DNA from: a virus
Length of the DNA: 64,000 nucleotides
IMG/VR virus record: IMGVR_UViG_3300017766_003987
Location: 43,267-107,266 of that record
Direction: 5' to 3' (one strand)
Shown: positions 1-64,000 of the stretch, one piece after another
How positions within the stretch are numbered: position 1 is the first letter of the stretch
Layout of the letters: the number at the start of each line of letters is the position of its first letter
The notes under the pieces: model-generated
What the model was told of the DNA's origin: nothing
Database searches by the model: none
Seen by the model: only the letters and a program-made list of their open reading frames with translations
Made by a program: the position numbers and the translations under genes

Positions 1-411
1 GTCGCAGCTGGGGCTGGCGTTCTGGTGACCGGTGTCTGTGAAGCTGACAACGCCAACTATCCAGATTGTCGCAAGGTCTTCATAGACTCTGCTTCTCAGA
101 CGATCAACATGGCGCTTGGCATCGACGCTTTCAGTATCGAGACCCCGCTCATGCGCCTGAGCAAGGCTGATACCGCCAAACTCGCATATGCGACGCCGGG
201 CACCTACGCGGCACTGAAATACTCGCATACCGCCTATGACGGCAAATATCCGCCGAACGGGCATGACCATGCGTCGATTCTTCGCGCACATGGGTTTGAG
301 CAGGCCGGCATGCCCGATCCTTTGGTCGTTCGTGCATGGCGTGAGGGCTTGATGGACTTGCCCACAACGTCGAACTACGACACGACCGCAAAGGGTTGGG
401 AACTTCTCTGA
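1..411 (+). CDS. queC: 7-cyano-7-deazaguanine synthase, C-terminal part (truncated by window edge)
   Basis: GVCEADNANYPDCR and TPLMRLSKA motifs typical of QueC; directly upstream of queD. The C-terminal Zn-Cys cluster appears replaced (SHTAY...HDHASILR). Confidence 0.85.
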   Translation, partial: VAAGAGVLVTGVCEADNANYPDCRKVFIDSASQTINMALGIDAFSIETPLMRLSKADTAKLAYATPGTYAALKYSHTAYDGKYPPNGHDHASILRAHGFEQAGMPDPLVVRAWREGLMDLPTTSNYDTTAKGWELL

Positions 412-860
412 TGACCTACCATTCCAGCAAAATGTATGGGCACGAGATCGGCTTATCTTGTGCCTTCCGGCAGTGGCGAGCGGTCGAGAGCCACTGTTCG
501 AAGCTTCACGGCTATGCCATCGCCGTCAAACTCGAGTTTGAGGCAGAAGCTCTCGATCATCGGAACTGGGTGATGGATTTCGGCGGCCTCAAGGCTGTCA
601 AGCAGTATCTCACCGATACTTTCGATCACAAGGTTCTGGTCGCCCACGACGATCCGGATCATGCTCTTTTCAATGACATGGAAGCAATAGGTATTGCCGA
701 CCTAACCCGGGTCGAGCATGTCGGCTGCGAAGCATTCGCCGAAATGATCTATCACTGGATCATTAATTGGATGTTTGTCAATAGTCTTGACAGCAGGGTG
801 CGTCTCACCCGTGTCACTGTCAGCGAACACGGCGCTAATTCCGCCGCTTATTCGGAGTAA
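411..860 (+). CDS. queD: 6-carboxytetrahydropterin synthase
   Basis: CSKLHGY, WVMDFGGLK, FDHK and SEHGANSA motifs; ATG at 411 overlaps the queC stop. Confidence 0.9.
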   Translation: MTYHSSKMYGHEIGLSCAFRQWRAVESHCSKLHGYAIAVKLEFEAEALDHRNWVMDFGGLKAVKQYLTDTFDHKVLVAHDDPDHALFNDMEAIGIADLTRVEHVGCEAFAEMIYHWIINWMFVNSLDSRVRLTRVTVSEHGANSAAYSE

Positions 861-866
861 CATCCT

Positions 867-1724
867 GTGGATGAGAAAACAATCACTGCGCTCGCCGCTA
901 AAGCGGACGCGCGAGTAAAAGCCATGTCGCCCGAAGATCTGGCCAAACTATGGGAAGAGCAGAAGCAAAGCGGGGTGAAGGGCGAAGCTGGTATAGGCAA
1001 CGACCGAGATGAAGTAGAAGTTCGGCAGCCGGTGAGCGAACGAGTTGATAGCAACGGAAGAAAGATTGCTTTCTTCAACGATGGGACGTTTATCAGGGAA
1101 GCTGATCAGACTCAACCCGAAAGAGTCGTTCCTGCGGTAACGCGGCGTCGTGTGGCATCTTCGTTTGAAACGACCATGTCGGACGGTTCTATTCGGCATG
1201 GTGACTGGCTTCAGACTTACACGGGCAAGGCATTCTTCCCGTTCGATCCTCGGCCCGAAGATATCGACATTGAGGATATTGCACATGCCCTCTCCCACCA
1301 ATGTCGCTATGGCGGGCATACCAGCCGTTTCTACTCGGTCGCTGAGCATTGCGTGATCCTCTCAACGAAAGTCGAACCGCAGTATGCCTTGGCGGCACTG
1401 ATGCACGATTGCGCCGAAGCGTACCTGGTCGACATTCCTCGCCCTGTGAAATACTCGCTTGTCGGGTATAAAGAACTCGAAGTTCTGGTCGAAAAAGCAA
1501 TCGCTGCGAAATTCAATTTGCAGTATCCTTGGCCTGAACAAGTCATGGCTTTCGATACCCGGATGATCCGCGACGAAGGTAACGAGCTCATGGGCGGCGG
1601 GGTCAACGACTGGAACAAATACGGCGAGACGCTCGACGCTCGCCCGTTTGGGGTGACCCCTATCGTCGCCAAGCAGGCATTCCTGCGCCGCTTTCACGAA
1701 CTACATCAAGAGGGAGCCATTTAA
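867..1724 (+). CDS. HD-domain 5'-deoxynucleotidase (YfdR/YfbR-like) with N-terminal extension
   Basis: IDIEDIAHALS..CRYGGH..YSVAEH..ALMHDCAEAY motifs. Confidence 0.8.
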   Translation: MDEKTITALAAKADARVKAMSPEDLAKLWEEQKQSGVKGEAGIGNDRDEVEVRQPVSERVDSNGRKIAFFNDGTFIREADQTQPERVVPAVTRRRVASSFETTMSDGSIRHGDWLQTYTGKAFFPFDPRPEDIDIEDIAHALSHQCRYGGHTSRFYSVAEHCVILSTKVEPQYALAALMHDCAEAYLVDIPRPVKYSLVGYKELEVLVEKAIAAKFNLQYPWPEQVMAFDTRMIRDEGNELMGGGVNDWNKYGETLDARPFGVTPIVAKQAFLRRFHELHQEGAI

Positions 1725-2293
1725 TGGCCATGTTGCGCGATTACCCCGTAGGCATCGAACAGGCCACTCGGCTTCTGCTTGACGAGATCGGCGAAGATAT
1801 TGATCGCCCCGGCTTGCTCGAGACGCCTGAGCGCGTCGCCAAAGCGTGGGCCGAATGGACTTCCGGTTACGACATGGACCCCAAAGAGGTCATCAAGATC
1901 TTCGAAGAGGGCGACTACAATGAGATGGTGATTGTCAAGAACATTCCCATCTATTCGAAGTGTGAACATCACCTTGCCGATATCTTCGGCACAGCTACAA
2001 TTGCCTACATTCCGCAGGGTAAGGTTCTCGGCTTATCAAAGCTTTCCCGTCTCGCCAACGTCTTCGCTCGCCGCCTCCAGGTTCAGGAACGCATGACAGT
2101 GCAGATTGCAGACGCTCTTTTCAAGAGTGACCTGGACCCGAAAGGCGTTGGCGTTCAGCTGCGTTGCCGACACATGTGCATGGAATCTCGAGGCACCAAC
2201 CAGCAGGGTCATCATACGGTGACAACTGCATTGCGTGGTGTTTTGTTTGCCGGCGAACCCCGCGCCGAATTCCTCGCCGCGGTTGGAGGGTAA
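1724..2293 (+). CDS. folE: GTP cyclohydrolase I
   Basis: GLLETPERVA, CEHHL, GLSKLSR, RRLQVQER and HMCMESRG motifs. Confidence 0.95.
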   Translation: MAMLRDYPVGIEQATRLLLDEIGEDIDRPGLLETPERVAKAWAEWTSGYDMDPKEVIKIFEEGDYNEMVIVKNIPIYSKCEHHLADIFGTATIAYIPQGKVLGLSKLSRLANVFARRLQVQERMTVQIADALFKSDLDPKGVGVQLRCRHMCMESRGTNQQGHHTVTTALRGVLFAGEPRAEFLAAVGG

Positions 2294-2294
2294 A

Positions 2295-2714
2295 ATGAAC
2301 CTAGCAATTCGCATTCTCGTCATTATGGCGCTTGGCGCCTGGACCATCTGGCCTGAGCCGTGGGGCTTCGGCATGTTCACGCTCGGCATGATCAGCGTTA
2401 ACCCCGTAGTAGGCCTGACAATGGCCATCCTGTGGACGATTGTCGTCTTCACTGTGCTGCCGCTCAAGCTTCGGCACTACAAGCTCGGAACTCAGATCGC
2501 ACTTGTCGCGATGATACTGGTCATGCACTATCAGGCATATGCGATGGGTTTCATTTCGCTAGCGAACTACGCGCCTTGGCTGATCTCGTTCGCCATGTCG
2601 GGAATTTTCGTTCTGGTGGCCTGGCCTATGATCGCCAATAGGCTCTGGCAGTGGACCCATTACCAGCGTGCCGTCGATCCGCAGACCGCGGATGTTAACG
2701 AGCACTCGCACTGA
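2295..2714 (+). CDS. membrane protein
   Basis: Four hydrophobic segments; GGAGG SD before ATG 2295. Confidence 0.65.
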   Translation: MNLAIRILVIMALGAWTIWPEPWGFGMFTLGMISVNPVVGLTMAILWTIVVFTVLPLKLRHYKLGTQIALVAMILVMHYQAYAMGFISLANYAPWLISFAMSGIFVLVAWPMIANRLWQWTHYQRAVDPQTADVNEHSH

Positions 2715-2751
2715 TCTGTAAAGATCGAGACGGCCCCCGGCGCGGAGTGAG

Positions 2752-3936
2752 ATGACGATGAAAGATTTTCTGATTTACGGCAAGCATGACGAAAACACGC
2801 TTGCGCAAATGACGACTTGCATGGCGTTTGACGACGCTGCGGCAGGCGTACTCTGTGCGGATGGGCATCTTGGTTATGCCCATCCCATCGGGGGTGTGGT
2901 CGGTTATACTGACCACATTAGCATTAGCGGTGTTGGTTTTGATATTGCTTGCGGCAACATGGCTGTGCGTCTTGACGCTCGCGCCGATGACATTCGTCCA
3001 CAGGTAGGGAAAATCTTGGCTGATATCGCAGCTGTTGTGAGCTTCGGCGTCGGTCGATCCAACGACGAGAAGGTCGATCACGATTTGTTCGATAGCCGGC
3101 TCTGGGAAGATGCCGGGGTGCCTGAACTGAAGACGATGGCTCGCAATCAGCTTGGGACCGTCGGATCAGGAAACCATTACGTCGATCTTTTCGAAGATGA
3201 TGCAGGGTTTGTCTGGATTGGCAACCATTTCGGATCGCGTGGCCTCGGACATAAAATCACGACCAAGTACCTGGAGCTTGCTGGGGCCAAAGACGGGATG
3301 CTCGTTCCTCCTGCGTTGGTTCCGGCAGACGACGATCTCGGACGCGGCTATATGGCGGGCGTTGAGCTGGGAGGTCTGTATGCTTACGCTGGTCGTGAGT
3401 GGGTGATTGAGCGCGTGCGCAAGATCATCGGCGGCAACGTCACGTTCTCGGTTCACAATCACCATAACTGGTGTTGGCGTGAAACCCATAACGGGATTGA
3501 CATGTGGGTTGTTCGAAAGGGTGCTACGCCGGCATTCCCCGGGCAATACGGCTTCGTCGGCGGATCGATGGGCGATGACGCGGTGATCCTTCGCGGTATT
3601 GATAGTCCGCTTTCGAAAGCTTCGCTCTATTCCACGGTTCACGGGGCGGGGCGTATCATGTCACGCACCGAGGCACGCGGTCGTTTCGTTCGAGATCCTA
3701 TTACCAAAAAGAAAGAGCGTCAACCCGGTCGAGTTCGTCATGACGAATGGCAGAACTGGATACGTGACAAGGGCGTTACGTTGATTGGAGCGGACTTGGA
3801 CGAGGCGCCCCAGGCATATCGTCGTCTTCCTGAGGTCCTTGCAGCTCATGCCGGCACGGTAGAGATCATGCATACTTTGCATCCGTTTGGGGTCATCATG
3901 GCCGGCGCAAACGAATTCGATCCTTACAAAGATTAA
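2752..3936 (+). CDS. rtcB: RtcB-family RNA ligase (2',3'-cyclic phosphate / 5'-OH)
   Basis: DGHLGY, GFDIACG, GSGNHY, HFGSRG, HNH, RKGAT, HGAGR and DEAPQAY motifs. Confidence 0.95.
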   Translation: MTMKDFLIYGKHDENTLAQMTTCMAFDDAAAGVLCADGHLGYAHPIGGVVGYTDHISISGVGFDIACGNMAVRLDARADDIRPQVGKILADIAAVVSFGVGRSNDEKVDHDLFDSRLWEDAGVPELKTMARNQLGTVGSGNHYVDLFEDDAGFVWIGNHFGSRGLGHKITTKYLELAGAKDGMLVPPALVPADDDLGRGYMAGVELGGLYAYAGREWVIERVRKIIGGNVTFSVHNHHNWCWRETHNGIDMWVVRKGATPAFPGQYGFVGGSMGDDAVILRGIDSPLSKASLYSTVHGAGRIMSRTEARGRFVRDPITKKKERQPGRVRHDEWQNWIRDKGVTLIGADLDEAPQAYRRLPEVLAAHAGTVEIMHTLHPFGVIMAGANEFDPYKD

Positions 3937-4259
3937 TGAGCCGTAAACCGGGTCTTATCAAACTGAGACTCCGCTTGCACCCGCACGCGGAGTTTCTTTT
4001 TGCTGAAATGGCCAACCAGCAATGCACCGCGCAACAGATGGCAGAGCGTTCAGGTGTCTCGAAAGCAACAATATTCAACTGGTCGCAGGGTAGATCCAAT
4101 CCCGGGATGATCGATCTGGAAGCTTGCCTCAACGTTTTAGGCTTTTCGCTTGTGATCCGCAAGCAGTTAACACAGCCCAGCAAACACCTTGCCACCCATC
4201 CACAGGGATGCGATTGTCGGCATTGCAAAACGCAGACAAAAGGAACTCCTGATGCGTGA
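3936..4259 (+). CDS. XRE-family HTH protein
   Basis: TAQQMAERSGVSKATIFNWSQGRSNP helix-turn-helix. Confidence 0.75.
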   Translation: MSRKPGLIKLRLRLHPHAEFLFAEMANQQCTAQQMAERSGVSKATIFNWSQGRSNPGMIDLEACLNVLGFSLVIRKQLTQPSKHLATHPQGCDCRHCKTQTKGTPDA

Positions 4260-4530
4260 TCCCAACGACGAACCGCACTTTTATCAGACGGGTGCACTTT
4301 CCGAAAAGAACATCGTCCTGCTCGCTGAGGCGTGCCGCGCCTATTCGCAGGTCGATGGCGTCGATCTCCAGAAGACAGACGACCTGATTGCTCTCGCCGA
4401 GCACTTCGAAGACGCAGAGGGCAACCTCATTCCTGTGGACGGGCCCGACACGGTCAATGCCGAGGAAGAAGGGCTCGAGATCGAAGACGAAGATGGCGAC
4501 GACGATCTCACCGAGGGTGACGACGACTAG
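4252..4530 (+). CDS. hypothetical protein with acidic C-terminus
   Basis: AAGGA SD; Asp/Glu-rich tail; followed by a terminator. Confidence 0.6.
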   Translation: MRDPNDEPHFYQTGALSEKNIVLLAEACRAYSQVDGVDLQKTDDLIALAEHFEDAEGNLIPVDGPDTVNAEEEGLEIEDEDGDDDLTEGDDD

Positions 4531-4554
4531 GCAATCGTCAAAGTCGCTTCTTCA

Positions 4555-4591
4555 GTTGTCCCACACTGCAAGGTGTGGGACAACTTGTTTT
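4555..4591 (+). terminator. intrinsic terminator
   Basis: GTTGTCCCACAC/GTGTGGGACAAC 12-bp stem followed by TTGTTTT. Confidence 0.75.
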
Positions 4592-4609
4592 CAATAGGAG
4601 CCCCATCGC

Positions 4610-4852
4610 ATGTCTGCTGATCATGACGCCGAAAAAGAACTAATCGCTTTGTCCAAGGATCAGCGCTTGTTCTTTGAAAAGCTGATGCCTGGGATGAAGC
4701 TTTACCCGTATCAGGAAGAGTTAATTTCTGCAATTCTGAACGGCAAAGTTACTCGGAAGCTTATAATGCATCGTCGGCCCATTGGCAAAACCCCGATGAT
4801 GCGAGCTGTTGAAAAATATCTCGAAGAGCATCCTAATGCCGACAAACAATAG
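4610..4852 (+). CDS. hypothetical protein
   Basis: AGGAG SD; tightly packed ORF. Confidence 0.55.
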   Translation: MSADHDAEKELIALSKDQRLFFEKLMPGMKLYPYQEELISAILNGKVTRKLIMHRRPIGKTPMMRAVEKYLEEHPNADKQ

Positions 4853-5015
4853 CTCCGAAGATGATTGGGAATTCGAAGAGGTCGTTCCTGACCAGTGGCG
4901 CTGCGAAGACTGCGGCCATGAGTTCACGAAGAAATGGCCTCCGAAGGGCGTCGAAGCGAAGCCTTGCAAATGCCCGAAATGTAAGTCATATTCAGCAGCG
5001 CCTGTGGGGAGATAG
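4836..5015 (+). CDS. small zinc-ribbon protein
   Basis: CEDC...CPKC motif. Confidence 0.55.
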   Translation: MPTNNSSEDDWEFEEVVPDQWRCEDCGHEFTKKWPPKGVEAKPCKCPKCKSYSAAPVGR

Positions 5016-5017
5016 AC

Positions 5018-5317
5018 ATGTCGGGATACCGTAAGAGTTGGGGTCAGGTAATGAACCGCCTTATTGAGATTCGGGGCAAGGAAAAGAACGAAGACTTCTT
5101 CCTTATCGAATGCAAGGGCGACCAAGTCACGTTTGAATACGTCCTTGAGTGCGAGATCAATACGTTGCCGACGGCTGAATTTGTCGACTTGCTTGAGCAG
5201 GCTGAAATTCTCTATTTGCCATCCCCTGAGCTTGCGCAGAAGATTACTTCGGATGGGATTACCGAGCTTTCGAAGCTGAAAGAAAAACTTGCCGCTCAAG
5301 GGATCATTGTTGAATGA
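5018..5317 (+). CDS. hypothetical protein
   Basis: GGAG SD; stop overlaps the next start. Confidence 0.55.
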   Translation: MSGYRKSWGQVMNRLIEIRGKEKNEDFFLIECKGDQVTFEYVLECEINTLPTAEFVDLLEQAEILYLPSPELAQKITSDGITELSKLKEKLAAQGIIVE

Positions 5318-5646
5318 GGATGTGGGATGTTCCGCCTGCGACAATGTGTCGGCAACATTTGCTCGGTGAGCATCTCGAGATGCACATGTTTGTAGGTGCT
5401 ATCGCCAAGGGCACGAGCATGTATGGCTATATCGAGAATGGACTTCTCGACGTGTCAAAGCTTCAATCTCGGCACGACGAGCTGGTCACCGAAATGACCA
5501 ATCGCGGCATGAAACACAAATCCCCGTTGCCTGAGATCCCCGAGCATCCGTGGCGTGCCGAAGCGATTGACGTTAATGTCAGTCTGCTCGAGCTCGCGCA
5601 TAGGTGCGCTGAGTGTCAGAAGCTACAGGACGCATATTACAAGTGA
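5314..5646 (+). CDS. pyrimidine-dimer DNA glycosylase / endonuclease V-like
   Basis: MRMW..P..MCRQHLLGEHLEMH and RHDELVTEMTNRGMKHKSPL motifs of DenV-like proteins. Confidence 0.8.
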   Translation: MRMWDVPPATMCRQHLLGEHLEMHMFVGAIAKGTSMYGYIENGLLDVSKLQSRHDELVTEMTNRGMKHKSPLPEIPEHPWRAEAIDVNVSLLELAHRCAECQKLQDAYYK

Positions 5647-5815
5647 AGTTTGTATATACGCCTACCGAGTTTTGTGAATATATAATCCGCAGTCGTCTTG
5701 AACCTGGAATCCCCTTAATAGTCGACCGGAGACCTCTCCCTTACACGACAGGGGAACCTAGCTGGGTTTACAGCAAGTGTCGAGAACGAAACCTAGAAAA
5801 GACGGTTGAGATAGA

Positions 5816-6718
5816 ATGAGGCTCTTTAACGCCGGTATCTATACGTCGAATTTTGACAAGCTGGGCACCGTGTATGCTAGACTCACGGACAGTGAGCGTG
5901 CAATGCGCGATAGCTGCGCCAACTTCCTCGAGTCTTATCATTACGTGCATTCGCAGCGATACGTTGACAAGATGCGCCGTGACGGTATCAAAGTTTTTCT
6001 CGATTCCGGGGCGTTCTCGGCTTTCTCACAGGGCATCTCGGTCGATATAAATGCATACTGCGATTACATCCACAGGAATGATGATATCATCGAATTTCCA
6101 TCTGTGCTTGACGCCATCGGTGATCCTGATGGAACCTGGCGCAACCAAGAAGAGATGGAACGACAAGGCACGCACCCCCTCCCCTGCTATCACTATGGCG
6201 AGCCGGTTGAAGTTTTGCAGTATTACATCTCAAAGTACGAATACATAACCATCGGTGGCATGGTGCCAATTTCGACTCCTCAGCTCAAGATTTGGCTTGA
6301 CCGAATTTGGGCGGAGTTCTTGACGCATGAAGACGGCACCCCAAAAGTTAAAGTGCATGGGTTTGGTTTGACTTCGCTCCCTCTTATGTTCAGGTACCCG
6401 TGGTATAGCGTGGATTCGTCAACATGGGTGCAGTGGGCGGCAAATGGCATGATCCTGATCCCCGGCAAGGCTGGGCAGGTTGACGTTTCGAACAAGTCGA
6501 GTCGTCGTAAACAGCGCGGCCAGCACATGGATAGCGTGGCGCCCCTCGAAACAGCCGCAATCGAGAACGAGATCCAAAGTTTCGGTGGTGACCCCGAACG
6601 CCTTCGCGATCTATACTATTCTCGTTGGGCCTGGAACGCATGGGCCTTCCCGACTTATGCTAAGGACAAGCACTGGGAGGGAGATAAATTTGAAACCATC
6701 GAACAACGCTTGTTTTGA
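5816..6718 (+). CDS. DpdA/TGT-like DNA deazaguanine transglycosylase
   Basis: FLDSGAFS, LDAIGD, HGFG and SVDSSTW motifs; queC/queD/folE nearby. Confidence 0.7.
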   Translation: MRLFNAGIYTSNFDKLGTVYARLTDSERAMRDSCANFLESYHYVHSQRYVDKMRRDGIKVFLDSGAFSAFSQGISVDINAYCDYIHRNDDIIEFPSVLDAIGDPDGTWRNQEEMERQGTHPLPCYHYGEPVEVLQYYISKYEYITIGGMVPISTPQLKIWLDRIWAEFLTHEDGTPKVKVHGFGLTSLPLMFRYPWYSVDSSTWVQWAANGMILIPGKAGQVDVSNKSSRRKQRGQHMDSVAPLETAAIENEIQSFGGDPERLRDLYYSRWAWNAWAFPTYAKDKHWEGDKFETIEQRLF

Positions 6719-6730
6719 AAGGACAAACGT

Positions 6731-7807
6731 ATGAACTTCCGCAACTCCCTGATGGCAATTGCACTTGCAGTCGCTGCATTCTCGGCTCCGGTATTTGCGC
6801 AGACCGCGCCGCCCGCCGCCGACGTAACCCTGAGCCTCACAGCGAACATGCCGAACCTCAAGGATGCCAAGGCACTCAACACTTTCTCCGGCAAGATCAT
6901 CGATGCGCAGCTTCGCGAGACGTCGATTCTGAAGTGCACGGCGGGTCGTTCGAAGTGGGCAGTGTTCCACGAGAACAAAACCTGCGCTTCTCAGCCGGGT
7001 TCGGGCACTGAATTGTTCATCGCCAAGACGAATACATGGGTCCCGCGCGTGCTTCTCGGTGGCTTCTACGAAGTTCAGGAGGATGGCACGACTGAAGGGT
7101 CCACCCTCGTCTATGACTATCAGGCGGTCGGTGCAGTTGCCCCGAGCAAGGGCGCGTTCGGCGGTTCGCTTCTGCTGAAGCCTGAGCTCGCTTCGACAGG
7201 TGCCAAGGGTCTGGTGGACGACGTCCTCGGCGGTCTGACAAAGCAGGCTGGTTCGGCGGTGATCAACAAGGAAACGGACACCATCACGTTCGCCAACTTT
7301 TGCCTGCCGTCGGCGGGTTACCCCTCCGATAAAGGGACTTGCTTCAACGGTGACGCGGTATATAGCTACCAGAATTATGCCTGGTTCTTCCGCGTCAATG
7401 CGAAGTTCAAGGATCAGGACATCCGTCTGGAAGGCAACATGCCCTTCACCACGCCAGCCATCCCCGAGAATGTCGACCCGAACAAGCCTGCTGTTACTGA
7501 ATACAATGTCAGTCTTCAGATCCCCGGCCAGGTTGCCGCCTCCACCACCACCGACGATGACGCTGCCCTCTTCGCAGAGTTCGATCCCGACGCCGGTCTG
7601 TCTGCCCTGCCGAACGGTATTTCCGGCAAGCTCACGATGAAGAACTCGGCTTACACCGAAGTCGCAATCGGTCAGGAAACCATCCTCGCAGCGACCGCGG
7701 TTCAGCTTGATGGCACGCTTCACGGTACGGGAATCCCTCTCGAGGTCGTTCGTGCCTTCGGCAAGCTGATTGTCGAGATTCTGCCTGAGACCTTCGTCGG
7801 TCCGTAA
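6731..7807 (+). CDS. secreted/periplasmic protein of unknown function
   Basis: Sec signal peptide (MNFRNSLMAIALAVAAFSAPVFA); strong SD; followed by a hairpin. Confidence 0.75.
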   Translation: MNFRNSLMAIALAVAAFSAPVFAQTAPPAADVTLSLTANMPNLKDAKALNTFSGKIIDAQLRETSILKCTAGRSKWAVFHENKTCASQPGSGTELFIAKTNTWVPRVLLGGFYEVQEDGTTEGSTLVYDYQAVGAVAPSKGAFGGSLLLKPELASTGAKGLVDDVLGGLTKQAGSAVINKETDTITFANFCLPSAGYPSDKGTCFNGDAVYSYQNYAWFFRVNAKFKDQDIRLEGNMPFTTPAIPENVDPNKPAVTEYNVSLQIPGQVAASTTTDDDAALFAEFDPDAGLSALPNGISGKLTMKNSAYTEVAIGQETILAATAVQLDGTLHGTGIPLEVVRAFGKLIVEILPETFVGP

Positions 7808-7817
7808 TCCTATCAAT

Positions 7818-7843
7818 ACACCCCGGCAATCGTGTCGGGGTGC
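7818..7843 (+). terminator. hairpin, possible terminator
   Basis: CACCCCGGCA/TGTCGGGGTG stem; weak U-tract. Confidence 0.45.
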
Positions 7844-7864
7844 AACTTCCAGAATTGCTTTATG

Positions 7865-7950
7865 GCTTAGTCGATACGGGGCAGGACCGTAGCCGTGACC
7901 GAAGAGGGAAACCTCCAAGTTAGGCATGTGGTGTAACACTTCGACTAAGC
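7865..7950 (+). ncRNA. 86-nt four-way-junction structured element upstream of pnuC
   Basis: Perfect 10-bp closing stem GCTTAGTCGA/TCGACTAAGC, three internal arms including GAGG-GAAA-CCTC, flanked by TTTATG direct repeats. Confidence 0.55.
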
Positions 7951-7989
7951 TTTATGGCAATTACGGTAATCAAAAGGAACCCCGTAAAA

Positions 7990-8847
7990 ATGAACTATAT
8001 CAAGCAGTTTCGCACGTTCTACTTTCCCGACCCCGGCACGATTACCTGGCGAGACTATCTCTGGCGCTCGTTCATAGTCGGCCTCTTTTTCACGAGCATT
8101 TCGTGGCTTGCAGTCAAGCTTTTCGGGGTCGATGCGTCGATGACGCCGCTCGAGATCGCCGCAGTGAGCACGAGTTTCGCTTGCACGTACCTGTGCAACA
8201 TCCAATCGCGCATGAACTACCCGCTGGGTATGATCACTACCGCGCTTTATGCTTGGCTCACGTTTGACGCCGGCCTGCTGGGTTCTGCCGCGCTGAACAT
8301 CTACCTTGTTCCTGTTCTCGCGTACGGTTGGTTCCGATGGGGCAAGGACAAATCGACCCGTCCTGTTGCCCATCTCAATGCGTGGTACATTCCGATCTAT
8401 CTCATCCTCACTGTCATTGTGTGGATCTTTTGCTCGGTAATTGTCACATCGCTTGGCGGACAACTCGGTCCGTGGGATACTGCTATTCTCGTTCTCAGCG
8501 TGCTAGCGCAGCTCCTGCTTGACAACAAGAAGCTGGAAACCTGGATCATCTGGGTTTTAGTCAATCTGGTTGCCCTTTACGTTTACTCGACGCAAGGCCT
8601 TTGGCTGGTTACCGCGCAGTACGTGTTCTTCTTGATCAACACCAGCATCGGCTGGATGGAATGGCGACGCATCTATGCGAAGAATAAAGCCAACGAGATC
8701 ATGCAACGAACCTTGCATGAAGGCACAACGCCCGAGTATGTGAAGGGCGATCTTTACTACCCTCAGACAACGGGTCGAGGGCTTCGCCGCACTCCCAAGG
8801 GTCCCCCGGACATTCGCGAGTGGGACGATAGCGATTACAGGGGCTGA
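7990..8847 (+). CDS. pnuC: nicotinamide riboside transporter
   Basis: Multi-pass membrane protein with LEIAAV, YGWFRW, AQLLLDNKKLETWIIW and GWMEW motifs; AAGGA SD before ATG 7990. Confidence 0.85.
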   Translation: MNYIKQFRTFYFPDPGTITWRDYLWRSFIVGLFFTSISWLAVKLFGVDASMTPLEIAAVSTSFACTYLCNIQSRMNYPLGMITTALYAWLTFDAGLLGSAALNIYLVPVLAYGWFRWGKDKSTRPVAHLNAWYIPIYLILTVIVWIFCSVIVTSLGGQLGPWDTAILVLSVLAQLLLDNKKLETWIIWVLVNLVALYVYSTQGLWLVTAQYVFFLINTSIGWMEWRRIYAKNKANEIMQRTLHEGTTPEYVKGDLYYPQTTGRGLRRTPKGPPDIREWDDSDYRG

Positions 8848-8848
8848 A

Positions 8849-9532
8849 ATGCGTATCATCGGCGGGCACGATTACTACGACGGCGTGATTCCTTTCGACA
8901 GCGATAGGGAACGCGTATTCGTCCGAGACCACAAGACTATCGAGCTCGTGCCCGTCGATAACAGCAGATTGCAGATCAAATCTACAGCAAGACCTGTGCT
9001 GCGTGGGATCGAGAAACTTGAGGTGATCTTCTGCGGAAAGCGTTATCGCGGAATCAGGATCAAAGAGACGACACGCCAATACCAACCGCTGATTGATGTC
9101 TTCGCTTGGACGGCGGAGCGAGCCCTTCAGCATCTCGAGTTTGATGATCGCCCCGCTTGGCGAACGCCGGATGGCGAGCAGATTTACTCGCAGGACGTAG
9201 GCCGATACTTCGCCCCTACCCCTGTGGACGAGAAAACGTTCGCCCTGCTTCGCCAGCAGAAAATCCTGATTGCTATTGCGCAGCACGAAGGATTCTCAAA
9301 TAAATCTACTTGGCGCGTTAACTCGGCTGAGTTGAAGTATTTGCATTTTGGCTCGATCATGCCGGCGTGGGAAGCGTATCAGGAGCTTGAAATGTTCCTC
9401 GGTACAATTCTGGTGAACGATGACGACCAAATGGTTAAGGTCAGCGAGCAATCGAAACTTGTCAAGCACGGGTTTGACAAGTGGAGTTTCAAGAATCCCA
9501 TCCACAGGAATAAACCGAGAGGTGCAAAGTGA
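8849..9532 (+). CDS. hypothetical phage protein
   Basis: Long ORF with DYYD N-terminus and KHGFDKWSF C-terminus. Confidence 0.65.
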   Translation: MRIIGGHDYYDGVIPFDSDRERVFVRDHKTIELVPVDNSRLQIKSTARPVLRGIEKLEVIFCGKRYRGIRIKETTRQYQPLIDVFAWTAERALQHLEFDDRPAWRTPDGEQIYSQDVGRYFAPTPVDEKTFALLRQQKILIAIAQHEGFSNKSTWRVNSAELKYLHFGSIMPAWEAYQELEMFLGTILVNDDDQMVKVSEQSKLVKHGFDKWSFKNPIHRNKPRGAK

Positions 9533-9783
9533 AAGTTATCCGTTTCAAGGGTTCGTGGGGAGCAAGTAATCAAGGCTTTCTATCGATTGAGCAAGCGGTT
9601 CGGCATATGGTTGCCCCGATACCTTACGGAAGTGACGGGCAGCTAGAGAAAGAAATAGAACGCTTGAACAATACGGTTGAACTGATCGGAAGATTAGTCG
9701 ATGGCCTTGTTTCCAAGGGCCTACTAAGCCACGAAGAAGTGGCATTGATTCTCGGATTGTCTTACGAGGTAGTTGAAGAATGA
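9529..9783 (+). CDS. hypothetical protein
   Basis: Overlapping start/stop packing; GAGG SD. Confidence 0.55.
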   Translation: MKVIRFKGSWGASNQGFLSIEQAVRHMVAPIPYGSDGQLEKEIERLNNTVELIGRLVDGLVSKGLLSHEEVALILGLSYEVVEE

Positions 9784-10904
9784 TCAAATTCAAAGATGTT
9801 CGCAGCGGGCCTGTAGGGGCTATCCTGATGACAGCCCTACCACCGAGCATAGGGCACGAGGCGCTTGTTCGCTTCGGCGCGGAATATATGTCGCATCTCG
9901 ACGGCCATTTGGTCGTTATTATGGGCGTTCTCCCTAATGAACCTGGCCGGCGTGCGGATCATTTCGAGGCGCTTCGTTCGTGTTTCGGAAGTTACCGAAA
10001 CGTGCACTTTAGCCTTCAGTTCTCGAACGATCCGCAAGGCCCGAGCGGCCCGGACGATGACGCGTTCTGGGCGCACTGGGTCAAGGTGATCATGGGCCAC
10101 ATTGGCAAGACCCCGGATTACCTCTTCTCGTCGGAACAATACGGCTTTCGAATGGCTCAGGCACTCGATTGCCAGCACATCCCGTTTGATCCGGGCCGTT
10201 GGATCGCCAACGGCGTAAAGGCGACTGATATCCGCAACGATATCACAGGTCAGTTCTTTAACATAATCAAGCCGCTTCGAGACGAATTGCGGATGCGCGT
10301 GACGATCTTCGGACCTGAGAGCACCGGTAAGACGACGCTGACGAAGAACCTCGGTGAGCACTACAATTCGCCAGTTTCTCCGGAGTGGGCCCGGCCCTAC
10401 CTCGAGATGCTTCCTGATGGTCGCGTGAACCAAGAACGTGAACGAATGCTGACCATCGTCCGCGGTCAAGCGGCACAGGAAGCTGTGACGGATCGCATGG
10501 CAGAAGACAAGGGTTCGCCGTTTGCGTTCTTCGACACAGACCTGCTTACTACGATGGGTTTCGAACAGCGTCGGCGTCCGCGGTTTGGACGAAATAAGTT
10601 AGTTAGCTGGGAACATGACGAGCGTGCGAAATGGTGGGACGAGATCGAAGGGCTCTACCGCCCTGCCGACCTTTATCTGGTGACCAGCGACGCGATCCCC
10701 TTCGAAGTCGATCCGTTGCGCTACGGCGGTGACAAACGCGAAACCGATGCTGCTTACTGGATCGGTATTCTCGAAGCCCGTCAATTGCCTTATTATGTGA
10801 TCCCGACAGGCGACGCACTCGAGACCCTCGGATGGGCTATTCAGCAGCTCGAAAATGCAATGGAAGCACGCGCCGGTTTCGCCTACTATGAAAGGACCAC
10901 GTAA
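9780..10904 (+). CDS. nadR: NadR-like NMN adenylyltransferase / nicotinamide riboside kinase (no HTH)
   Basis: PPSIGH (HxGH-like), FSSEQYG, P-loop GPESTGKT, PEWAR and DPLRYG motifs; near pnuC. Confidence 0.85.
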   Translation: MIKFKDVRSGPVGAILMTALPPSIGHEALVRFGAEYMSHLDGHLVVIMGVLPNEPGRRADHFEALRSCFGSYRNVHFSLQFSNDPQGPSGPDDDAFWAHWVKVIMGHIGKTPDYLFSSEQYGFRMAQALDCQHIPFDPGRWIANGVKATDIRNDITGQFFNIIKPLRDELRMRVTIFGPESTGKTTLTKNLGEHYNSPVSPEWARPYLEMLPDGRVNQERERMLTIVRGQAAQEAVTDRMAEDKGSPFAFFDTDLLTTMGFEQRRRPRFGRNKLVSWEHDERAKWWDEIEGLYRPADLYLVTSDAIPFEVDPLRYGGDKRETDAAYWIGILEARQLPYYVIPTGDALETLGWAIQQLENAMEARAGFAYYERTT

Positions 10905-10918
10905 GGCGAGGAACACGC

Positions 10919-11164
10919 ATGCCTAAGATCCTTTTGCGCAATCAAGAGAATCGATACTTCATCACTGAAGTTGAATTCTGGCCCGCCGCGTGGAGTAGGG
11001 AAACCCCTCCCGTCGTGCGGGCCAATGTCTTTGGTAGGGTAGAATCCGTTTATTATCTTCGGACGGATGATTGGCTCGACGGAAAGCGTCTTTATGTTGA
11101 GGCGCCTGAACTAGGGGTAGCAATCCCTTACGAGTTGACAACCAAAGAAAGTCACGCAAAATGA
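10919..11164 (+). CDS. hypothetical protein
   Basis: GAGG SD; packed ORF. Confidence 0.5.
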   Translation: MPKILLRNQENRYFITEVEFWPAAWSRETPPVVRANVFGRVESVYYLRTDDWLDGKRLYVEAPELGVAIPYELTTKESHAK

Positions 11165-11622
11165 AGCAGATCAACACTCTGTCCCGAGAAGATCTCGCAA
11201 GGCTCAAAGACGAAGTCATGTTCGCAGGTCCGAATAATTCAATCGACCTGTATCAGTCCGTTGCGACGAAGTCGGCAATATACCCCGGGCATGGAACGCC
11301 GTTTGGGCTCGCCTATGTCGCCCTCAAGGGGGCTGGTGAAGCCGGGGAATTCGCCGAGCACGTCGGCAAGGCAATGCGTGACGATGATCTGGTCACAATC
11401 GGAACAGAACGGGGCGACGGTTTGCACGACGTTTTGTTCCAGGAGATTACTCCCGAGCGCAAAGCTCTATTGATCAAGGAAATTGGCGATCAGCTTTGGT
11501 ATCTAGCCGCCAAGTGCAACGAGCTTGGGGTTCTGCTCAGCGACGTAGCAGTCATCAATATCGAAAAGTTACTCGACAGAACCGAACGAAACGCCTTGCA
11601 AGGCTCAGGCGATACGCGTTAA
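11161..11622 (+). CDS. MazG-like nucleotide pyrophosphohydrolase
   Basis: GEAGEFAE..K, KEIGDQLWY and NIEKL..R...LQGSGDTR motifs. Confidence 0.85.
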   Translation: MKQINTLSREDLARLKDEVMFAGPNNSIDLYQSVATKSAIYPGHGTPFGLAYVALKGAGEAGEFAEHVGKAMRDDDLVTIGTERGDGLHDVLFQEITPERKALLIKEIGDQLWYLAAKCNELGVLLSDVAVINIEKLLDRTERNALQGSGDTR

Positions 11623-11765
11623 TGTAATGTCGTTCTGAGCAAGGGTCTTTCGTTTCGACTCGGTTGTGTTGTGCTTTGCTTAGCGTTGATGGGTATTTCC
11701 GCGATCAACTCCAGTCCCGTCGCCGGATCAATTCCCCCGAATGTTCGGCGACGGGATAACTTAAA

Positions 11766-11824
11766 GTGTCACTGAAGAGTCCTGATGGGACGAAATCACA
11801 AGGGAGAGCTTTGTGATCTGGCAC
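11766..11824 (+). ncRNA. type I hammerhead ribozyme (predicted cleavage after C11818, AUC)
   Basis: Stem I GUGUCA/UGGCAC; core CUGAAGA; stem II GUCC/GGAC; GAAA; stem III AUCACAAGG/CUUUGUGAU; then C17. Confidence 0.88.
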
Positions 11825-11830
11825 GTACAA

Positions 11831-12004
11831 GAGGAACGTTTAAGAGCGATATGGGCTTGACCGGCAATAGCTTACCGGTGACAACATAATGACCCAAAAG
11901 GATCTTGAGTAGGTATCGCTAGCCTCATTTGGGAGCTGATGATCCGGCTTAACAGCTCGATTTGACTTCTCAGGCGGGATGGTTGCAAACGCCCGCAAGT
12001 CCTC
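11831..12004 (+). ncRNA. structured RNA downstream of the hammerhead
   Basis: AGCGAUA/UAUCGCU, ACCGG/CCGGU, GAGCUG/CAGCUC and GCGGG/CCCGC stems plus crossing pairings; no convincing ORF. Confidence 0.5.
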
Positions 12005-12030
12005 ACTCCTATCTTCCACAGGAAGTTATC

Positions 12031-12264
12031 ATGGCTATCAAGCAAGCGCCTCCGTCTGCACTCATCGGGGTTGAAGCGGTCAACGCTGAAACGGGGCGAG
12101 AAGTGACTCCTTTGACTTTGACATTCACGTTACGACAGTGGCGTCTGCTTGCGGTTGCGGCAGGCCGCGTTAGCGCGTCAGTTTTCATCGAATCCAAAGA
12201 TGCGGCTGAAGTCAAGGCAATCGCCAAGCTGATTGCTGAACAAACCGGCAAAGAACCCGCATGA
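12031..12264 (+). CDS. hypothetical protein
   Basis: AGGA SD before ATG 12031. Confidence 0.55.
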   Translation: MAIKQAPPSALIGVEAVNAETGREVTPLTLTFTLRQWRLLAVAAGRVSASVFIESKDAAEVKAIAKLIAEQTGKEPA

Positions 12265-12521
12265 AATTCGATAACTTCCAAGTCGTAAATCCGCAAATTG
12301 TTCCCGCGGATCGCAAGCGTGAGCTTGATCGTCGGTACCTGGCGTTCGTTTATCCCAATCGAGACGCTCGCGGCGGCCTTGAAGATCTTGTTGCAACCAG
12401 CGATAGTTACGACGATATCTTAGCTGCCGTTAACGAAGCCCGCAAGACAGAATTTCAAGCGATTTGGCACGTGTACGATAGCGCAACCGGCCAGATTGTG
12501 CTCAAGGGATCTGATCCATGA
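12261..12521 (+). CDS. hypothetical protein
   Basis: ATGA overlap packing. Confidence 0.55.
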   Translation: MKFDNFQVVNPQIVPADRKRELDRRYLAFVYPNRDARGGLEDLVATSDSYDDILAAVNEARKTEFQAIWHVYDSATGQIVLKGSDP

Positions 12522-12672
12522 TCGAACGCGAGAAAGAATTTCTTCTTGAGCTCGCCGAAAAGATCGAACGTCTCCCTACCATTTTCGGGGAGGATGAGGT
12601 AAAGCGGCTGCGCGAGATTGCTGACATGTTCACGATCCGCGGTAAGCGACAGCAGGAAAAAGGCCTTCTTTG

Positions 12673-13647
12673 ATGCTTGACGCACTTCGTTTCGTTGCAT
12701 CCGCCGTTGCGAAGAAAGACTACGTCCCAGCTCTCACACACTACAAGATCACTAACGGTAAGGTGATGGGCTTTAATGGGATCATCGCCCTGTCATCTGA
12801 GATTGACGTTGATCTGGAGGTGATGCCGAGCGCAGCGAAATTCCTCGCCGCAATCAAGGCGTGCCCTGACACCATTGCGCTCAACGTAACCCCATCTGGG
12901 AAGCTCGCTGTCAAGTCCGGCAAATTTAAATCGTTCGTTGATTGCCTTCCCATGGACACAGCGGTCACTTTCCTTGAACCTGAAGGCGAGGAAGTTGACT
13001 TGGGACCGAGCTTTCTCAAGGGCATCAAGCTGCTTGAGCCTGCGATGGGCATCGACGCATCCCGCCAATGGGCAATGGGGATTAAGCTTCGCGGCAAGTC
13101 AATGTTCGCGACTAACAACATCATGTTAGTCGAATACTATCACGGGACGCACATTCCAATGGACGTGGTGATACCTGACCTGGCCATTAGGGAGTTGGTT
13201 CGTATCAACGAAGTTCCTACGCGTGTCCAAGTTTCTGAAAAGTCGATCTCATTCTGGTTCGGTGAGAAGCGTTGGTTGCGCACGAACCTGCTTGAAGGTG
13301 GAAAGTGGCCGACGGACAAACTCACGCAGATTCTGTCAGCGTCAACCGGTGAGCAGGTGCCTTTCCCTGATGGGTTCGCAGAGAACCTTGAAATTATCAA
13401 ACCGTTCTTGGGCGATAACGGCACTATCTTTCTTACGCCTAAGGCGATGATGACCTCTCAGTACGACGGCGAGGGAACGACGCTCGAGATTGAAATGCCG
13501 CAGATCACCGAGATGCAGGCATATCATCATAAACAGCTTGTGCTGCTGGCCGAGATGGCAGCGACTATCGATTGGACAGGCTATCCGCGTCCGTGCATGT
13601 TTCAAGGGAAGATGCTTCGCGGCGCACTTGTTGGACAGAGGGTGTAA
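12673..13647 (+). CDS. DNA polymerase III beta-clamp-like sliding clamp
   Basis: LDALRFVASAVAKKDYVPALTH N-terminus; ~325 aa; adjacent to the polymerase. Confidence 0.75.
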   Translation: MLDALRFVASAVAKKDYVPALTHYKITNGKVMGFNGIIALSSEIDVDLEVMPSAAKFLAAIKACPDTIALNVTPSGKLAVKSGKFKSFVDCLPMDTAVTFLEPEGEEVDLGPSFLKGIKLLEPAMGIDASRQWAMGIKLRGKSMFATNNIMLVEYYHGTHIPMDVVIPDLAIRELVRINEVPTRVQVSEKSISFWFGEKRWLRTNLLEGGKWPTDKLTQILSASTGEQVPFPDGFAENLEIIKPFLGDNGTIFLTPKAMMTSQYDGEGTTLEIEMPQITEMQAYHHKQLVLLAEMAATIDWTGYPRPCMFQGKMLRGALVGQRV

Positions 13648-15936
13648 ATGTCACGTTGGGACCTGACAGGTATCTTCTGGGACGACTATGTCGAGCCCCG
13701 TGCGCCGGCGATAAAGGAAAAGCGTCTGCCGCCTGACCCCGTCTGGCTCAAAGACGACTATTTGCCCGGGCTCGCCGAAGCACTTTCGTATCAGTTCAAT
13801 CATATGTCTGATGCTGAAATTGTGACAGAAGCCAAAGAGAAGAATCGTCTCGTTTGGGATACGGAAGAATATCCGAACTATTCCTTGATCGGTTTCAAGT
13901 CGGTCAAGAGTGGCAAGCATATCGTAATGGAGGCTAACGACGGGCAGCCATTCAACGAAATTGATCGAGCCAAGCTTCAGTGGATTCTAAGGAACTACTG
14001 CGTTGTCGGTTTCAATGACGAAGCATTCGATATCCCGGTCACAATGTACGCGCTGAACGGGGCAACGACGAACCAGCTTTCAGACGCAGCCCAAGATATC
14101 ATTGCCGGCGGACCTTTGTTTCAGGGTTTGACGCCGCGTGACTTCTATGCCAAATACCGGATCAGCGCCTTTCCAGTCGATCATATCGATCTGATCCAAC
14201 TAACGCCCCTCGGTCCGGGCTTGAAAGTTTGCGCCGGTCGTATGCACTCGAAATGGATGGCTGATCTACCGTTCATTCCAGGCAAGCTACTCACTGCTGA
14301 CCAAAAGTTAATCCTTCGCAGGTATTGGGCGAACGACTTGGATAACACCGAGTTGCTGTTGGGCAAGCATAAGGTCGCACTCGAGCTGCGTGAACTGCTG
14401 ACTAAGGATTACGGCGTTGACGTTCGATCCAAGTCTGATCCGCAAATCGCAGAGGCAGTGCTTCGATCCGAAGTCAAGAAGTTAACAGGCCGCAAGCGCA
14501 TTGACAAAGCGGTCATTCGCGCCGGCGAGTATTTCTATTTCGTTCCGCCTGCATATACTGCCTACAAGTCGGAAACAATGAAATGGGTACTTGACTTCAT
14601 CAAACGGCAGAAGTTCTATATTGATGAAGGCGGTTCGCCCGTCATGCCAATCGAGCTGGAAGGACTTGATATTGAAATCGCTGGTAACATCTACCGTATG
14701 GGTATCGGCGGACTTCACTCACAAGAAAAGTGTTCAATCCACCACAGTGATGATGACTTCGAGCTTTCGGACAACGACGTTACTTCGTACTATCCGAACC
14801 TCATCATCCAGCAGAACATGTACCCGCCTCACGTGGGACCCGCTTTCCTCACTTCTTTTAGCGGCATCGTAACTCGACGCATAACGGCCAAGCGCGCTGG
14901 CGACAAGGGGACCGCGGAAACGCTGAAGATTGTCGCTAACGGCACGTTCGGTAAGACCGGCGAGCGAGGCGGGCATTCGGTCGTCTATTACCCTGAGATG
15001 ATGATCCAGACGACGGTGAGCGGGCAACTGTCCCTACTCATGCTGATCGAGATGCTCGAGCTGGTCAACATTCATGTAGTGAGTGCGAATACCGACGGTA
15101 TCATGATCAAGTGCCCCAGGCACCTATTGGACGTCAAAGCGCAGATCATTGCCGATTGGCAGACTGCAACGGGACTCGAGCTCGAAAGCAAAGGATACAA
15201 AGCCGTCTACTCGCGTGACGTTAACAACTACATCGCTTTGCTCGAGAAGCCGGACACGAAAGAAACCGGCCCTTGGCAGTATGCTAAGGCGGTCGGTGCG
15301 TATCGCAAAACGATTGACGTGTATCCACTCAAGTGGAACCCTACGTGCGAAATCTGCAACGAAGCGGTCATTATGTATCTCGCAAAGGGCGTTCCCTTGA
15401 TCGAGACCATTCGAGCTTGCGACGATGTACGCAAGCTGATAGAAGTGCGCCGTGTGAGCGGTGGGGCATGCAAGGGCGGCGAGTATTTGGGCAAGGTCAT
15501 TCGCTGGTATTACGGCGTTGACGTTAAAGACGAGATCATCAACGCGAAGAACGGTAATCACATTCCGCGGTCTAAAGGCGCTGTCCCCTGCATGACCTTG
15601 CCGGATGACATTCCTGTGGACGTAGATTGGGACTACTATGTCACGCGCGCTCAAAAGATGATCGATGACTTCTATCCGAAAGTCAAGGTTGCCAAAGTCA
15701 AGGCGAATGCTGCGCCAATCGTCCCGGCCACTCCCGAGCAGGTCGAATGGCTCAAGCAGCATGATTGGGAACCTCTTTGGGATGACAACAATTGGATCAA
15801 AGTCGAATGGCGTGCAAACCCCAGGATCGACATTGACAAAGCTGGCGTACCTTTCCATGTCGCGTGGGCGAGCGCAACTAACGGCAAAAATGTTCTTGGT
15901 AAAGTTGAAGACGAAGAAGAGGCGACCACAGAATGA
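13648..15936 (+). CDS. family B DNA polymerase
   Basis: Exonuclease WDTE; polymerase motifs DVTSYYP, KIVANGTFGK and SANTDG. Confidence 0.9.
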   Translation: MSRWDLTGIFWDDYVEPRAPAIKEKRLPPDPVWLKDDYLPGLAEALSYQFNHMSDAEIVTEAKEKNRLVWDTEEYPNYSLIGFKSVKSGKHIVMEANDGQPFNEIDRAKLQWILRNYCVVGFNDEAFDIPVTMYALNGATTNQLSDAAQDIIAGGPLFQGLTPRDFYAKYRISAFPVDHIDLIQLTPLGPGLKVCAGRMHSKWMADLPFIPGKLLTADQKLILRRYWANDLDNTELLLGKHKVALELRELLTKDYGVDVRSKSDPQIAEAVLRSEVKKLTGRKRIDKAVIRAGEYFYFVPPAYTAYKSETMKWVLDFIKRQKFYIDEGGSPVMPIELEGLDIEIAGNIYRMGIGGLHSQEKCSIHHSDDDFELSDNDVTSYYPNLIIQQNMYPPHVGPAFLTSFSGIVTRRITAKRAGDKGTAETLKIVANGTFGKTGERGGHSVVYYPEMMIQTTVSGQLSLLMLIEMLELVNIHVVSANTDGIMIKCPRHLLDVKAQIIADWQTATGLELESKGYKAVYSRDVNNYIALLEKPDTKETGPWQYAKAVGAYRKTIDVYPLKWNPTCEICNEAVIMYLAKGVPLIETIRACDDVRKLIEVRRVSGGACKGGEYLGKVIRWYYGVDVKDEIINAKNGNHIPRSKGAVPCMTLPDDIPVDVDWDYYVTRAQKMIDDFYPKVKVAKVKANAAPIVPATPEQVEWLKQHDWEPLWDDNNWIKVEWRANPRIDIDKAGVPFHVAWASATNGKNVLGKVEDEEEATTE

Positions 15937-16181
15937 GAGCTCTTAGGCTTCCGCCCTCGAAAGAGGAACAGATTGCTACTGCCACAGCACTTATCGCCAA
16001 TGCAGTTTATCAGCAAAAGAAGGCGCAAGCTGAGGTCGACCGGCTGGGCAAGCAGGTTGCCGCTCATCCCGATATCCCTGTGTTCAAGGATATCCTTTAT
16101 GAGAACCAGAAATGGCTAGCATTGGAGACTGGGAGAATTGAACGCTACACACAATCCCTCAACGCACTTGAGTCCGAATGA
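15933..16181 (+). CDS. hypothetical protein
   Basis: ATGA overlap with the polymerase stop. Confidence 0.55.
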   Translation: MRALRLPPSKEEQIATATALIANAVYQQKKAQAEVDRLGKQVAAHPDIPVFKDILYENQKWLALETGRIERYTQSLNALESE

Positions 16182-16363
16182 GTTTGTAGCAATCCGTCAT
16201 CCTCAGACAGGTCTCTACATGCAAGCTAACAAACGTTGGTTTAACGTTGCAAAATTTCTACCCTACAGTCGAGCAATACTGTTTGTTCGGGTTGATCTAG
16301 GGCTTGATCTCAGCGACGTGGAATTCGTCTCACGTGACGAGATTAAGAACCTCAAGTATTGAG

Positions 16364-16392
16364 TTGACGCGATAGCACGATGGGCCTAACCT
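16364..16392 (+). promoter_or_regulatory. sigma70-type promoter
   Basis: TTGACG-N17-TAACCT. Confidence 0.7.
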
Positions 16393-16398
16393 GATCGT

Positions 16399-16705
16399 AT
16401 TGAGATTGAGTTGCAGCCCTCAGCGCAGCTCGATTGATCGGAAGGGAGCCTGTGAATGATCGTTCGCAAACAGACTTGGAATTGTATGTCACCGGGCGCG
16501 GAATACGCACCCGTCTGGGTTGAGCAAAGGCTTCCCGTATAGGCGGTTTTAGATAAACGGCGTAGCATCCGCGGATTGGATGTACGAGGCGTGAGCAATC
16601 TCGGCTGAACGAAAATGGAGGAAAAATCGAGTTGGGCAGTGCGGGGCGCGCGCGGCATTAATGTCCGGTGATGCAAAACGGACGAGTAAGACCGCAGGAC
16701 TCAGT
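16399..16705 (+). ncRNA. ~300-nt ornate non-coding RNA with its own promoter and terminator
   Basis: CAGCUCGAUU/AAUCGAGUUG, GGGAGCCU/AGGCUUCC and CAGAC/GUCUG stems, GCGGUUUU/AAGACCGC pseudoknot; no + strand ORF of 60 aa or more. Confidence 0.65.
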
Positions 16706-16709
16706 TTTA

Positions 16710-16748
16710 GGCCCTACCGTACTTGAAAGCGGTAGGGCCATTTAATTT
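16710..16748. terminator. bidirectional terminator between the ncRNA and the convergent 146-aa gene
   Basis: GGCCCTACCG/CGGTAGGGCC 10-bp stem with AT-rich flanks. Confidence 0.75.
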
Positions 16749-17188
16749 TATGCAGCTTGCTTAATTGATTGCTCTTCGCCAGATTTCCATTTCAGGAACG
16801 CTTCGAGCAGCTCGAGCTTCGGAGTTTCAACTCCGTATTTTTCAACCAGCTGGCGAACGCGTTTCCAGTCGGGCGGATTGATACAGGTAGCCTCCATTGC
16901 CATGTAGGGTGTGCCTTTTAAGAATCCGTATGCCAGCAACGCTGCCCGGGATTCGCTACGCACGTCGATTTTACGATGGTCGCGGAGGGATAAACGAAGC
17001 CTGCGAGCTTCATCATGAGCGACAAGATCACGCGGAGCAGGACGCTTCCAAACACCGGGCTCGACTTCAACACGTTTGGAGGGTTTTGCCCATTCCTGAG
17101 TACGGCGTTGAATAGCTTCTTCGTGTCGAATGTCACGAGCTTCTGAAGCGAGAGATTTGATCTTGACGCGGAGGTAGATAGACGACAT
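16748..17188 (-). CDS. phage protein of unknown function downstream of the tRNA/leader element
   Basis: AAGGA SD 8 nt before the ATG; basic helical motifs LRVKIKSLASEARDIR and RAALLAYGFLKGTPY. Confidence 0.8.
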   Translation of the reverse strand: MSSIYLRVKIKSLASEARDIRHEEAIQRRTQEWAKPSKRVEVEPGVWKRPAPRDLVAHDEARRLRLSLRDHRKIDVRSESRAALLAYGFLKGTPYMAMEATCINPPDWKRVRQLVEKYGVETPKLELLEAFLKWKSGEEQSIKQAA

Positions 17189-17193
17189 TTTGA

Positions 17194-17285
17194 TGATCCT
17201 TGAAAGGGAGTAAAAATACTACGACCAGACAAAGGATCAAAGGCGGACTGCGTATTCGGAATCTAGGTCATCTTTAATGCCTTTC
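17194..17285 (-). promoter_or_regulatory. leader mini-ORF AUG-ACC-UAG(A) with +1-frame RIRSPP and an SD-sequestering hairpin
   Basis: GAAAGG-N8-ATG at 17271; +1 frame TTC CGA ATA CGC AGT CCG CCT; TGATCCTT (17239-17232) pairs with AAGGATCA (17201-17194). Confidence 0.7.
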
Positions 17286-17298
17286 AAGCATTGGTGTT

Positions 17299-17368
17299 TG
17301 GCGAGCCTAGCGGGGATCGAACCCACTTGCTAAGGATTAGAAGCCTCTGCAACGCGCCCTATAAGCCC
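17299..17368 (-). tRNA. non-canonical D-arm-deficient tRNA with 8-nt anticodon loop (UCUA; Arg-UCU-like)
   Basis: GGGCUUA/UAGGCUC acceptor, G73, encoded CCA; GUGGG-UUCGAUC-CCCGC T arm; GAGG-CUUCUAAU-CCUU anticodon arm. Confidence 0.75.
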
Positions 17369-17377
17369 GTGCCTCAT

Positions 17378-25256: not shown

Positions 25257-28200
25257 ATGACCCGACTTATCCCCGTATCGGAATGGCAATGGGACCTCTG
25301 GAAGGTGACCTATCACACCACGCCCGAGGGGCCGGCTGAGCCCGGCTATGATCGCTATCTCGTGAGCACTGACACTCACGTTCAGGGCGAGGTCTGCGAA
25401 GGCGACCGTTGGCCCAGCCCGCATCTCAATTATGCGCGGTGGGAACCCGTTGCCGAGAAGGTCCGAGCTCCCCGCGCCGTTGGATCGTACTACGGTCAAA
25501 CGTTGTATGAAGACGGATGGGCCGCAGGTGAGCGCGAAGCGCAGGAACGCAAGCTGAAATGAGTATCGTTCGAAGGAATCTCATGACGATAGTAGGGTAT
25601 GCACCTTATTGCGGTAACATGCGTTGCAGCAATCGGATGCCGCGTACCTACTTCGTCAACGGACAGTTCCAATGCTCGTGCGGTTGGCGCTCGTCTTTCG
25701 AGCCCGAGTTCATCGCTGAGTACAAAGCCAAATGGGGATTAGAATGAGCAAGCAAATGACCGGACCCTGCTACATGACCAAAGAAGCCCTCGAGACGCCG
25801 TCCGAGGGTTCGGAGGTCATGCTCAACTATTGGTGGTGGGAAAAGGACGGCCAAATCCTTGACTACGTCATGAATGGACAGCATTGTGCGCAAGCCAACA
25901 AGTCCAAAGCTGTCATGGATCACATGGTCGAACATGGGCACAAGTTGTATGCGAACCATACACCCATGTTGATCCCCGTCGCTTATTATCCGAGGTCCAG
26001 ATGACCGCATCCGAATTGCTCAAGCTGGTTGAACAAGCTGCGGGTTATGAGCGCGAACTAAACGGAATGCTTCAGTGCTTGCATAGGGGTTGGCGCTTCA
26101 TTCGCTTCGCTGGCGATAACGACTATGCCTCAGCCTACCTTGACGTGGAACCTGGTCCTGAGAATGAAGGACGGGGCGGCAAGGTTCATCGCGGAACGAT
26201 GATCTTTTACATTCCGTATCCTGCGGTTGGTCATTATCATTATCAACAATGGTCAGGAGAGCATCCACTCTACACGACAGACATAAATACCGCATTGGCA
26301 TTTGCCTGCAATTGGTTCCCTGAGTACGACTACGTGCTCGAGAAGACAAATGGTGGTTTGACGATCTCGTGTCTGTTCGGTACGCTCGATCCCAACAAAC
26401 GAGTATTCGGCAACAACTTGGCCCTTGCCATCATCGCCGCGACGCTCAAAGAATTGATCGAAAGGTTCCCTGATGTCCATCGTCCCAACTGACCGCGAAA
26501 AGAAGAACCTCGAGTTCATCCGAAACGTTGAAGCTTGGCCCCGTTGGCCTGAGCTTCCTGTGGTTGGGAGCCGTGATCGTCAGCGAAGTGGCATGATCTT
26601 TGCCGGTGATTTGCGCAACGTGTATCACGTCAACATCTTCGATCTCGGTGATCGCCCGGGCAAGACCTATCAGGAAAAGCTCGTCGGCGTAAAGTATGAT
26701 CGTTACGCTTCGACCGAAGAGCTGGTTCGCGATTGGACGGTTGATTGATGGCATGGAAGCTGTGCTGGGATTTCGAGACAAAGAGCTGGGACCGCAAAAA
26801 GAAGAAGCCGCTTCGGATCAAAGGCGAGAACACTGGAGGCCCTTACCCCTACACTGAGGAATCTGCCAAAGCCCTTGCCGAAGACCTGTGCCGAATGTAC
26901 GGTGATGGTACGCACTGGGCTGAGGAAGTCAAATCCGAGGGTAGCACTCGTTAACGACAAGATCAATCCTGAGGATCGCATTCTCGTTCTTCTGCCTGTT
27001 GAGAACATTCCCGATGGCGCGACCGTTACGAAGCGGACCGGCGACAAGGAATATGTTCTTCGTCGGAACATGAAAGTTTACCTCTTGCCGGATGCGCCTG
27101 ATCGGACTATCGAGATCGAAGGCTTCTTTCTCGGTGCGGACGGTGAAGTACGTCAAGTGCAAGAAGGTACTCTTCTTCATTGGAACATATGTGCTGAAGA
27201 CTTCGTTGACGAGATGCAGCGCAGTTGGCATGAAAGAGTTGAACAGTGACACGCGTAGCCGGACCCATGTTTGCAGCTTGTGAGGATCTCATCAAGTTGT
27301 ACGTTCTCGAGAATAACAACCGTCAAGGGTATCTTGAACGTGTAACCTTTCACGTCGATGTAGAAAGCTGGCAAGCGATCTTGGCCCTGGAAGACATGGG
27401 CATGAGGTCGGCCATCTCGATGTTTGGTAGGGGGTTAGCGAGTTGGGCTAACGTGCCGGTAAAGACAGTTCACACAAAGAATCTGTCTAGCGACATGAGT
27501 GCAATTCCCAAAGGTTACGGTCCGATCTCGAAACATACGACAATCGAGGATAACGGAATGCCTCAGATGCTAACCCTTGAATGCATCGACCAGCGTACCA
27601 AGCGCGTCGTCTACATCAATCACCCTCACAATCCGCCCGAATACCAGTAAACGCGCCCCGCGCACTTCGCCGTCACGGGGGTCCCGCCCCTCGCCCCTGT
27701 ATCGCCTCACCCTGTGGAAGGAATCGCCTCAATGAACGTCAATCACCTCAAGCGCGAGATGTATAAAGCTCGTATAGCCGAGCTCAGCGGCGCGCTTGAA
27801 TTGGCGCTTGCCATTCTGATCAAGCTTGAGCCGCCTGACAGTCGCGCGGTGTCGGATCATTTCGTTGCGATGGCCGCAATTCACGCGGGTGGGGATATCG
27901 TTAGCGATGCCGCTCGACAGATCGTCAAAGACATGCTTGAGAAGATTAAGCAGGACGAAGAGATCAAAGACATCGTTATCGCTTGCGGGGAACCCGAGCC
28001 ATTTTCGATGTATGACGAAGAAGGCGTCGAGGGTTGGCTCTGGACCCACCCCGACGGCCGGCAATGGTCTGAAATGGGCTCATGGGACAAACCCGCTCCC
28101 CCTCATCCCGCGTTAGCCAATCTGAACTATTCAATCCGGATCGGCGACGTTGAAATTCAGGTGACATCCAATTGAGGTACATTATTGCTCAGCAAATGCG

Positions 28201-29238
28201 AATGGCGGCTAACATCATTCGTGTTGAACTCAAAGATTGGAAGCTCGTAAATCGAGCCCGATTTGAGTATACGGATTCCGATGGCGAGCTGGTAAGGATC
28301 ATCAGCGGCTCAGGTCATTCCCTTCAAGGAATTCGATTTGATCGACTGTACCTTGCTCATGGATGGCGAGAAGCTATGAGTGAAAGTGAGCGAGCAGAAC
28401 TTTTTCAAGTGGCTCGAGCTTTCAACGCTCGGATCACCTATGTCTACCGAAACGGAGAAATGCGAGATGCCTAGGAAGTTTCTTGTGCTTAAGCAGCGCA
28501 TTTTGGACGGTGAAACTTATGCCGAAGTAGGCGACATTGTCTACGATCAACAAACGCATGACTACGGTTTAGCGAATGAAGATTCTCGCATAACTGGCAT
28601 CGAGCATCGCAGCGTAACAAAGAACGAAGACGGAGGCTACCCTGGCTTCACTATCTCGGTTTTTGACATTGAGGAGCTCAAAGAATGAGCTGGTTCCGTG
28701 CGCAACGCATCCACAGGATGCCGCTTTCACCTGAAGAGCGCAAGATCATCGATGAGGCCTGCTATGCCGCTGTCGAGCGAGCGATCTGCCCGAGGCCGGC
28801 AACGCATGATCTGCGCGTCAACAAGGTCGCCTGACTTGAGCAAATCTTTTTCTGATCGCTGGGAGCGCAAGCCAAAAGGTTCGGGCGCCATCTGGAAGCA
28901 CCCTTTGCTGGCGCATGCCATTGTTGACACTCGAGGGTTCGGGTCCAACGCACGAATCTCATACAAGAACGAACGCTTCGACACAGTAGTGCAAGCGAAG
29001 CTTTATGCGGAAGAGGAATATGAACGTAGCGCAAATGGGTGACGCGGCAGACGACGTTTACGAATCTGAGATGCGCCAAGAGGCGCTTGAGGATGCTTGG
29101 ATGAAAGGTATTCGAGACGCTTGCGAATACTCGATCCTCGGTCGCAAGCCTTGCCGGGTCGTATCGAATTGGCGTCCACAGGGAGATGCCGCGCCTTATC
29201 GGTGCGCTCACTGCAACAAGGAATTTGACTACCCGTGA
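25257..29238 (+). other. run of about 13 small hypothetical early ORFs
   Basis: Co-oriented ORFs with overlapping start/stop codons, e.g. 25257-25562, 26001-26492, 26473-26748, 27246-27650, 27732-28175, 28172-28474. Confidence 0.5.
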
Positions 29239-29615
29239 ACTGTCCTGTATGCCATAAAGGCAATATCCGCGTTATCGATAGCCGATCAACTCGGATCCGC
29301 GTAGGACACGCAGCCTCGGATTCACCTGCTATTCGACGGCGACGCAAATGCCTATCATGCGCTCACACTTGGACGACTTACGAAGTCTCCGAGGGCGTAT
29401 GGATGGGATATCGAGGGAACGTTAGTCTCGGTGGGATAATCGGTCAGGCGAGGCGAAGGGGGTTTATCGTGCCTCCCGGGCTTCGCGATAAATACACTAA
29501 CCTTAGACGCAACAAAGCTATGACCGCAAATGAAGCCGCCAAAGCACTGGGGATCATGAATGAGGATGGAACGGTGAAGAGGCAATTTCTTCCCCCTTCA
29601 CCAAAAAGCACCTAG
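29235..29615 (+). CDS. NrdR-like zinc-ribbon protein lacking the ATP-cone
   Basis: CPVC...RVIDSR...IRRRRKCLSC..TWTTYE. Confidence 0.7.
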   Translation: MNCPVCHKGNIRVIDSRSTRIRVGHAASDSPAIRRRRKCLSCAHTWTTYEVSEGVWMGYRGNVSLGGIIGQARRRGFIVPPGLRDKYTNLRRNKAMTANEAAKALGIMNEDGTVKRQFLPPSPKST

Positions 29616-30118
29616 ACGCTTCCTAAGGCGACCACTCCCAAAAACGCAAGCGTCATGATCGAACCAGCGATGAACATGCTAATGCCAACCGCGAGTATCC
29701 ACCATCGCATTGACACGGGTTCGATGTCTTCTTTGGTGTTTAGGGGCGTAAGAAGCAACGAACTCGCCGACAAGAAGAACCCCACAGTAAAGATTCCACC
29801 TATTGGAACATGACGAGACCACTCGCGAAGATCATATCCAATAACGATGACTAGGTAGACGAAGTAAGCAAGGCTAACAACCGATCCAAGCCAGACACCG
29901 ACAAAGATATTATCTGTGCCTGTAGAAATACCTGTGCGAAGCGAGGCATAAGCACGTTTAGCCCAAGTCAAACAGACCGCAAGGTTAACTCCAATGACTA
30001 AAGAGTTGATAACAATTCGAGCATTATCCGGTCCGTTGGGGAGAGTATAGTGCCCGATAAGATAAAGGATCAGCATAATGAGACTGGCCCAAAGTGCTGC
30101 ATGAGTTTTGACACCCAT
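29612..30118 (-). CDS. multi-pass membrane protein (lysis module)
   Basis: About five hydrophobic helices. Confidence 0.65.
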   Translation of the reverse strand: MGVKTHAALWASLIMLILYLIGHYTLPNGPDNARIVINSLVIGVNLAVCLTWAKRAYASLRTGISTGTDNIFVGVWLGSVVSLAYFVYLVIVIGYDLREWSRHVPIGGIFTVGFFLSASSLLLTPLNTKEDIEPVSMRWWILAVGISMFIAGSIMTLAFLGVVALGSV

Positions 30119-30123
30119 AGTAG

Positions 30124-30330
30124 CTAAAACCTCCGAAGCTCCTGGGCCGCTTTTGCGGCAAATAATTCTTGCGACGCTGCGACAGTTCGCTCAGCAGATG
30201 TCACCAGGTGGTCGAGCAATATTTTACCTGATGCCGCTTCCTCGGCTTTTGAGGGATCGGGTACCTCAGCCGGGGCAGTGTTCAATGTGGTTCGGGCACG
30301 TCCACCAATTAGAGACATAAACCACCTCAC
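30124..30330 (-). CDS. hypothetical protein (lysis module)
   Basis: Packed ORF. Confidence 0.5.
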   Translation of the reverse strand: MRWFMSLIGGRARTTLNTAPAEVPDPSKAEEAASGKILLDHLVTSAERTVAASQELFAAKAAQELRRF

Positions 30331-30620
30331 TTGTCAAGCATCCTTTTCATTAAATCGTGGCTCTGCTCAGCAGCAACCACCATTGAATTACCGAGGGGAA
30401 TGAGAACTTTTTGATCCTCTACACGCTGTTCCTGCAACTTCGCATTCAATGCGCGCTCAGCTGATAACTGTTGATCAAACCGATCCTGCTGCCTTATGAT
30501 CCACCAAAGCAATAACCCGATAATGCCTATCAGCGGGCCTTGCTGGAACATAGTTCCTATGTCAAACGGGAGCGGCACAGGATTAGCAGCTACAGCTGGG
30601 GCTATGACTGTAGGATCCAT
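30327..30620 (-). CDS. single-TM coiled-coil protein (holin/spanin candidate)
   Basis: GPLIGIIGLLLWWII followed by coiled coil. Confidence 0.55.
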   Translation of the reverse strand: MDPTVIAPAVAANPVPLPFDIGTMFQQGPLIGIIGLLLWWIIRQQDRFDQQLSAERALNAKLQEQRVEDQKVLIPLGNSMVVAAEQSHDLMKRMLDK

Positions 30621-30623
30621 TCA

Positions 30624-31151
30624 TCAAAGCCCAGCTTTCTTCTCTTCGGTACGCTTCCAGATCTGAATGCCGAGAACCGCTAGCGCAGCGACATTCATGA
30701 ATGTCAAGTACGTAGTGATGTCTTCGAGCTTGATGATAGCATCCAGGCGATCAGTCCACAGCAACCACAGGAAGGTGACGATCTGCATGGCGAAGAGCAC
30801 AGTGTAACTGATAGCGAACAGGGGCCGCCAGATCCGCGTCAGAAGACCGTCCGCCTTCTGATCGTCGCGGAGCATGGCAACGTAATTGGAGAGGTCACCG
30901 GTGCCGATATCGAAGCTCTTGATGACCTGAGATTCGATGCTCTGAACAATCGGCGCGCTTCCAGCGGGGTCTCGCTCAATGGCGTCGGCCACAGCGTCGG
31001 AGGTCGCCGGCGTGCCTAGTTCCTGAGCGAGAGACTCAATGATCCCGCCTGCAATTTTGCCGCCTACGCCGCCGACTGCGTTCTCGACCAGGTTCTTGAG
31101 CATCGGGGCTCCCGCCTTGAGCAGGGCCCCACCGAGTTTACCGAGATCCAT
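30624..31151 (-). CDS. holin-like protein (GTA 3TM-holin type)
   Basis: WRP motif plus two C-terminal TM segments; follows the endolysin. Confidence 0.6.
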   Translation of the reverse strand: MDLGKLGGALLKAGAPMLKNLVENAVGGVGGKIAGGIIESLAQELGTPATSDAVADAIERDPAGSAPIVQSIESQVIKSFDIGTGDLSNYVAMLRDDQKADGLLTRIWRPLFAISYTVLFAMQIVTFLWLLWTDRLDAIIKLEDITTYLTFMNVAALAVLGIQIWKRTEEKKAGL

Positions 31152-31152
31152 T

Positions 31153-32139
31153 TTACGCAATCCTCTTGAGCGCGGGGGCAATTTCGTCCTTGTAGCGAAC
31201 TGCAAGGTAGACGAGCACGGCAATACCGATTGCGAGACCGCCCCAGAGCAGAACGTCGCCGATCCAACCAAGATCGCTGACCGGGATCGGGGAATCGGGC
31301 AAGGGCACAGCGTCGCCGGCCTTCGTCCCTCCCTCAATCGCTCCACCAGCGACCGCGCCGCCCCCAACGCCCCCTGTTACGAGACCTTTGTCCCTCAACG
31401 CAACAGAACGTTGCAGCGCGGAAAGCGTTGCAGGGCCGATCACACCGTCTTCAGCAAGCTGGCCGTGATCCTTCTGAAAGCGCAGGGTAGCGGCGACCGT
31501 GCGTTGACCAGGCACGCCGTCAGCGGGGCCCGGCGAGTAGCCGAGCTTCTCGAGCCACTTCTGCGCCTGAGCAATATCCTGCTGGATTGTGTGGGTCTGC
31601 GGTACTTCACCGAGATTCCACGGCTTGACCCAAGCAGGCCAATTCCCTGTGGACGCAATATCCGCTTCTTCGCCGCGACGCTTGACGAGGCCCGGCAACT
31701 TCTTGCCTCGAGCGGTCGTGCCGGTCGTGCGCCAACGAGCAATGCCCATTGCGCGCTTGCCCTGAGCGATCAGGGACGCCCAGTCCCAAGCGAGCGCGCC
31801 TGTCCCACAATTGAAGAGCATGGAACCGGCTGCGGCGACGAGCTCGCCGCGTTCATTGGGGAATTTTGCTTCAGCAGGCGGTACGTATTCTTTGGACAGC
31901 ACAAGCTGAAGCAGTTCAAATGCTTCAGCCTCGGTCAACGTATCACCGAGTTTCAGCTTCCCAGTGCCGCGATGCTTCGCCCACCAGTCACGGAATATCT
32001 TGGAACCCCAAGTGAATCCATAACCGATTGTGACAACATGCACCGGGTCAAGGTACGCCTTGAGAACTTTGCCCTCATGCCCGCCGACGAACGGCAAGAG
32101 ATATCGATAAACTGCGACGTCCATTAGATAACTCCGCAA
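31153..32139 (-). CDS. endolysin: GH24 lysozyme + peptidoglycan-binding domain + C-terminal TM
   Basis: HEG...AYLD...TIGYG catalytic triad, GLVKRR, LGYSPGPADGVPG..DGVIGPAT. Confidence 0.88.
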   Translation of the reverse strand: MRSYLMDVAVYRYLLPFVGGHEGKVLKAYLDPVHVVTIGYGFTWGSKIFRDWWAKHRGTGKLKLGDTLTEAEAFELLQLVLSKEYVPPAEAKFPNERGELVAAAGSMLFNCGTGALAWDWASLIAQGKRAMGIARWRTTGTTARGKKLPGLVKRRGEEADIASTGNWPAWVKPWNLGEVPQTHTIQQDIAQAQKWLEKLGYSPGPADGVPGQRTVAATLRFQKDHGQLAEDGVIGPATLSALQRSVALRDKGLVTGGVGGGAVAGGAIEGGTKAGDAVPLPDSPIPVSDLGWIGDVLLWGGLAIGIAVLVYLAVRYKDEIAPALKRIA

Positions 32140-32213
32140 CGCAATAGGGGAAATGTTTAGGCGACGTTACGCTCCAACGTCACGGAAGGCAAGGCAGATG
32201 CAGAGGCTAAAGA

Positions 32214-33929
32214 TTAGCCCCAAACAGCCGCGGCGGCAGAATGGTTATTTGTCGTGTTGCTTGCCGTTGCGGTAACTGTTCTCGGGGTCGCCGCGGCTGC
32301 TGCTTCAGCCGAGCCCCCTGAGTAACTATTGCTTCCGCTTTGGATGGCGCCGTCAAAATCTTCTGTTACACCTACCCAAGCAGTGGTTCTCAAACTGCCG
32401 ATATTGATAACATTACACGCAATGACAATATCACCAATCTCAGCATCTACGCTAACTGTTCTGGTTGTGCTCGCCGCGTCCCCGTCGGCAGCTGTATCTT
32501 TGGCTGTTGTAGATGCCAGCCCGTTCAGTCTCCACACAGCAATACCGAGAACACCGAATGAGCCAGACATGGTGACAACGATATTGCCTGAGGCATTTGC
32601 TGGGCCTGCAATCTGCCATAACTCAGCGACTGCAACAGAGTTCACTCCTCGTGTTGCTACCTGACTTGCGTTATTACCATCAACAGTTACACTGCTAACG
32701 GTTCGACCGGTGCTGCTTCGCCCCATCACACCGATGACTAGTAACTGGTGATTGGCACCATAGCCATAAGATGAAAAAGTATAGGTGGTCGATGCTGCGG
32801 CATTAACTGCGCTAACAAATGCCGCTGTTGGGTATCGAAGATTAACAGCTTGCCCGGTCAGAGAATAGGCACCTTGTCCTGCTGCTATGCTGAGTTGGCG
32901 ACCCAGTGTTACGTCGATACCTGTGACAACATAGGATCCTTGACCCGCGATGAGGGGGTACTGCCGGGCAAGTCCTACAGCTTGACCACTGAGCGAGTAG
33001 GAGCCTTGCCCAACGTTTAAGAAATAACCAGCTGAGTAAAGAAGTGTTGCATCCTGCCCCGCCAAGGCATAGGAACCTTGTCCGACGGTGACGGCAAGAC
33101 CTCGCAAGAAATTAGCGACTTGTCCTGTGACAACATAGCTGCCTTGATTAGCAGCATGCAAAATACTTCTGAGAAGATTTACTGTTTGACCGTTGAGCGT
33201 GTAAGTCCCTTGACCGGTCGCTATTACCAGCGCCCTGATGAAGTTAACTGCTTGCCCTGATAGAACGTAAGTATCGTTCCCAACAAGCATTCCGAAACCT
33301 TTGGTCAGATTAACATTTTGACCAGCTAACGCATAAGCACCCATAGCGACTGCAATAGGATGATTCCAGTTAAAGTTTACATTTTGCCCACTAAGAATGT
33401 ATGAGCCAAGACCTGCGAGCTGTTTAAGGTCGCGTTTGAAATTAATATCTTGCCCGCTTAGCACATAGGAACCGAAATCGGTAACCCCGTTAATGCTCTT
33501 GCGAAGGTTAACCGCTTGCCCATTGAGCACGTAATTGCCGTTGGCAGCAATTAACGTTCGAGCAGCGAAAATATTAACCGCGAGTCCAGTTACACTATAA
33601 GAACCGAAATCGGCGGCCTGTCGAAGCGACTTGATAAGGTTCGCGAGCTGTCCAGATACTACATACGAACCTTGATTGGCTGAAAGACGCAGAGCTTTGA
33701 AAAGCTGAACCGCAATACCTGTTAAGGTATAGCTTCCCTGTCCGACTGCTAGATTTATACCCTTATAGAGATTTACCTGCTGACCCCCAACAGAATACGA
33801 CCCCGCAGCCGCAACTAATTTGTGGCCAATGAGCAGATTTGCAACTTGCCCGCTCACAGCGTAGGTGCCAGATGCGGCAACCATGAACCATGATGCGGGC
33901 TTATTGTAGGGGTTCAGCAGATAGAACAT
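32214..33929 (-). CDS. repeat-rich tail/fibre protein
   Basis: About 16 tandem ~22-aa GSY.L.GQ.VN repeats plus a C-terminal beta domain. Confidence 0.7.
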   Translation of the reverse strand: MFYLLNPYNKPASWFMVAASGTYAVSGQVANLLIGHKLVAAAGSYSVGGQQVNLYKGINLAVGQGSYTLTGIAVQLFKALRLSANQGSYVVSGQLANLIKSLRQAADFGSYSVTGLAVNIFAARTLIAANGNYVLNGQAVNLRKSINGVTDFGSYVLSGQDINFKRDLKQLAGLGSYILSGQNVNFNWNHPIAVAMGAYALAGQNVNLTKGFGMLVGNDTYVLSGQAVNFIRALVIATGQGTYTLNGQTVNLLRSILHAANQGSYVVTGQVANFLRGLAVTVGQGSYALAGQDATLLYSAGYFLNVGQGSYSLSGQAVGLARQYPLIAGQGSYVVTGIDVTLGRQLSIAAGQGAYSLTGQAVNLRYPTAAFVSAVNAAASTTYTFSSYGYGANHQLLVIGVMGRSSTGRTVSSVTVDGNNASQVATRGVNSVAVAELWQIAGPANASGNIVVTMSGSFGVLGIAVWRLNGLASTTAKDTAADGDAASTTRTVSVDAEIGDIVIACNVINIGSLRTTAWVGVTEDFDGAIQSGSNSYSGGSAEAAAAATPRTVTATASNTTNNHSAAAAVWG

Positions 33930-33932
33930 CGA

Positions 33933-34283
33933 TTACTCGACAGGGGTATCGACAGGCGCTTCAGCTTCGGTAGATGGATTCTCCGTGTGAAATTTCTGAA
34001 CGGCTTCGGCGTCATAAGGTTTGTCGCCAGATTCACCGGTTTTGCCGCTCAGCGCGTTGGCTAGACGACCTTGCTCGACCTGGAGTTCGTAACGCTTCTG
34101 GTGAGCAATTTTCAAAAGTCCAACCAACTCTCGCTCGCGCTCGATCTTGTAGTTGGAAATCTCTTCAGCTTCAGCCTGAAGCGGTACGAGTTCTTCATCG
34201 CACGCTTTGATCTGAGCATCGAGGTCCCAGAAGCGAGAACGCATTACTTCTGGATCATACGGATTCACTTTGGTTGCCATCAT
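33933..34283 (-). CDS. coiled-coil hypothetical protein
   Basis: GGAGG SD; heptad pattern. Confidence 0.6.
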   Translation of the reverse strand: MMATKVNPYDPEVMRSRFWDLDAQIKACDEELVPLQAEAEEISNYKIERERELVGLLKIAHQKRYELQVEQGRLANALSGKTGESGDKPYDAEAVQKFHTENPSTEAEAPVDTPVE

Positions 34284-34292
34284 GGCCTCCCT

Positions 34293-34646
34293 TTAGCTTT
34301 CGATAAGATGAAGTTTTGCAACCTCAGGCTTTCGCCCTTCGTCAAAACCTCGGCACCAAATCAGCACCGCGTTAGCCGCGTCACCGTGGGTTATGATGTT
34401 GAAACCCACAATCTGACCTTCTCTGATCATGCTTCCATCCGGGGCTGCTCGCCCCGTGGAACGCATATAGTACACTTTTTGCACAAGTGGATGCCATTGA
34501 AACTCGCCGTGCATATTGCGGAAGTAAAGAATCTTTTGTCCGCCGCCCGTAGGATCGGGTTTGATATGCAACGCAGCGGCAACCGCCTCTTGCGTTTTGG
34601 GTGCGCCTTGAAGAAGAGTCAGAATGTGGTGTCTCACATCAGGCAA
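34293..34646 (-). CDS. hypothetical protein (start uncertain)
   Basis: Fills the gap between tail genes. Confidence 0.45.
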   Translation of the reverse strand: MPDVRHHILTLLQGAPKTQEAVAAALHIKPDPTGGGQKILYFRNMHGEFQWHPLVQKVYYMRSTGRAAPDGSMIREGQIVGFNIITHGDAANAVLIWCRGFDEGRKPEVAKLHLIES

Positions 34647-35079
34647 TCTGCAGTACTCCATTGGTCGCGTCAGCGTCCCAAGTGAAGGATTCGCCTGCCG
34701 CGAGAGTGATTGAGGAACCGTAGTCCCACCAAGCAATCAGCGGGTCAGCGTTAGCGCCCTGAGAGTTGGCGGTCGGCGTATCGTTATACAGATCTGTATA
34801 ACGGAACGGGCCGATTGAGCCGCCAGAGGCTGTGAAGACCACGTCACCGCATACAAGCTTGTATGTACCCGACGTTTGCCCGGATGACGACTGACTCGTT
34901 TGGGTGCCACCTGCGGTGTAGCCATTGCCTGCCGAAATTTCGGTAAGATTGGACTTGATGGTGTTGGCCGAGGTAGGCGCAGTATTTGTCAGAAGCACCT
35001 TGAGAGTGTCAGACGCAAGATTGTGAATCTTCTCAGCAAGATCTTCAACGAAGATCTGGTGTTTATTATAAGTGGCCAT
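34639..35079 (-). CDS. virion structural protein
   Basis: DTLKVLLTN..GNGYTAGG..LIAWWDYGSSITL; located in the tail module. Confidence 0.7.
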   Translation of the reverse strand: MATYNKHQIFVEDLAEKIHNLASDTLKVLLTNTAPTSANTIKSNLTEISAGNGYTAGGTQTSQSSSGQTSGTYKLVCGDVVFTASGGSIGPFRYTDLYNDTPTANSQGANADPLIAWWDYGSSITLAAGESFTWDADATNGVLQIA

Positions 35080-35088
35080 CGAGATCTC

Positions 35089-35946
35089 CTAGACCGACGT
35101 TTCTTTCAGCAGAACTTTGAGGCCGATTGCACCTGAGCCTGCGCCATCGACATGGAAAGTCAACTCGTCGTCATCGCTCAGTTCATCATCGACTAACGAG
35201 TAGGGGGTAGCGGCTGTTTTTGAAGTCAGCTCACCTTGATCGATTGTTAACTTGGTCACAAAGATTGAGACACTGTTTCGCTTAATATCAACGGTGACAG
35301 CTCCTGAAGAAGAGGCCACGTTGAGACTGGCTCGAATGGTATCAATCGTAGTATCACCAAAATGTCGCATTGTAAGCTTCTTTCCGGTAGTGATTATTGT
35401 CACTTCATCGGAAAGCGCTACGTGGTTACCACCCGGCCCTTCAGGCCCTGTAACTGAAAGCGCTGCTGACCAATCACCGCTGGTGGAAGAAGCTTTAATA
35501 TAAATCACTGCGGCGTCTTGACCGCCTGTGCCATCTAGCGAAGCAAAGACAAAACCTTTATCTTCATCGTCGTAAGTATCTCGATCTGTAAAATTACCAA
35601 ACGCATCGGGTTGAATACCGAGCGGGCCCAACTGGCCTAACAGCTCAAGGTAACGCCGAGTCTGCGCGGTCGAGCGTGTAACGTCGCCGACGAAACGGAT
35701 TTCGTAAGGGGCTGCGGAAACCGTCGCCCCGGGCCACCCTTCCCATAGGGTCGCGGTCTGCATCGCATAATCAAGAGAGGCAATGCGCTGCGGGGGAATT
35801 TCAGGCTGGTCGGGATCAGAAAACAGATCCCCCGGCATGATCGTCGGAAAGTCAACACTGCCAAGCCCCGCACCAAAAAAGTTAACGAGCGTAGCGCCAG
35901 CTGTAACTGACGCGGTACCCGTATTATAGTACGTGATCAAAGCCAT
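35089..35946 (-). CDS. tail fibre-related protein
   Basis: YNTGTASVTAG N-terminus; tail-module position. Confidence 0.6.
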   Translation of the reverse strand: MALITYYNTGTASVTAGATLVNFFGAGLGSVDFPTIMPGDLFSDPDQPEIPPQRIASLDYAMQTATLWEGWPGATVSAAPYEIRFVGDVTRSTAQTRRYLELLGQLGPLGIQPDAFGNFTDRDTYDDEDKGFVFASLDGTGGQDAAVIYIKASSTSGDWSAALSVTGPEGPGGNHVALSDEVTIITTGKKLTMRHFGDTTIDTIRASLNVASSSGAVTVDIKRNSVSIFVTKLTIDQGELTSKTAATPYSLVDDELSDDDELTFHVDGAGSGAIGLKVLLKETSV

Positions 35947-36037
35947 TTGATATCTGTCTTCTCGAGGGAGGCCGACGCATCACGATAGCCTCTATGTTTC
36001 TGCCAGGCTACCAGAATATCACATCCACAGGGGGAGC

Positions 36038-37522
36038 CTAGTGGAATGAGGCCGCAAACCATCTAAGGCCAGTCGCACGAGTAGATGTTCCAGTGGAACT
36101 AGCAGTATTGGTTTCGGCTCGGACAAGTTTAGTGGTTCCATCGGTTTTTGAATTAGCACACCAGTAAGCAAGAGAAATACCTTCTGGAAAATCCATATTC
36201 TGAAATCCTTGCACGATATTAGTTAGGCCTGAAAAATCTCGATCCATAGCAAAACCAATCGCCCAACCGTCAGCTACAGTAACCAGTGAGGAGCCGACTG
36301 TGGTTCCGTAAACGGTCTGTGAGCTAATTGTTGCATCGGGAACCGTCGGAGCGACTAAGTTGTAGCCTGCCCAGAGTGCAATTGCAATGCTACTGTAACC
36401 TGAGTTACTGGTAGAAACAACTACCGTTACGCTTGTTCCTGTCGGAACAGCAGCCACCCAAATTCCCCCGTCTACTTCAGGTGCTGAGCGATTAGCTGTG
36501 ACCAAAGGCGTTGCGGTTACACCTCCTATAGTGACACCTGTAATTGTAGTTGAACCTGAGCCTAAATTGTTAGTTGCACCAACTGCTGCGTAAATATATC
36601 GAGTAGGATGCTCGAGTAGAACGTCAAACACACGGCTGGTCGTAGCACCGTCTGTGTCCATTCCGAGATAGAGTATTACTTTGTTGTCAGTAACACTGTT
36701 TACAGGAGTGTTCAAAGTAGCTACAGGAATGATTCTCAAATCAAGTGAATAAACTGAGCTGTAATCGGTAGTATCAGTCAAACTACAAGCATTAGACTGC
36801 CCTCGTTGCATATCGGCACCCGTGCCGGGCGTAAAACTCGGGCCTTTAGTATCAAGCTGCGCAACAATATGCCCGTAGGCTCCTGCTGTTCCGCCGTAAG
36901 TCCATCCTGAGTTAGTTGGATCATTACCACCTCGCCAATAGGTGTAGAGCGTAGTAATCACACTTTGACGACGCTCAAGCACAATGTCTCGAGACCCGTC
37001 GCCATTATACACGGGATCTCCGCTTGCGTCGGTTCTCAAGCGAACGTCGATCTGACGGCTCAGGGGCCACAAAAACTCTAAGGGTAGAGATCCTCCTGCA
37101 CATACTGTCCAATCACCGGATGAAGGCAAAACCGGGATTGTATTGCCATTGATCTGACTAGGGTTAGTAGTCCTCGTTACTTTCGCTAGTACGTATAGAG
37201 AATCGACTCCCGAAGGTACCGTTCCTAGTACGCTTTCCGCAAGCGTTCGCCCAGAATCAGGATTAGATACGCTCGGACCCCACTCTTGAGGGCCAAGCGT
37301 TAGAAAACTCATACAGCTACGGTAGAGGTCAGCGCCAATAGTGCCTCTAGCGTAAGCGTATGAGTCACCTTTCATTAAATCCGGAAAAGTAACAGTTGTC
37401 GATACAATGATTTCTTCGCCTGAAGGGGCGAGCTGAAGCGGTGCCAAGTCGCTGTCAAAAACAACAACGCTGTCCTCTAAGAACCGCATTCTATCAGGGA
37501 GAGTCTCAAATTTAACAGTCAT
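36038..37522 (-). CDS. tail / receptor-binding protein
   Basis: Thr/Ser/Gly-rich; C-terminal domain resembles that of 32214-33929. Confidence 0.6.
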   Translation of the reverse strand: MTVKFETLPDRMRFLEDSVVVFDSDLAPLQLAPSGEEIIVSTTVTFPDLMKGDSYAYARGTIGADLYRSCMSFLTLGPQEWGPSVSNPDSGRTLAESVLGTVPSGVDSLYVLAKVTRTTNPSQINGNTIPVLPSSGDWTVCAGGSLPLEFLWPLSRQIDVRLRTDASGDPVYNGDGSRDIVLERRQSVITTLYTYWRGGNDPTNSGWTYGGTAGAYGHIVAQLDTKGPSFTPGTGADMQRGQSNACSLTDTTDYSSVYSLDLRIIPVATLNTPVNSVTDNKVILYLGMDTDGATTSRVFDVLLEHPTRYIYAAVGATNNLGSGSTTITGVTIGGVTATPLVTANRSAPEVDGGIWVAAVPTGTSVTVVVSTSNSGYSSIAIALWAGYNLVAPTVPDATISSQTVYGTTVGSSLVTVADGWAIGFAMDRDFSGLTNIVQGFQNMDFPEGISLAYWCANSKTDGTTKLVRAETNTASSTGTSTRATGLRWFAASFH

Positions 37523-38298
37523 GTGAAAGACACAGGCATGTAGTCCATATTATTCAAAACTCCCGCATATCGTCCTGTATCACCTCGAGTTCCATCAGGT
37601 CTAAGAAAACGGAAGTTGCCGTTACGTGTATCCGAAGTTCGCGTAAGGGGAAAGTTAAGCACAGGCGAATCCCCAGGTTCAGCTTTTCGTACCACGCTTT
37701 GCCCCGCTTGGATCTTTCCTTGTCCCAGAATAAGTTTTTCAGGAGCACCAGTTTTAACTTGAAATACAGGCAGAACAGGATCAGCCGCCGGATCCTTGAA
37801 GATATAAACATCGTATTGCAGAGTTACGGCAGGGAGATCAAGCTCACTAGAGATACCGATGTCCCTAATTATGATTTTAGAGGTAGTGGCAAAAGCTGAC
37901 ACAGTTCTAAGTTGACTGCTGCCAAATTGAACTGGAACTCCACCTGATAAAATCATTCCGTTGTAAAGAACAAAAAACAAAGGAATGTAACCTAAGCTGT
38001 GAGTATAAAGATCAAGATTGGAAGCAGTAATTCTTCCATCAGCAATCGCTGGCGAAGTGCCCGTGCTGCCGCTTCCTGCTGAAGTTGAATAACCCGTTCC
38101 AATTTGACCAGCAACTAATGCATGGTTAATGCTTATGTTTGTCGAGATAAGATTATTAGCAAGATATTGTAAGTCGCTATGAAAACGAATATACTCGAGA
38201 TGGTCATACGGGTTATCAAATGGGGCCATCGGATCGCCGCTGGGAGGTTTCTCCCAAATAGCAACCGTGCCTCCCTTTGCTCTAAAGCACATAACCAT
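37519..38298 (-). CDS. minor tail protein
   Basis: Follows the tail-tip gene; PFDNP...FHSDLQY. Confidence 0.6.
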   Translation of the reverse strand: MVMCFRAKGGTVAIWEKPPSGDPMAPFDNPYDHLEYIRFHSDLQYLANNLISTNISINHALVAGQIGTGYSTSAGSGSTGTSPAIADGRITASNLDLYTHSLGYIPLFFVLYNGMILSGGVPVQFGSSQLRTVSAFATTSKIIIRDIGISSELDLPAVTLQYDVYIFKDPAADPVLPVFQVKTGAPEKLILGQGKIQAGQSVVRKAEPGDSPVLNFPLTRTSDTRNGNFRFLRPDGTRGDTGRYAGVLNNMDYMPVSFT

Positions 38299-38300
38299 CT

Positions 38301-40769
38301 TTAAGATTCCATGTAGATTTCGGGATTATCAAAATCGATGATAAAAGACGTCCCGTCAGCGGAGGTAATACGACCCGCCCGAGCGCCCACAAATTTAAGT
38401 TCACCGCCCTCAACCACAAAAGCCGGATGATCTGTCGTTCCATCAGTTACAATAAACTGATCAGCAGCAACAACGACACGAGTGGGATCAAGGGGATTTG
38501 CCGGCACATCGAGAAAGAACGAAGCAGACCGAATATCACCATCGTTCACCTCGGCTGTAACCGCATATCGTGCGGAGAAGCCGCTAGGCGCCGCAATGGA
38601 TTGCCAGCGAACGTTAACCTGCGAAGTACTTCCGCCCATCGCTGCATAAAGCGAGCTCAGCGCTGTTGCGATAGCGCCGCCTGGCCCAAGAGCAACTTCA
38701 ATGACTTCGGTGAACGATGCTTCTACGTCACCCAGCCGAACCCCGATCTCACGACTAAGAACCTCTCGCTCGGTATAATTCTCGCGATCAACTTGCTCAA
38801 TTATCGTACCAAGCTGGTGAAAGCTATCAATAGCATTACGCACGCCCGCTCTGATCCAATCTAACTGCTGCGAGATCTCAGCAGCAATCGCATCGAGCTC
38901 AATATCAATGTCTTTCGCACCAAGCAGGATGTTAGGCGTCGTAACCCCCAACCACGGACCAAGCGTACCGTCGTCATCTTCATTCGACCACAGGGTAGCC
39001 CGACTAGAATAAGGCACAAAGATGCCGCGAACTTCGTAGTTAACATTAGGCGCAAGGAAGTCGCCGATGATTGGATTAGTGATCAGAGGATCAGTAATTG
39101 TAGTGTCATAAGGCACTTCCCCATCGAAGACCAGCGACGTTTGCCCTGCTACACGCACTTGCACACGGACTGCCCGTACGTCGTCAAGTTCCGCGGCGTA
39201 TGATAGCAAAATGCCGGGGCGACGTGCATCCCCGTCCTCATCAAGCAGAGTATAAGGCGCAACAGACCATCCAACAATAGGCTGAGCGTTCGGCCGATTG
39301 ATTGTAATAGGAACAGTCTCATACTCAATCTCGTCTGTAGGCGACCAATCATAATCAGTCGGATCGATCTCTTGCGAACCGATGATTTGGTTAGCATTCG
39401 GAGCATCGTCAATGACAGTTATTAAGAACTGTTTATCGGTATAGCCGTTTCGCGTCGAATCCCAAGCAAATGTGTCTAGGGGTTCATACTCCCACCAATC
39501 CGCTTTACCCGTGAACGAGTGCTTACGAAACCGACGCGTCTCGAGCAGCGACATTTCCATATTACGTTGAACTTGTCGAGCGAATGGCACGGCTTTGTAC
39601 TGCGTATCGAAGGGCAAACGATTACCGTTATCTTCAAGCTCAAGCGCAGCGTCATAACGCGAAGGCGCCTCTTTCATGTTCCAGCCTTCATCCGGTTCTG
39701 GATAAGTAGCTGTCACACCGTTGAAAGTGTCTTCAAGCCCCGGAAACGGTTCATAAGTTTGGCTTTCGCTAATCAAGATTTCTTCATCTGTGATCGAACG
39801 AACCGGGGAGTCGGGCTCGCCGACCAATACTTTGTAGAAGCCCCCGATGACCGCAATGCGACCTTCGCAAGCCTTGAGCAGTTCACCGATAACCGCCTGA
39901 GGCTCATCGCTCACGAGAACTTCATAACCAAAACGGAAACGCTTCTCGGTGCCGCCTTCAGACAGGTCAATGGGTGCATCGCATTTATCCATCTGCGCTG
40001 CCCAATTTGCATAAGGCAGCTGCGATTGAGTTGTGTTCTGCGGCCCGTAGAACCAATCCCCGTCGTAGTACAACCCGAGCAACAGGTTGTAAACACCAAC
40101 AATCGGATTGTCGCTGTATTCCCATGTTGCAGGGTCATTCAGACGATGACTACCCGATCCACCTGCGGTCGTGTCCTTACGAACGTCGTAAAGCTTGATC
40201 CCCTGAAGCTCGAAATTGAACTCAGGGAGCCCAGAGAACAGCTCGCGATTAACTCGTGCGGTCGCAATCGCGTAAGAGGTTCCCTTACCGATCATTGAAG
40301 AATCCCAAGGGCGGTCTGTGCCCGAGGTAAACTTCTCCAACAAATAATCATCGGCAACGGTCTGCGTACCGTCGTAAAATTTGATCCAAAGATAATCTTT
40401 TCCCTTCTTTTTGTACTCGATTACCGGATACCCGTAGAGCGAGTGCGGGGTCGGCCCCAGCGTCACGCGCTCGTCGTTAACAAACACCCCAGTATTGGCC
40501 GATACAGGAAGATCAGAAAGACTAATTACGATTGTATAGAAAGAATTTGGTGTCTCATCAATGGTTCCCCAGGTTCCTGCGTACTCGAATTGACCCGGAG
40601 TGGCAAAAAATCCCATAATAAAAGCTAACGGGTTATCGCCTCCCTTCTGAATAGTACCCTTAATGCCTGATTGCTGCTCTTTTTGATCTTGCGCAAAAAT
40701 CAGCTGAACCACCGTAGCAGCCAGATTGAGCGCAATTCCGATAAGCAGATTGACTAAAAAAGGGGGCAT
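38301..40769 (-). CDS. tail tip / central tail hub protein
   Basis: 822 aa; GIKLYDVRKD..WEYSDNP motif of J-like tail proteins. Confidence 0.8.
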   Translation of the reverse strand: MPPFLVNLLIGIALNLAATVVQLIFAQDQKEQQSGIKGTIQKGGDNPLAFIMGFFATPGQFEYAGTWGTIDETPNSFYTIVISLSDLPVSANTGVFVNDERVTLGPTPHSLYGYPVIEYKKKGKDYLWIKFYDGTQTVADDYLLEKFTSGTDRPWDSSMIGKGTSYAIATARVNRELFSGLPEFNFELQGIKLYDVRKDTTAGGSGSHRLNDPATWEYSDNPIVGVYNLLLGLYYDGDWFYGPQNTTQSQLPYANWAAQMDKCDAPIDLSEGGTEKRFRFGYEVLVSDEPQAVIGELLKACEGRIAVIGGFYKVLVGEPDSPVRSITDEEILISESQTYEPFPGLEDTFNGVTATYPEPDEGWNMKEAPSRYDAALELEDNGNRLPFDTQYKAVPFARQVQRNMEMSLLETRRFRKHSFTGKADWWEYEPLDTFAWDSTRNGYTDKQFLITVIDDAPNANQIIGSQEIDPTDYDWSPTDEIEYETVPITINRPNAQPIVGWSVAPYTLLDEDGDARRPGILLSYAAELDDVRAVRVQVRVAGQTSLVFDGEVPYDTTITDPLITNPIIGDFLAPNVNYEVRGIFVPYSSRATLWSNEDDDGTLGPWLGVTTPNILLGAKDIDIELDAIAAEISQQLDWIRAGVRNAIDSFHQLGTIIEQVDRENYTEREVLSREIGVRLGDVEASFTEVIEVALGPGGAIATALSSLYAAMGGSTSQVNVRWQSIAAPSGFSARYAVTAEVNDGDIRSASFFLDVPANPLDPTRVVVAADQFIVTDGTTDHPAFVVEGGELKFVGARAGRITSADGTSFIIDFDNPEIYMES

Positions 40770-40779
40770 CTACTTATCC

Positions 40780-41439
40780 TTACTTCTTATTGCTGCTGCT
40801 ACCGCTGTCGCTAGTCGTCTTGGCACTCTTCTCACCCCAGAAGATTTCCCAATCGCCAGCAACTGTGCTGTATCGCCGAAAGTTATCGGTGCGAAGCTTT
40901 TGTGTTTCGTGGCTACGTTTAGCAGGATTCGTGCGCGTCAATTCTCGAGTGTGAGACGTAATGCGAAGGGTGATCGAGCCTCCCCCATTATAAGCGGGCG
41001 TCTCGATAGGTGCTCCATTAACGATCCCGAGGAATCGGCATCTAGGAGGTGCAACCGGTTGCATCGATTCTGGATCTAGGTACATGCGATGAATTTGTGC
41101 TTGTACGTTTCGAATGTTATTCGAACGAACCATTGCCTGCGCTTGGGAATGAATTTGTGACAAGATGACTTGAACAGTCGGGATGTCAATGTTCATCTGC
41201 AAAGGAACAGGATCAATTGAGATCAGAGGTCCACTGTCGCCGTAAAAGGTTCTACTGACTTCGGTCTGGGTCCGACCGTCGATGATATTTACGGTAATAT
41301 CTTCTCCAAAATCGGTAAAGCCAAAACGAACAACATCCCCGCCAGGATCAATCGCATCGACCAAAACAGTGTTGCGAATAATGATCTTTCCCGGATCACG
41401 GATCGCAGTCTGCGTGTCAACGTCAAGAACGCGAACCAT
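40780..41439 (-). CDS. DUF2163-like tail hub protein
   Basis: Position, and RELTRTNPAKRS..Q..D.F.RY..W motif. Confidence 0.65.
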   Translation of the reverse strand: MVRVLDVDTQTAIRDPGKIIIRNTVLVDAIDPGGDVVRFGFTDFGEDITVNIIDGRTQTEVSRTFYGDSGPLISIDPVPLQMNIDIPTVQVILSQIHSQAQAMVRSNNIRNVQAQIHRMYLDPESMQPVAPPRCRFLGIVNGAPIETPAYNGGGSITLRITSHTRELTRTNPAKRSHETQKLRTDNFRRYSTVAGDWEIFWGEKSAKTTSDSGSSSNKK

Positions 41440-42102
41440 TTAACCCGCCTGTAGAGTTTGCCGAACTGAGAAGGTAATCTGCTCTTTATTGTAACGAACT
41501 TGCTTTTTGTCGAGCGTTCCGGGCATCAGCTTAACTTTAGCAGCTGGACGTGCAAATGAGACAACATCGTCAACAATCGCACTTGCTGAAATATGAGGGC
41601 GAAACTCGAGCGATCCCGTCGTTCCAAGCGCGCTGACAGTTGCGCCCTCACGCAAGCGGAATAGCCCCCTGCGCGCACCCCCGCCGCCGTATTCGACATG
41701 AAACATGTCGCCCGGGCTCAACACATAGCCAATGGGCAGGCCCTTGAACGAGATTTGCTTTTTGTTCGCGTTAATTGCACCAATTTGAGGCGTCGAACTG
41801 CCATAAAGAGTGCCACCTGGATCCATTGCAGGCCACCAACCAAGCGGATTTGCAAGGTAGAATGTCTCAAGTGCACCATCCAATGCCTCGAGTTGAGCCA
41901 TGAGAGCGCGAGCTTCCGTCACCAGTTGCGGTTTAAGAGTAACGACACCTGTCCACAGGGGGCGAGCCAGATCAGCGGCTAGCGTTTCACCGTTGCCGGA
42001 AATCGAAATCTCTTGAAACTGCTCAAGAGTCCAATCAACGTTGAGAATAGGCAGAAGTTGACCGAGGTTGGCAAAAGGTACCGGGTAGGTGAGCAGTGCC
42101 AT
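41440..42102 (-). CDS. distal tail protein
   Basis: Directly after the tape measure gene; LAPPLW-like and GYVLSPGD motifs. Confidence 0.65.
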   Translation of the reverse strand: MALLTYPVPFANLGQLLPILNVDWTLEQFQEISISGNGETLAADLARPLWTGVVTLKPQLVTEARALMAQLEALDGALETFYLANPLGWWPAMDPGGTLYGSSTPQIGAINANKKQISFKGLPIGYVLSPGDMFHVEYGGGGARRGLFRLREGATVSALGTTGSLEFRPHISASAIVDDVVSFARPAAKVKLMPGTLDKKQVRYNKEQITFSVRQTLQAG

Positions 42103-42103
42103 T

Positions 42104-44101
42104 TTAACCCCTTGCCAATGGATCCTTATTGATCTGACCCACTCGTTTAGGAAGTGAGAACCGATCATAATGATCGAGAGCTTGTCGAATTTCTTCCGCG
42201 ACGCCTCGTTGTGCGCCTCGAGCGTCGATATGAAATACATTGCTTCCAGAACCAGAAGCACCCCCGGAACCCCCCTTCGGGAGTTTCGGGATAATCATAC
42301 CATCCATACCCGGCGCAAAATATTCACTATTCGGTGTGTTTTCGTTCACCTTATAGATCTTTCCAGCTTGTACGTCGCCGCCCTGCGCACGACCACCGCC
42401 GAAAATGTTCTTTATGATGTCTTGAAACTGGCCTGTTCCGCTACCAAATGCTTGGTTAAGAAAGAAATTACCCACCTGCGAAAGCACATTAGAGGCGATA
42501 TCGCCGAATTCCTGGAGAGAAATCTTGCCGTCATCGAGCGCGCTAATGATCCCCTGTACCGCCGATTGACCAGCGGAACCCAAGGACTCATAAAGCCCCT
42601 GAAGATACTGAACTGCTTCTTGCTCAGCGTAATTAGCACGAGTGAGTTCTTCAATACGCGCCACTTGATCAGCAGTCGCCGTCGCACCCGCCTTACGAAT
42701 GTTAGCGAGTACCTGTTGATCGACCGTGTTGAGACGCATCGCTGCGCCCTCAGCTTCAAGGTCTGCAATCTGCTCTTTGATATTATTCTGAGCGGTTTCG
42801 AATGCTTTTTCTTCCGCGCTCTTTCCGCTGTTACTTGTCTTGTAGAGGTCATCAAAGATGCTGATCGGCTTGGGCTCAAGACTCTTATAATCGGCATCAC
42901 GAAATAGCTTCTCGTTCGAGCTAAGCGATTTAGCAGGAACAACGGGCACAACGATGGGTTTGGCGTTCGGATCAGTAGGCACCGTCGAAATATCAGGAAC
43001 GGGAAGACCTGTATCTGACTCTATATACCGAACTTTAATTCCGATAGGCTTCTGCCCCGAGAAACCCGCCATCAAATCGTCCCAAGCCTGCTGCGCGCCG
43101 CTGAAGTCGATTGGATCAAAAAATGCAGTTTCGCCAGGATTAATTGTGCTCGGTTTACCTTTTAGGAATTCATCGGTCTGCTTTGCTCCCGCAGCCAAGC
43201 GAGCATAGAAATTATCCATCTCACCTTTGCTATCAGCAAAAGCTTTACCTACCTTCTGAATAAATCCAGCAAGCCCGTCCATTGCAGTACCAAGACCGAT
43301 GCTCAATCCTGTGGCAGTGTCGAATTGACCAGCGGCAACGATCATCACGTTTTTGAGACGTTCGAACCCCTGCCCAATTGTAATTTGTGCGTTGCCGACC
43401 TTTTCCTGGATGTCGCCAGCCCCGATAGCAAAGCCGTCAAAAAACGCCTTAGACGAAATCTTGCCTTCAAGCACAAGGTTACGCAAGGTGGCGACGCTTC
43501 CGCCCGCTTCCTTGATGCCCTTGGCTGCCGCCTGAAGCACAGGGAGCAAACCTTCGTTGACCGAGTTGAATTCTTCCGCTCGCACCGTACCAGTCGAAAG
43601 CGCCTGGCTGAGCTGCAAGAGCGCGCCTTGCGACTCTTCGGCACTTCGACCCGTCACGCGGAGAGCCGCGGCAACGTTGTCGGTGAACTTGAGCAAATCC
43701 TCGCTCGAGGCGCCTAGCGCACTTTGCACCTGCGAGACTCGACCATACAACGTAGCGAGAGCTTCGAACGGGGCGCCGTTCTTCTGTGCGCTTGCAAAGA
43801 GGCGGTCATAGACCTGCGTAAGCTGGGTGCCCTGAAGACCCGCGATCTTGAGCGCGTTAGTGATACGGATGTTGGCATCGATGAACTGCTTAGCAGCATT
43901 CGCCGCGTAGCCGGTCGCAAAGAACGCAAAAGCTTTTTGCAAGCCTGCGCCGACGTTCGTGCCCATTTGGCTGACACGCTTCTCAATACGCCGCATTGAG
44001 GTGTTCGTCTGCCCGTTAGCACGGGCGAGTGCACGCTCGTATTTGACGGTAGAAGCCTCAAGTGAGACGATCAGACGTTCCAGCTCAGTAGTGCCAGCCA
44101 T
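42104..44101 (-). CDS. tape measure protein
   Basis: LLQLSQAL..G.VRAEEFNSVNE tape-measure domain; C-terminal GGRAQGG.V. Confidence 0.9.
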   Translation of the reverse strand: MAGTTELERLIVSLEASTVKYERALARANGQTNTSMRRIEKRVSQMGTNVGAGLQKAFAFFATGYAANAAKQFIDANIRITNALKIAGLQGTQLTQVYDRLFASAQKNGAPFEALATLYGRVSQVQSALGASSEDLLKFTDNVAAALRVTGRSAEESQGALLQLSQALSTGTVRAEEFNSVNEGLLPVLQAAAKGIKEAGGSVATLRNLVLEGKISSKAFFDGFAIGAGDIQEKVGNAQITIGQGFERLKNVMIVAAGQFDTATGLSIGLGTAMDGLAGFIQKVGKAFADSKGEMDNFYARLAAGAKQTDEFLKGKPSTINPGETAFFDPIDFSGAQQAWDDLMAGFSGQKPIGIKVRYIESDTGLPVPDISTVPTDPNAKPIVVPVVPAKSLSSNEKLFRDADYKSLEPKPISIFDDLYKTSNSGKSAEEKAFETAQNNIKEQIADLEAEGAAMRLNTVDQQVLANIRKAGATATADQVARIEELTRANYAEQEAVQYLQGLYESLGSAGQSAVQGIISALDDGKISLQEFGDIASNVLSQVGNFFLNQAFGSGTGQFQDIIKNIFGGGRAQGGDVQAGKIYKVNENTPNSEYFAPGMDGMIIPKLPKGGSGGASGSGSNVFHIDARGAQRGVAEEIRQALDHYDRFSLPKRVGQINKDPLARG

Positions 44102-44110
44102 TTAATCGCC

Positions 44111-44449
44111 TCAGTCGAGTGTGAAAGTTACTTCCTTATCAACCACGGGGCCGTTCTCGTCCCAGAGGTAAACAAGGGTTTTGTATAGGGGTTTGCTTTC
44201 TGCGTCTGCATCAAGCCAATCTGACAACTCGCCAAGCTCGGCTTCAGTGAGTTGTTCTTTCCCCTTAGGCGTATTCTGCTCGATGTACGCGTAGAGTACC
44301 GAATAGTACTGCCACATGCTCATCTTGTTAACTTGCTGTGGGGTGAACCCCATTGCGACACCGCCGGCATAAATCGGAGCTATCCGAATCTTACCGTTGG
44401 GGAGAGGTTCTACTCGCTCTCCGGATTCGGTGCCGCTTCGCCTTCCCCC
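44111..44449 (-). CDS. tail assembly chaperone, C-terminal extension reached by -1 frameshift
   Basis: The -1 frame from GGGGGAA is open into MGFTPQQVNKMS. Confidence 0.7.
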   Translation of the reverse strand, partial: GGRRSGTESGERVEPLPNGKIRIAPIYAGGVAMGFTPQQVNKMSMWQYYSVLYAYIEQNTPKGKEQLTEAELGELSDWLDADAESKPLYKTLVYLWDENGPVVDKEVTFTLD

Positions 44450-44769
44450 GGTTTTTCGTCTGGAGCCCCCTGTACTGCGATGCCGAGAATGCCACGAGCG
44501 AACGGAACATTCTCGAGAGGAGGACGACTATGCACGTAAGTTTTCACCAACCTGAATGCTTCGGTAGGTTCAATTCCACCACCGATAAGGCTGAGACGAA
44601 TGACATTCGAGATATCTTCCATCAGCCAAGTGTTGGTGCTTAAACGCCGAAGAATTTCGAAAGGTCCGGCATTGCATTCTTCTTGCAGGGTGATCAGTTC
44701 GCCCCATGCTAGGCGGAAGGTGTAGGTCCCATCCGCCCAGTCAATTGTAAGTTGCGCATCGCGCGACAT
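44410..44769 (-). CDS. tail assembly chaperone (GTA-gp10-like)
   Basis: WADGTYTFRL.WGEL..LQE.C.AGP; lies between tail tube and tape measure genes. Confidence 0.8.
   Translation of the reverse strand: MSRDAQLTIDWADGTYTFRLAWGELITLQEECNAGPFEILRRLSTNTWLMEDISNVIRLSLIGGGIEPTEAFRLVKTYVHSRPPLENVPFARGILGIAVQGAPDEKPGEGEAAPNPESE
44443..44449 (-). other. -1 programmed frameshift site G GGG GAA
   Basis: Slippery heptamer near the chaperone end, in frame with the downstream ORF. Confidence 0.7.
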
Positions 44770-44783
44770 GAAAGAACCTCAGA

Positions 44784-45221
44784 TTATGTCGCGACCGTAC
44801 GGACCATTTCACCGTCGGACTGCATCGAGATTGTAGCCGTCGAGCGACGACCGTTGGGCGAAACGCCTTCCATGGTCTCGACATGCATCTTGCCGGTCCA
44901 GGTAATCGTCTTGGCGGGGAATTCCATTTCGATCTTGACGTTGACGGAATCAATCGATTCCCAAGCGTCGAGCCAGGTTTCGATGGACTGTTCGGCGAGA
45001 ACACCTTCACCCGAAACACTCATGGCGAGCGAGGTAGCATCGCGACCGAGCCAATCGACCTTGTCCGGATCATCACAATCCGGAACCTGAACGTCTTCCA
45101 AGCCCTTGGTGAAAGTCACCGTCTTGGAAGTGAAGCCGCAGGGGGTCGCGTAAACAGTAGGAACAGCGGTCTCGAGTTTGACCCGAACTTTGCCGCCCTT
45201 AATGGTAGTTGCCTGTGTCAT
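44784..45221 (-). CDS. major tail tube protein
   Basis: PCGFTSK..VPDCDDPD..SVSGEGVL..SDGE motifs. Confidence 0.85.
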   Translation of the reverse strand: MTQATTIKGGKVRVKLETAVPTVYATPCGFTSKTVTFTKGLEDVQVPDCDDPDKVDWLGRDATSLAMSVSGEGVLAEQSIETWLDAWESIDSVNVKIEMEFPAKTITWTGKMHVETMEGVSPNGRRSTATISMQSDGEMVRTVAT

Positions 45222-45239
45222 AACAGTCTCCGTATTGCC

Positions 45240-45701
45240 TTACGGCGTTTCAACAGTCGCAGTGAACATGACAACTCCATGTCCGATTGCTGGATTTGGA
45301 TCATCTACAATACGCGTCATTTCCCACTCGAGCGACACCAGCGCATTATTTATAAGCGCCAATTCGGAATTGTGCAACGTCCGTTTAACAACCTTGCAGA
45401 GCTTACGACAAAGAACTGTCGCGAAAGCTTCCTCATCGCCATTCGTCCAAACATCCCATTGCACAGTGATTTCTTCTCCGTCCATGCAATCGTAATCCGC
45501 AGGAATAGAAGTACTTGGGCCAAGCGAGATGTAAGGGTGTGTTACAGTAGGCGCCAATGATCCGTCTGTCTGGGTGGGAACGCGGTCGTAGATTTTCGCT
45601 ACGCCCAAATTTTGCAGCGGTACAGAGGCCCGTAAAAGAGTCATCATCGCAGCAATGAGCTCAATGCTAGCGTCTTCATTGGTGATTGTCGCATTACCCA
45701 T
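45240..45701 (-). CDS. tail terminator (DUF3168-like)
   Basis: IYDRVP..PYISLG..DVW..HGVV motifs. Confidence 0.8.
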   Translation of the reverse strand: MGNATITNEDASIELIAAMMTLLRASVPLQNLGVAKIYDRVPTQTDGSLAPTVTHPYISLGPSTSIPADYDCMDGEEITVQWDVWTNGDEEAFATVLCRKLCKVVKRTLHNSELALINNALVSLEWEMTRIVDDPNPAIGHGVVMFTATVETP

Positions 45702-46174
45702 TAAAGACTCCCTGCTGCAACTCGTTTAGCAGCTTTATTGATCGCCCGAGTAAGGTTACCTTTTGCCTTCTTGCGATTTGCCCGCCAAGACGGATAGAAG
45801 AAAGGCTGCGGACGAGTCCCGGGGTGTTTAGTCCCCGCGAACCAACCTCCGTTAATGTGAGGGGCCGTACCAAACTCAACCCATCGCGCGTAGAATGCTT
45901 TATCATCACCAGCAAAAATCGTAATGCGAAAGTTACCGCGCTTGTTACCGGCTTTGATCGATCCGAGCACCATTCGCGTACCTGGAGGCGCATCCCCCCA
46001 AACCCAACCGATAGAATTATAAAGCTCCATATCTTCAGTTGGAACAAGATTGCGAGCCATGCTGACAACTTGATCTGCAAGTTTTTCCATAATAGGCTTA
46101 ATCGCGGCCTCTACCTTGAGCGGGAGAGTCCGGAGCTTTCGATTTAGTCGATCAAGCCCAATAATGCTTGCCAT
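45701..46174 (-). CDS. HK97 gp10-like tail completion protein
   Basis: FYARWVEFGT..PQPFFYPS motifs. Confidence 0.85.
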   Translation of the reverse strand: MASIIGLDRLNRKLRTLPLKVEAAIKPIMEKLADQVVSMARNLVPTEDMELYNSIGWVWGDAPPGTRMVLGSIKAGNKRGNFRITIFAGDDKAFYARWVEFGTAPHINGGWFAGTKHPGTRPQPFFYPSWRANRKKAKGNLTRAINKAAKRVAAGSL

Positions 46175-46175
46175 C

Positions 46176-46547
46176 TTAAGTCGGCGGTCCTATTGTTGCG
46201 ATGAACTCTAGCCATTGCCGCTTACCATCTGGATCAGTCGGTAGAGAGATCACATTAAGAAAGCGATTACCGCGACTCGGATCTTCTTTCATTGCCCAAG
46301 CGTTAGTGACTTTCACCGCTTCTTCTGACCAGCGCATCGTCACAATATAGGGTTGCACACCTTTGAGGTTGTCAGCGATGACAGATTCAGTCCCGGTACG
46401 TGGCGTAAGGTTGACACGAGCAGAAAAGACCTTGACGAACGCCTGAGTGGGCATACCTGTGTTGCCCCAGCCGTCGGTGCCCGAACCCCGCGTCATGAAG
46501 TCAAAATCGTCTCGCAGTGCTCCCGCATATCGAGTAGCTTTAGGCAT
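46176..46547 (-). CDS. head closure / head-tail adaptor
   Basis: DGWGN motif; position. Confidence 0.7.
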   Translation of the reverse strand: MPKATRYAGALRDDFDFMTRGSGTDGWGNTGMPTQAFVKVFSARVNLTPRTGTESVIADNLKGVQPYIVTMRWSEEAVKVTNAWAMKEDPSRGNRFLNVISLPTDPDGKRQWLEFIATIGPPT

Positions 46548-46758
46548 TCTTTTTCACCTTACTCGCGATCCTGGCTGCAACGCCTGCGTTGGGAATAACT
46601 TCTTGCGTAGGAACAGCAACCCCTTTAGCGATTGCTTTTTCAGCACACTCGAGACGAACCACAGCGACCTGACCCGCTAAATAGGCAATCGTTATGCTCG
46701 GCTTCGGCAGATAGTCGAAGTCTTTGATAAACCTAACTCGGCGAGAGGTCCGTTCCAT
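46540..46758 (-). CDS. small hypothetical head-module protein
   Basis: VRFIKDFDY.P motif; packed ORF. Confidence 0.55.
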   Translation of the reverse strand: MERTSRRVRFIKDFDYLPKPSITIAYLAGQVAVVRLECAEKAIAKGVAVPTQEVIPNAGVAARIASKVKKNA

Positions 46759-47114
46759 CAGGCAAGAGTCGGATCACGCAGACGCCAAAGAAGCGAAGCA
46801 ATCGGGTTTGCAATGTTCGCCGGAATCGTGTTAGATAACCCGCTGAGCCAAGCGGCAGAAGACCCATCAGGGCTATCGTCCAGAAGAGCGCGTACCGTAA
46901 GGATAACCGCTGAGGTAACTCTAGGCGGAACTGGATTGTCTTCATCTTCAATATCCCAATCCGCTTTTGCAGCAACTGTAACAAAATCAAGCACGATATC
47001 TTCAGCCTGCTCGATCTTCATTACAATATCGTCATAGCGATCCCCCGTCGCAGTCTGAAGGTTCAGACCGAGACGGAGCGCCATGTTCACTTGTGCGACA
47101 GTAACGAGTGCCAT
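46758..47114 (-). CDS. head-tail connector (gp6-like)
   Basis: MALVT..V..ALRL; C-terminal LLWRLRDPTLA. Confidence 0.75.
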   Translation of the reverse strand: MALVTVAQVNMALRLGLNLQTATGDRYDDIVMKIEQAEDIVLDFVTVAAKADWDIEDEDNPVPPRVTSAVILTVRALLDDSPDGSSAAWLSGLSNTIPANIANPIASLLWRLRDPTLA

Positions 47115-47115
47115 T

Positions 47116-49527
47116 TTACCCTTCCAGCTTCACAGAGGACGCCGGACCCTTCGGTTCGACAGGACGATCCTTGCCGTCACGACCCTTCTTCACAGCCAGG
47201 CGCCATTCATCGCCAGTGCCCGGCTTTTCAGATGTATGCTTCTGAGCAATCCAGAACGACCCACCAAAAGTGACACCATCCGACTTGAGATACGAAGTGC
47301 CGTCCTTATAGACGCCCTTGTCGCTCAGCATCGGCACAAAGAATTTCCATTCCTTGAGGTTATCGCCCTTGCCTGCGTAAATCACGAGTTCCTTCTTGTC
47401 GTCGTCAAACTCAACGCTCATGTCATCGAATCCAACGCCGTCAAGCCCGTCCTTCGGCCGAGGGATGGAATCGACGTGTTGCTTGATTGTCGCAGCAACA
47501 ATGCCCATATCGACGTCTTGCCCATCGCGCCCGATAACAGGCCCGAGCTGCTTCGCCTCGCCGTTCGTGAGAGTGACAACCAATTCACCGGCACGGTCGA
47601 TAAGGGCACTCGCGAGACCGATACCGTCACGACCATCCTTCGGAACAGGGATCTCGGCAACAGCTTTCGAAACCAGTTCAGTAAGAACAGGCGTGACCTC
47701 TTCGACGGTGATGCTCTTACCATCCTGTGGACGCGGGATGAGTGCAATTTCCTTGCGGATAGTCTCATCCACGACACCCATGTCAACGTCTTTGCCGTCC
47801 TGACCTTTGACAACACCAAGGTCAACCAGCTTGCCGTCACTATACCAAAGGTTAAGACGCCCATTCTCGTGGAGCTTAACGTCGGTTATCCCAATCCCGT
47901 CCTTACCGTTGACAGGCGGAGGCAGCGCCTCAAAACCCTTGAGAACATGCTCAGCGATAATCGCCTGAACTTCGTTGAGGTCAACGTTCTGACCGTCAGC
48001 GCCCTTAACCTTTCCAGCAACGACCTGCTCTTCCGTATCAAGAACCACGACTAAATCGCCGTGCTCGTCAACTTCGATTGTCTTGATACCCACACCTGGT
48101 TTGCCGTCAACAGGTTTCGGCAACTCGCTAACCTGAAGAGCAACCTCTTCAAAAACGATCTGCTTCAACAACGTCTGATCGATAACAGCGTCCTTACCGG
48201 CAGGCGCAGGCGGGATGGCTGCAACGACTTCTTCGATGGCGCTCTTGATCTGCGCATTGAGTTCAGCAAGATCGACTTCGTCAGCCTTGATTTTGCCGAG
48301 GTTCGTATGCCCGCCGTCGCCAATCTCGAGCCAAAGCTCGCCCAGATCCGAGATGTGGACGCTCTTGATGCTCACCGGCTCAGGAATCTGGATCGAGGCC
48401 ATCTTTTCATCGATGTACAAAGCAGCCTTACTGATGATCTGATCAACGTCGACTTCAGAAGCATCCTTACCGTTGACGCCATCTGTGCCATCTTTACCGA
48501 CAACAAACCCAAGGCTCTTGAATTCGTCTTCGCCAGTCATCCTGACTTGAAGCTGACCATTTATAGCAAGCCGAGCTTCTTCGATGCCCTTGGGTACCGG
48601 GATAGCAGCAACCATCGCATCGAGCTCAGTGGAAATCCACTTGCCCAATTCGACGCGGTCAACATCCTTGCCGTCTGTACCAACAACCTTGCCCAGATCG
48701 TAGTTCTTGCCGTCACTCATCGTGAGCGAGAGCTTCCCCTCGATCATACGGATATCCGTGATCGAAACAGGAACCGGCAACTCACCGACGGCGCGGTGCA
48801 CTTCGTCCGAGATCTTGCCAACGGCCCAGTCGATATCGAAGTCGAGACCCTTCTCGCCATCCTTACCGTTCTGGCCATCTTTGCCATCACGCCCGTCCTT
48901 ACCGATAACCTCGCCCAGATCGTGAAACAAATCAGAATCACTCAGCTTGACAAGCAGGTGGCCCTCATCCGAAAGAACGATCTTATCGATGCCGCGACCA
49001 TCCTTCCCACTGATCGCTTCCACAGGAAGCGTGGAGACCTGAGATTCCAGAGCGTCAATGCGCTTAGCGACTTCGCCATCAACCCCGACAATTGCAGAGT
49101 TGAGATCTTCATTGATCTGTGCAAGCGTCTCGCTTAGCGTGGAAACGCTTTCAGCAAAGCCTGCTGAAACTTCTTGTAGCGAGGACGAAACTTCAAGCAG
49201 AGCTTTCGAATGTTGCGTATTCTGTTCCGCAAGCTCTTCGTGCACCGTGCCGACGGCTTTGTCGATCATGTCAACGAACGCCGAACGCTCGAGCGTCACT
49301 GCGGCAATGCGCTGGTCCACCCCGGCCAGCGCGTCATTGATCGCCTTCGGCAGGACTGAGGCAACCGCATCGCCGATCAGGGTTTTGTAATCGATCTTCG
49401 CCAAATCAGAAATCTGCGTCTCAAGACCATCGATCCGCTTTACCAGCGGTTCAGTCTGATCCTTGAGAAAACGCTTGACTTCGGCTACGACTTCCTTGCC
49501 AAACGCGGCACCGTCGAAGTCCGTCAT
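47116..49527 (-). CDS. large repeat protein with collagen-like GKDG motifs
   Basis: N-terminal coiled coil, about 7 repeats of ~70 aa, C-terminal GGSFWIA..WRLAVKKGRDGKD. Confidence 0.75.
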   Translation of the reverse strand: MTDFDGAAFGKEVVAEVKRFLKDQTEPLVKRIDGLETQISDLAKIDYKTLIGDAVASVLPKAINDALAGVDQRIAAVTLERSAFVDMIDKAVGTVHEELAEQNTQHSKALLEVSSSLQEVSAGFAESVSTLSETLAQINEDLNSAIVGVDGEVAKRIDALESQVSTLPVEAISGKDGRGIDKIVLSDEGHLLVKLSDSDLFHDLGEVIGKDGRDGKDGQNGKDGEKGLDFDIDWAVGKISDEVHRAVGELPVPVSITDIRMIEGKLSLTMSDGKNYDLGKVVGTDGKDVDRVELGKWISTELDAMVAAIPVPKGIEEARLAINGQLQVRMTGEDEFKSLGFVVGKDGTDGVNGKDASEVDVDQIISKAALYIDEKMASIQIPEPVSIKSVHISDLGELWLEIGDGGHTNLGKIKADEVDLAELNAQIKSAIEEVVAAIPPAPAGKDAVIDQTLLKQIVFEEVALQVSELPKPVDGKPGVGIKTIEVDEHGDLVVVLDTEEQVVAGKVKGADGQNVDLNEVQAIIAEHVLKGFEALPPPVNGKDGIGITDVKLHENGRLNLWYSDGKLVDLGVVKGQDGKDVDMGVVDETIRKEIALIPRPQDGKSITVEEVTPVLTELVSKAVAEIPVPKDGRDGIGLASALIDRAGELVVTLTNGEAKQLGPVIGRDGQDVDMGIVAATIKQHVDSIPRPKDGLDGVGFDDMSVEFDDDKKELVIYAGKGDNLKEWKFFVPMLSDKGVYKDGTSYLKSDGVTFGGSFWIAQKHTSEKPGTGDEWRLAVKKGRDGKDRPVEPKGPASSVKLEG

Positions 49528-50930
49528 TATCGGAATCCCTTCATAATCTCAATCAGAGCCTTGCTTGCCTGATCTGCGGTATTGTCATTGGCGGGCGGCG
49601 CATCAGCAGCCGGTACAGGGGTATCGGTCGCGGCAGGTTTATCGGTCGTGCCGGTCTTGAAAGGGTCAGCTTGAGCGTCACGCTTCGCAAGCGCATCCAG
49701 GCTATAGTCCTGTTGCTGACGAAGCACAACATCGCCGCCGCTTTTCGGAGGAAGGTTAAGACGCTTGCGACCTTCATTCGGCGTGAGGTAGTTTCGGCCT
49801 TTGTCGAGAACGTCCATTTGCGTAGCCCCATCCATGCGGAGGAGGTTTTCGATATCGAGTTGCGTGCCGAGCGTGTAGCCTGTATTCAAACCTTCATCCA
49901 AGCACATTTCGATAGCCTCGATTAGCACTTGCAGACACTGCGAATAGTATTCAAGGTTCAGAGCCTGCATGTTGTTATTGGCAGGCACAACCCCGACACC
50001 GATCTTGTACGGTGGAACGTGATACGTTGAACAAACGACTTCGGAGGTATACTTCAGCTGCTCAATGAGCTGGGAGTCGACCGCCTTCTGATACATCTGC
50101 TCGAATTTGAGGCCGTCGCCGAGCACTGCGATCTTGCCGCGGTTACGACCCGAATAATTCTCTTCCCAATACGCCTTGAGGCGATCAGCCGTTGTCTGAT
50201 CGATAGCGCCAGGTGCAACGAGTACGCCACCTGGCTGCGAACCATTCGAGAAGAAGTGCGTGGAATTGTTCTGGATCGACAAACCACCCATCGCAGCGAG
50301 CCCGCTTGCGAAAATGGGGGATAGCCCGACCAGCGGATGAAAGAAGCAATTAAAACGGTCGTGAATGATCTCGCTTGCAGGTACGATAATCGTCGCCTGC
50401 TCGATGCCACTCAGGTGATCGGTATTGAGTTGATAGAAAACGTCGCCTGTCGTAGCAACTAAAACTGTCACTCTGGTAGGATCGAGAATGTAAAGCTTGG
50501 TAACGACGTTTCGATTATCGCGCTGCTTCAGAATGTACGTATTGCCCATTTGCAGCTTGGACAACACCCAGTTCTCGAGGAACTGCATACGATTCTGGAA
50601 ATGGTTCGGCTTGCGAAGAACCGGGTCATAAGCGGAATTGGACGTTTCGATCCAGAGTCCATTCTCATCCAACTTCACTAACTTGATAGCAAGCTTCGAA
50701 ATGTCGGAGGCGATCAGGGTACGGCATGCAAAATCCGCGCTAAAGCTAAGCACACTTTCGTACTTAACTTCAACGTTCTGCTGCCATGCGCCGGCAAAGG
50801 ATTCTCGGACGATATTGAGCCAGCCTCGACTGTCGTTAACAGTTGAAACTGCCCCTGAGCCGCGGCCTGCCGCTTTCGTAACGTTCCGGACAAAAGACCG
50901 GAAGCTACCGACTATGCCTTGCTGAGCCAT
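49527..50930 (-). CDS. HK97-family portal protein
   Basis: KPNHFQ, GNTY, SEIIHDR, GLSPI, LTPNEGR..NLPP..GGD motifs. Confidence 0.92.
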   Translation of the reverse strand: MAQQGIVGSFRSFVRNVTKAAGRGSGAVSTVNDSRGWLNIVRESFAGAWQQNVEVKYESVLSFSADFACRTLIASDISKLAIKLVKLDENGLWIETSNSAYDPVLRKPNHFQNRMQFLENWVLSKLQMGNTYILKQRDNRNVVTKLYILDPTRVTVLVATTGDVFYQLNTDHLSGIEQATIIVPASEIIHDRFNCFFHPLVGLSPIFASGLAAMGGLSIQNNSTHFFSNGSQPGGVLVAPGAIDQTTADRLKAYWEENYSGRNRGKIAVLGDGLKFEQMYQKAVDSQLIEQLKYTSEVVCSTYHVPPYKIGVGVVPANNNMQALNLEYYSQCLQVLIEAIEMCLDEGLNTGYTLGTQLDIENLLRMDGATQMDVLDKGRNYLTPNEGRKRLNLPPKSGGDVVLRQQQDYSLDALAKRDAQADPFKTGTTDKPAATDTPVPAADAPPANDNTADQASKALIEIMKGFR

Positions 50931-51143
50931 CGAGCTTAGTCCTTTTCAGGAATTGTGCTAACCACCCCAAGCTCCATACCGGGCTCAAGAATGAGGATAG
51001 GCCCTGTTTCACCGTGCGTAAATTTGCTCCAGATTTCCTGAAACTTTTCAACTGCTTCACGGGTAAGCGGACGAGAAACTTTTAGGACGAACTTGTCGCC
51101 CTTTTTGATCTGGAGGCGCTGCATGTCACCAACGAACCGGATA

Positions 51144-52079
51144 TCAGACACTGTCGTTTTCCCTCTCGGTTCGTCCGCAGAAGACTGTTTCGCGGTAACC
51201 ATGCAAATAAGCCAGGCGTTCCGCGTGACGATCATCCCTTGCGACCGCCAAAACGTCAACCGGCCAATGTGCTGCGGCCTCCGGGGAAGCAATAACAGCA
51301 TCGAAATCAGAATTCAAGGTAGCTTCCTCAGCTTCCTCCCAGACATTCTGAGCGTGACCTAGCAAAAGCGCCCGTCCGCGCGGGGATCGCGCGTAGTGTT
51401 TGGATATCCAACTTGGCTCGTCATCCTCAATAAGTTCCCAAGGCTTGATGCTACCTGGAAAAAACAGAATTCGGGTGCCGGGTAGCGAGCCCCGACGGTA
51501 TCCTTGCCAAAAGTGGACACCGTGCTCAGGACCCCAAGTCTGCTCTTTCGGACCGAGGCAATACGCAATCCAAGCTTGATCGGAACCCAGATGCAATTTG
51601 CCAGCTTTTGTTGCGGCCTCGAGTGTTATCGTATCGTAGACTTTAGTTCGGGCACCTGCTCGGATATACATCATCGAACCATTATAGGCTCGATCAGATG
51701 TCGTACCTCGGAAGATGGCAAAGTCTTTCACGTCCTCGAAAAGAGGATCTAGGGGGCCGCCTATGACGCAATCCAAATCCATGCACACAATTTCATCGCC
51801 GAAAATCTGTCCTGCGTTCGGACCGAACATAGCAATCCGACGTAAGCATTGAGGGCGAGCCTCGCCCCAGCTCGGAATGCGCCAATTTTCAAAGTCGCCT
51901 GGAGGTTTAATAATCTCGATTGACGGATCGATACCTTCCGGCGTCGCCGTCACGCAAGCGATCCGGTGAGGCCAAGATAAGTTACGCCGAACCATGTCTG
52001 CCCACACATTGACGTTAAAAGCAGAATAGGACGATCTGCCTTCAGGCTGTTGCCAAAACCAACTGAGAACCGTTAGCAT
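51144..52079 (-). CDS. GT-A fold glycosyltransferase-like protein
   Basis: CMDLDCVI (DxD), YNGSMM, SDQAWI and FFPG..KPW motifs. Confidence 0.7.
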   Translation of the reverse strand: MLTVLSWFWQQPEGRSSYSAFNVNVWADMVRRNLSWPHRIACVTATPEGIDPSIEIIKPPGDFENWRIPSWGEARPQCLRRIAMFGPNAGQIFGDEIVCMDLDCVIGGPLDPLFEDVKDFAIFRGTTSDRAYNGSMMYIRAGARTKVYDTITLEAATKAGKLHLGSDQAWIAYCLGPKEQTWGPEHGVHFWQGYRRGSLPGTRILFFPGSIKPWELIEDDEPSWISKHYARSPRGRALLLGHAQNVWEEAEEATLNSDFDAVIASPEAAAHWPVDVLAVARDDRHAERLAYLHGYRETVFCGRTERENDSV

Positions 52080-52080
52080 T

Positions 52081-52824
52081 CTACAAGACCTGAGTCCAAG
52101 GGAAATCGAGCGTCTTTATCCGATTGCGTTCACCCCGAGCAATCTTTTCTGCCCAGATGCGTTCTCGAGCGCCAATCATGCGACCCTCCTTACGTTGCAC
52201 GTCACGCGTTGAAGCATCGGCAACAATGTTCGACCAATAACGCACAAGTGATACCTTTGGAAGCATTTTGATGCCAGCACGATCTTGCACGCGCTGACGA
52301 AATAAGCTATCCGTTCCGTAGAGCCCGCAAAAATCCTCGTCATACCCACCGATGTGCCAATAGGTTCCTCGCGTGAGAATGAAACTGTTTGGATGTGGCT
52401 TTAGCTGCCCGTTCTTCATGGTCGGTAAACCAGTATCAGCTTCGACTCTGTGCGGCATATATACAGTTGTCTTATGCAGGTCATCAAGAGATCGAAATAA
52501 CGCTTCCAGCGACAATTCAGGAAAGACATGATCCATGTCAGTCATTAGCATCCAACCGTCCTCAGCTACATGCGCGCCGAGATTGCGCGCTGCGTGCTGG
52601 TGCCAAGGACGATCCTCGAGAACACGATAGATGGAAAGATCCGGAAGCTTTGCAGGACGAGGAACATTAATCGCTGCTTCATCGAGATCGGGCGTACCAT
52701 CGTCGACCAGGATAATCGCAACACGATCTCTTAACCGCTTAGGCCATTTCGACCAAGTTTGATACTGTAAAGACAGCATATTAGGATTGCGATAGTACGG
52801 CATTACCAAAGTTAGATCGAACAC
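52081..52824 (-). CDS. family 2 glycosyltransferase
   Basis: LVMPYY, ILVDDG, ARNLGA, TDMDH and GGYDEDF.G.YG.D motifs. Confidence 0.85.
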   Translation of the reverse strand: MFDLTLVMPYYRNPNMLSLQYQTWSKWPKRLRDRVAIILVDDGTPDLDEAAINVPRPAKLPDLSIYRVLEDRPWHQHAARNLGAHVAEDGWMLMTDMDHVFPELSLEALFRSLDDLHKTTVYMPHRVEADTGLPTMKNGQLKPHPNSFILTRGTYWHIGGYDEDFCGLYGTDSLFRQRVQDRAGIKMLPKVSLVRYWSNIVADASTRDVQRKEGRMIGARERIWAEKIARGERNRIKTLDFPWTQVL

Positions 52825-53669
52825 GGAACAACTTCCTGAGTTTCAGTGCACCAAACAGGGATACCCGCTTCTCGAGCAATGATAGTTGCTTGCTTAAGAC
52901 TGGATTCGATGTAAAATTCAAGGCCCAATCGCCTAACCTGCTCGGCTTTCCACATTCCCCGGCCGCCCGCTGCCATACGTTCGGCCTTCGTCGCATACGG
53001 CATCATCGTGAGACTGTCGAATTGGATGCCATACCTGCGAAGTTGGGCAACAGTGGGATCACGATAGGCCTCGAGACGCCCGGTAATCACATGACCGATG
53101 GGGCGAACGGGGAAGTGCAAACCAGGAGCAGTTCGCATAAACTCGAGATAACGAGCGCCGTCGTCATTTTCCTCTCGAGTGGGATCAGGACAGAACACGC
53201 CGTCAAAATCAAAACCCCAGCGTGACAGGCGGATGTGTTTCCAGAGGTTCCACGCAAACACGCGCGGGCCCGGACACTCCTCAAAAACAATGTCTACCAC
53301 TTTCTTGAACTCTTCTCGGTAGGGACCGTAAACAACCAGCTTGGTTATTTTGAGAGGGAGATGCCGAAGCTGCTCAAGAGCCTGACCCATCGCGCCGCCT
53401 TTGTTGGCGGTATCGTCAACAAGAAGAACTCGGCTGAACGCAGAACGCTCAACAGGATTGAACGTTCGCCCAGATCGCCCAGAGATAACACCCTGAGCGA
53501 ACCCGTTCAAATCAGCAAGAGGCAGTTGAAGCTGAGTGGCGATAATGCTCGCCGGGATCATGCCTGAGCGAGGAATGCCAACTACAACGTCAAAAGAGTT
53601 CCGAGGTATCCGGTGCAGGTTTTGATTGATCGCCCGAACCAGATCACTCGTACTTTTGACATTTAGCAC
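52812..53669 (-). CDS. phosphoribosyltransferase + HAD-like fusion protein
   Basis: VVGIPRSG and VLLVDDTANKGG (PRPP loop); FDFDGV (HAD motif I). Confidence 0.75.
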   Translation of the reverse strand: MLNVKSTSDLVRAINQNLHRIPRNSFDVVVGIPRSGMIPASIIATQLQLPLADLNGFAQGVISGRSGRTFNPVERSAFSRVLLVDDTANKGGAMGQALEQLRHLPLKITKLVVYGPYREEFKKVVDIVFEECPGPRVFAWNLWKHIRLSRWGFDFDGVFCPDPTREENDDGARYLEFMRTAPGLHFPVRPIGHVITGRLEAYRDPTVAQLRRYGIQFDSLTMMPYATKAERMAAGGRGMWKAEQVRRLGLEFYIESSLKQATIIAREAGIPVWCTETQEVVPCSI

Positions 53670-54217
53670 TTTTGCCCTCGGAAGCCCATGTTGATCGAAG
53701 AATGCTTCTTCAAGCCTTTCGGCTCGCCAGCATCTTCGATGTTTACAAGGCCTGCTCGTTCAAAGCACTGCCGCATGTAACGCGGCGTCAGAATTGCGCG
53801 GTGCTTCCAGCTTTCGCCGGCATCGCCTCGTTTGGCATAGTTCAGGATTCGACCCTGAGCAGCAAGAAAGGGATCATCCCGATGAAGCTCACGCTTCCAG
53901 GCGCCGGGTTCACGTGAACACTGCCCGGTTTCTTCCCACTCAAGCATTGCCTGCAACATGGGAACGGCATTGACCGTATGAACTTCAAGAAAGCCGCCCT
54001 TTGCGACTACTCGAGCCCACTCAGCAATGGTCGCCTCAATTTCAAACCACTCGAGATGCTCGATGCAATGCGCGGAATAGACGAAGTCGTATTCACCCCG
54101 TGCAAAAGGAAGCTTCCGCGCATCACTTACAAAGTCAGTGTAAGGACCCGGAACGAGATTGACTGTTTCAAAGCCCGGCAACCTTTCGGCGCCGGGCCCA
54201 ATTTCCAACATTCTCAT
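53663..54217 (-). CDS. class I SAM-dependent methyltransferase
   Basis: LEIGPG, DARKLPF, YSAHCIEH and EWARVVAKGG motifs. Confidence 0.85.
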   Translation of the reverse strand: MRMLEIGPGAERLPGFETVNLVPGPYTDFVSDARKLPFARGEYDFVYSAHCIEHLEWFEIEATIAEWARVVAKGGFLEVHTVNAVPMLQAMLEWEETGQCSREPGAWKRELHRDDPFLAAQGRILNYAKRGDAGESWKHRAILTPRYMRQCFERAGLVNIEDAGEPKGLKKHSSINMGFRGQKC

Positions 54218-54225
54218 CTTGTTGC

Positions 54226-54942
54226 TTACGCCTTCGACTTTTCGAAGTCAGCCATCTTTTCCTTGATCGTCGGAATGTCCCAGCCGGCATAAGCGCGGCG
54301 ACCGACGAGATCGTGATAAGCCTGGCGCACCGTCTGGATGTCTTCCTCGGCAGCGAGAGCAGCTGGAGTCTCGTCCACAGGGGGGACCGGAGCCGGGGTC
54401 ACCTTCGCAGCCTCAGGCGGATCGACAACCTTGCCCGTGCTGTCAACGATGGGCTTTTCGTCGTCATTGCCATCACCGCCGCCGTCGGAATCGCCTGAGC
54501 CCGCGCCTTCGCTGGTCCCCGTGTCGTTTCCTTCGTCGTCGTCGGTCGATGCAGGGGCCGCGGCGAGAATCATCGCGTCGAGCGTGGATTGCAGGCGCAC
54601 TTCGCGATCATTCGTGCCGAGCGAGTTCCACTCGTCAACAGTCATGCCGGACTCTTTGTGAGCCGTGGCAACGATCTTGCCGAGCGAGACGTTCTCATCG
54701 CCGATCTGGTAGTAGGCGTTGAGCAGGCTGGAGCCGAGCAGCATCTCTTGATGTTTGACGCGCTCGGCCAGGCGCTCCGGGATCTGGCCAACTGCACCCT
54801 CCGAACGACCTTCGGACGCGCGACCGAGTGCGATCAGGAGTTTGCCATCGCGACGGCTGGCTTCGAAAGAATCACCTGCGAGCAGACGACGGGTCGAATA
54901 CCGCATGTCCTTCGTTGCCGTCAGAAGCATTTTATTTGACAT
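54226..54942 (-). CDS. head-associated hypothetical protein
   Basis: YSTRRLLAGDSFEA N-terminus; acidic linker. Confidence 0.65.
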   Translation of the reverse strand: MSNKMLLTATKDMRYSTRRLLAGDSFEASRRDGKLLIALGRASEGRSEGAVGQIPERLAERVKHQEMLLGSSLLNAYYQIGDENVSLGKIVATAHKESGMTVDEWNSLGTNDREVRLQSTLDAMILAAAPASTDDDEGNDTGTSEGAGSGDSDGGGDGNDDEKPIVDSTGKVVDPPEAAKVTPAPVPPVDETPAALAAEEDIQTVRQAYHDLVGRRAYAGWDIPTIKEKMADFEKSKA

Positions 54943-55015
54943 TTTAGATCCTTAAGGTTGAATTGCATGTATCATGAGCGGCTTTTGACAAAAAATCAAC
55001 CGAGCGATTTAAAAC

Positions 55016-57190
55016 TCAATTCCAAGCGGAATACCCATTAGGTACCGAATAACTGAATTGGCTGACCTCTGTACGAATACGTACTGAGAAAGTTGACCCA
55101 CCTTGTGCTGCTAAGAACAGCGATCCTGTTGGAACATCATACAAGGTACCATTAAAGCTACCATTTCGGCCAAATTCAACTTTGCGAGCGTCTGCATCAT
55201 ACTTGATGCACAAAACTTGACCACTTGTCATTACGCCCGGGTTAGTCCCCGATTGCAGTGAACCGCCGCGGTAAACTCCTCCCGCTGGATCATATCCTAC
55301 CCCGTTGTTATTTCCACCTATCCAACCTGCATACGATCCTGAAGAGTTTACCAACCCTATACCCGCTCCGCTAAATACAGTTACGCCTTCAATTTCAGCG
55401 TAGTATTTACCAGTCAACCTTGACGAGGTGCTTCGTGTTCCACCTGAGCTACCGGAAGAAATTAAACGACGATTACTTTCTGAAAGAGCTCCTGCGGCAC
55501 CTAGATTAGCAGGGTCCCACGTCGTCAGAGGTGCTGCAGTAACTGCAGCACTAAACGCTTGACTCCCGGCTGAACCATCATCTCCTGTTACAGATATTGT
55601 AAAATTGGCTGTTCCAGAACTGCTGGTAGTTCCGCTTACTTCGCCGGTAGTTGTGTTGATTGACCAGCCTGTTGGAAGGCCTGTCGCCGAAAAAGCAAGA
55701 GTTCCTTGCCCATTCTTAACTGTTGGAGTAAATGAATAAGCTACCCCTGTCGTACCAGCGGGGGGCGTTCCTGATAAAGTAATCAAACGCACAAATGAAT
55801 ATTGCGAGTCGTGAACTATCATTCCTTTGCTGACATCCCCAACAAAGGAAAATGCCGAACCGTTACCCGTTCGAAGTTGTACAAAAAGTTGGGTGATGCC
55901 TGCATTCTTACGAAAGCGGACTAACAGACGATAAACGTTATTTGTAAGTCTTATGATCTGACGATCGAGTATTGTAAGATCTGTACCTATGTCACTTTCA
56001 ATTGTATCTTGGATAGCGGTGAGATTTGTGGTGCTAAAATCGCTGCGCTTCTGATCAGAAAAGCTAGAATTAGTTATCCAAATCTGGAAATCAGTTCTGC
56101 CGACACCCTCTACGTCAAAAGCCATCCACCCTTCAGCTTCACGGGTTGGAATTACGTTATTTCCTGCCGCAATGAACCGACCGTGTGCCGAGTTAGCTGT
56201 TGTTTCTAATAGTCGTCTAGCTGTACTTCCGCCATAAGCATCCGGTTGGCTAGAAGTAGGCGTCATTGCTTGATCTTCAAAGGTCACACCAAATTGGTCT
56301 GTGCCCAGATATGAAAGATCTTCTGTAACTTGTGTGCCGGTAAAAGTAATATTGATATCGTCTATAGTCCAATTACCAGAATGTTGCACAGTAGCAGCAG
56401 CATGAGGCTCAATACCGAACAAAGGATAGTTTCCGCTAAGCCATTCGGATCCTGAAATACGTCCGAGATAGACAAGCCAATCAAACAGAGCTTTCATATC
56501 AAACGTACCAGACATTACATCTGACGGAGGCGCTAGTGTAAAGAATCTACCGTTTAAGCGAACATTATAACTAACGCCACCGTTGCTGTGCGTTCCAATG
56601 AGTGTTCCACCGTTGTGAAACGCTTGTCCTTCTGTTCCGTAATGGTTTATCTGACCCAGCTCAAACCACGCGGCGTTCGTTATGCTACCGCCCTGTGAGG
56701 TGGTCCAATCAATTGATGATAATCCGCTCCTGCCGATCCAAATTTCATTAAGCTGATTGAAGGCGCCACTACCCTCAAAGCTCCAGTCAAAAGTCCAACT
56801 GAAAGACGTAATGTTCTTAACTTGAATAGCAGGTCCGCCCAGCCAGTCAACGTGGTTATATCCTAGAACATTTGGAGACGCAACTGAACCATACCACGAA
56901 TTATAAGTTTGGTCTGGAAATAACCCGGGACGAACAAGCCATTCAGTGCCAAAATCAGTGCCCTCAACACCTGTTGCATTAAATAGATACGCGTACAAAG
57001 CCCAATCACCCGATAGAGGGTACGGATAATTAGTCTGATGGCCTACAACGATCACCCCCACGTCTTTATGAATAGAAGTGACAGCCAGCATGTCCTGCCG
57101 AACTAATTCGTAGTTCAGAACGTCATAGCTGATTAGATCGCCGAGAATGCGGTTAGGCAGCACGGAAAGCACCCACATTGCTATTGGCAC
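55016..57190 (-). CDS. multidomain protein: GH12-like domain + Ig-like domain + SPRY-like domain (start uncertain)
   Basis: NEIW..FELG..FGIEP pattern; GLPTGWSINTTTGEVSGT; GKYYAEI..GIG. Confidence 0.6.
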   Translation of the reverse strand: MPIAMWVLSVLPNRILGDLISYDVLNYELVRQDMLAVTSIHKDVGVIVVGHQTNYPYPLSGDWALYAYLFNATGVEGTDFGTEWLVRPGLFPDQTYNSWYGSVASPNVLGYNHVDWLGGPAIQVKNITSFSWTFDWSFEGSGAFNQLNEIWIGRSGLSSIDWTTSQGGSITNAAWFELGQINHYGTEGQAFHNGGTLIGTHSNGGVSYNVRLNGRFFTLAPPSDVMSGTFDMKALFDWLVYLGRISGSEWLSGNYPLFGIEPHAAATVQHSGNWTIDDINITFTGTQVTEDLSYLGTDQFGVTFEDQAMTPTSSQPDAYGGSTARRLLETTANSAHGRFIAAGNNVIPTREAEGWMAFDVEGVGRTDFQIWITNSSFSDQKRSDFSTTNLTAIQDTIESDIGTDLTILDRQIIRLTNNVYRLLVRFRKNAGITQLFVQLRTGNGSAFSFVGDVSKGMIVHDSQYSFVRLITLSGTPPAGTTGVAYSFTPTVKNGQGTLAFSATGLPTGWSINTTTGEVSGTTSSSGTANFTISVTGDDGSAGSQAFSAAVTAAPLTTWDPANLGAAGALSESNRRLISSGSSGGTRSTSSRLTGKYYAEIEGVTVFSGAGIGLVNSSGSYAGWIGGNNNGVGYDPAGGVYRGGSLQSGTNPGVMTSGQVLCIKYDADARKVEFGRNGSFNGTLYDVPTGSLFLAAQGGSTFSVRIRTEVSQFSYSVPNGYSAWN

Positions 57191-57443
57191 GAGGAAGACG
57201 ACGAAGCAAATAAACGCCTGGAACCGAAAGTACAGCGACCGGTTTAGCTGCGCTTAATTTGCCGCATTGCCAATACTGCGAGTTTGCATCTTTGAGGAGA
57301 ACGAGAACTTCTGCGCCAGCTGGGATAGCGCTAGCATCATCCGAAGTGTTTAGACCAACCGCAACCGGAATACCTGCGGTGACCGTGATCTCATTCGAAT
57401 CTGCGGCAGTGTCGTCAACTGGAATGATTTGCGAAGCGGCCAT
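57153..57443 (-). CDS. small structural hypothetical protein
   Basis: Beta-rich ORF following the capsid terminator. Confidence 0.55.
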   Translation of the reverse strand: MAASQIIPVDDTAADSNEITVTAGIPVAVGLNTSDDASAIPAGAEVLVLLKDANSQYWQCGKLSAAKPVAVLSVPGVYLLRRLPRANSNVGAFRAA

Positions 57444-57473
57444 TTGAGTCCCCGGTTAAAAGATCGTTATTAG

Positions 57474-57509
57474 AAAAATGGGCGGGGGACTCGAAAGTCT
57501 CCCCGCCCA
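57474..57509 (-). terminator. intrinsic terminator after the capsid gene
   Basis: TGGGCGGGG/CCCCGCCCA stem plus U5. Confidence 0.8.
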
Positions 57510-57534
57510 CTCGCTTCCGACTGCCCGTCGAAAC

Positions 57535-59538
57535 TTACGAAGCAGGAACCGCGCCACCCCAGGTCACGCCAGTCAGGTAGGCCGCAGCCGACGCCCGACG
57601 ACGCATCCAGTTGATGGTCCGCTCAGCACGCAGACCAACCAGGTTGTTCTGCCAGAGCGACACGAGCGCCACACCGGTACCCGCGAGCGAGTCCTGAGTG
57701 AGGGACGAGTCCTTCATCTCGAGCGAAGCTTCGCGCGACATGTCGACCGAGATGCCGCCTTCGTCCGCCTCGTAGATGTCCGAAGCATTAACCAGCGCCA
57801 CGACGGTGCCGGCGTACTGCGAGACGATCACCGGGAGACCTTCGAAGGTACCGCCCATCATCGTGATGCCCGGGAACTCACGCTGGCCGAGCGGGTTGAG
57901 GATGAGCGAGAGCGCCAGAGCGTTCGTGCTCGACATGATCCACACGCCGGATTCCGGCGGGTTGTTCGCGTCGATGAACTTCTGGAACACAGCGCGCACC
58001 GCCAGACGAACGTCGTCCGCATCGGTATACGTCGGAGCCACGATGGCCGAGGCGCCGTTGAGCACTGAAGCCGGCTTCACGCCCGACGAACCTGCGTTCG
58101 TCGGATCGATGAACGCCAGATCCTGCGTCTCGACCAGAGCATCACGGAGAGCATCACGGACGATGGCTTCCGAACTCGGATTCGAGCTGCGGATGTTCTC
58201 TTCCGTGAGGACAGCGATGTTGGCGACCTTCAGGGGCTCGATGGTCGTGCGGCTGAAGTTGAACGCAGTCAGCGGCTTCGGCTTGCCTTCACCGACCCAG
58301 TAGCCCGAACCACCCCCAGTCTGGGAGATGAGGGGCTCACGGAACGGCACCTGGCGAAGCGACGGGATGCCACCCTGACCGAACTTGCCGAGGATCGTTG
58401 CCGGACGAAGGAAAGCAACGAAGTCAGCGAACGCCGAAGTCTCTTCACCGACGAGTGCCGAAGCCCAGTTGCCAGAAGTGGTCGAGCCGGCGACAACGGC
58501 GGCCTTCGCGATAGCGAATGCTTCCGAGTCTTCGCCGTACATCTGCTTGGCGGCATCAGCGAAGGACAAATTGTCCAGACGCGAGACCGCACGAGCCTTG
58601 GCGATACGGGTGAAACGAAGGCCCGGCGCCACGTTCTTCTTCAGGGTCACAGCAGCGAGCGGATTGGAACGATCCGCCTGGAGCTGAACCTGCGGCTGTA
58701 CGCCACGTTCGACGGTGGTCACCGGCGAAGCGGAACCAGCCATTGCCTTCTCGAGAGCCTTGAGGCGCTTGATATCGGCGTCGAGCGACTCGACTTCGGA
58801 AGCGGTGTTGTCGAACTCTTCCGACTCCGCGGCATCCGTCGAACGACCTTCATCGATGCTCTTCTGCATGATGGAGGCCATCTTGTCGGCCTTACCCTTG
58901 CGGGTGGCTTCCAGAGCAGCAAGCTGCTCAGCAATAGTCTTCATTTCAATGCCCTCCTGTGGGCGCAACGTGACGGACCGGCTTGGTCCGTTCTGGATGG
59001 TCTTAGTGGTCCCCGAAGCGCCGGGGGAGGTACTCGTCAGTAGAATTCCTTTGCTCGTCGGAGCAGGAACGCCAATGTCGAATTTCTTGACCGAGGTGAT
59101 GGTCGCTTCAGCATTCGCGGGGATCGTCACCGCGCTCAACTCAAGCCACTCCCACTCGGAGTATTCAACGCCCCAAGTGCCGGCGATATCCGACCACTTG
59201 AGACCGCGGAAGCCGATGGACAGGCCACGAACCAGCCCAGCCTTCAGAAGCGCCCATGCCTCTTCGATGTACTCGGTGACACCCGAGGCAATCTCAGCGA
59301 CAATCTCGATCCCGTTCTTGGTGATCGTCGCTTCAACGATACTGCCAATGGGCTTGCCGGCGTTATGCTGCCAGAGGAGCGGGAGGGGAAGCTTGAACTT
59401 CGCGCCTTCAGGAAGAACGACGTCTTCCATACGGTCGGGAGCGGGAGTTGACGCAATACCGCGAAGAATGCGCTTGCCATTGTCTTCGCCAATGGATTTG
59501 ATCTCCATCAAGGAATATGCACGGCCGGTCTTCTTCAT
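57535..59538 (-). CDS. prohead protease - major capsid protein fusion (HK97 fold)
   Basis: PLLWQH, GLSIGF and ELSAVTIPAN protease motifs; WVGEG..KP and SLWQNNLVGLRAE capsid motifs. Confidence 0.92.
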   Translation of the reverse strand: MKKTGRAYSLMEIKSIGEDNGKRILRGIASTPAPDRMEDVVLPEGAKFKLPLPLLWQHNAGKPIGSIVEATITKNGIEIVAEIASGVTEYIEEAWALLKAGLVRGLSIGFRGLKWSDIAGTWGVEYSEWEWLELSAVTIPANAEATITSVKKFDIGVPAPTSKGILLTSTSPGASGTTKTIQNGPSRSVTLRPQEGIEMKTIAEQLAALEATRKGKADKMASIMQKSIDEGRSTDAAESEEFDNTASEVESLDADIKRLKALEKAMAGSASPVTTVERGVQPQVQLQADRSNPLAAVTLKKNVAPGLRFTRIAKARAVSRLDNLSFADAAKQMYGEDSEAFAIAKAAVVAGSTTSGNWASALVGEETSAFADFVAFLRPATILGKFGQGGIPSLRQVPFREPLISQTGGGSGYWVGEGKPKPLTAFNFSRTTIEPLKVANIAVLTEENIRSSNPSSEAIVRDALRDALVETQDLAFIDPTNAGSSGVKPASVLNGASAIVAPTYTDADDVRLAVRAVFQKFIDANNPPESGVWIMSSTNALALSLILNPLGQREFPGITMMGGTFEGLPVIVSQYAGTVVALVNASDIYEADEGGISVDMSREASLEMKDSSLTQDSLAGTGVALVSLWQNNLVGLRAERTINWMRRRASAAAYLTGVTWGGAVPAS

Positions 59539-59549
59539 TCAGAATCTCC

Positions 59550-61133
59550 TCAGATGACTAACATCTGATAGGTCGGTGTGCGCTCTGCAGTTTCTTCTTC
59601 AGGAACCACGCCTCGAGCCATTGTCAAAGCAATCATTCCGTCGATCCGTCCTGAGGACTTGCCTTTAACCAACTTACGGTTTTCGGCGGGGTCCCTAACA
59701 ACTACTGCGTTATTTGCACATAGGGTTAACACGGGGTGGCCGCCATGGGCAAGCCTCTCATTCAAAATATCGGCTTCCAATGCACGTAAAGCAGGGGACA
59801 TTGACGAAAAACCCTGTCCAAACTGAACAAAAAGAGTTTCGTCCACCTGTTTTTCGGTGAAACCTGCCTTGATCAGGTAAGGTCGGAGGTGCTTAAAGTT
59901 CCATCTGTCGAATGCGACCTTCTTCAGGTTCGGGTAATCTGTGAACCGCTGGAATAGATGATACGCAACGAATTCGTAGTCGATTGACTTGCCCGGCGTC
60001 AGCTCCAGGTAGCCTGCATCGTGCCAAAGGTCCCAAGGAACACGGTCTGCTTTCGAGCGTTCAGCGATTCCGTATTCTGGCAACCAGAATGTCGGAAGGA
60101 CGTTCCAAATGTCGGATCCCTTCTCGACCTTACCAATCGAGACTTCGCACGTAAGATCGTTGACTTCCGACAAGTCGAGACCCATGTAGATCTCAGTGTC
60201 CTTATGAAACGGAAGAAGCGTACCTGTGCAAGCCTTCCAAACCGACTTGCTAATGAAAGGCGACTTAGCTTCTACTCGCTGGTTAAGGAACAGCCAGCGG
60301 AACGAGTTTTCGGACGACGGCATACGAATTGCACGTTGCGCGAATTCTGCCAGCTCACTTGTGGATCGAAACTCGCCCATCGCCGGGTTAGCAGCTAGCC
60401 AAGCCTTCGGATCATCGAGCTCACAATTCGGGGGTGCTGCGTAGACGTGCGAAACGATCTTTGGATCTTTACTCGTCTCGGCGTCATCAATCCAAATCGA
60501 GAACATATCGCCGTCGGTCGCTGCCTGCGTCGAAATGGCGAGCAAGAGTGCGCTGTCCTCATACGCGCCCTGAGCAGTCTCGATGGCCTCAACGAAAGCG
60601 TCGTAAGGACCCTTGACTTGACCAACCTCATCCAGGATCGCGAGAATAGGCGAAAGACCGTGCGCCGTACCAGCTTCGGCCGAGACAGCGACGTATTCAA
60701 CATTCATCGGCAATCCGATAAGCGTCTTATCCGACGGAACCGGACGAACGAGACGTTTCAAGTCTTCGTTCTGAATAACCATCTTGTAAGCGAGCTTAAA
60801 GATAATGGCTGCTTGACGACGTGAACGCGCACCGGAAATGATCTGGGAATTCTGCTTCGCTTCAGGCCCGACCAAATGCCCGAGCAGCAACGCAGCAATG
60901 AGCGCGGACTTTCCATTCTTACGACCGATGGAGAGATAACCACGAGCCGTCTTTGCAGGGTTGTCATAAACGTCGAGAATAAATTTGCGTTGAAATCCAA
61001 GTAGCTTTAAAGGCTTACCGACAAGGTTACCCTCCGGCACGCGGCAGTATTTCTCAATAAACGCGATCATGCGTTCGCCACGTGTCCGCTTCTTGGGCGG
61101 AGCTATGGGTGAGCGAACGTCTTCAGCTAGCAT
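59550..61133 (-). CDS. terL: terminase large subunit
   Basis: GRKNGKS, ILDEVG, GLDLS, FDRW and RIDGMIAL motifs. Confidence 0.95.
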   Translation of the reverse strand: MLAEDVRSPIAPPKKRTRGERMIAFIEKYCRVPEGNLVGKPLKLLGFQRKFILDVYDNPAKTARGYLSIGRKNGKSALIAALLLGHLVGPEAKQNSQIISGARSRRQAAIIFKLAYKMVIQNEDLKRLVRPVPSDKTLIGLPMNVEYVAVSAEAGTAHGLSPILAILDEVGQVKGPYDAFVEAIETAQGAYEDSALLLAISTQAATDGDMFSIWIDDAETSKDPKIVSHVYAAPPNCELDDPKAWLAANPAMGEFRSTSELAEFAQRAIRMPSSENSFRWLFLNQRVEAKSPFISKSVWKACTGTLLPFHKDTEIYMGLDLSEVNDLTCEVSIGKVEKGSDIWNVLPTFWLPEYGIAERSKADRVPWDLWHDAGYLELTPGKSIDYEFVAYHLFQRFTDYPNLKKVAFDRWNFKHLRPYLIKAGFTEKQVDETLFVQFGQGFSSMSPALRALEADILNERLAHGGHPVLTLCANNAVVVRDPAENRKLVKGKSSGRIDGMIALTMARGVVPEEETAERTPTYQMLVI

Positions 61134-61169
61134 AGTTACTAATCACTCGTCCACAGGAAGCAGCGGGGC

Positions 61170-61613
61170 TCAATCGTCGTTGGCTTCTGCCTGTTTGTCA
61201 CCACCTTCTCGGAAGATGACAATAGTTTGAGGTTTCAACTGATCCCAGTGGGTATATTGCTTTCGAGTGGATGGATCAAAAATAGTCTCGCTTGTGCCGT
61301 CGCAATAGACGTGATGCCATCCGTTTTCTTTGTTTAAGCTTGGAACTGAGAGTAGCGCCCGCCTACCCCAAGCGATCCCAAGAAAGTATTCCGGCGATAT
61401 TTCATATCCTTTGCGAAGCTCAATAAAATCGTCCTCACCGAATCCGAGCTTCTTCAACGCGCCGTGAACAGACCACATCCCTGAGCGATCACCAGCCGGC
61501 ACAAAGTCATCGCCTGCGGCTTCAAGCACCTCTTCGTATGGCCTGCCGGTAAGCATGGCCATACAACAGATCGAACAATCCGAAGTGAGGCGTTGTGGAA
61601 CATAGATGGTCAT
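61170..61613 (-). CDS. C39-like cysteine peptidase domain protein
   Basis: Q....DC..CCMAM and HHVY.D. Confidence 0.55.
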   Translation of the reverse strand: MTIYVPQRLTSDCSICCMAMLTGRPYEEVLEAAGDDFVPAGDRSGMWSVHGALKKLGFGEDDFIELRKGYEISPEYFLGIAWGRRALLSVPSLNKENGWHHVYCDGTSETIFDPSTRKQYTHWDQLKPQTIVIFREGGDKQAEANDD

Positions 61614-62125
61614 TCTGTGGATTCCTCTTCCTTCGCGTATGTGTGACCGATGGGGTTGCGAAGTTTGTCGTGCTGCTTATTCCCCCAACTAGTCGGTTGG
61701 AACTGAAAGTCAACAGGTTTGCCGATGTTGAGCGTCTGCGTGAGCCAGTTGCTAATCAGGGAAGTCATCAGAAGCCAGCGGATATCTTGCTCCCAATGCC
61801 CGGAAAGGCTCGAGTGGACGTCCGGAAACAGCACGCGAAAATCTTCGTCAGAAATCATCATCCTGATATCGACGTCCCGGAAATCAGGGCGTTCAAGGAC
61901 TGACCCCACGACGTAGCAACGCCCCGGGAAAGCGCGGTTTAAATGTTTGCAGGCGAGCTCAAGGGTGAAGCAGGCGGGTGCGCCGAGGTAGTTCCATTTC
62001 TTTCGCGGCTCAGGGGGAGCTTCGCTCACGCTATCTTCAATAGGAACACTCTCGTTTTTCAGAGAGGAAAGTGGGAACGGGGCCGCGCCGAGGCGCGACA
62101 ATTGATCTTTATCCCGGTCTATCAT
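61610..62125 (-). CDS. minimal nucleotidyltransferase-like protein
   Basis: YVVGS....D.RDVDIR (Pol-beta superfamily motif). Confidence 0.6.
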   Translation of the reverse strand: MIDRDKDQLSRLGAAPFPLSSLKNESVPIEDSVSEAPPEPRKKWNYLGAPACFTLELACKHLNRAFPGRCYVVGSVLERPDFRDVDIRMMISDEDFRVLFPDVHSSLSGHWEQDIRWLLMTSLISNWLTQTLNIGKPVDFQFQPTSWGNKQHDKLRNPIGHTYAKEEESTE

Positions 62126-62332
62126 TTGAAAAGTGCCCTTTTTCGCATACGACGCATCTCGACTGCTTCGAAGGCACGCCGCTCTTGCCGGTTCATCTTG
62201 TCAAGAGTTTTGTGCGTGACTTCGTTACGCTTTGCACTCTTGCCAGGAATCGGATACAGAATAGGCTCTTCGTACTCAACGGGGTGCACGCTTGTCGGCG
62301 ACGAAACGGTCTGACTGGGTAGCGGAACCATG

Positions 62333-62602
62333 TTAAGCCGGTGTGTCGGGATCATCGAGACCGAACGCTTCAGCGACCTTAGGACGGTCCTGCTCTTCAA
62401 GCCGTTCGTTGATCTGGTTCAGATCAGCAGCAATACCGCCGATCAGATCGATAAAGGCCGCAGCGAATGCGGTACCGTGCATAGCTGCATCTTCGGCGGA
62501 TACTTCGGTAACACTCTCGTTTGCTATCTTACGCACGAAAGTCAAGCTGTCACGCATCTGGTTAAGGGTACGCGTGATCTCTTTACGTCGGAATTCACTC
62601 AT
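62333..62602 (-). CDS. hypothetical protein
   Basis: GAGGA SD before MSEFRR. Confidence 0.55.
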   Translation of the reverse strand: MSEFRRKEITRTLNQMRDSLTFVRKIANESVTEVSAEDAAMHGTAFAAAFIDLIGGIAADLNQINERLEEQDRPKVAEAFGLDDPDTPA

Positions 62603-62631
62603 GTTAAGTCCTCTCATCCACAGGAAGGGGC

Positions 62632-63012
62632 TCAGCCCAGATCAATCGCTCGCATGATGGGGTCGACTTCTCGAGGTTCACCCCAAACCGCTTTCTCGAG
62701 TTCTTCGAATGGAACAGCGCGTTCAAAGCGACCGTCAAGGAACTCAGTTAAAGGCCGAACCCAAATCCGGCTGTCCAAAACGCTTTGATAGATCGCTACT
62801 ACGTCGCCGGTTCGAATGTACTCTTTACATTGAGTTAAGACTTGGATGCTTGTGACACCATACCAAAATGCGTGTCGAACATGCCAAATGCCGGGTACAA
62901 TCTCAGCAACGTAAACAGCCGAAAGGTCTCGAGCGGGATCAATGCTCACGAAAGTGCCGTAAGCCATCAGTTCGTATTCGCCACCACTCTTCTTGTGCCG
63001 ATAACGGGTCAT
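62632..63012 (-). CDS. DUF1653-like protein
   Basis: YRHKKSGGEY...VAIYQS...IWVRPLTEF..RFE. Confidence 0.65.
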   Translation of the reverse strand: MTRYRHKKSGGEYELMAYGTFVSIDPARDLSAVYVAEIVPGIWHVRHAFWYGVTSIQVLTQCKEYIRTGDVVAIYQSVLDSRIWVRPLTEFLDGRFERAVPFEELEKAVWGEPREVDPIMRAIDLG

Positions 63013-63224
63013 TTGGTCGGGTCCTTGAATGTGCGCTTCCCACAATGAGTGCACGTCCACTCTTTGGTATGTCCTAGTTGCAACCGTTCATCGCCGTAGA
63101 TGCCTCTCGAGCTCCAAATGTGAGGGCATAGCGATTCTTGCAGCCAGTATGCTAAATAGGAGAAAGAACTGGCAAGAAGCACAACCCCTATTGCGGTTAG
63201 TATGAAGAAAGTTGTGTCGGACAT
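63009..63224 (-). CDS. small membrane protein with Zn-ribbon
   Basis: TM segment plus CPH..CTHCGK. Confidence 0.5.
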   Translation of the reverse strand: MSDTTFFILTAIGVVLLASSFSYLAYWLQESLCPHIWSSRGIYGDERLQLGHTKEWTCTHCGKRTFKDPTK

Positions 63225-63399
63225 TCTGGGCTCGGGGCGCGGGAAATCAGAGGCGACAATACCGAGATCATCACCGCCTCTGCAAGGTGCGCAGCAGGCG
63301 CTAGCTGCGGTTCCTCTTCAGCCGCTTGGTTGCCAGATCAAGTCGCCAGCCGATGTAAAGCTGAACCAGAATACCGAAAATGGATTTGAACATCTCAGC

Positions 63400-63891
63400 T
63401 CATCCGTCCAGCTCAGCTGGTCTAGAGAGCAACTCGTCTTCGTCCTCGAGCGGGTTGTTTTCTTGGACATTCTTTGCCGCAGCACTTGTGCGTCCAGCAG
63501 CACGGTTATCTCCAGCCTTGCCGCGAGCGTGGAGAGCTAGGGATCGACGCATAGCCAGGATAGTGCTAGAGCACATTTGGATGATGGTCTTACGGGGGTT
63601 AACTACGGGTGTTCCCTTCTCCGTAACTAGGATCGAACCCTCTGCGCGGAGATCAATACTCTCTCGGGTGAGGTCAGCCATGTTACGAGCGAGGATAGCA
63701 GCTAATTCTAACTGGTGCGAAGTCCATTCAGATTTGGCAAACTCATCGATAACCGAGTAGAAGAACGGTAGATCGATATCGTCCAAAGGCACGTTGGCGG
63801 GTGGAGTGATGGGTCCGGTTTTGGCCAGAGCGGCCATCATTCGTACTTGTTCCTCCGCGCTGTCCACGCGAGGCTTTCTCTCGTCTGTCAT
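63400..63891 (-). CDS. terS: terminase small subunit (P27-like)
   Basis: EGSILVTEKGTPVVNPR..RRSLAL; upstream of terL. Confidence 0.8.
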   Translation of the reverse strand: MTDERKPRVDSAEEQVRMMAALAKTGPITPPANVPLDDIDLPFFYSVIDEFAKSEWTSHQLELAAILARNMADLTRESIDLRAEGSILVTEKGTPVVNPRKTIIQMCSSTILAMRRSLALHARGKAGDNRAAGRTSAAAKNVQENNPLEDEDELLSRPAELDG

Positions 63892-64000
63892 ATCCGGCTT
63901 CCTAGCACCTGGTTATCCATGATTTTCGCACTTTATACCCGGGCGGCCTGAGTTCGCAAGGGAAAAATGGGAAAAGTACTATATTTACGGGAAGTCGCCG

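Follow-up and report, generated by a model that had tools for sequence, protein, structure and literature searches.

A predicted type I hammerhead ribozyme between mazG and the replication genes of a large uncultured phage

Introduction

Does the non-coding stretch between the mazG-like gene and the replication genes of the virus IMGVR_UViG_3300017766_003987 (a 107-kb IMG/VR record, rated complete by CheckV) encode a genuine self-cleaving ribozyme, and would such a ribozyme still cut the message in which it lies? A preliminary description of the locus had proposed a type I hammerhead at this place. Cleavage by gene-flanking hammerheads of phages and prophages has been observed both in vitro and in E. 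coli cells (PMC3088659). In this study the proposed ribozyme, its flanking genes and its possible partners were analyzed in the window, i.e., a continuous 64-kb stretch of the viral genome, to which all positions refer unless another record is named.

Architecture of the motif

The whole type I hammerhead extends over positions 11766-11824 (+ strand), and its core and three helices can be read from the sequence. The 5′ strand of stem I, GUGUCA (11766-11771, with A11771 as position 2.1), pairs with the 3′ strand UGGCAC (11819-11824) in all folds and in the descriptor match introduced below. It is followed by the catalytic core segment C3-A9, CUGAAGA (11772-11778), in which N7 is an A and G11774 equals G5, so that the preliminary description had rightly named this residue as part of the core. 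Stem II was identified by folding as the hairpin GUCCU-GAU-GGGAC (11779-11791), consisting of GUCC/GGAC plus a U.G pair and the loop GAU; its strands (11779-11783 and 11787-11791) close the core with the pair G10.1-C11.1. The second core segment, G12 A13 A14 (GAA, 11792-11794), was like the first assigned by sequence and by alignment to the covariance models RF00163 and R1. Stem III, also found by folding, is the 9-bp hairpin AUCACAAGG-GAGAG-CUUUGUGAU (11795-11817) with the loop GAGAG, in which 11795-11803 pair with 11809-11817, beginning with A15.1-U16.1 and continuing with a U-A pair at 15.2-16.2. According to the hammerhead consensus, cleavage is predicted between C17 (11818) and U1.1 (11819), with AUC as the cleavage triplet.

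Stems I, II and III comprise 6 (one of them G.U), 5 and 9 bp, i.e., 20 pairs in total, and the pairs adjacent to the core are all formed (A11771-U11819 at 2.1-1.1, G11779-C11791 at 10.1-11.1 and A11795-U11817 at 15.1-16.1). All invariant nucleotides of hammerheads are present, namely CUGAAGA, GAA, the A15.1-U16.1 pair and C17, which is a permitted H at position 17. With an open stem I and loop-closed stems II and III, the topology is that of type I. Perreault et al. (2011; PMC3088659) accepted hammerheads which have three helices and no mispair beside the core, and both apply to 11766-11824.

The purine-rich apex of stem III, GGGAGAG (11800-11815, +), recurs at the corresponding apex in two further phage hammerheads, L069:1163-1221(-) and L117:1102-1162(-). 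In the phage studied here it is located 4 nt ahead of a GUG which opens a 15-codon ORF across the cleavage site, an arrangement that is probably a coincidence.

Folding and expectation by chance

Free folding with ViennaRNA returned the three-way junction as minimum free energy (MFE) and centroid structure in contexts of 59, 85 and 410 nt, the last one covering the whole spacer, and the folding energy of the 59-nt motif was −19.7 kcal/mol (z = −2.2). Pairing probabilities amounted to 0.88-0.99 for stem II in local contexts and to about 0.96 for stem III in nearly all contexts. Of the three helices, stem I is the weakest, with pairing probabilities between 0.08 and 0.95 for different lengths of folded upstream sequence, and competing pairings challenge it in some of the longer contexts. 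Reading of the sequence, free folding and the descriptor scan agree on a complete core with all three stems paired, which confirms this part of the preliminary description; the assignment to type I holds as well, with regard to core, A15.1-U16.1 pair, C17 and topology.

The hammerhead consensus is short, and a chance match to it, without any biological role, has to be considered. A descriptor consisting of CUGANGA, a hairpin, GAA, a second hairpin opening with A and closing with U, H17 and stem I found exactly one site in the whole window, both strands included. In 300 dinucleotide-preserving shuffles the same descriptor yielded two minimal matches and none of equal quality, while the best chance motif among 1,400 further shuffles contained 15 paired bases as opposed to 20 here; none of the 1,700 shuffles came close. 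The tail of the chance distribution about halves with every extra pair, from which 1e-5 to 1e-4 motifs of this quality per 64-kb window can be extrapolated. Applied to about 250,000 windows these odds would still produce a few such motifs, and the RF00163 score below the cut-off as well as the missing conservation of the copy (both discussed below) also fit with a chance match. Yet, the motif is located in a 408-nt spacer that accounts for 0.6% of the window, and there on the sense strand, as is typical of real phage hammerheads (PMC3088659). As this strand of the spacer represents only ~0.3% of all strand-positions, the chance is lowered ~300-fold further. Moreover, phage contigs abundantly carry such hammerheads (the pattern of core and stem II matches at least 120 IMG/VR contigs). 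A chance match is thus very improbable, and judged by sequence and predicted fold the motif at 11766-11824 looks like a genuine type I hammerhead in origin and structure, beyond what chance would provide.

Covariance models

The search with Rfam hammerhead models, which the preliminary description had named as a check, gave a mixed outcome. At gathering thresholds, no ribozyme was reported at the site by Rfam. In a relaxed search Hammerhead_1 (RF00163) aligned to the motif from end to end (E = 3e-5 for the 107-kb genome), with a score of 25.4 bits that stays below the gathering score of 34 bits. This shortfall says little, because clean phage type I copies score similarly: all seven others that were tested, including the tandem cluster of four type I hammerheads on L043, reached 22-30 bits and hence also remained under the cut-off. 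Furthermore, the RF00163 model gives no reward to a long stem III. As the Hammerhead_1 cut-off missed seven of seven phage type I hammerheads, routine annotation under-counts copies of this kind.

A second model, R1, for which 80 other phage type I hammerheads were aligned, scored the site with 44.4 bits and had no other match in the window; this score is partly circular, as the training sequences were chosen by the same stem II pattern as the copy that was scored.

A better match to RAGATH-1 (RF03152), another hammerhead family of type I, was considered and rejected. The motif shares with it a 5′ hairpin and an ~8-nt A/U-rich linker, and the alignment spans 11730-11823. However, the score was 27 bits compared to a cut-off of 56.3, only a small sub-part of the upstream hairpin was aligned to the hairpin of the model, and stem II, which is nearly absent in the model, has a normal length of 4-5 bp here.

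Comparison with phage type I hammerheads

For comparison, IMG/VR was searched with the pattern CUGANGAGUCC-N3-8-GGACGAAA, which covers core and stem II and matches at least 120 contigs. The 132 matches listed comprise 99 complete type I hammerheads (88 of them unique), 28 of type III and five that are neither. With respect to the unique type I copies among these matches, a 6-bp stem I (53 of 88), an A-U pair at 2.1-1.1 (43 of 88) and C17 (74 of 88) are the most common states, and all three of them are present at 11766-11824. Likewise, the 4-5 bp of stem II at 11779-11791 correspond to the modal arm length among the matches listed. The motif has rare features, too: among the matches listed, N7 is an A in only four of the 88 other type I copies, a U at 15.2 was found in five of 88, and a stem III of 9 bp is rare as compared to the class mode of 5-6 bp. 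Across the class, stems I and III covary heavily; this covariation does not bear on the copy studied here, because pairing was a criterion in choosing the sequences, which are not orthologues.

In short, the motif has the catalytic core and topology of the phage and prophage type I hammerheads (RF00163, clan CL00010; PMC3088659) and shares with them a stem I of 6 bp that includes A2.1-U1.1, the GUCC/GGAC pairing of stem II and C17, but differs in its 9-bp stem III, N7 = A and the U-A pair at 15.2-16.2, and in that no loop II pseudoknot was detected.

Its location is likewise typical in some respects and unusual in others. Like its phage counterparts it is intergenic, lies on the sense strand and would presumably process a polycistronic message, and ~58% of the phage hammerheads among the matches listed overlap no ORF of at least 80 aa. 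Many of them directly adjoin a gene, with a ribosome binding site (RBS) and start codon within 40 nt downstream in 27 of 74 cases and a stop codon within 10 nt upstream in 34 of 82 (among the matches listed). The hammerhead at 11766-11824, with gaps of 138 nt upstream and 206 nt downstream, is within the range of the class and abuts neither gene. Unlike other phage hammerheads, it occupies a central place in a spacer of 408 nt, with an unusually strong hairpin ahead of it and the start codon 212 nt away. It also differs from the gene-flanking clusters of phage hammerheads in being a single copy. One such cluster is found at L043:2403-3883, where four type I hammerheads occur within 1.5 kb, each directly ahead of a small gene. 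On another contig, L074, a sub-threshold match to twister-P1 (46 bits) lies 2.2 kb upstream of a hammerhead (L074:3788-3842 and 6020-6078).

Stem I extension and tertiary contacts

According to the preliminary description, stem I would extend past a bulge through CUUAAA/UUUAAG, as in natural hammerheads with loop-bulge tertiary contacts. The two segments (11760-11765 and 11839-11844) are indeed perfectly complementary over 6 bp. However, a helix of equal length between the flanks was obtained in 33% of the shuffles (p = 0.33), and the pairing probability of the extension in the ensemble was about 0. Nor does the class show such an extension: 4.79 flank pairs were observed compared to 4.72 after shuffling (among the matches listed). 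Being at chance level and lacking folding support, the extension was excluded from the motif. The proposed loop-bulge contact is not supported either: loop II shows no Watson-Crick complementarity of 3 nt or more to either flank, a test to which non-canonical contacts are invisible. A pseudoknot between loop II and the 3′ flank was described for phage hammerheads in 2011 (PMC3088659), and complementary runs of 4-5 nt between these elements occur in 33 of 88 other class members among the matches listed. As neither a pseudoknot nor a supported extension of stem I was found, fast cleavage at cellular Mg2+ is not assured, although activity under these conditions is plausible.

It could therefore be asked whether the motif is of genuine origin but slow or inactive by now, having been acquired recently or being in decay, with little effect at cellular Mg2+. 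The missing loop II complementarity and stem I extension, the rare A at N7 and U-A at 15.2-16.2, and the distance of 212 nt to the start codon, which does not place the ribozyme directly ahead of an RBS, would all fit this explanation, as would its occurrence as a singleton that is not conserved in relatives; slow phage variants are also on record (Perreault et al., 2011; PMC3088659). In a decaying relic, on the other hand, intact core nucleotides together with 20 intact pairs would not be expected, stem I (6 bp) and stem II (4-5 bp) have the modal lengths of the class, and tertiary contacts of non-Watson-Crick type would escape the complementarity test. A slow or inactive hammerhead is hence considered unlikely, and a ribozyme that still cleaves is the preferred reading.

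The spacer and its flanking genes

The ribozyme lies in a non-coding spacer of 408 nt (11623-12030, +), which occurs once in the genome. None of its ORFs on either strand matched a PHROG family, and no similar DNA was found in 50,697 phage records. The upstream neighbor is a MazG-like pyrophosphatase gene (11161-11622, +; Pfam PF03819, PHROG 229). Downstream, an ORFan of 77 aa (12031-12264, +) with an AGGAAG RBS 6 nt before its ATG is followed by a gene for an 86-aa protein (+), and then by the clamp (12670-13647, +) and DNA polymerase genes (13648-15936, +). The ORFan has no Pfam or PHROG match, and among 5.8 billion proteins it matched only itself. The identities on both sides, assigned with Pfam and PHROG, corroborate the intergenic position between mazG and the replication genes that had been claimed for the ribozyme. 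All genes flanking it are encoded on the + strand and thus co-oriented with the motif.

Within the spacer, neither a sigma-70-type promoter nor an intrinsic terminator was found, which fits with read-through transcription. A repeated promoter-like motif was considered and dismissed, as the spacer shares four 12-mers with the rest of the window where about three are expected by chance. The 13-mer CTTCCACAGGAAG occurs twice, at 12013-12025 (+) and at 49017-49029 (+); the copy at 12013 folds into a hairpin of 5 bp which includes the AGGAAG of the ORFan and may thereby sequester this RBS.

A very stable hairpin (11714-11757, +) was identified by folding 8 nt before stem I. Its perfect, GC-rich arms of 10 bp are not followed by a U-tract, its folding energy is −29.7 kcal/mol (z = −5.9), and none of 200 shuffles folded equally well. 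Among the matches listed, it is the strongest upstream structure of 86 phage hammerhead loci, eight of which have a z below −3 upstream and none downstream. A similar layout of hairpin and subsequent ribozyme was seen at two other loci, L073 and L112, and is found in a minority of phage hammerheads. The hairpin could act as a folding insulator, as an RNase III-type site or as an inverted repeat to which a protein binds.

The 212 nt past the predicted cut (leader, 11819-12030) are, in contrast, no more structured than their shuffles (z = +1.2), and they resemble neither the flanks of ~120 other hammerhead loci nor deposited phages. A conserved non-coding RNA behind the hammerhead was rejected on these grounds, with only the ribozyme itself matching other hammerhead loci.

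Upstream of the spacer the genes are arranged in the order QueD-like, GTP cyclohydrolase, RtcB, repressor-like HTH, TGT/DpdA-like, PnuC, NadR-like and MazG. The region 396-8847 (+) includes three genes of the 7-deazaguanine pathway (QueD-like, GTP cyclohydrolase I and TGT/DpdA-like) and in addition genes for a dNMP phosphatase, RtcB, an endonuclease V-like protein, PnuC and a NadR-like protein, all co-oriented with the ribozyme. It is a rich block of auxiliary and anti-defence-type genes.

With respect to the host, sub-threshold matches to two Bradyrhizobiaceae sRNAs were observed, BjrC68 at L158:16834-16910 (genome positions 36834-36910; 31 bits, E = 3e-4) and BjrC80 at window positions 57474-57613, and the best match of MazG among deposited phages is from a Rhizobium phage. 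These sequence matches hint at a host from the Rhizobiales; the host is probably an alphaproteobacterium.

Search for relatives and further ribozymes

No hammerhead or other Rfam ribozyme was found at 27 viral and 29-37 metagenomic MazG loci, at one clamp locus or at four DNA polymerase loci, and five related whole phage records likewise contained neither a hammerhead nor another known ribozyme. These relatives are rather distant, with identities of 65% or less for MazG, 63% for the clamp and 58-65% for the polymerase, and the closest relative in clamp and polymerase has other genes upstream and lacks the spacer. Exact copies of the segment from core through stem II to GAAA were absent from viral contigs, and a search of 185,579 species genomes which permitted any base at N7 yielded no copy either. 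As neither a relative with the ribozyme nor a copy elsewhere was found, the ribozyme appears to be specific to this lineage. Covariation can provide no evidence for this copy, as the ribozyme is missing from the relatives and the gene that follows it has no homologue; selection on it would accordingly show only in the intact core and the 20 intact pairs, as read from the sequence.

A second known ribozyme was detected neither in the window nor in the other 43 kb, which makes the hammerhead the sole one in the 107-kb genome.

A possible partnership with RtcB

The phage carries a full-length RtcB gene (2752-3936, +) on the same strand, ~8 kb upstream of the ribozyme. RtcB joins 2′,3′-cyclic phosphate to 5′-OH ends, and hammerhead products are among its substrates (PMC8782182). 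Chemically, the predicted ends would thus suit a reversible switch in which the hammerhead cuts and the phage RtcB reseals, or a ligation to another partner or to the product itself. Several observations argue against such a partnership. RtcB was found in only three of 50 other hammerhead-bearing phage records, each of them a large genome (113-347 kb); when only records with a completeness of 90% or more are counted, it occurs in two of 20. With one ribozyme in the 107-kb genome, there is no segment between two cuts that could be circularized, and spliced or circular products were sought for phage hammerheads without any being found (Perreault et al., 2011; PMC3088659). One of the RtcB-bearing records, G006, is of similar size (113 kb) and contains no match to the DNA polymerase or the MazG of this phage. 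The RtcB enzymes of phages are generally taken to repair tRNAs, and at least five tRNA genes are present in this phage. RtcB would here serve in tRNA repair, with a function independent of the hammerhead, and a partnership of the two is hardly probable. An association of RtcB with hammerheads as a general rule was dismissed with only three of 50 records in its favor; RtcB does not accompany hammerheads in phages.

A broader variant would unite the hammerhead, the hairpin at 11714-11757 and RtcB in one regulated unit, in which cleavage is slow or conditional and can be reversed by RtcB. Slow or conditional cleavage would follow from the missing built-in tertiary contact and from a stem I that is weak and open to competition. 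If true, the phage would tune the coupling of its replication-gene expression to the transcript of the upstream auxiliary genes. This combination, too, is regarded as quite improbable.

Proposed role in transcript processing

Taken from sequence and modeled structure, the motif is most likely a working cis-cleaving type I hammerhead which would cut a read-through transcript after C11818. The + strand message would reach the replication genes from those for auxiliary functions and nucleotide metabolism (queuosine-type, RtcB, PnuC, NadR-like and MazG). After stems II and III have folded, and as soon as the polymerase has set free the 3′ strand of stem I, the 2′-OH of C11818 would attack its own 3′ phosphate. 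The upstream product would carry a 2′,3′-cyclic phosphate and, near this 3′ end, the two ribozyme hairpins together with the hairpin 11714-11757, while the downstream product would begin with a 5′-OH at U11819 and comprise the 212-nt leader, the ORFan and the clamp and DNA polymerase genes. In this way the cut would separate the fates of the mazG-side and the replication-side halves of the polycistronic transcript. Such a role presupposes that transcription reads through, that cleavage inside the cell is fast enough to be useful and that it alters mRNA stability or expression; an influence of the new ends on RNA decay would be expected from what is known about ends of this type.

By analogy, the most likely role is the cutting of transcripts, matching what was proposed for phage and prophage hammerheads (PMC3088659). 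A particularly close counterpart is HHphage of the haloviruses HF1 and HF2, which precedes an early helicase gene, so that both ribozymes head a transcript of replication genes. In HF2 the 5′ end of a transcript was mapped within three nucleotides of the hammerhead cleavage site (PMC3088659). HHphage is, however, a variant in its core, needs high salt and is located 13 nt before the start codon (PMC3088659), whereas the core of the hammerhead described here is canonical and its leader is long.

Phage hammerheads of this kind have been known since 2011, and neither the under-counting by the Rfam cut-off nor the missing link between RtcB and hammerheads alters the picture of that time. What the locus adds is a clean hammerhead at the boundary between auxiliary metabolism and replication modules of a large uncultured phage. 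Since the copy stands alone and the messages on both sides of it are defined, it offers a simple case for studying a possible effect of hammerhead cleavage on mRNA stability.
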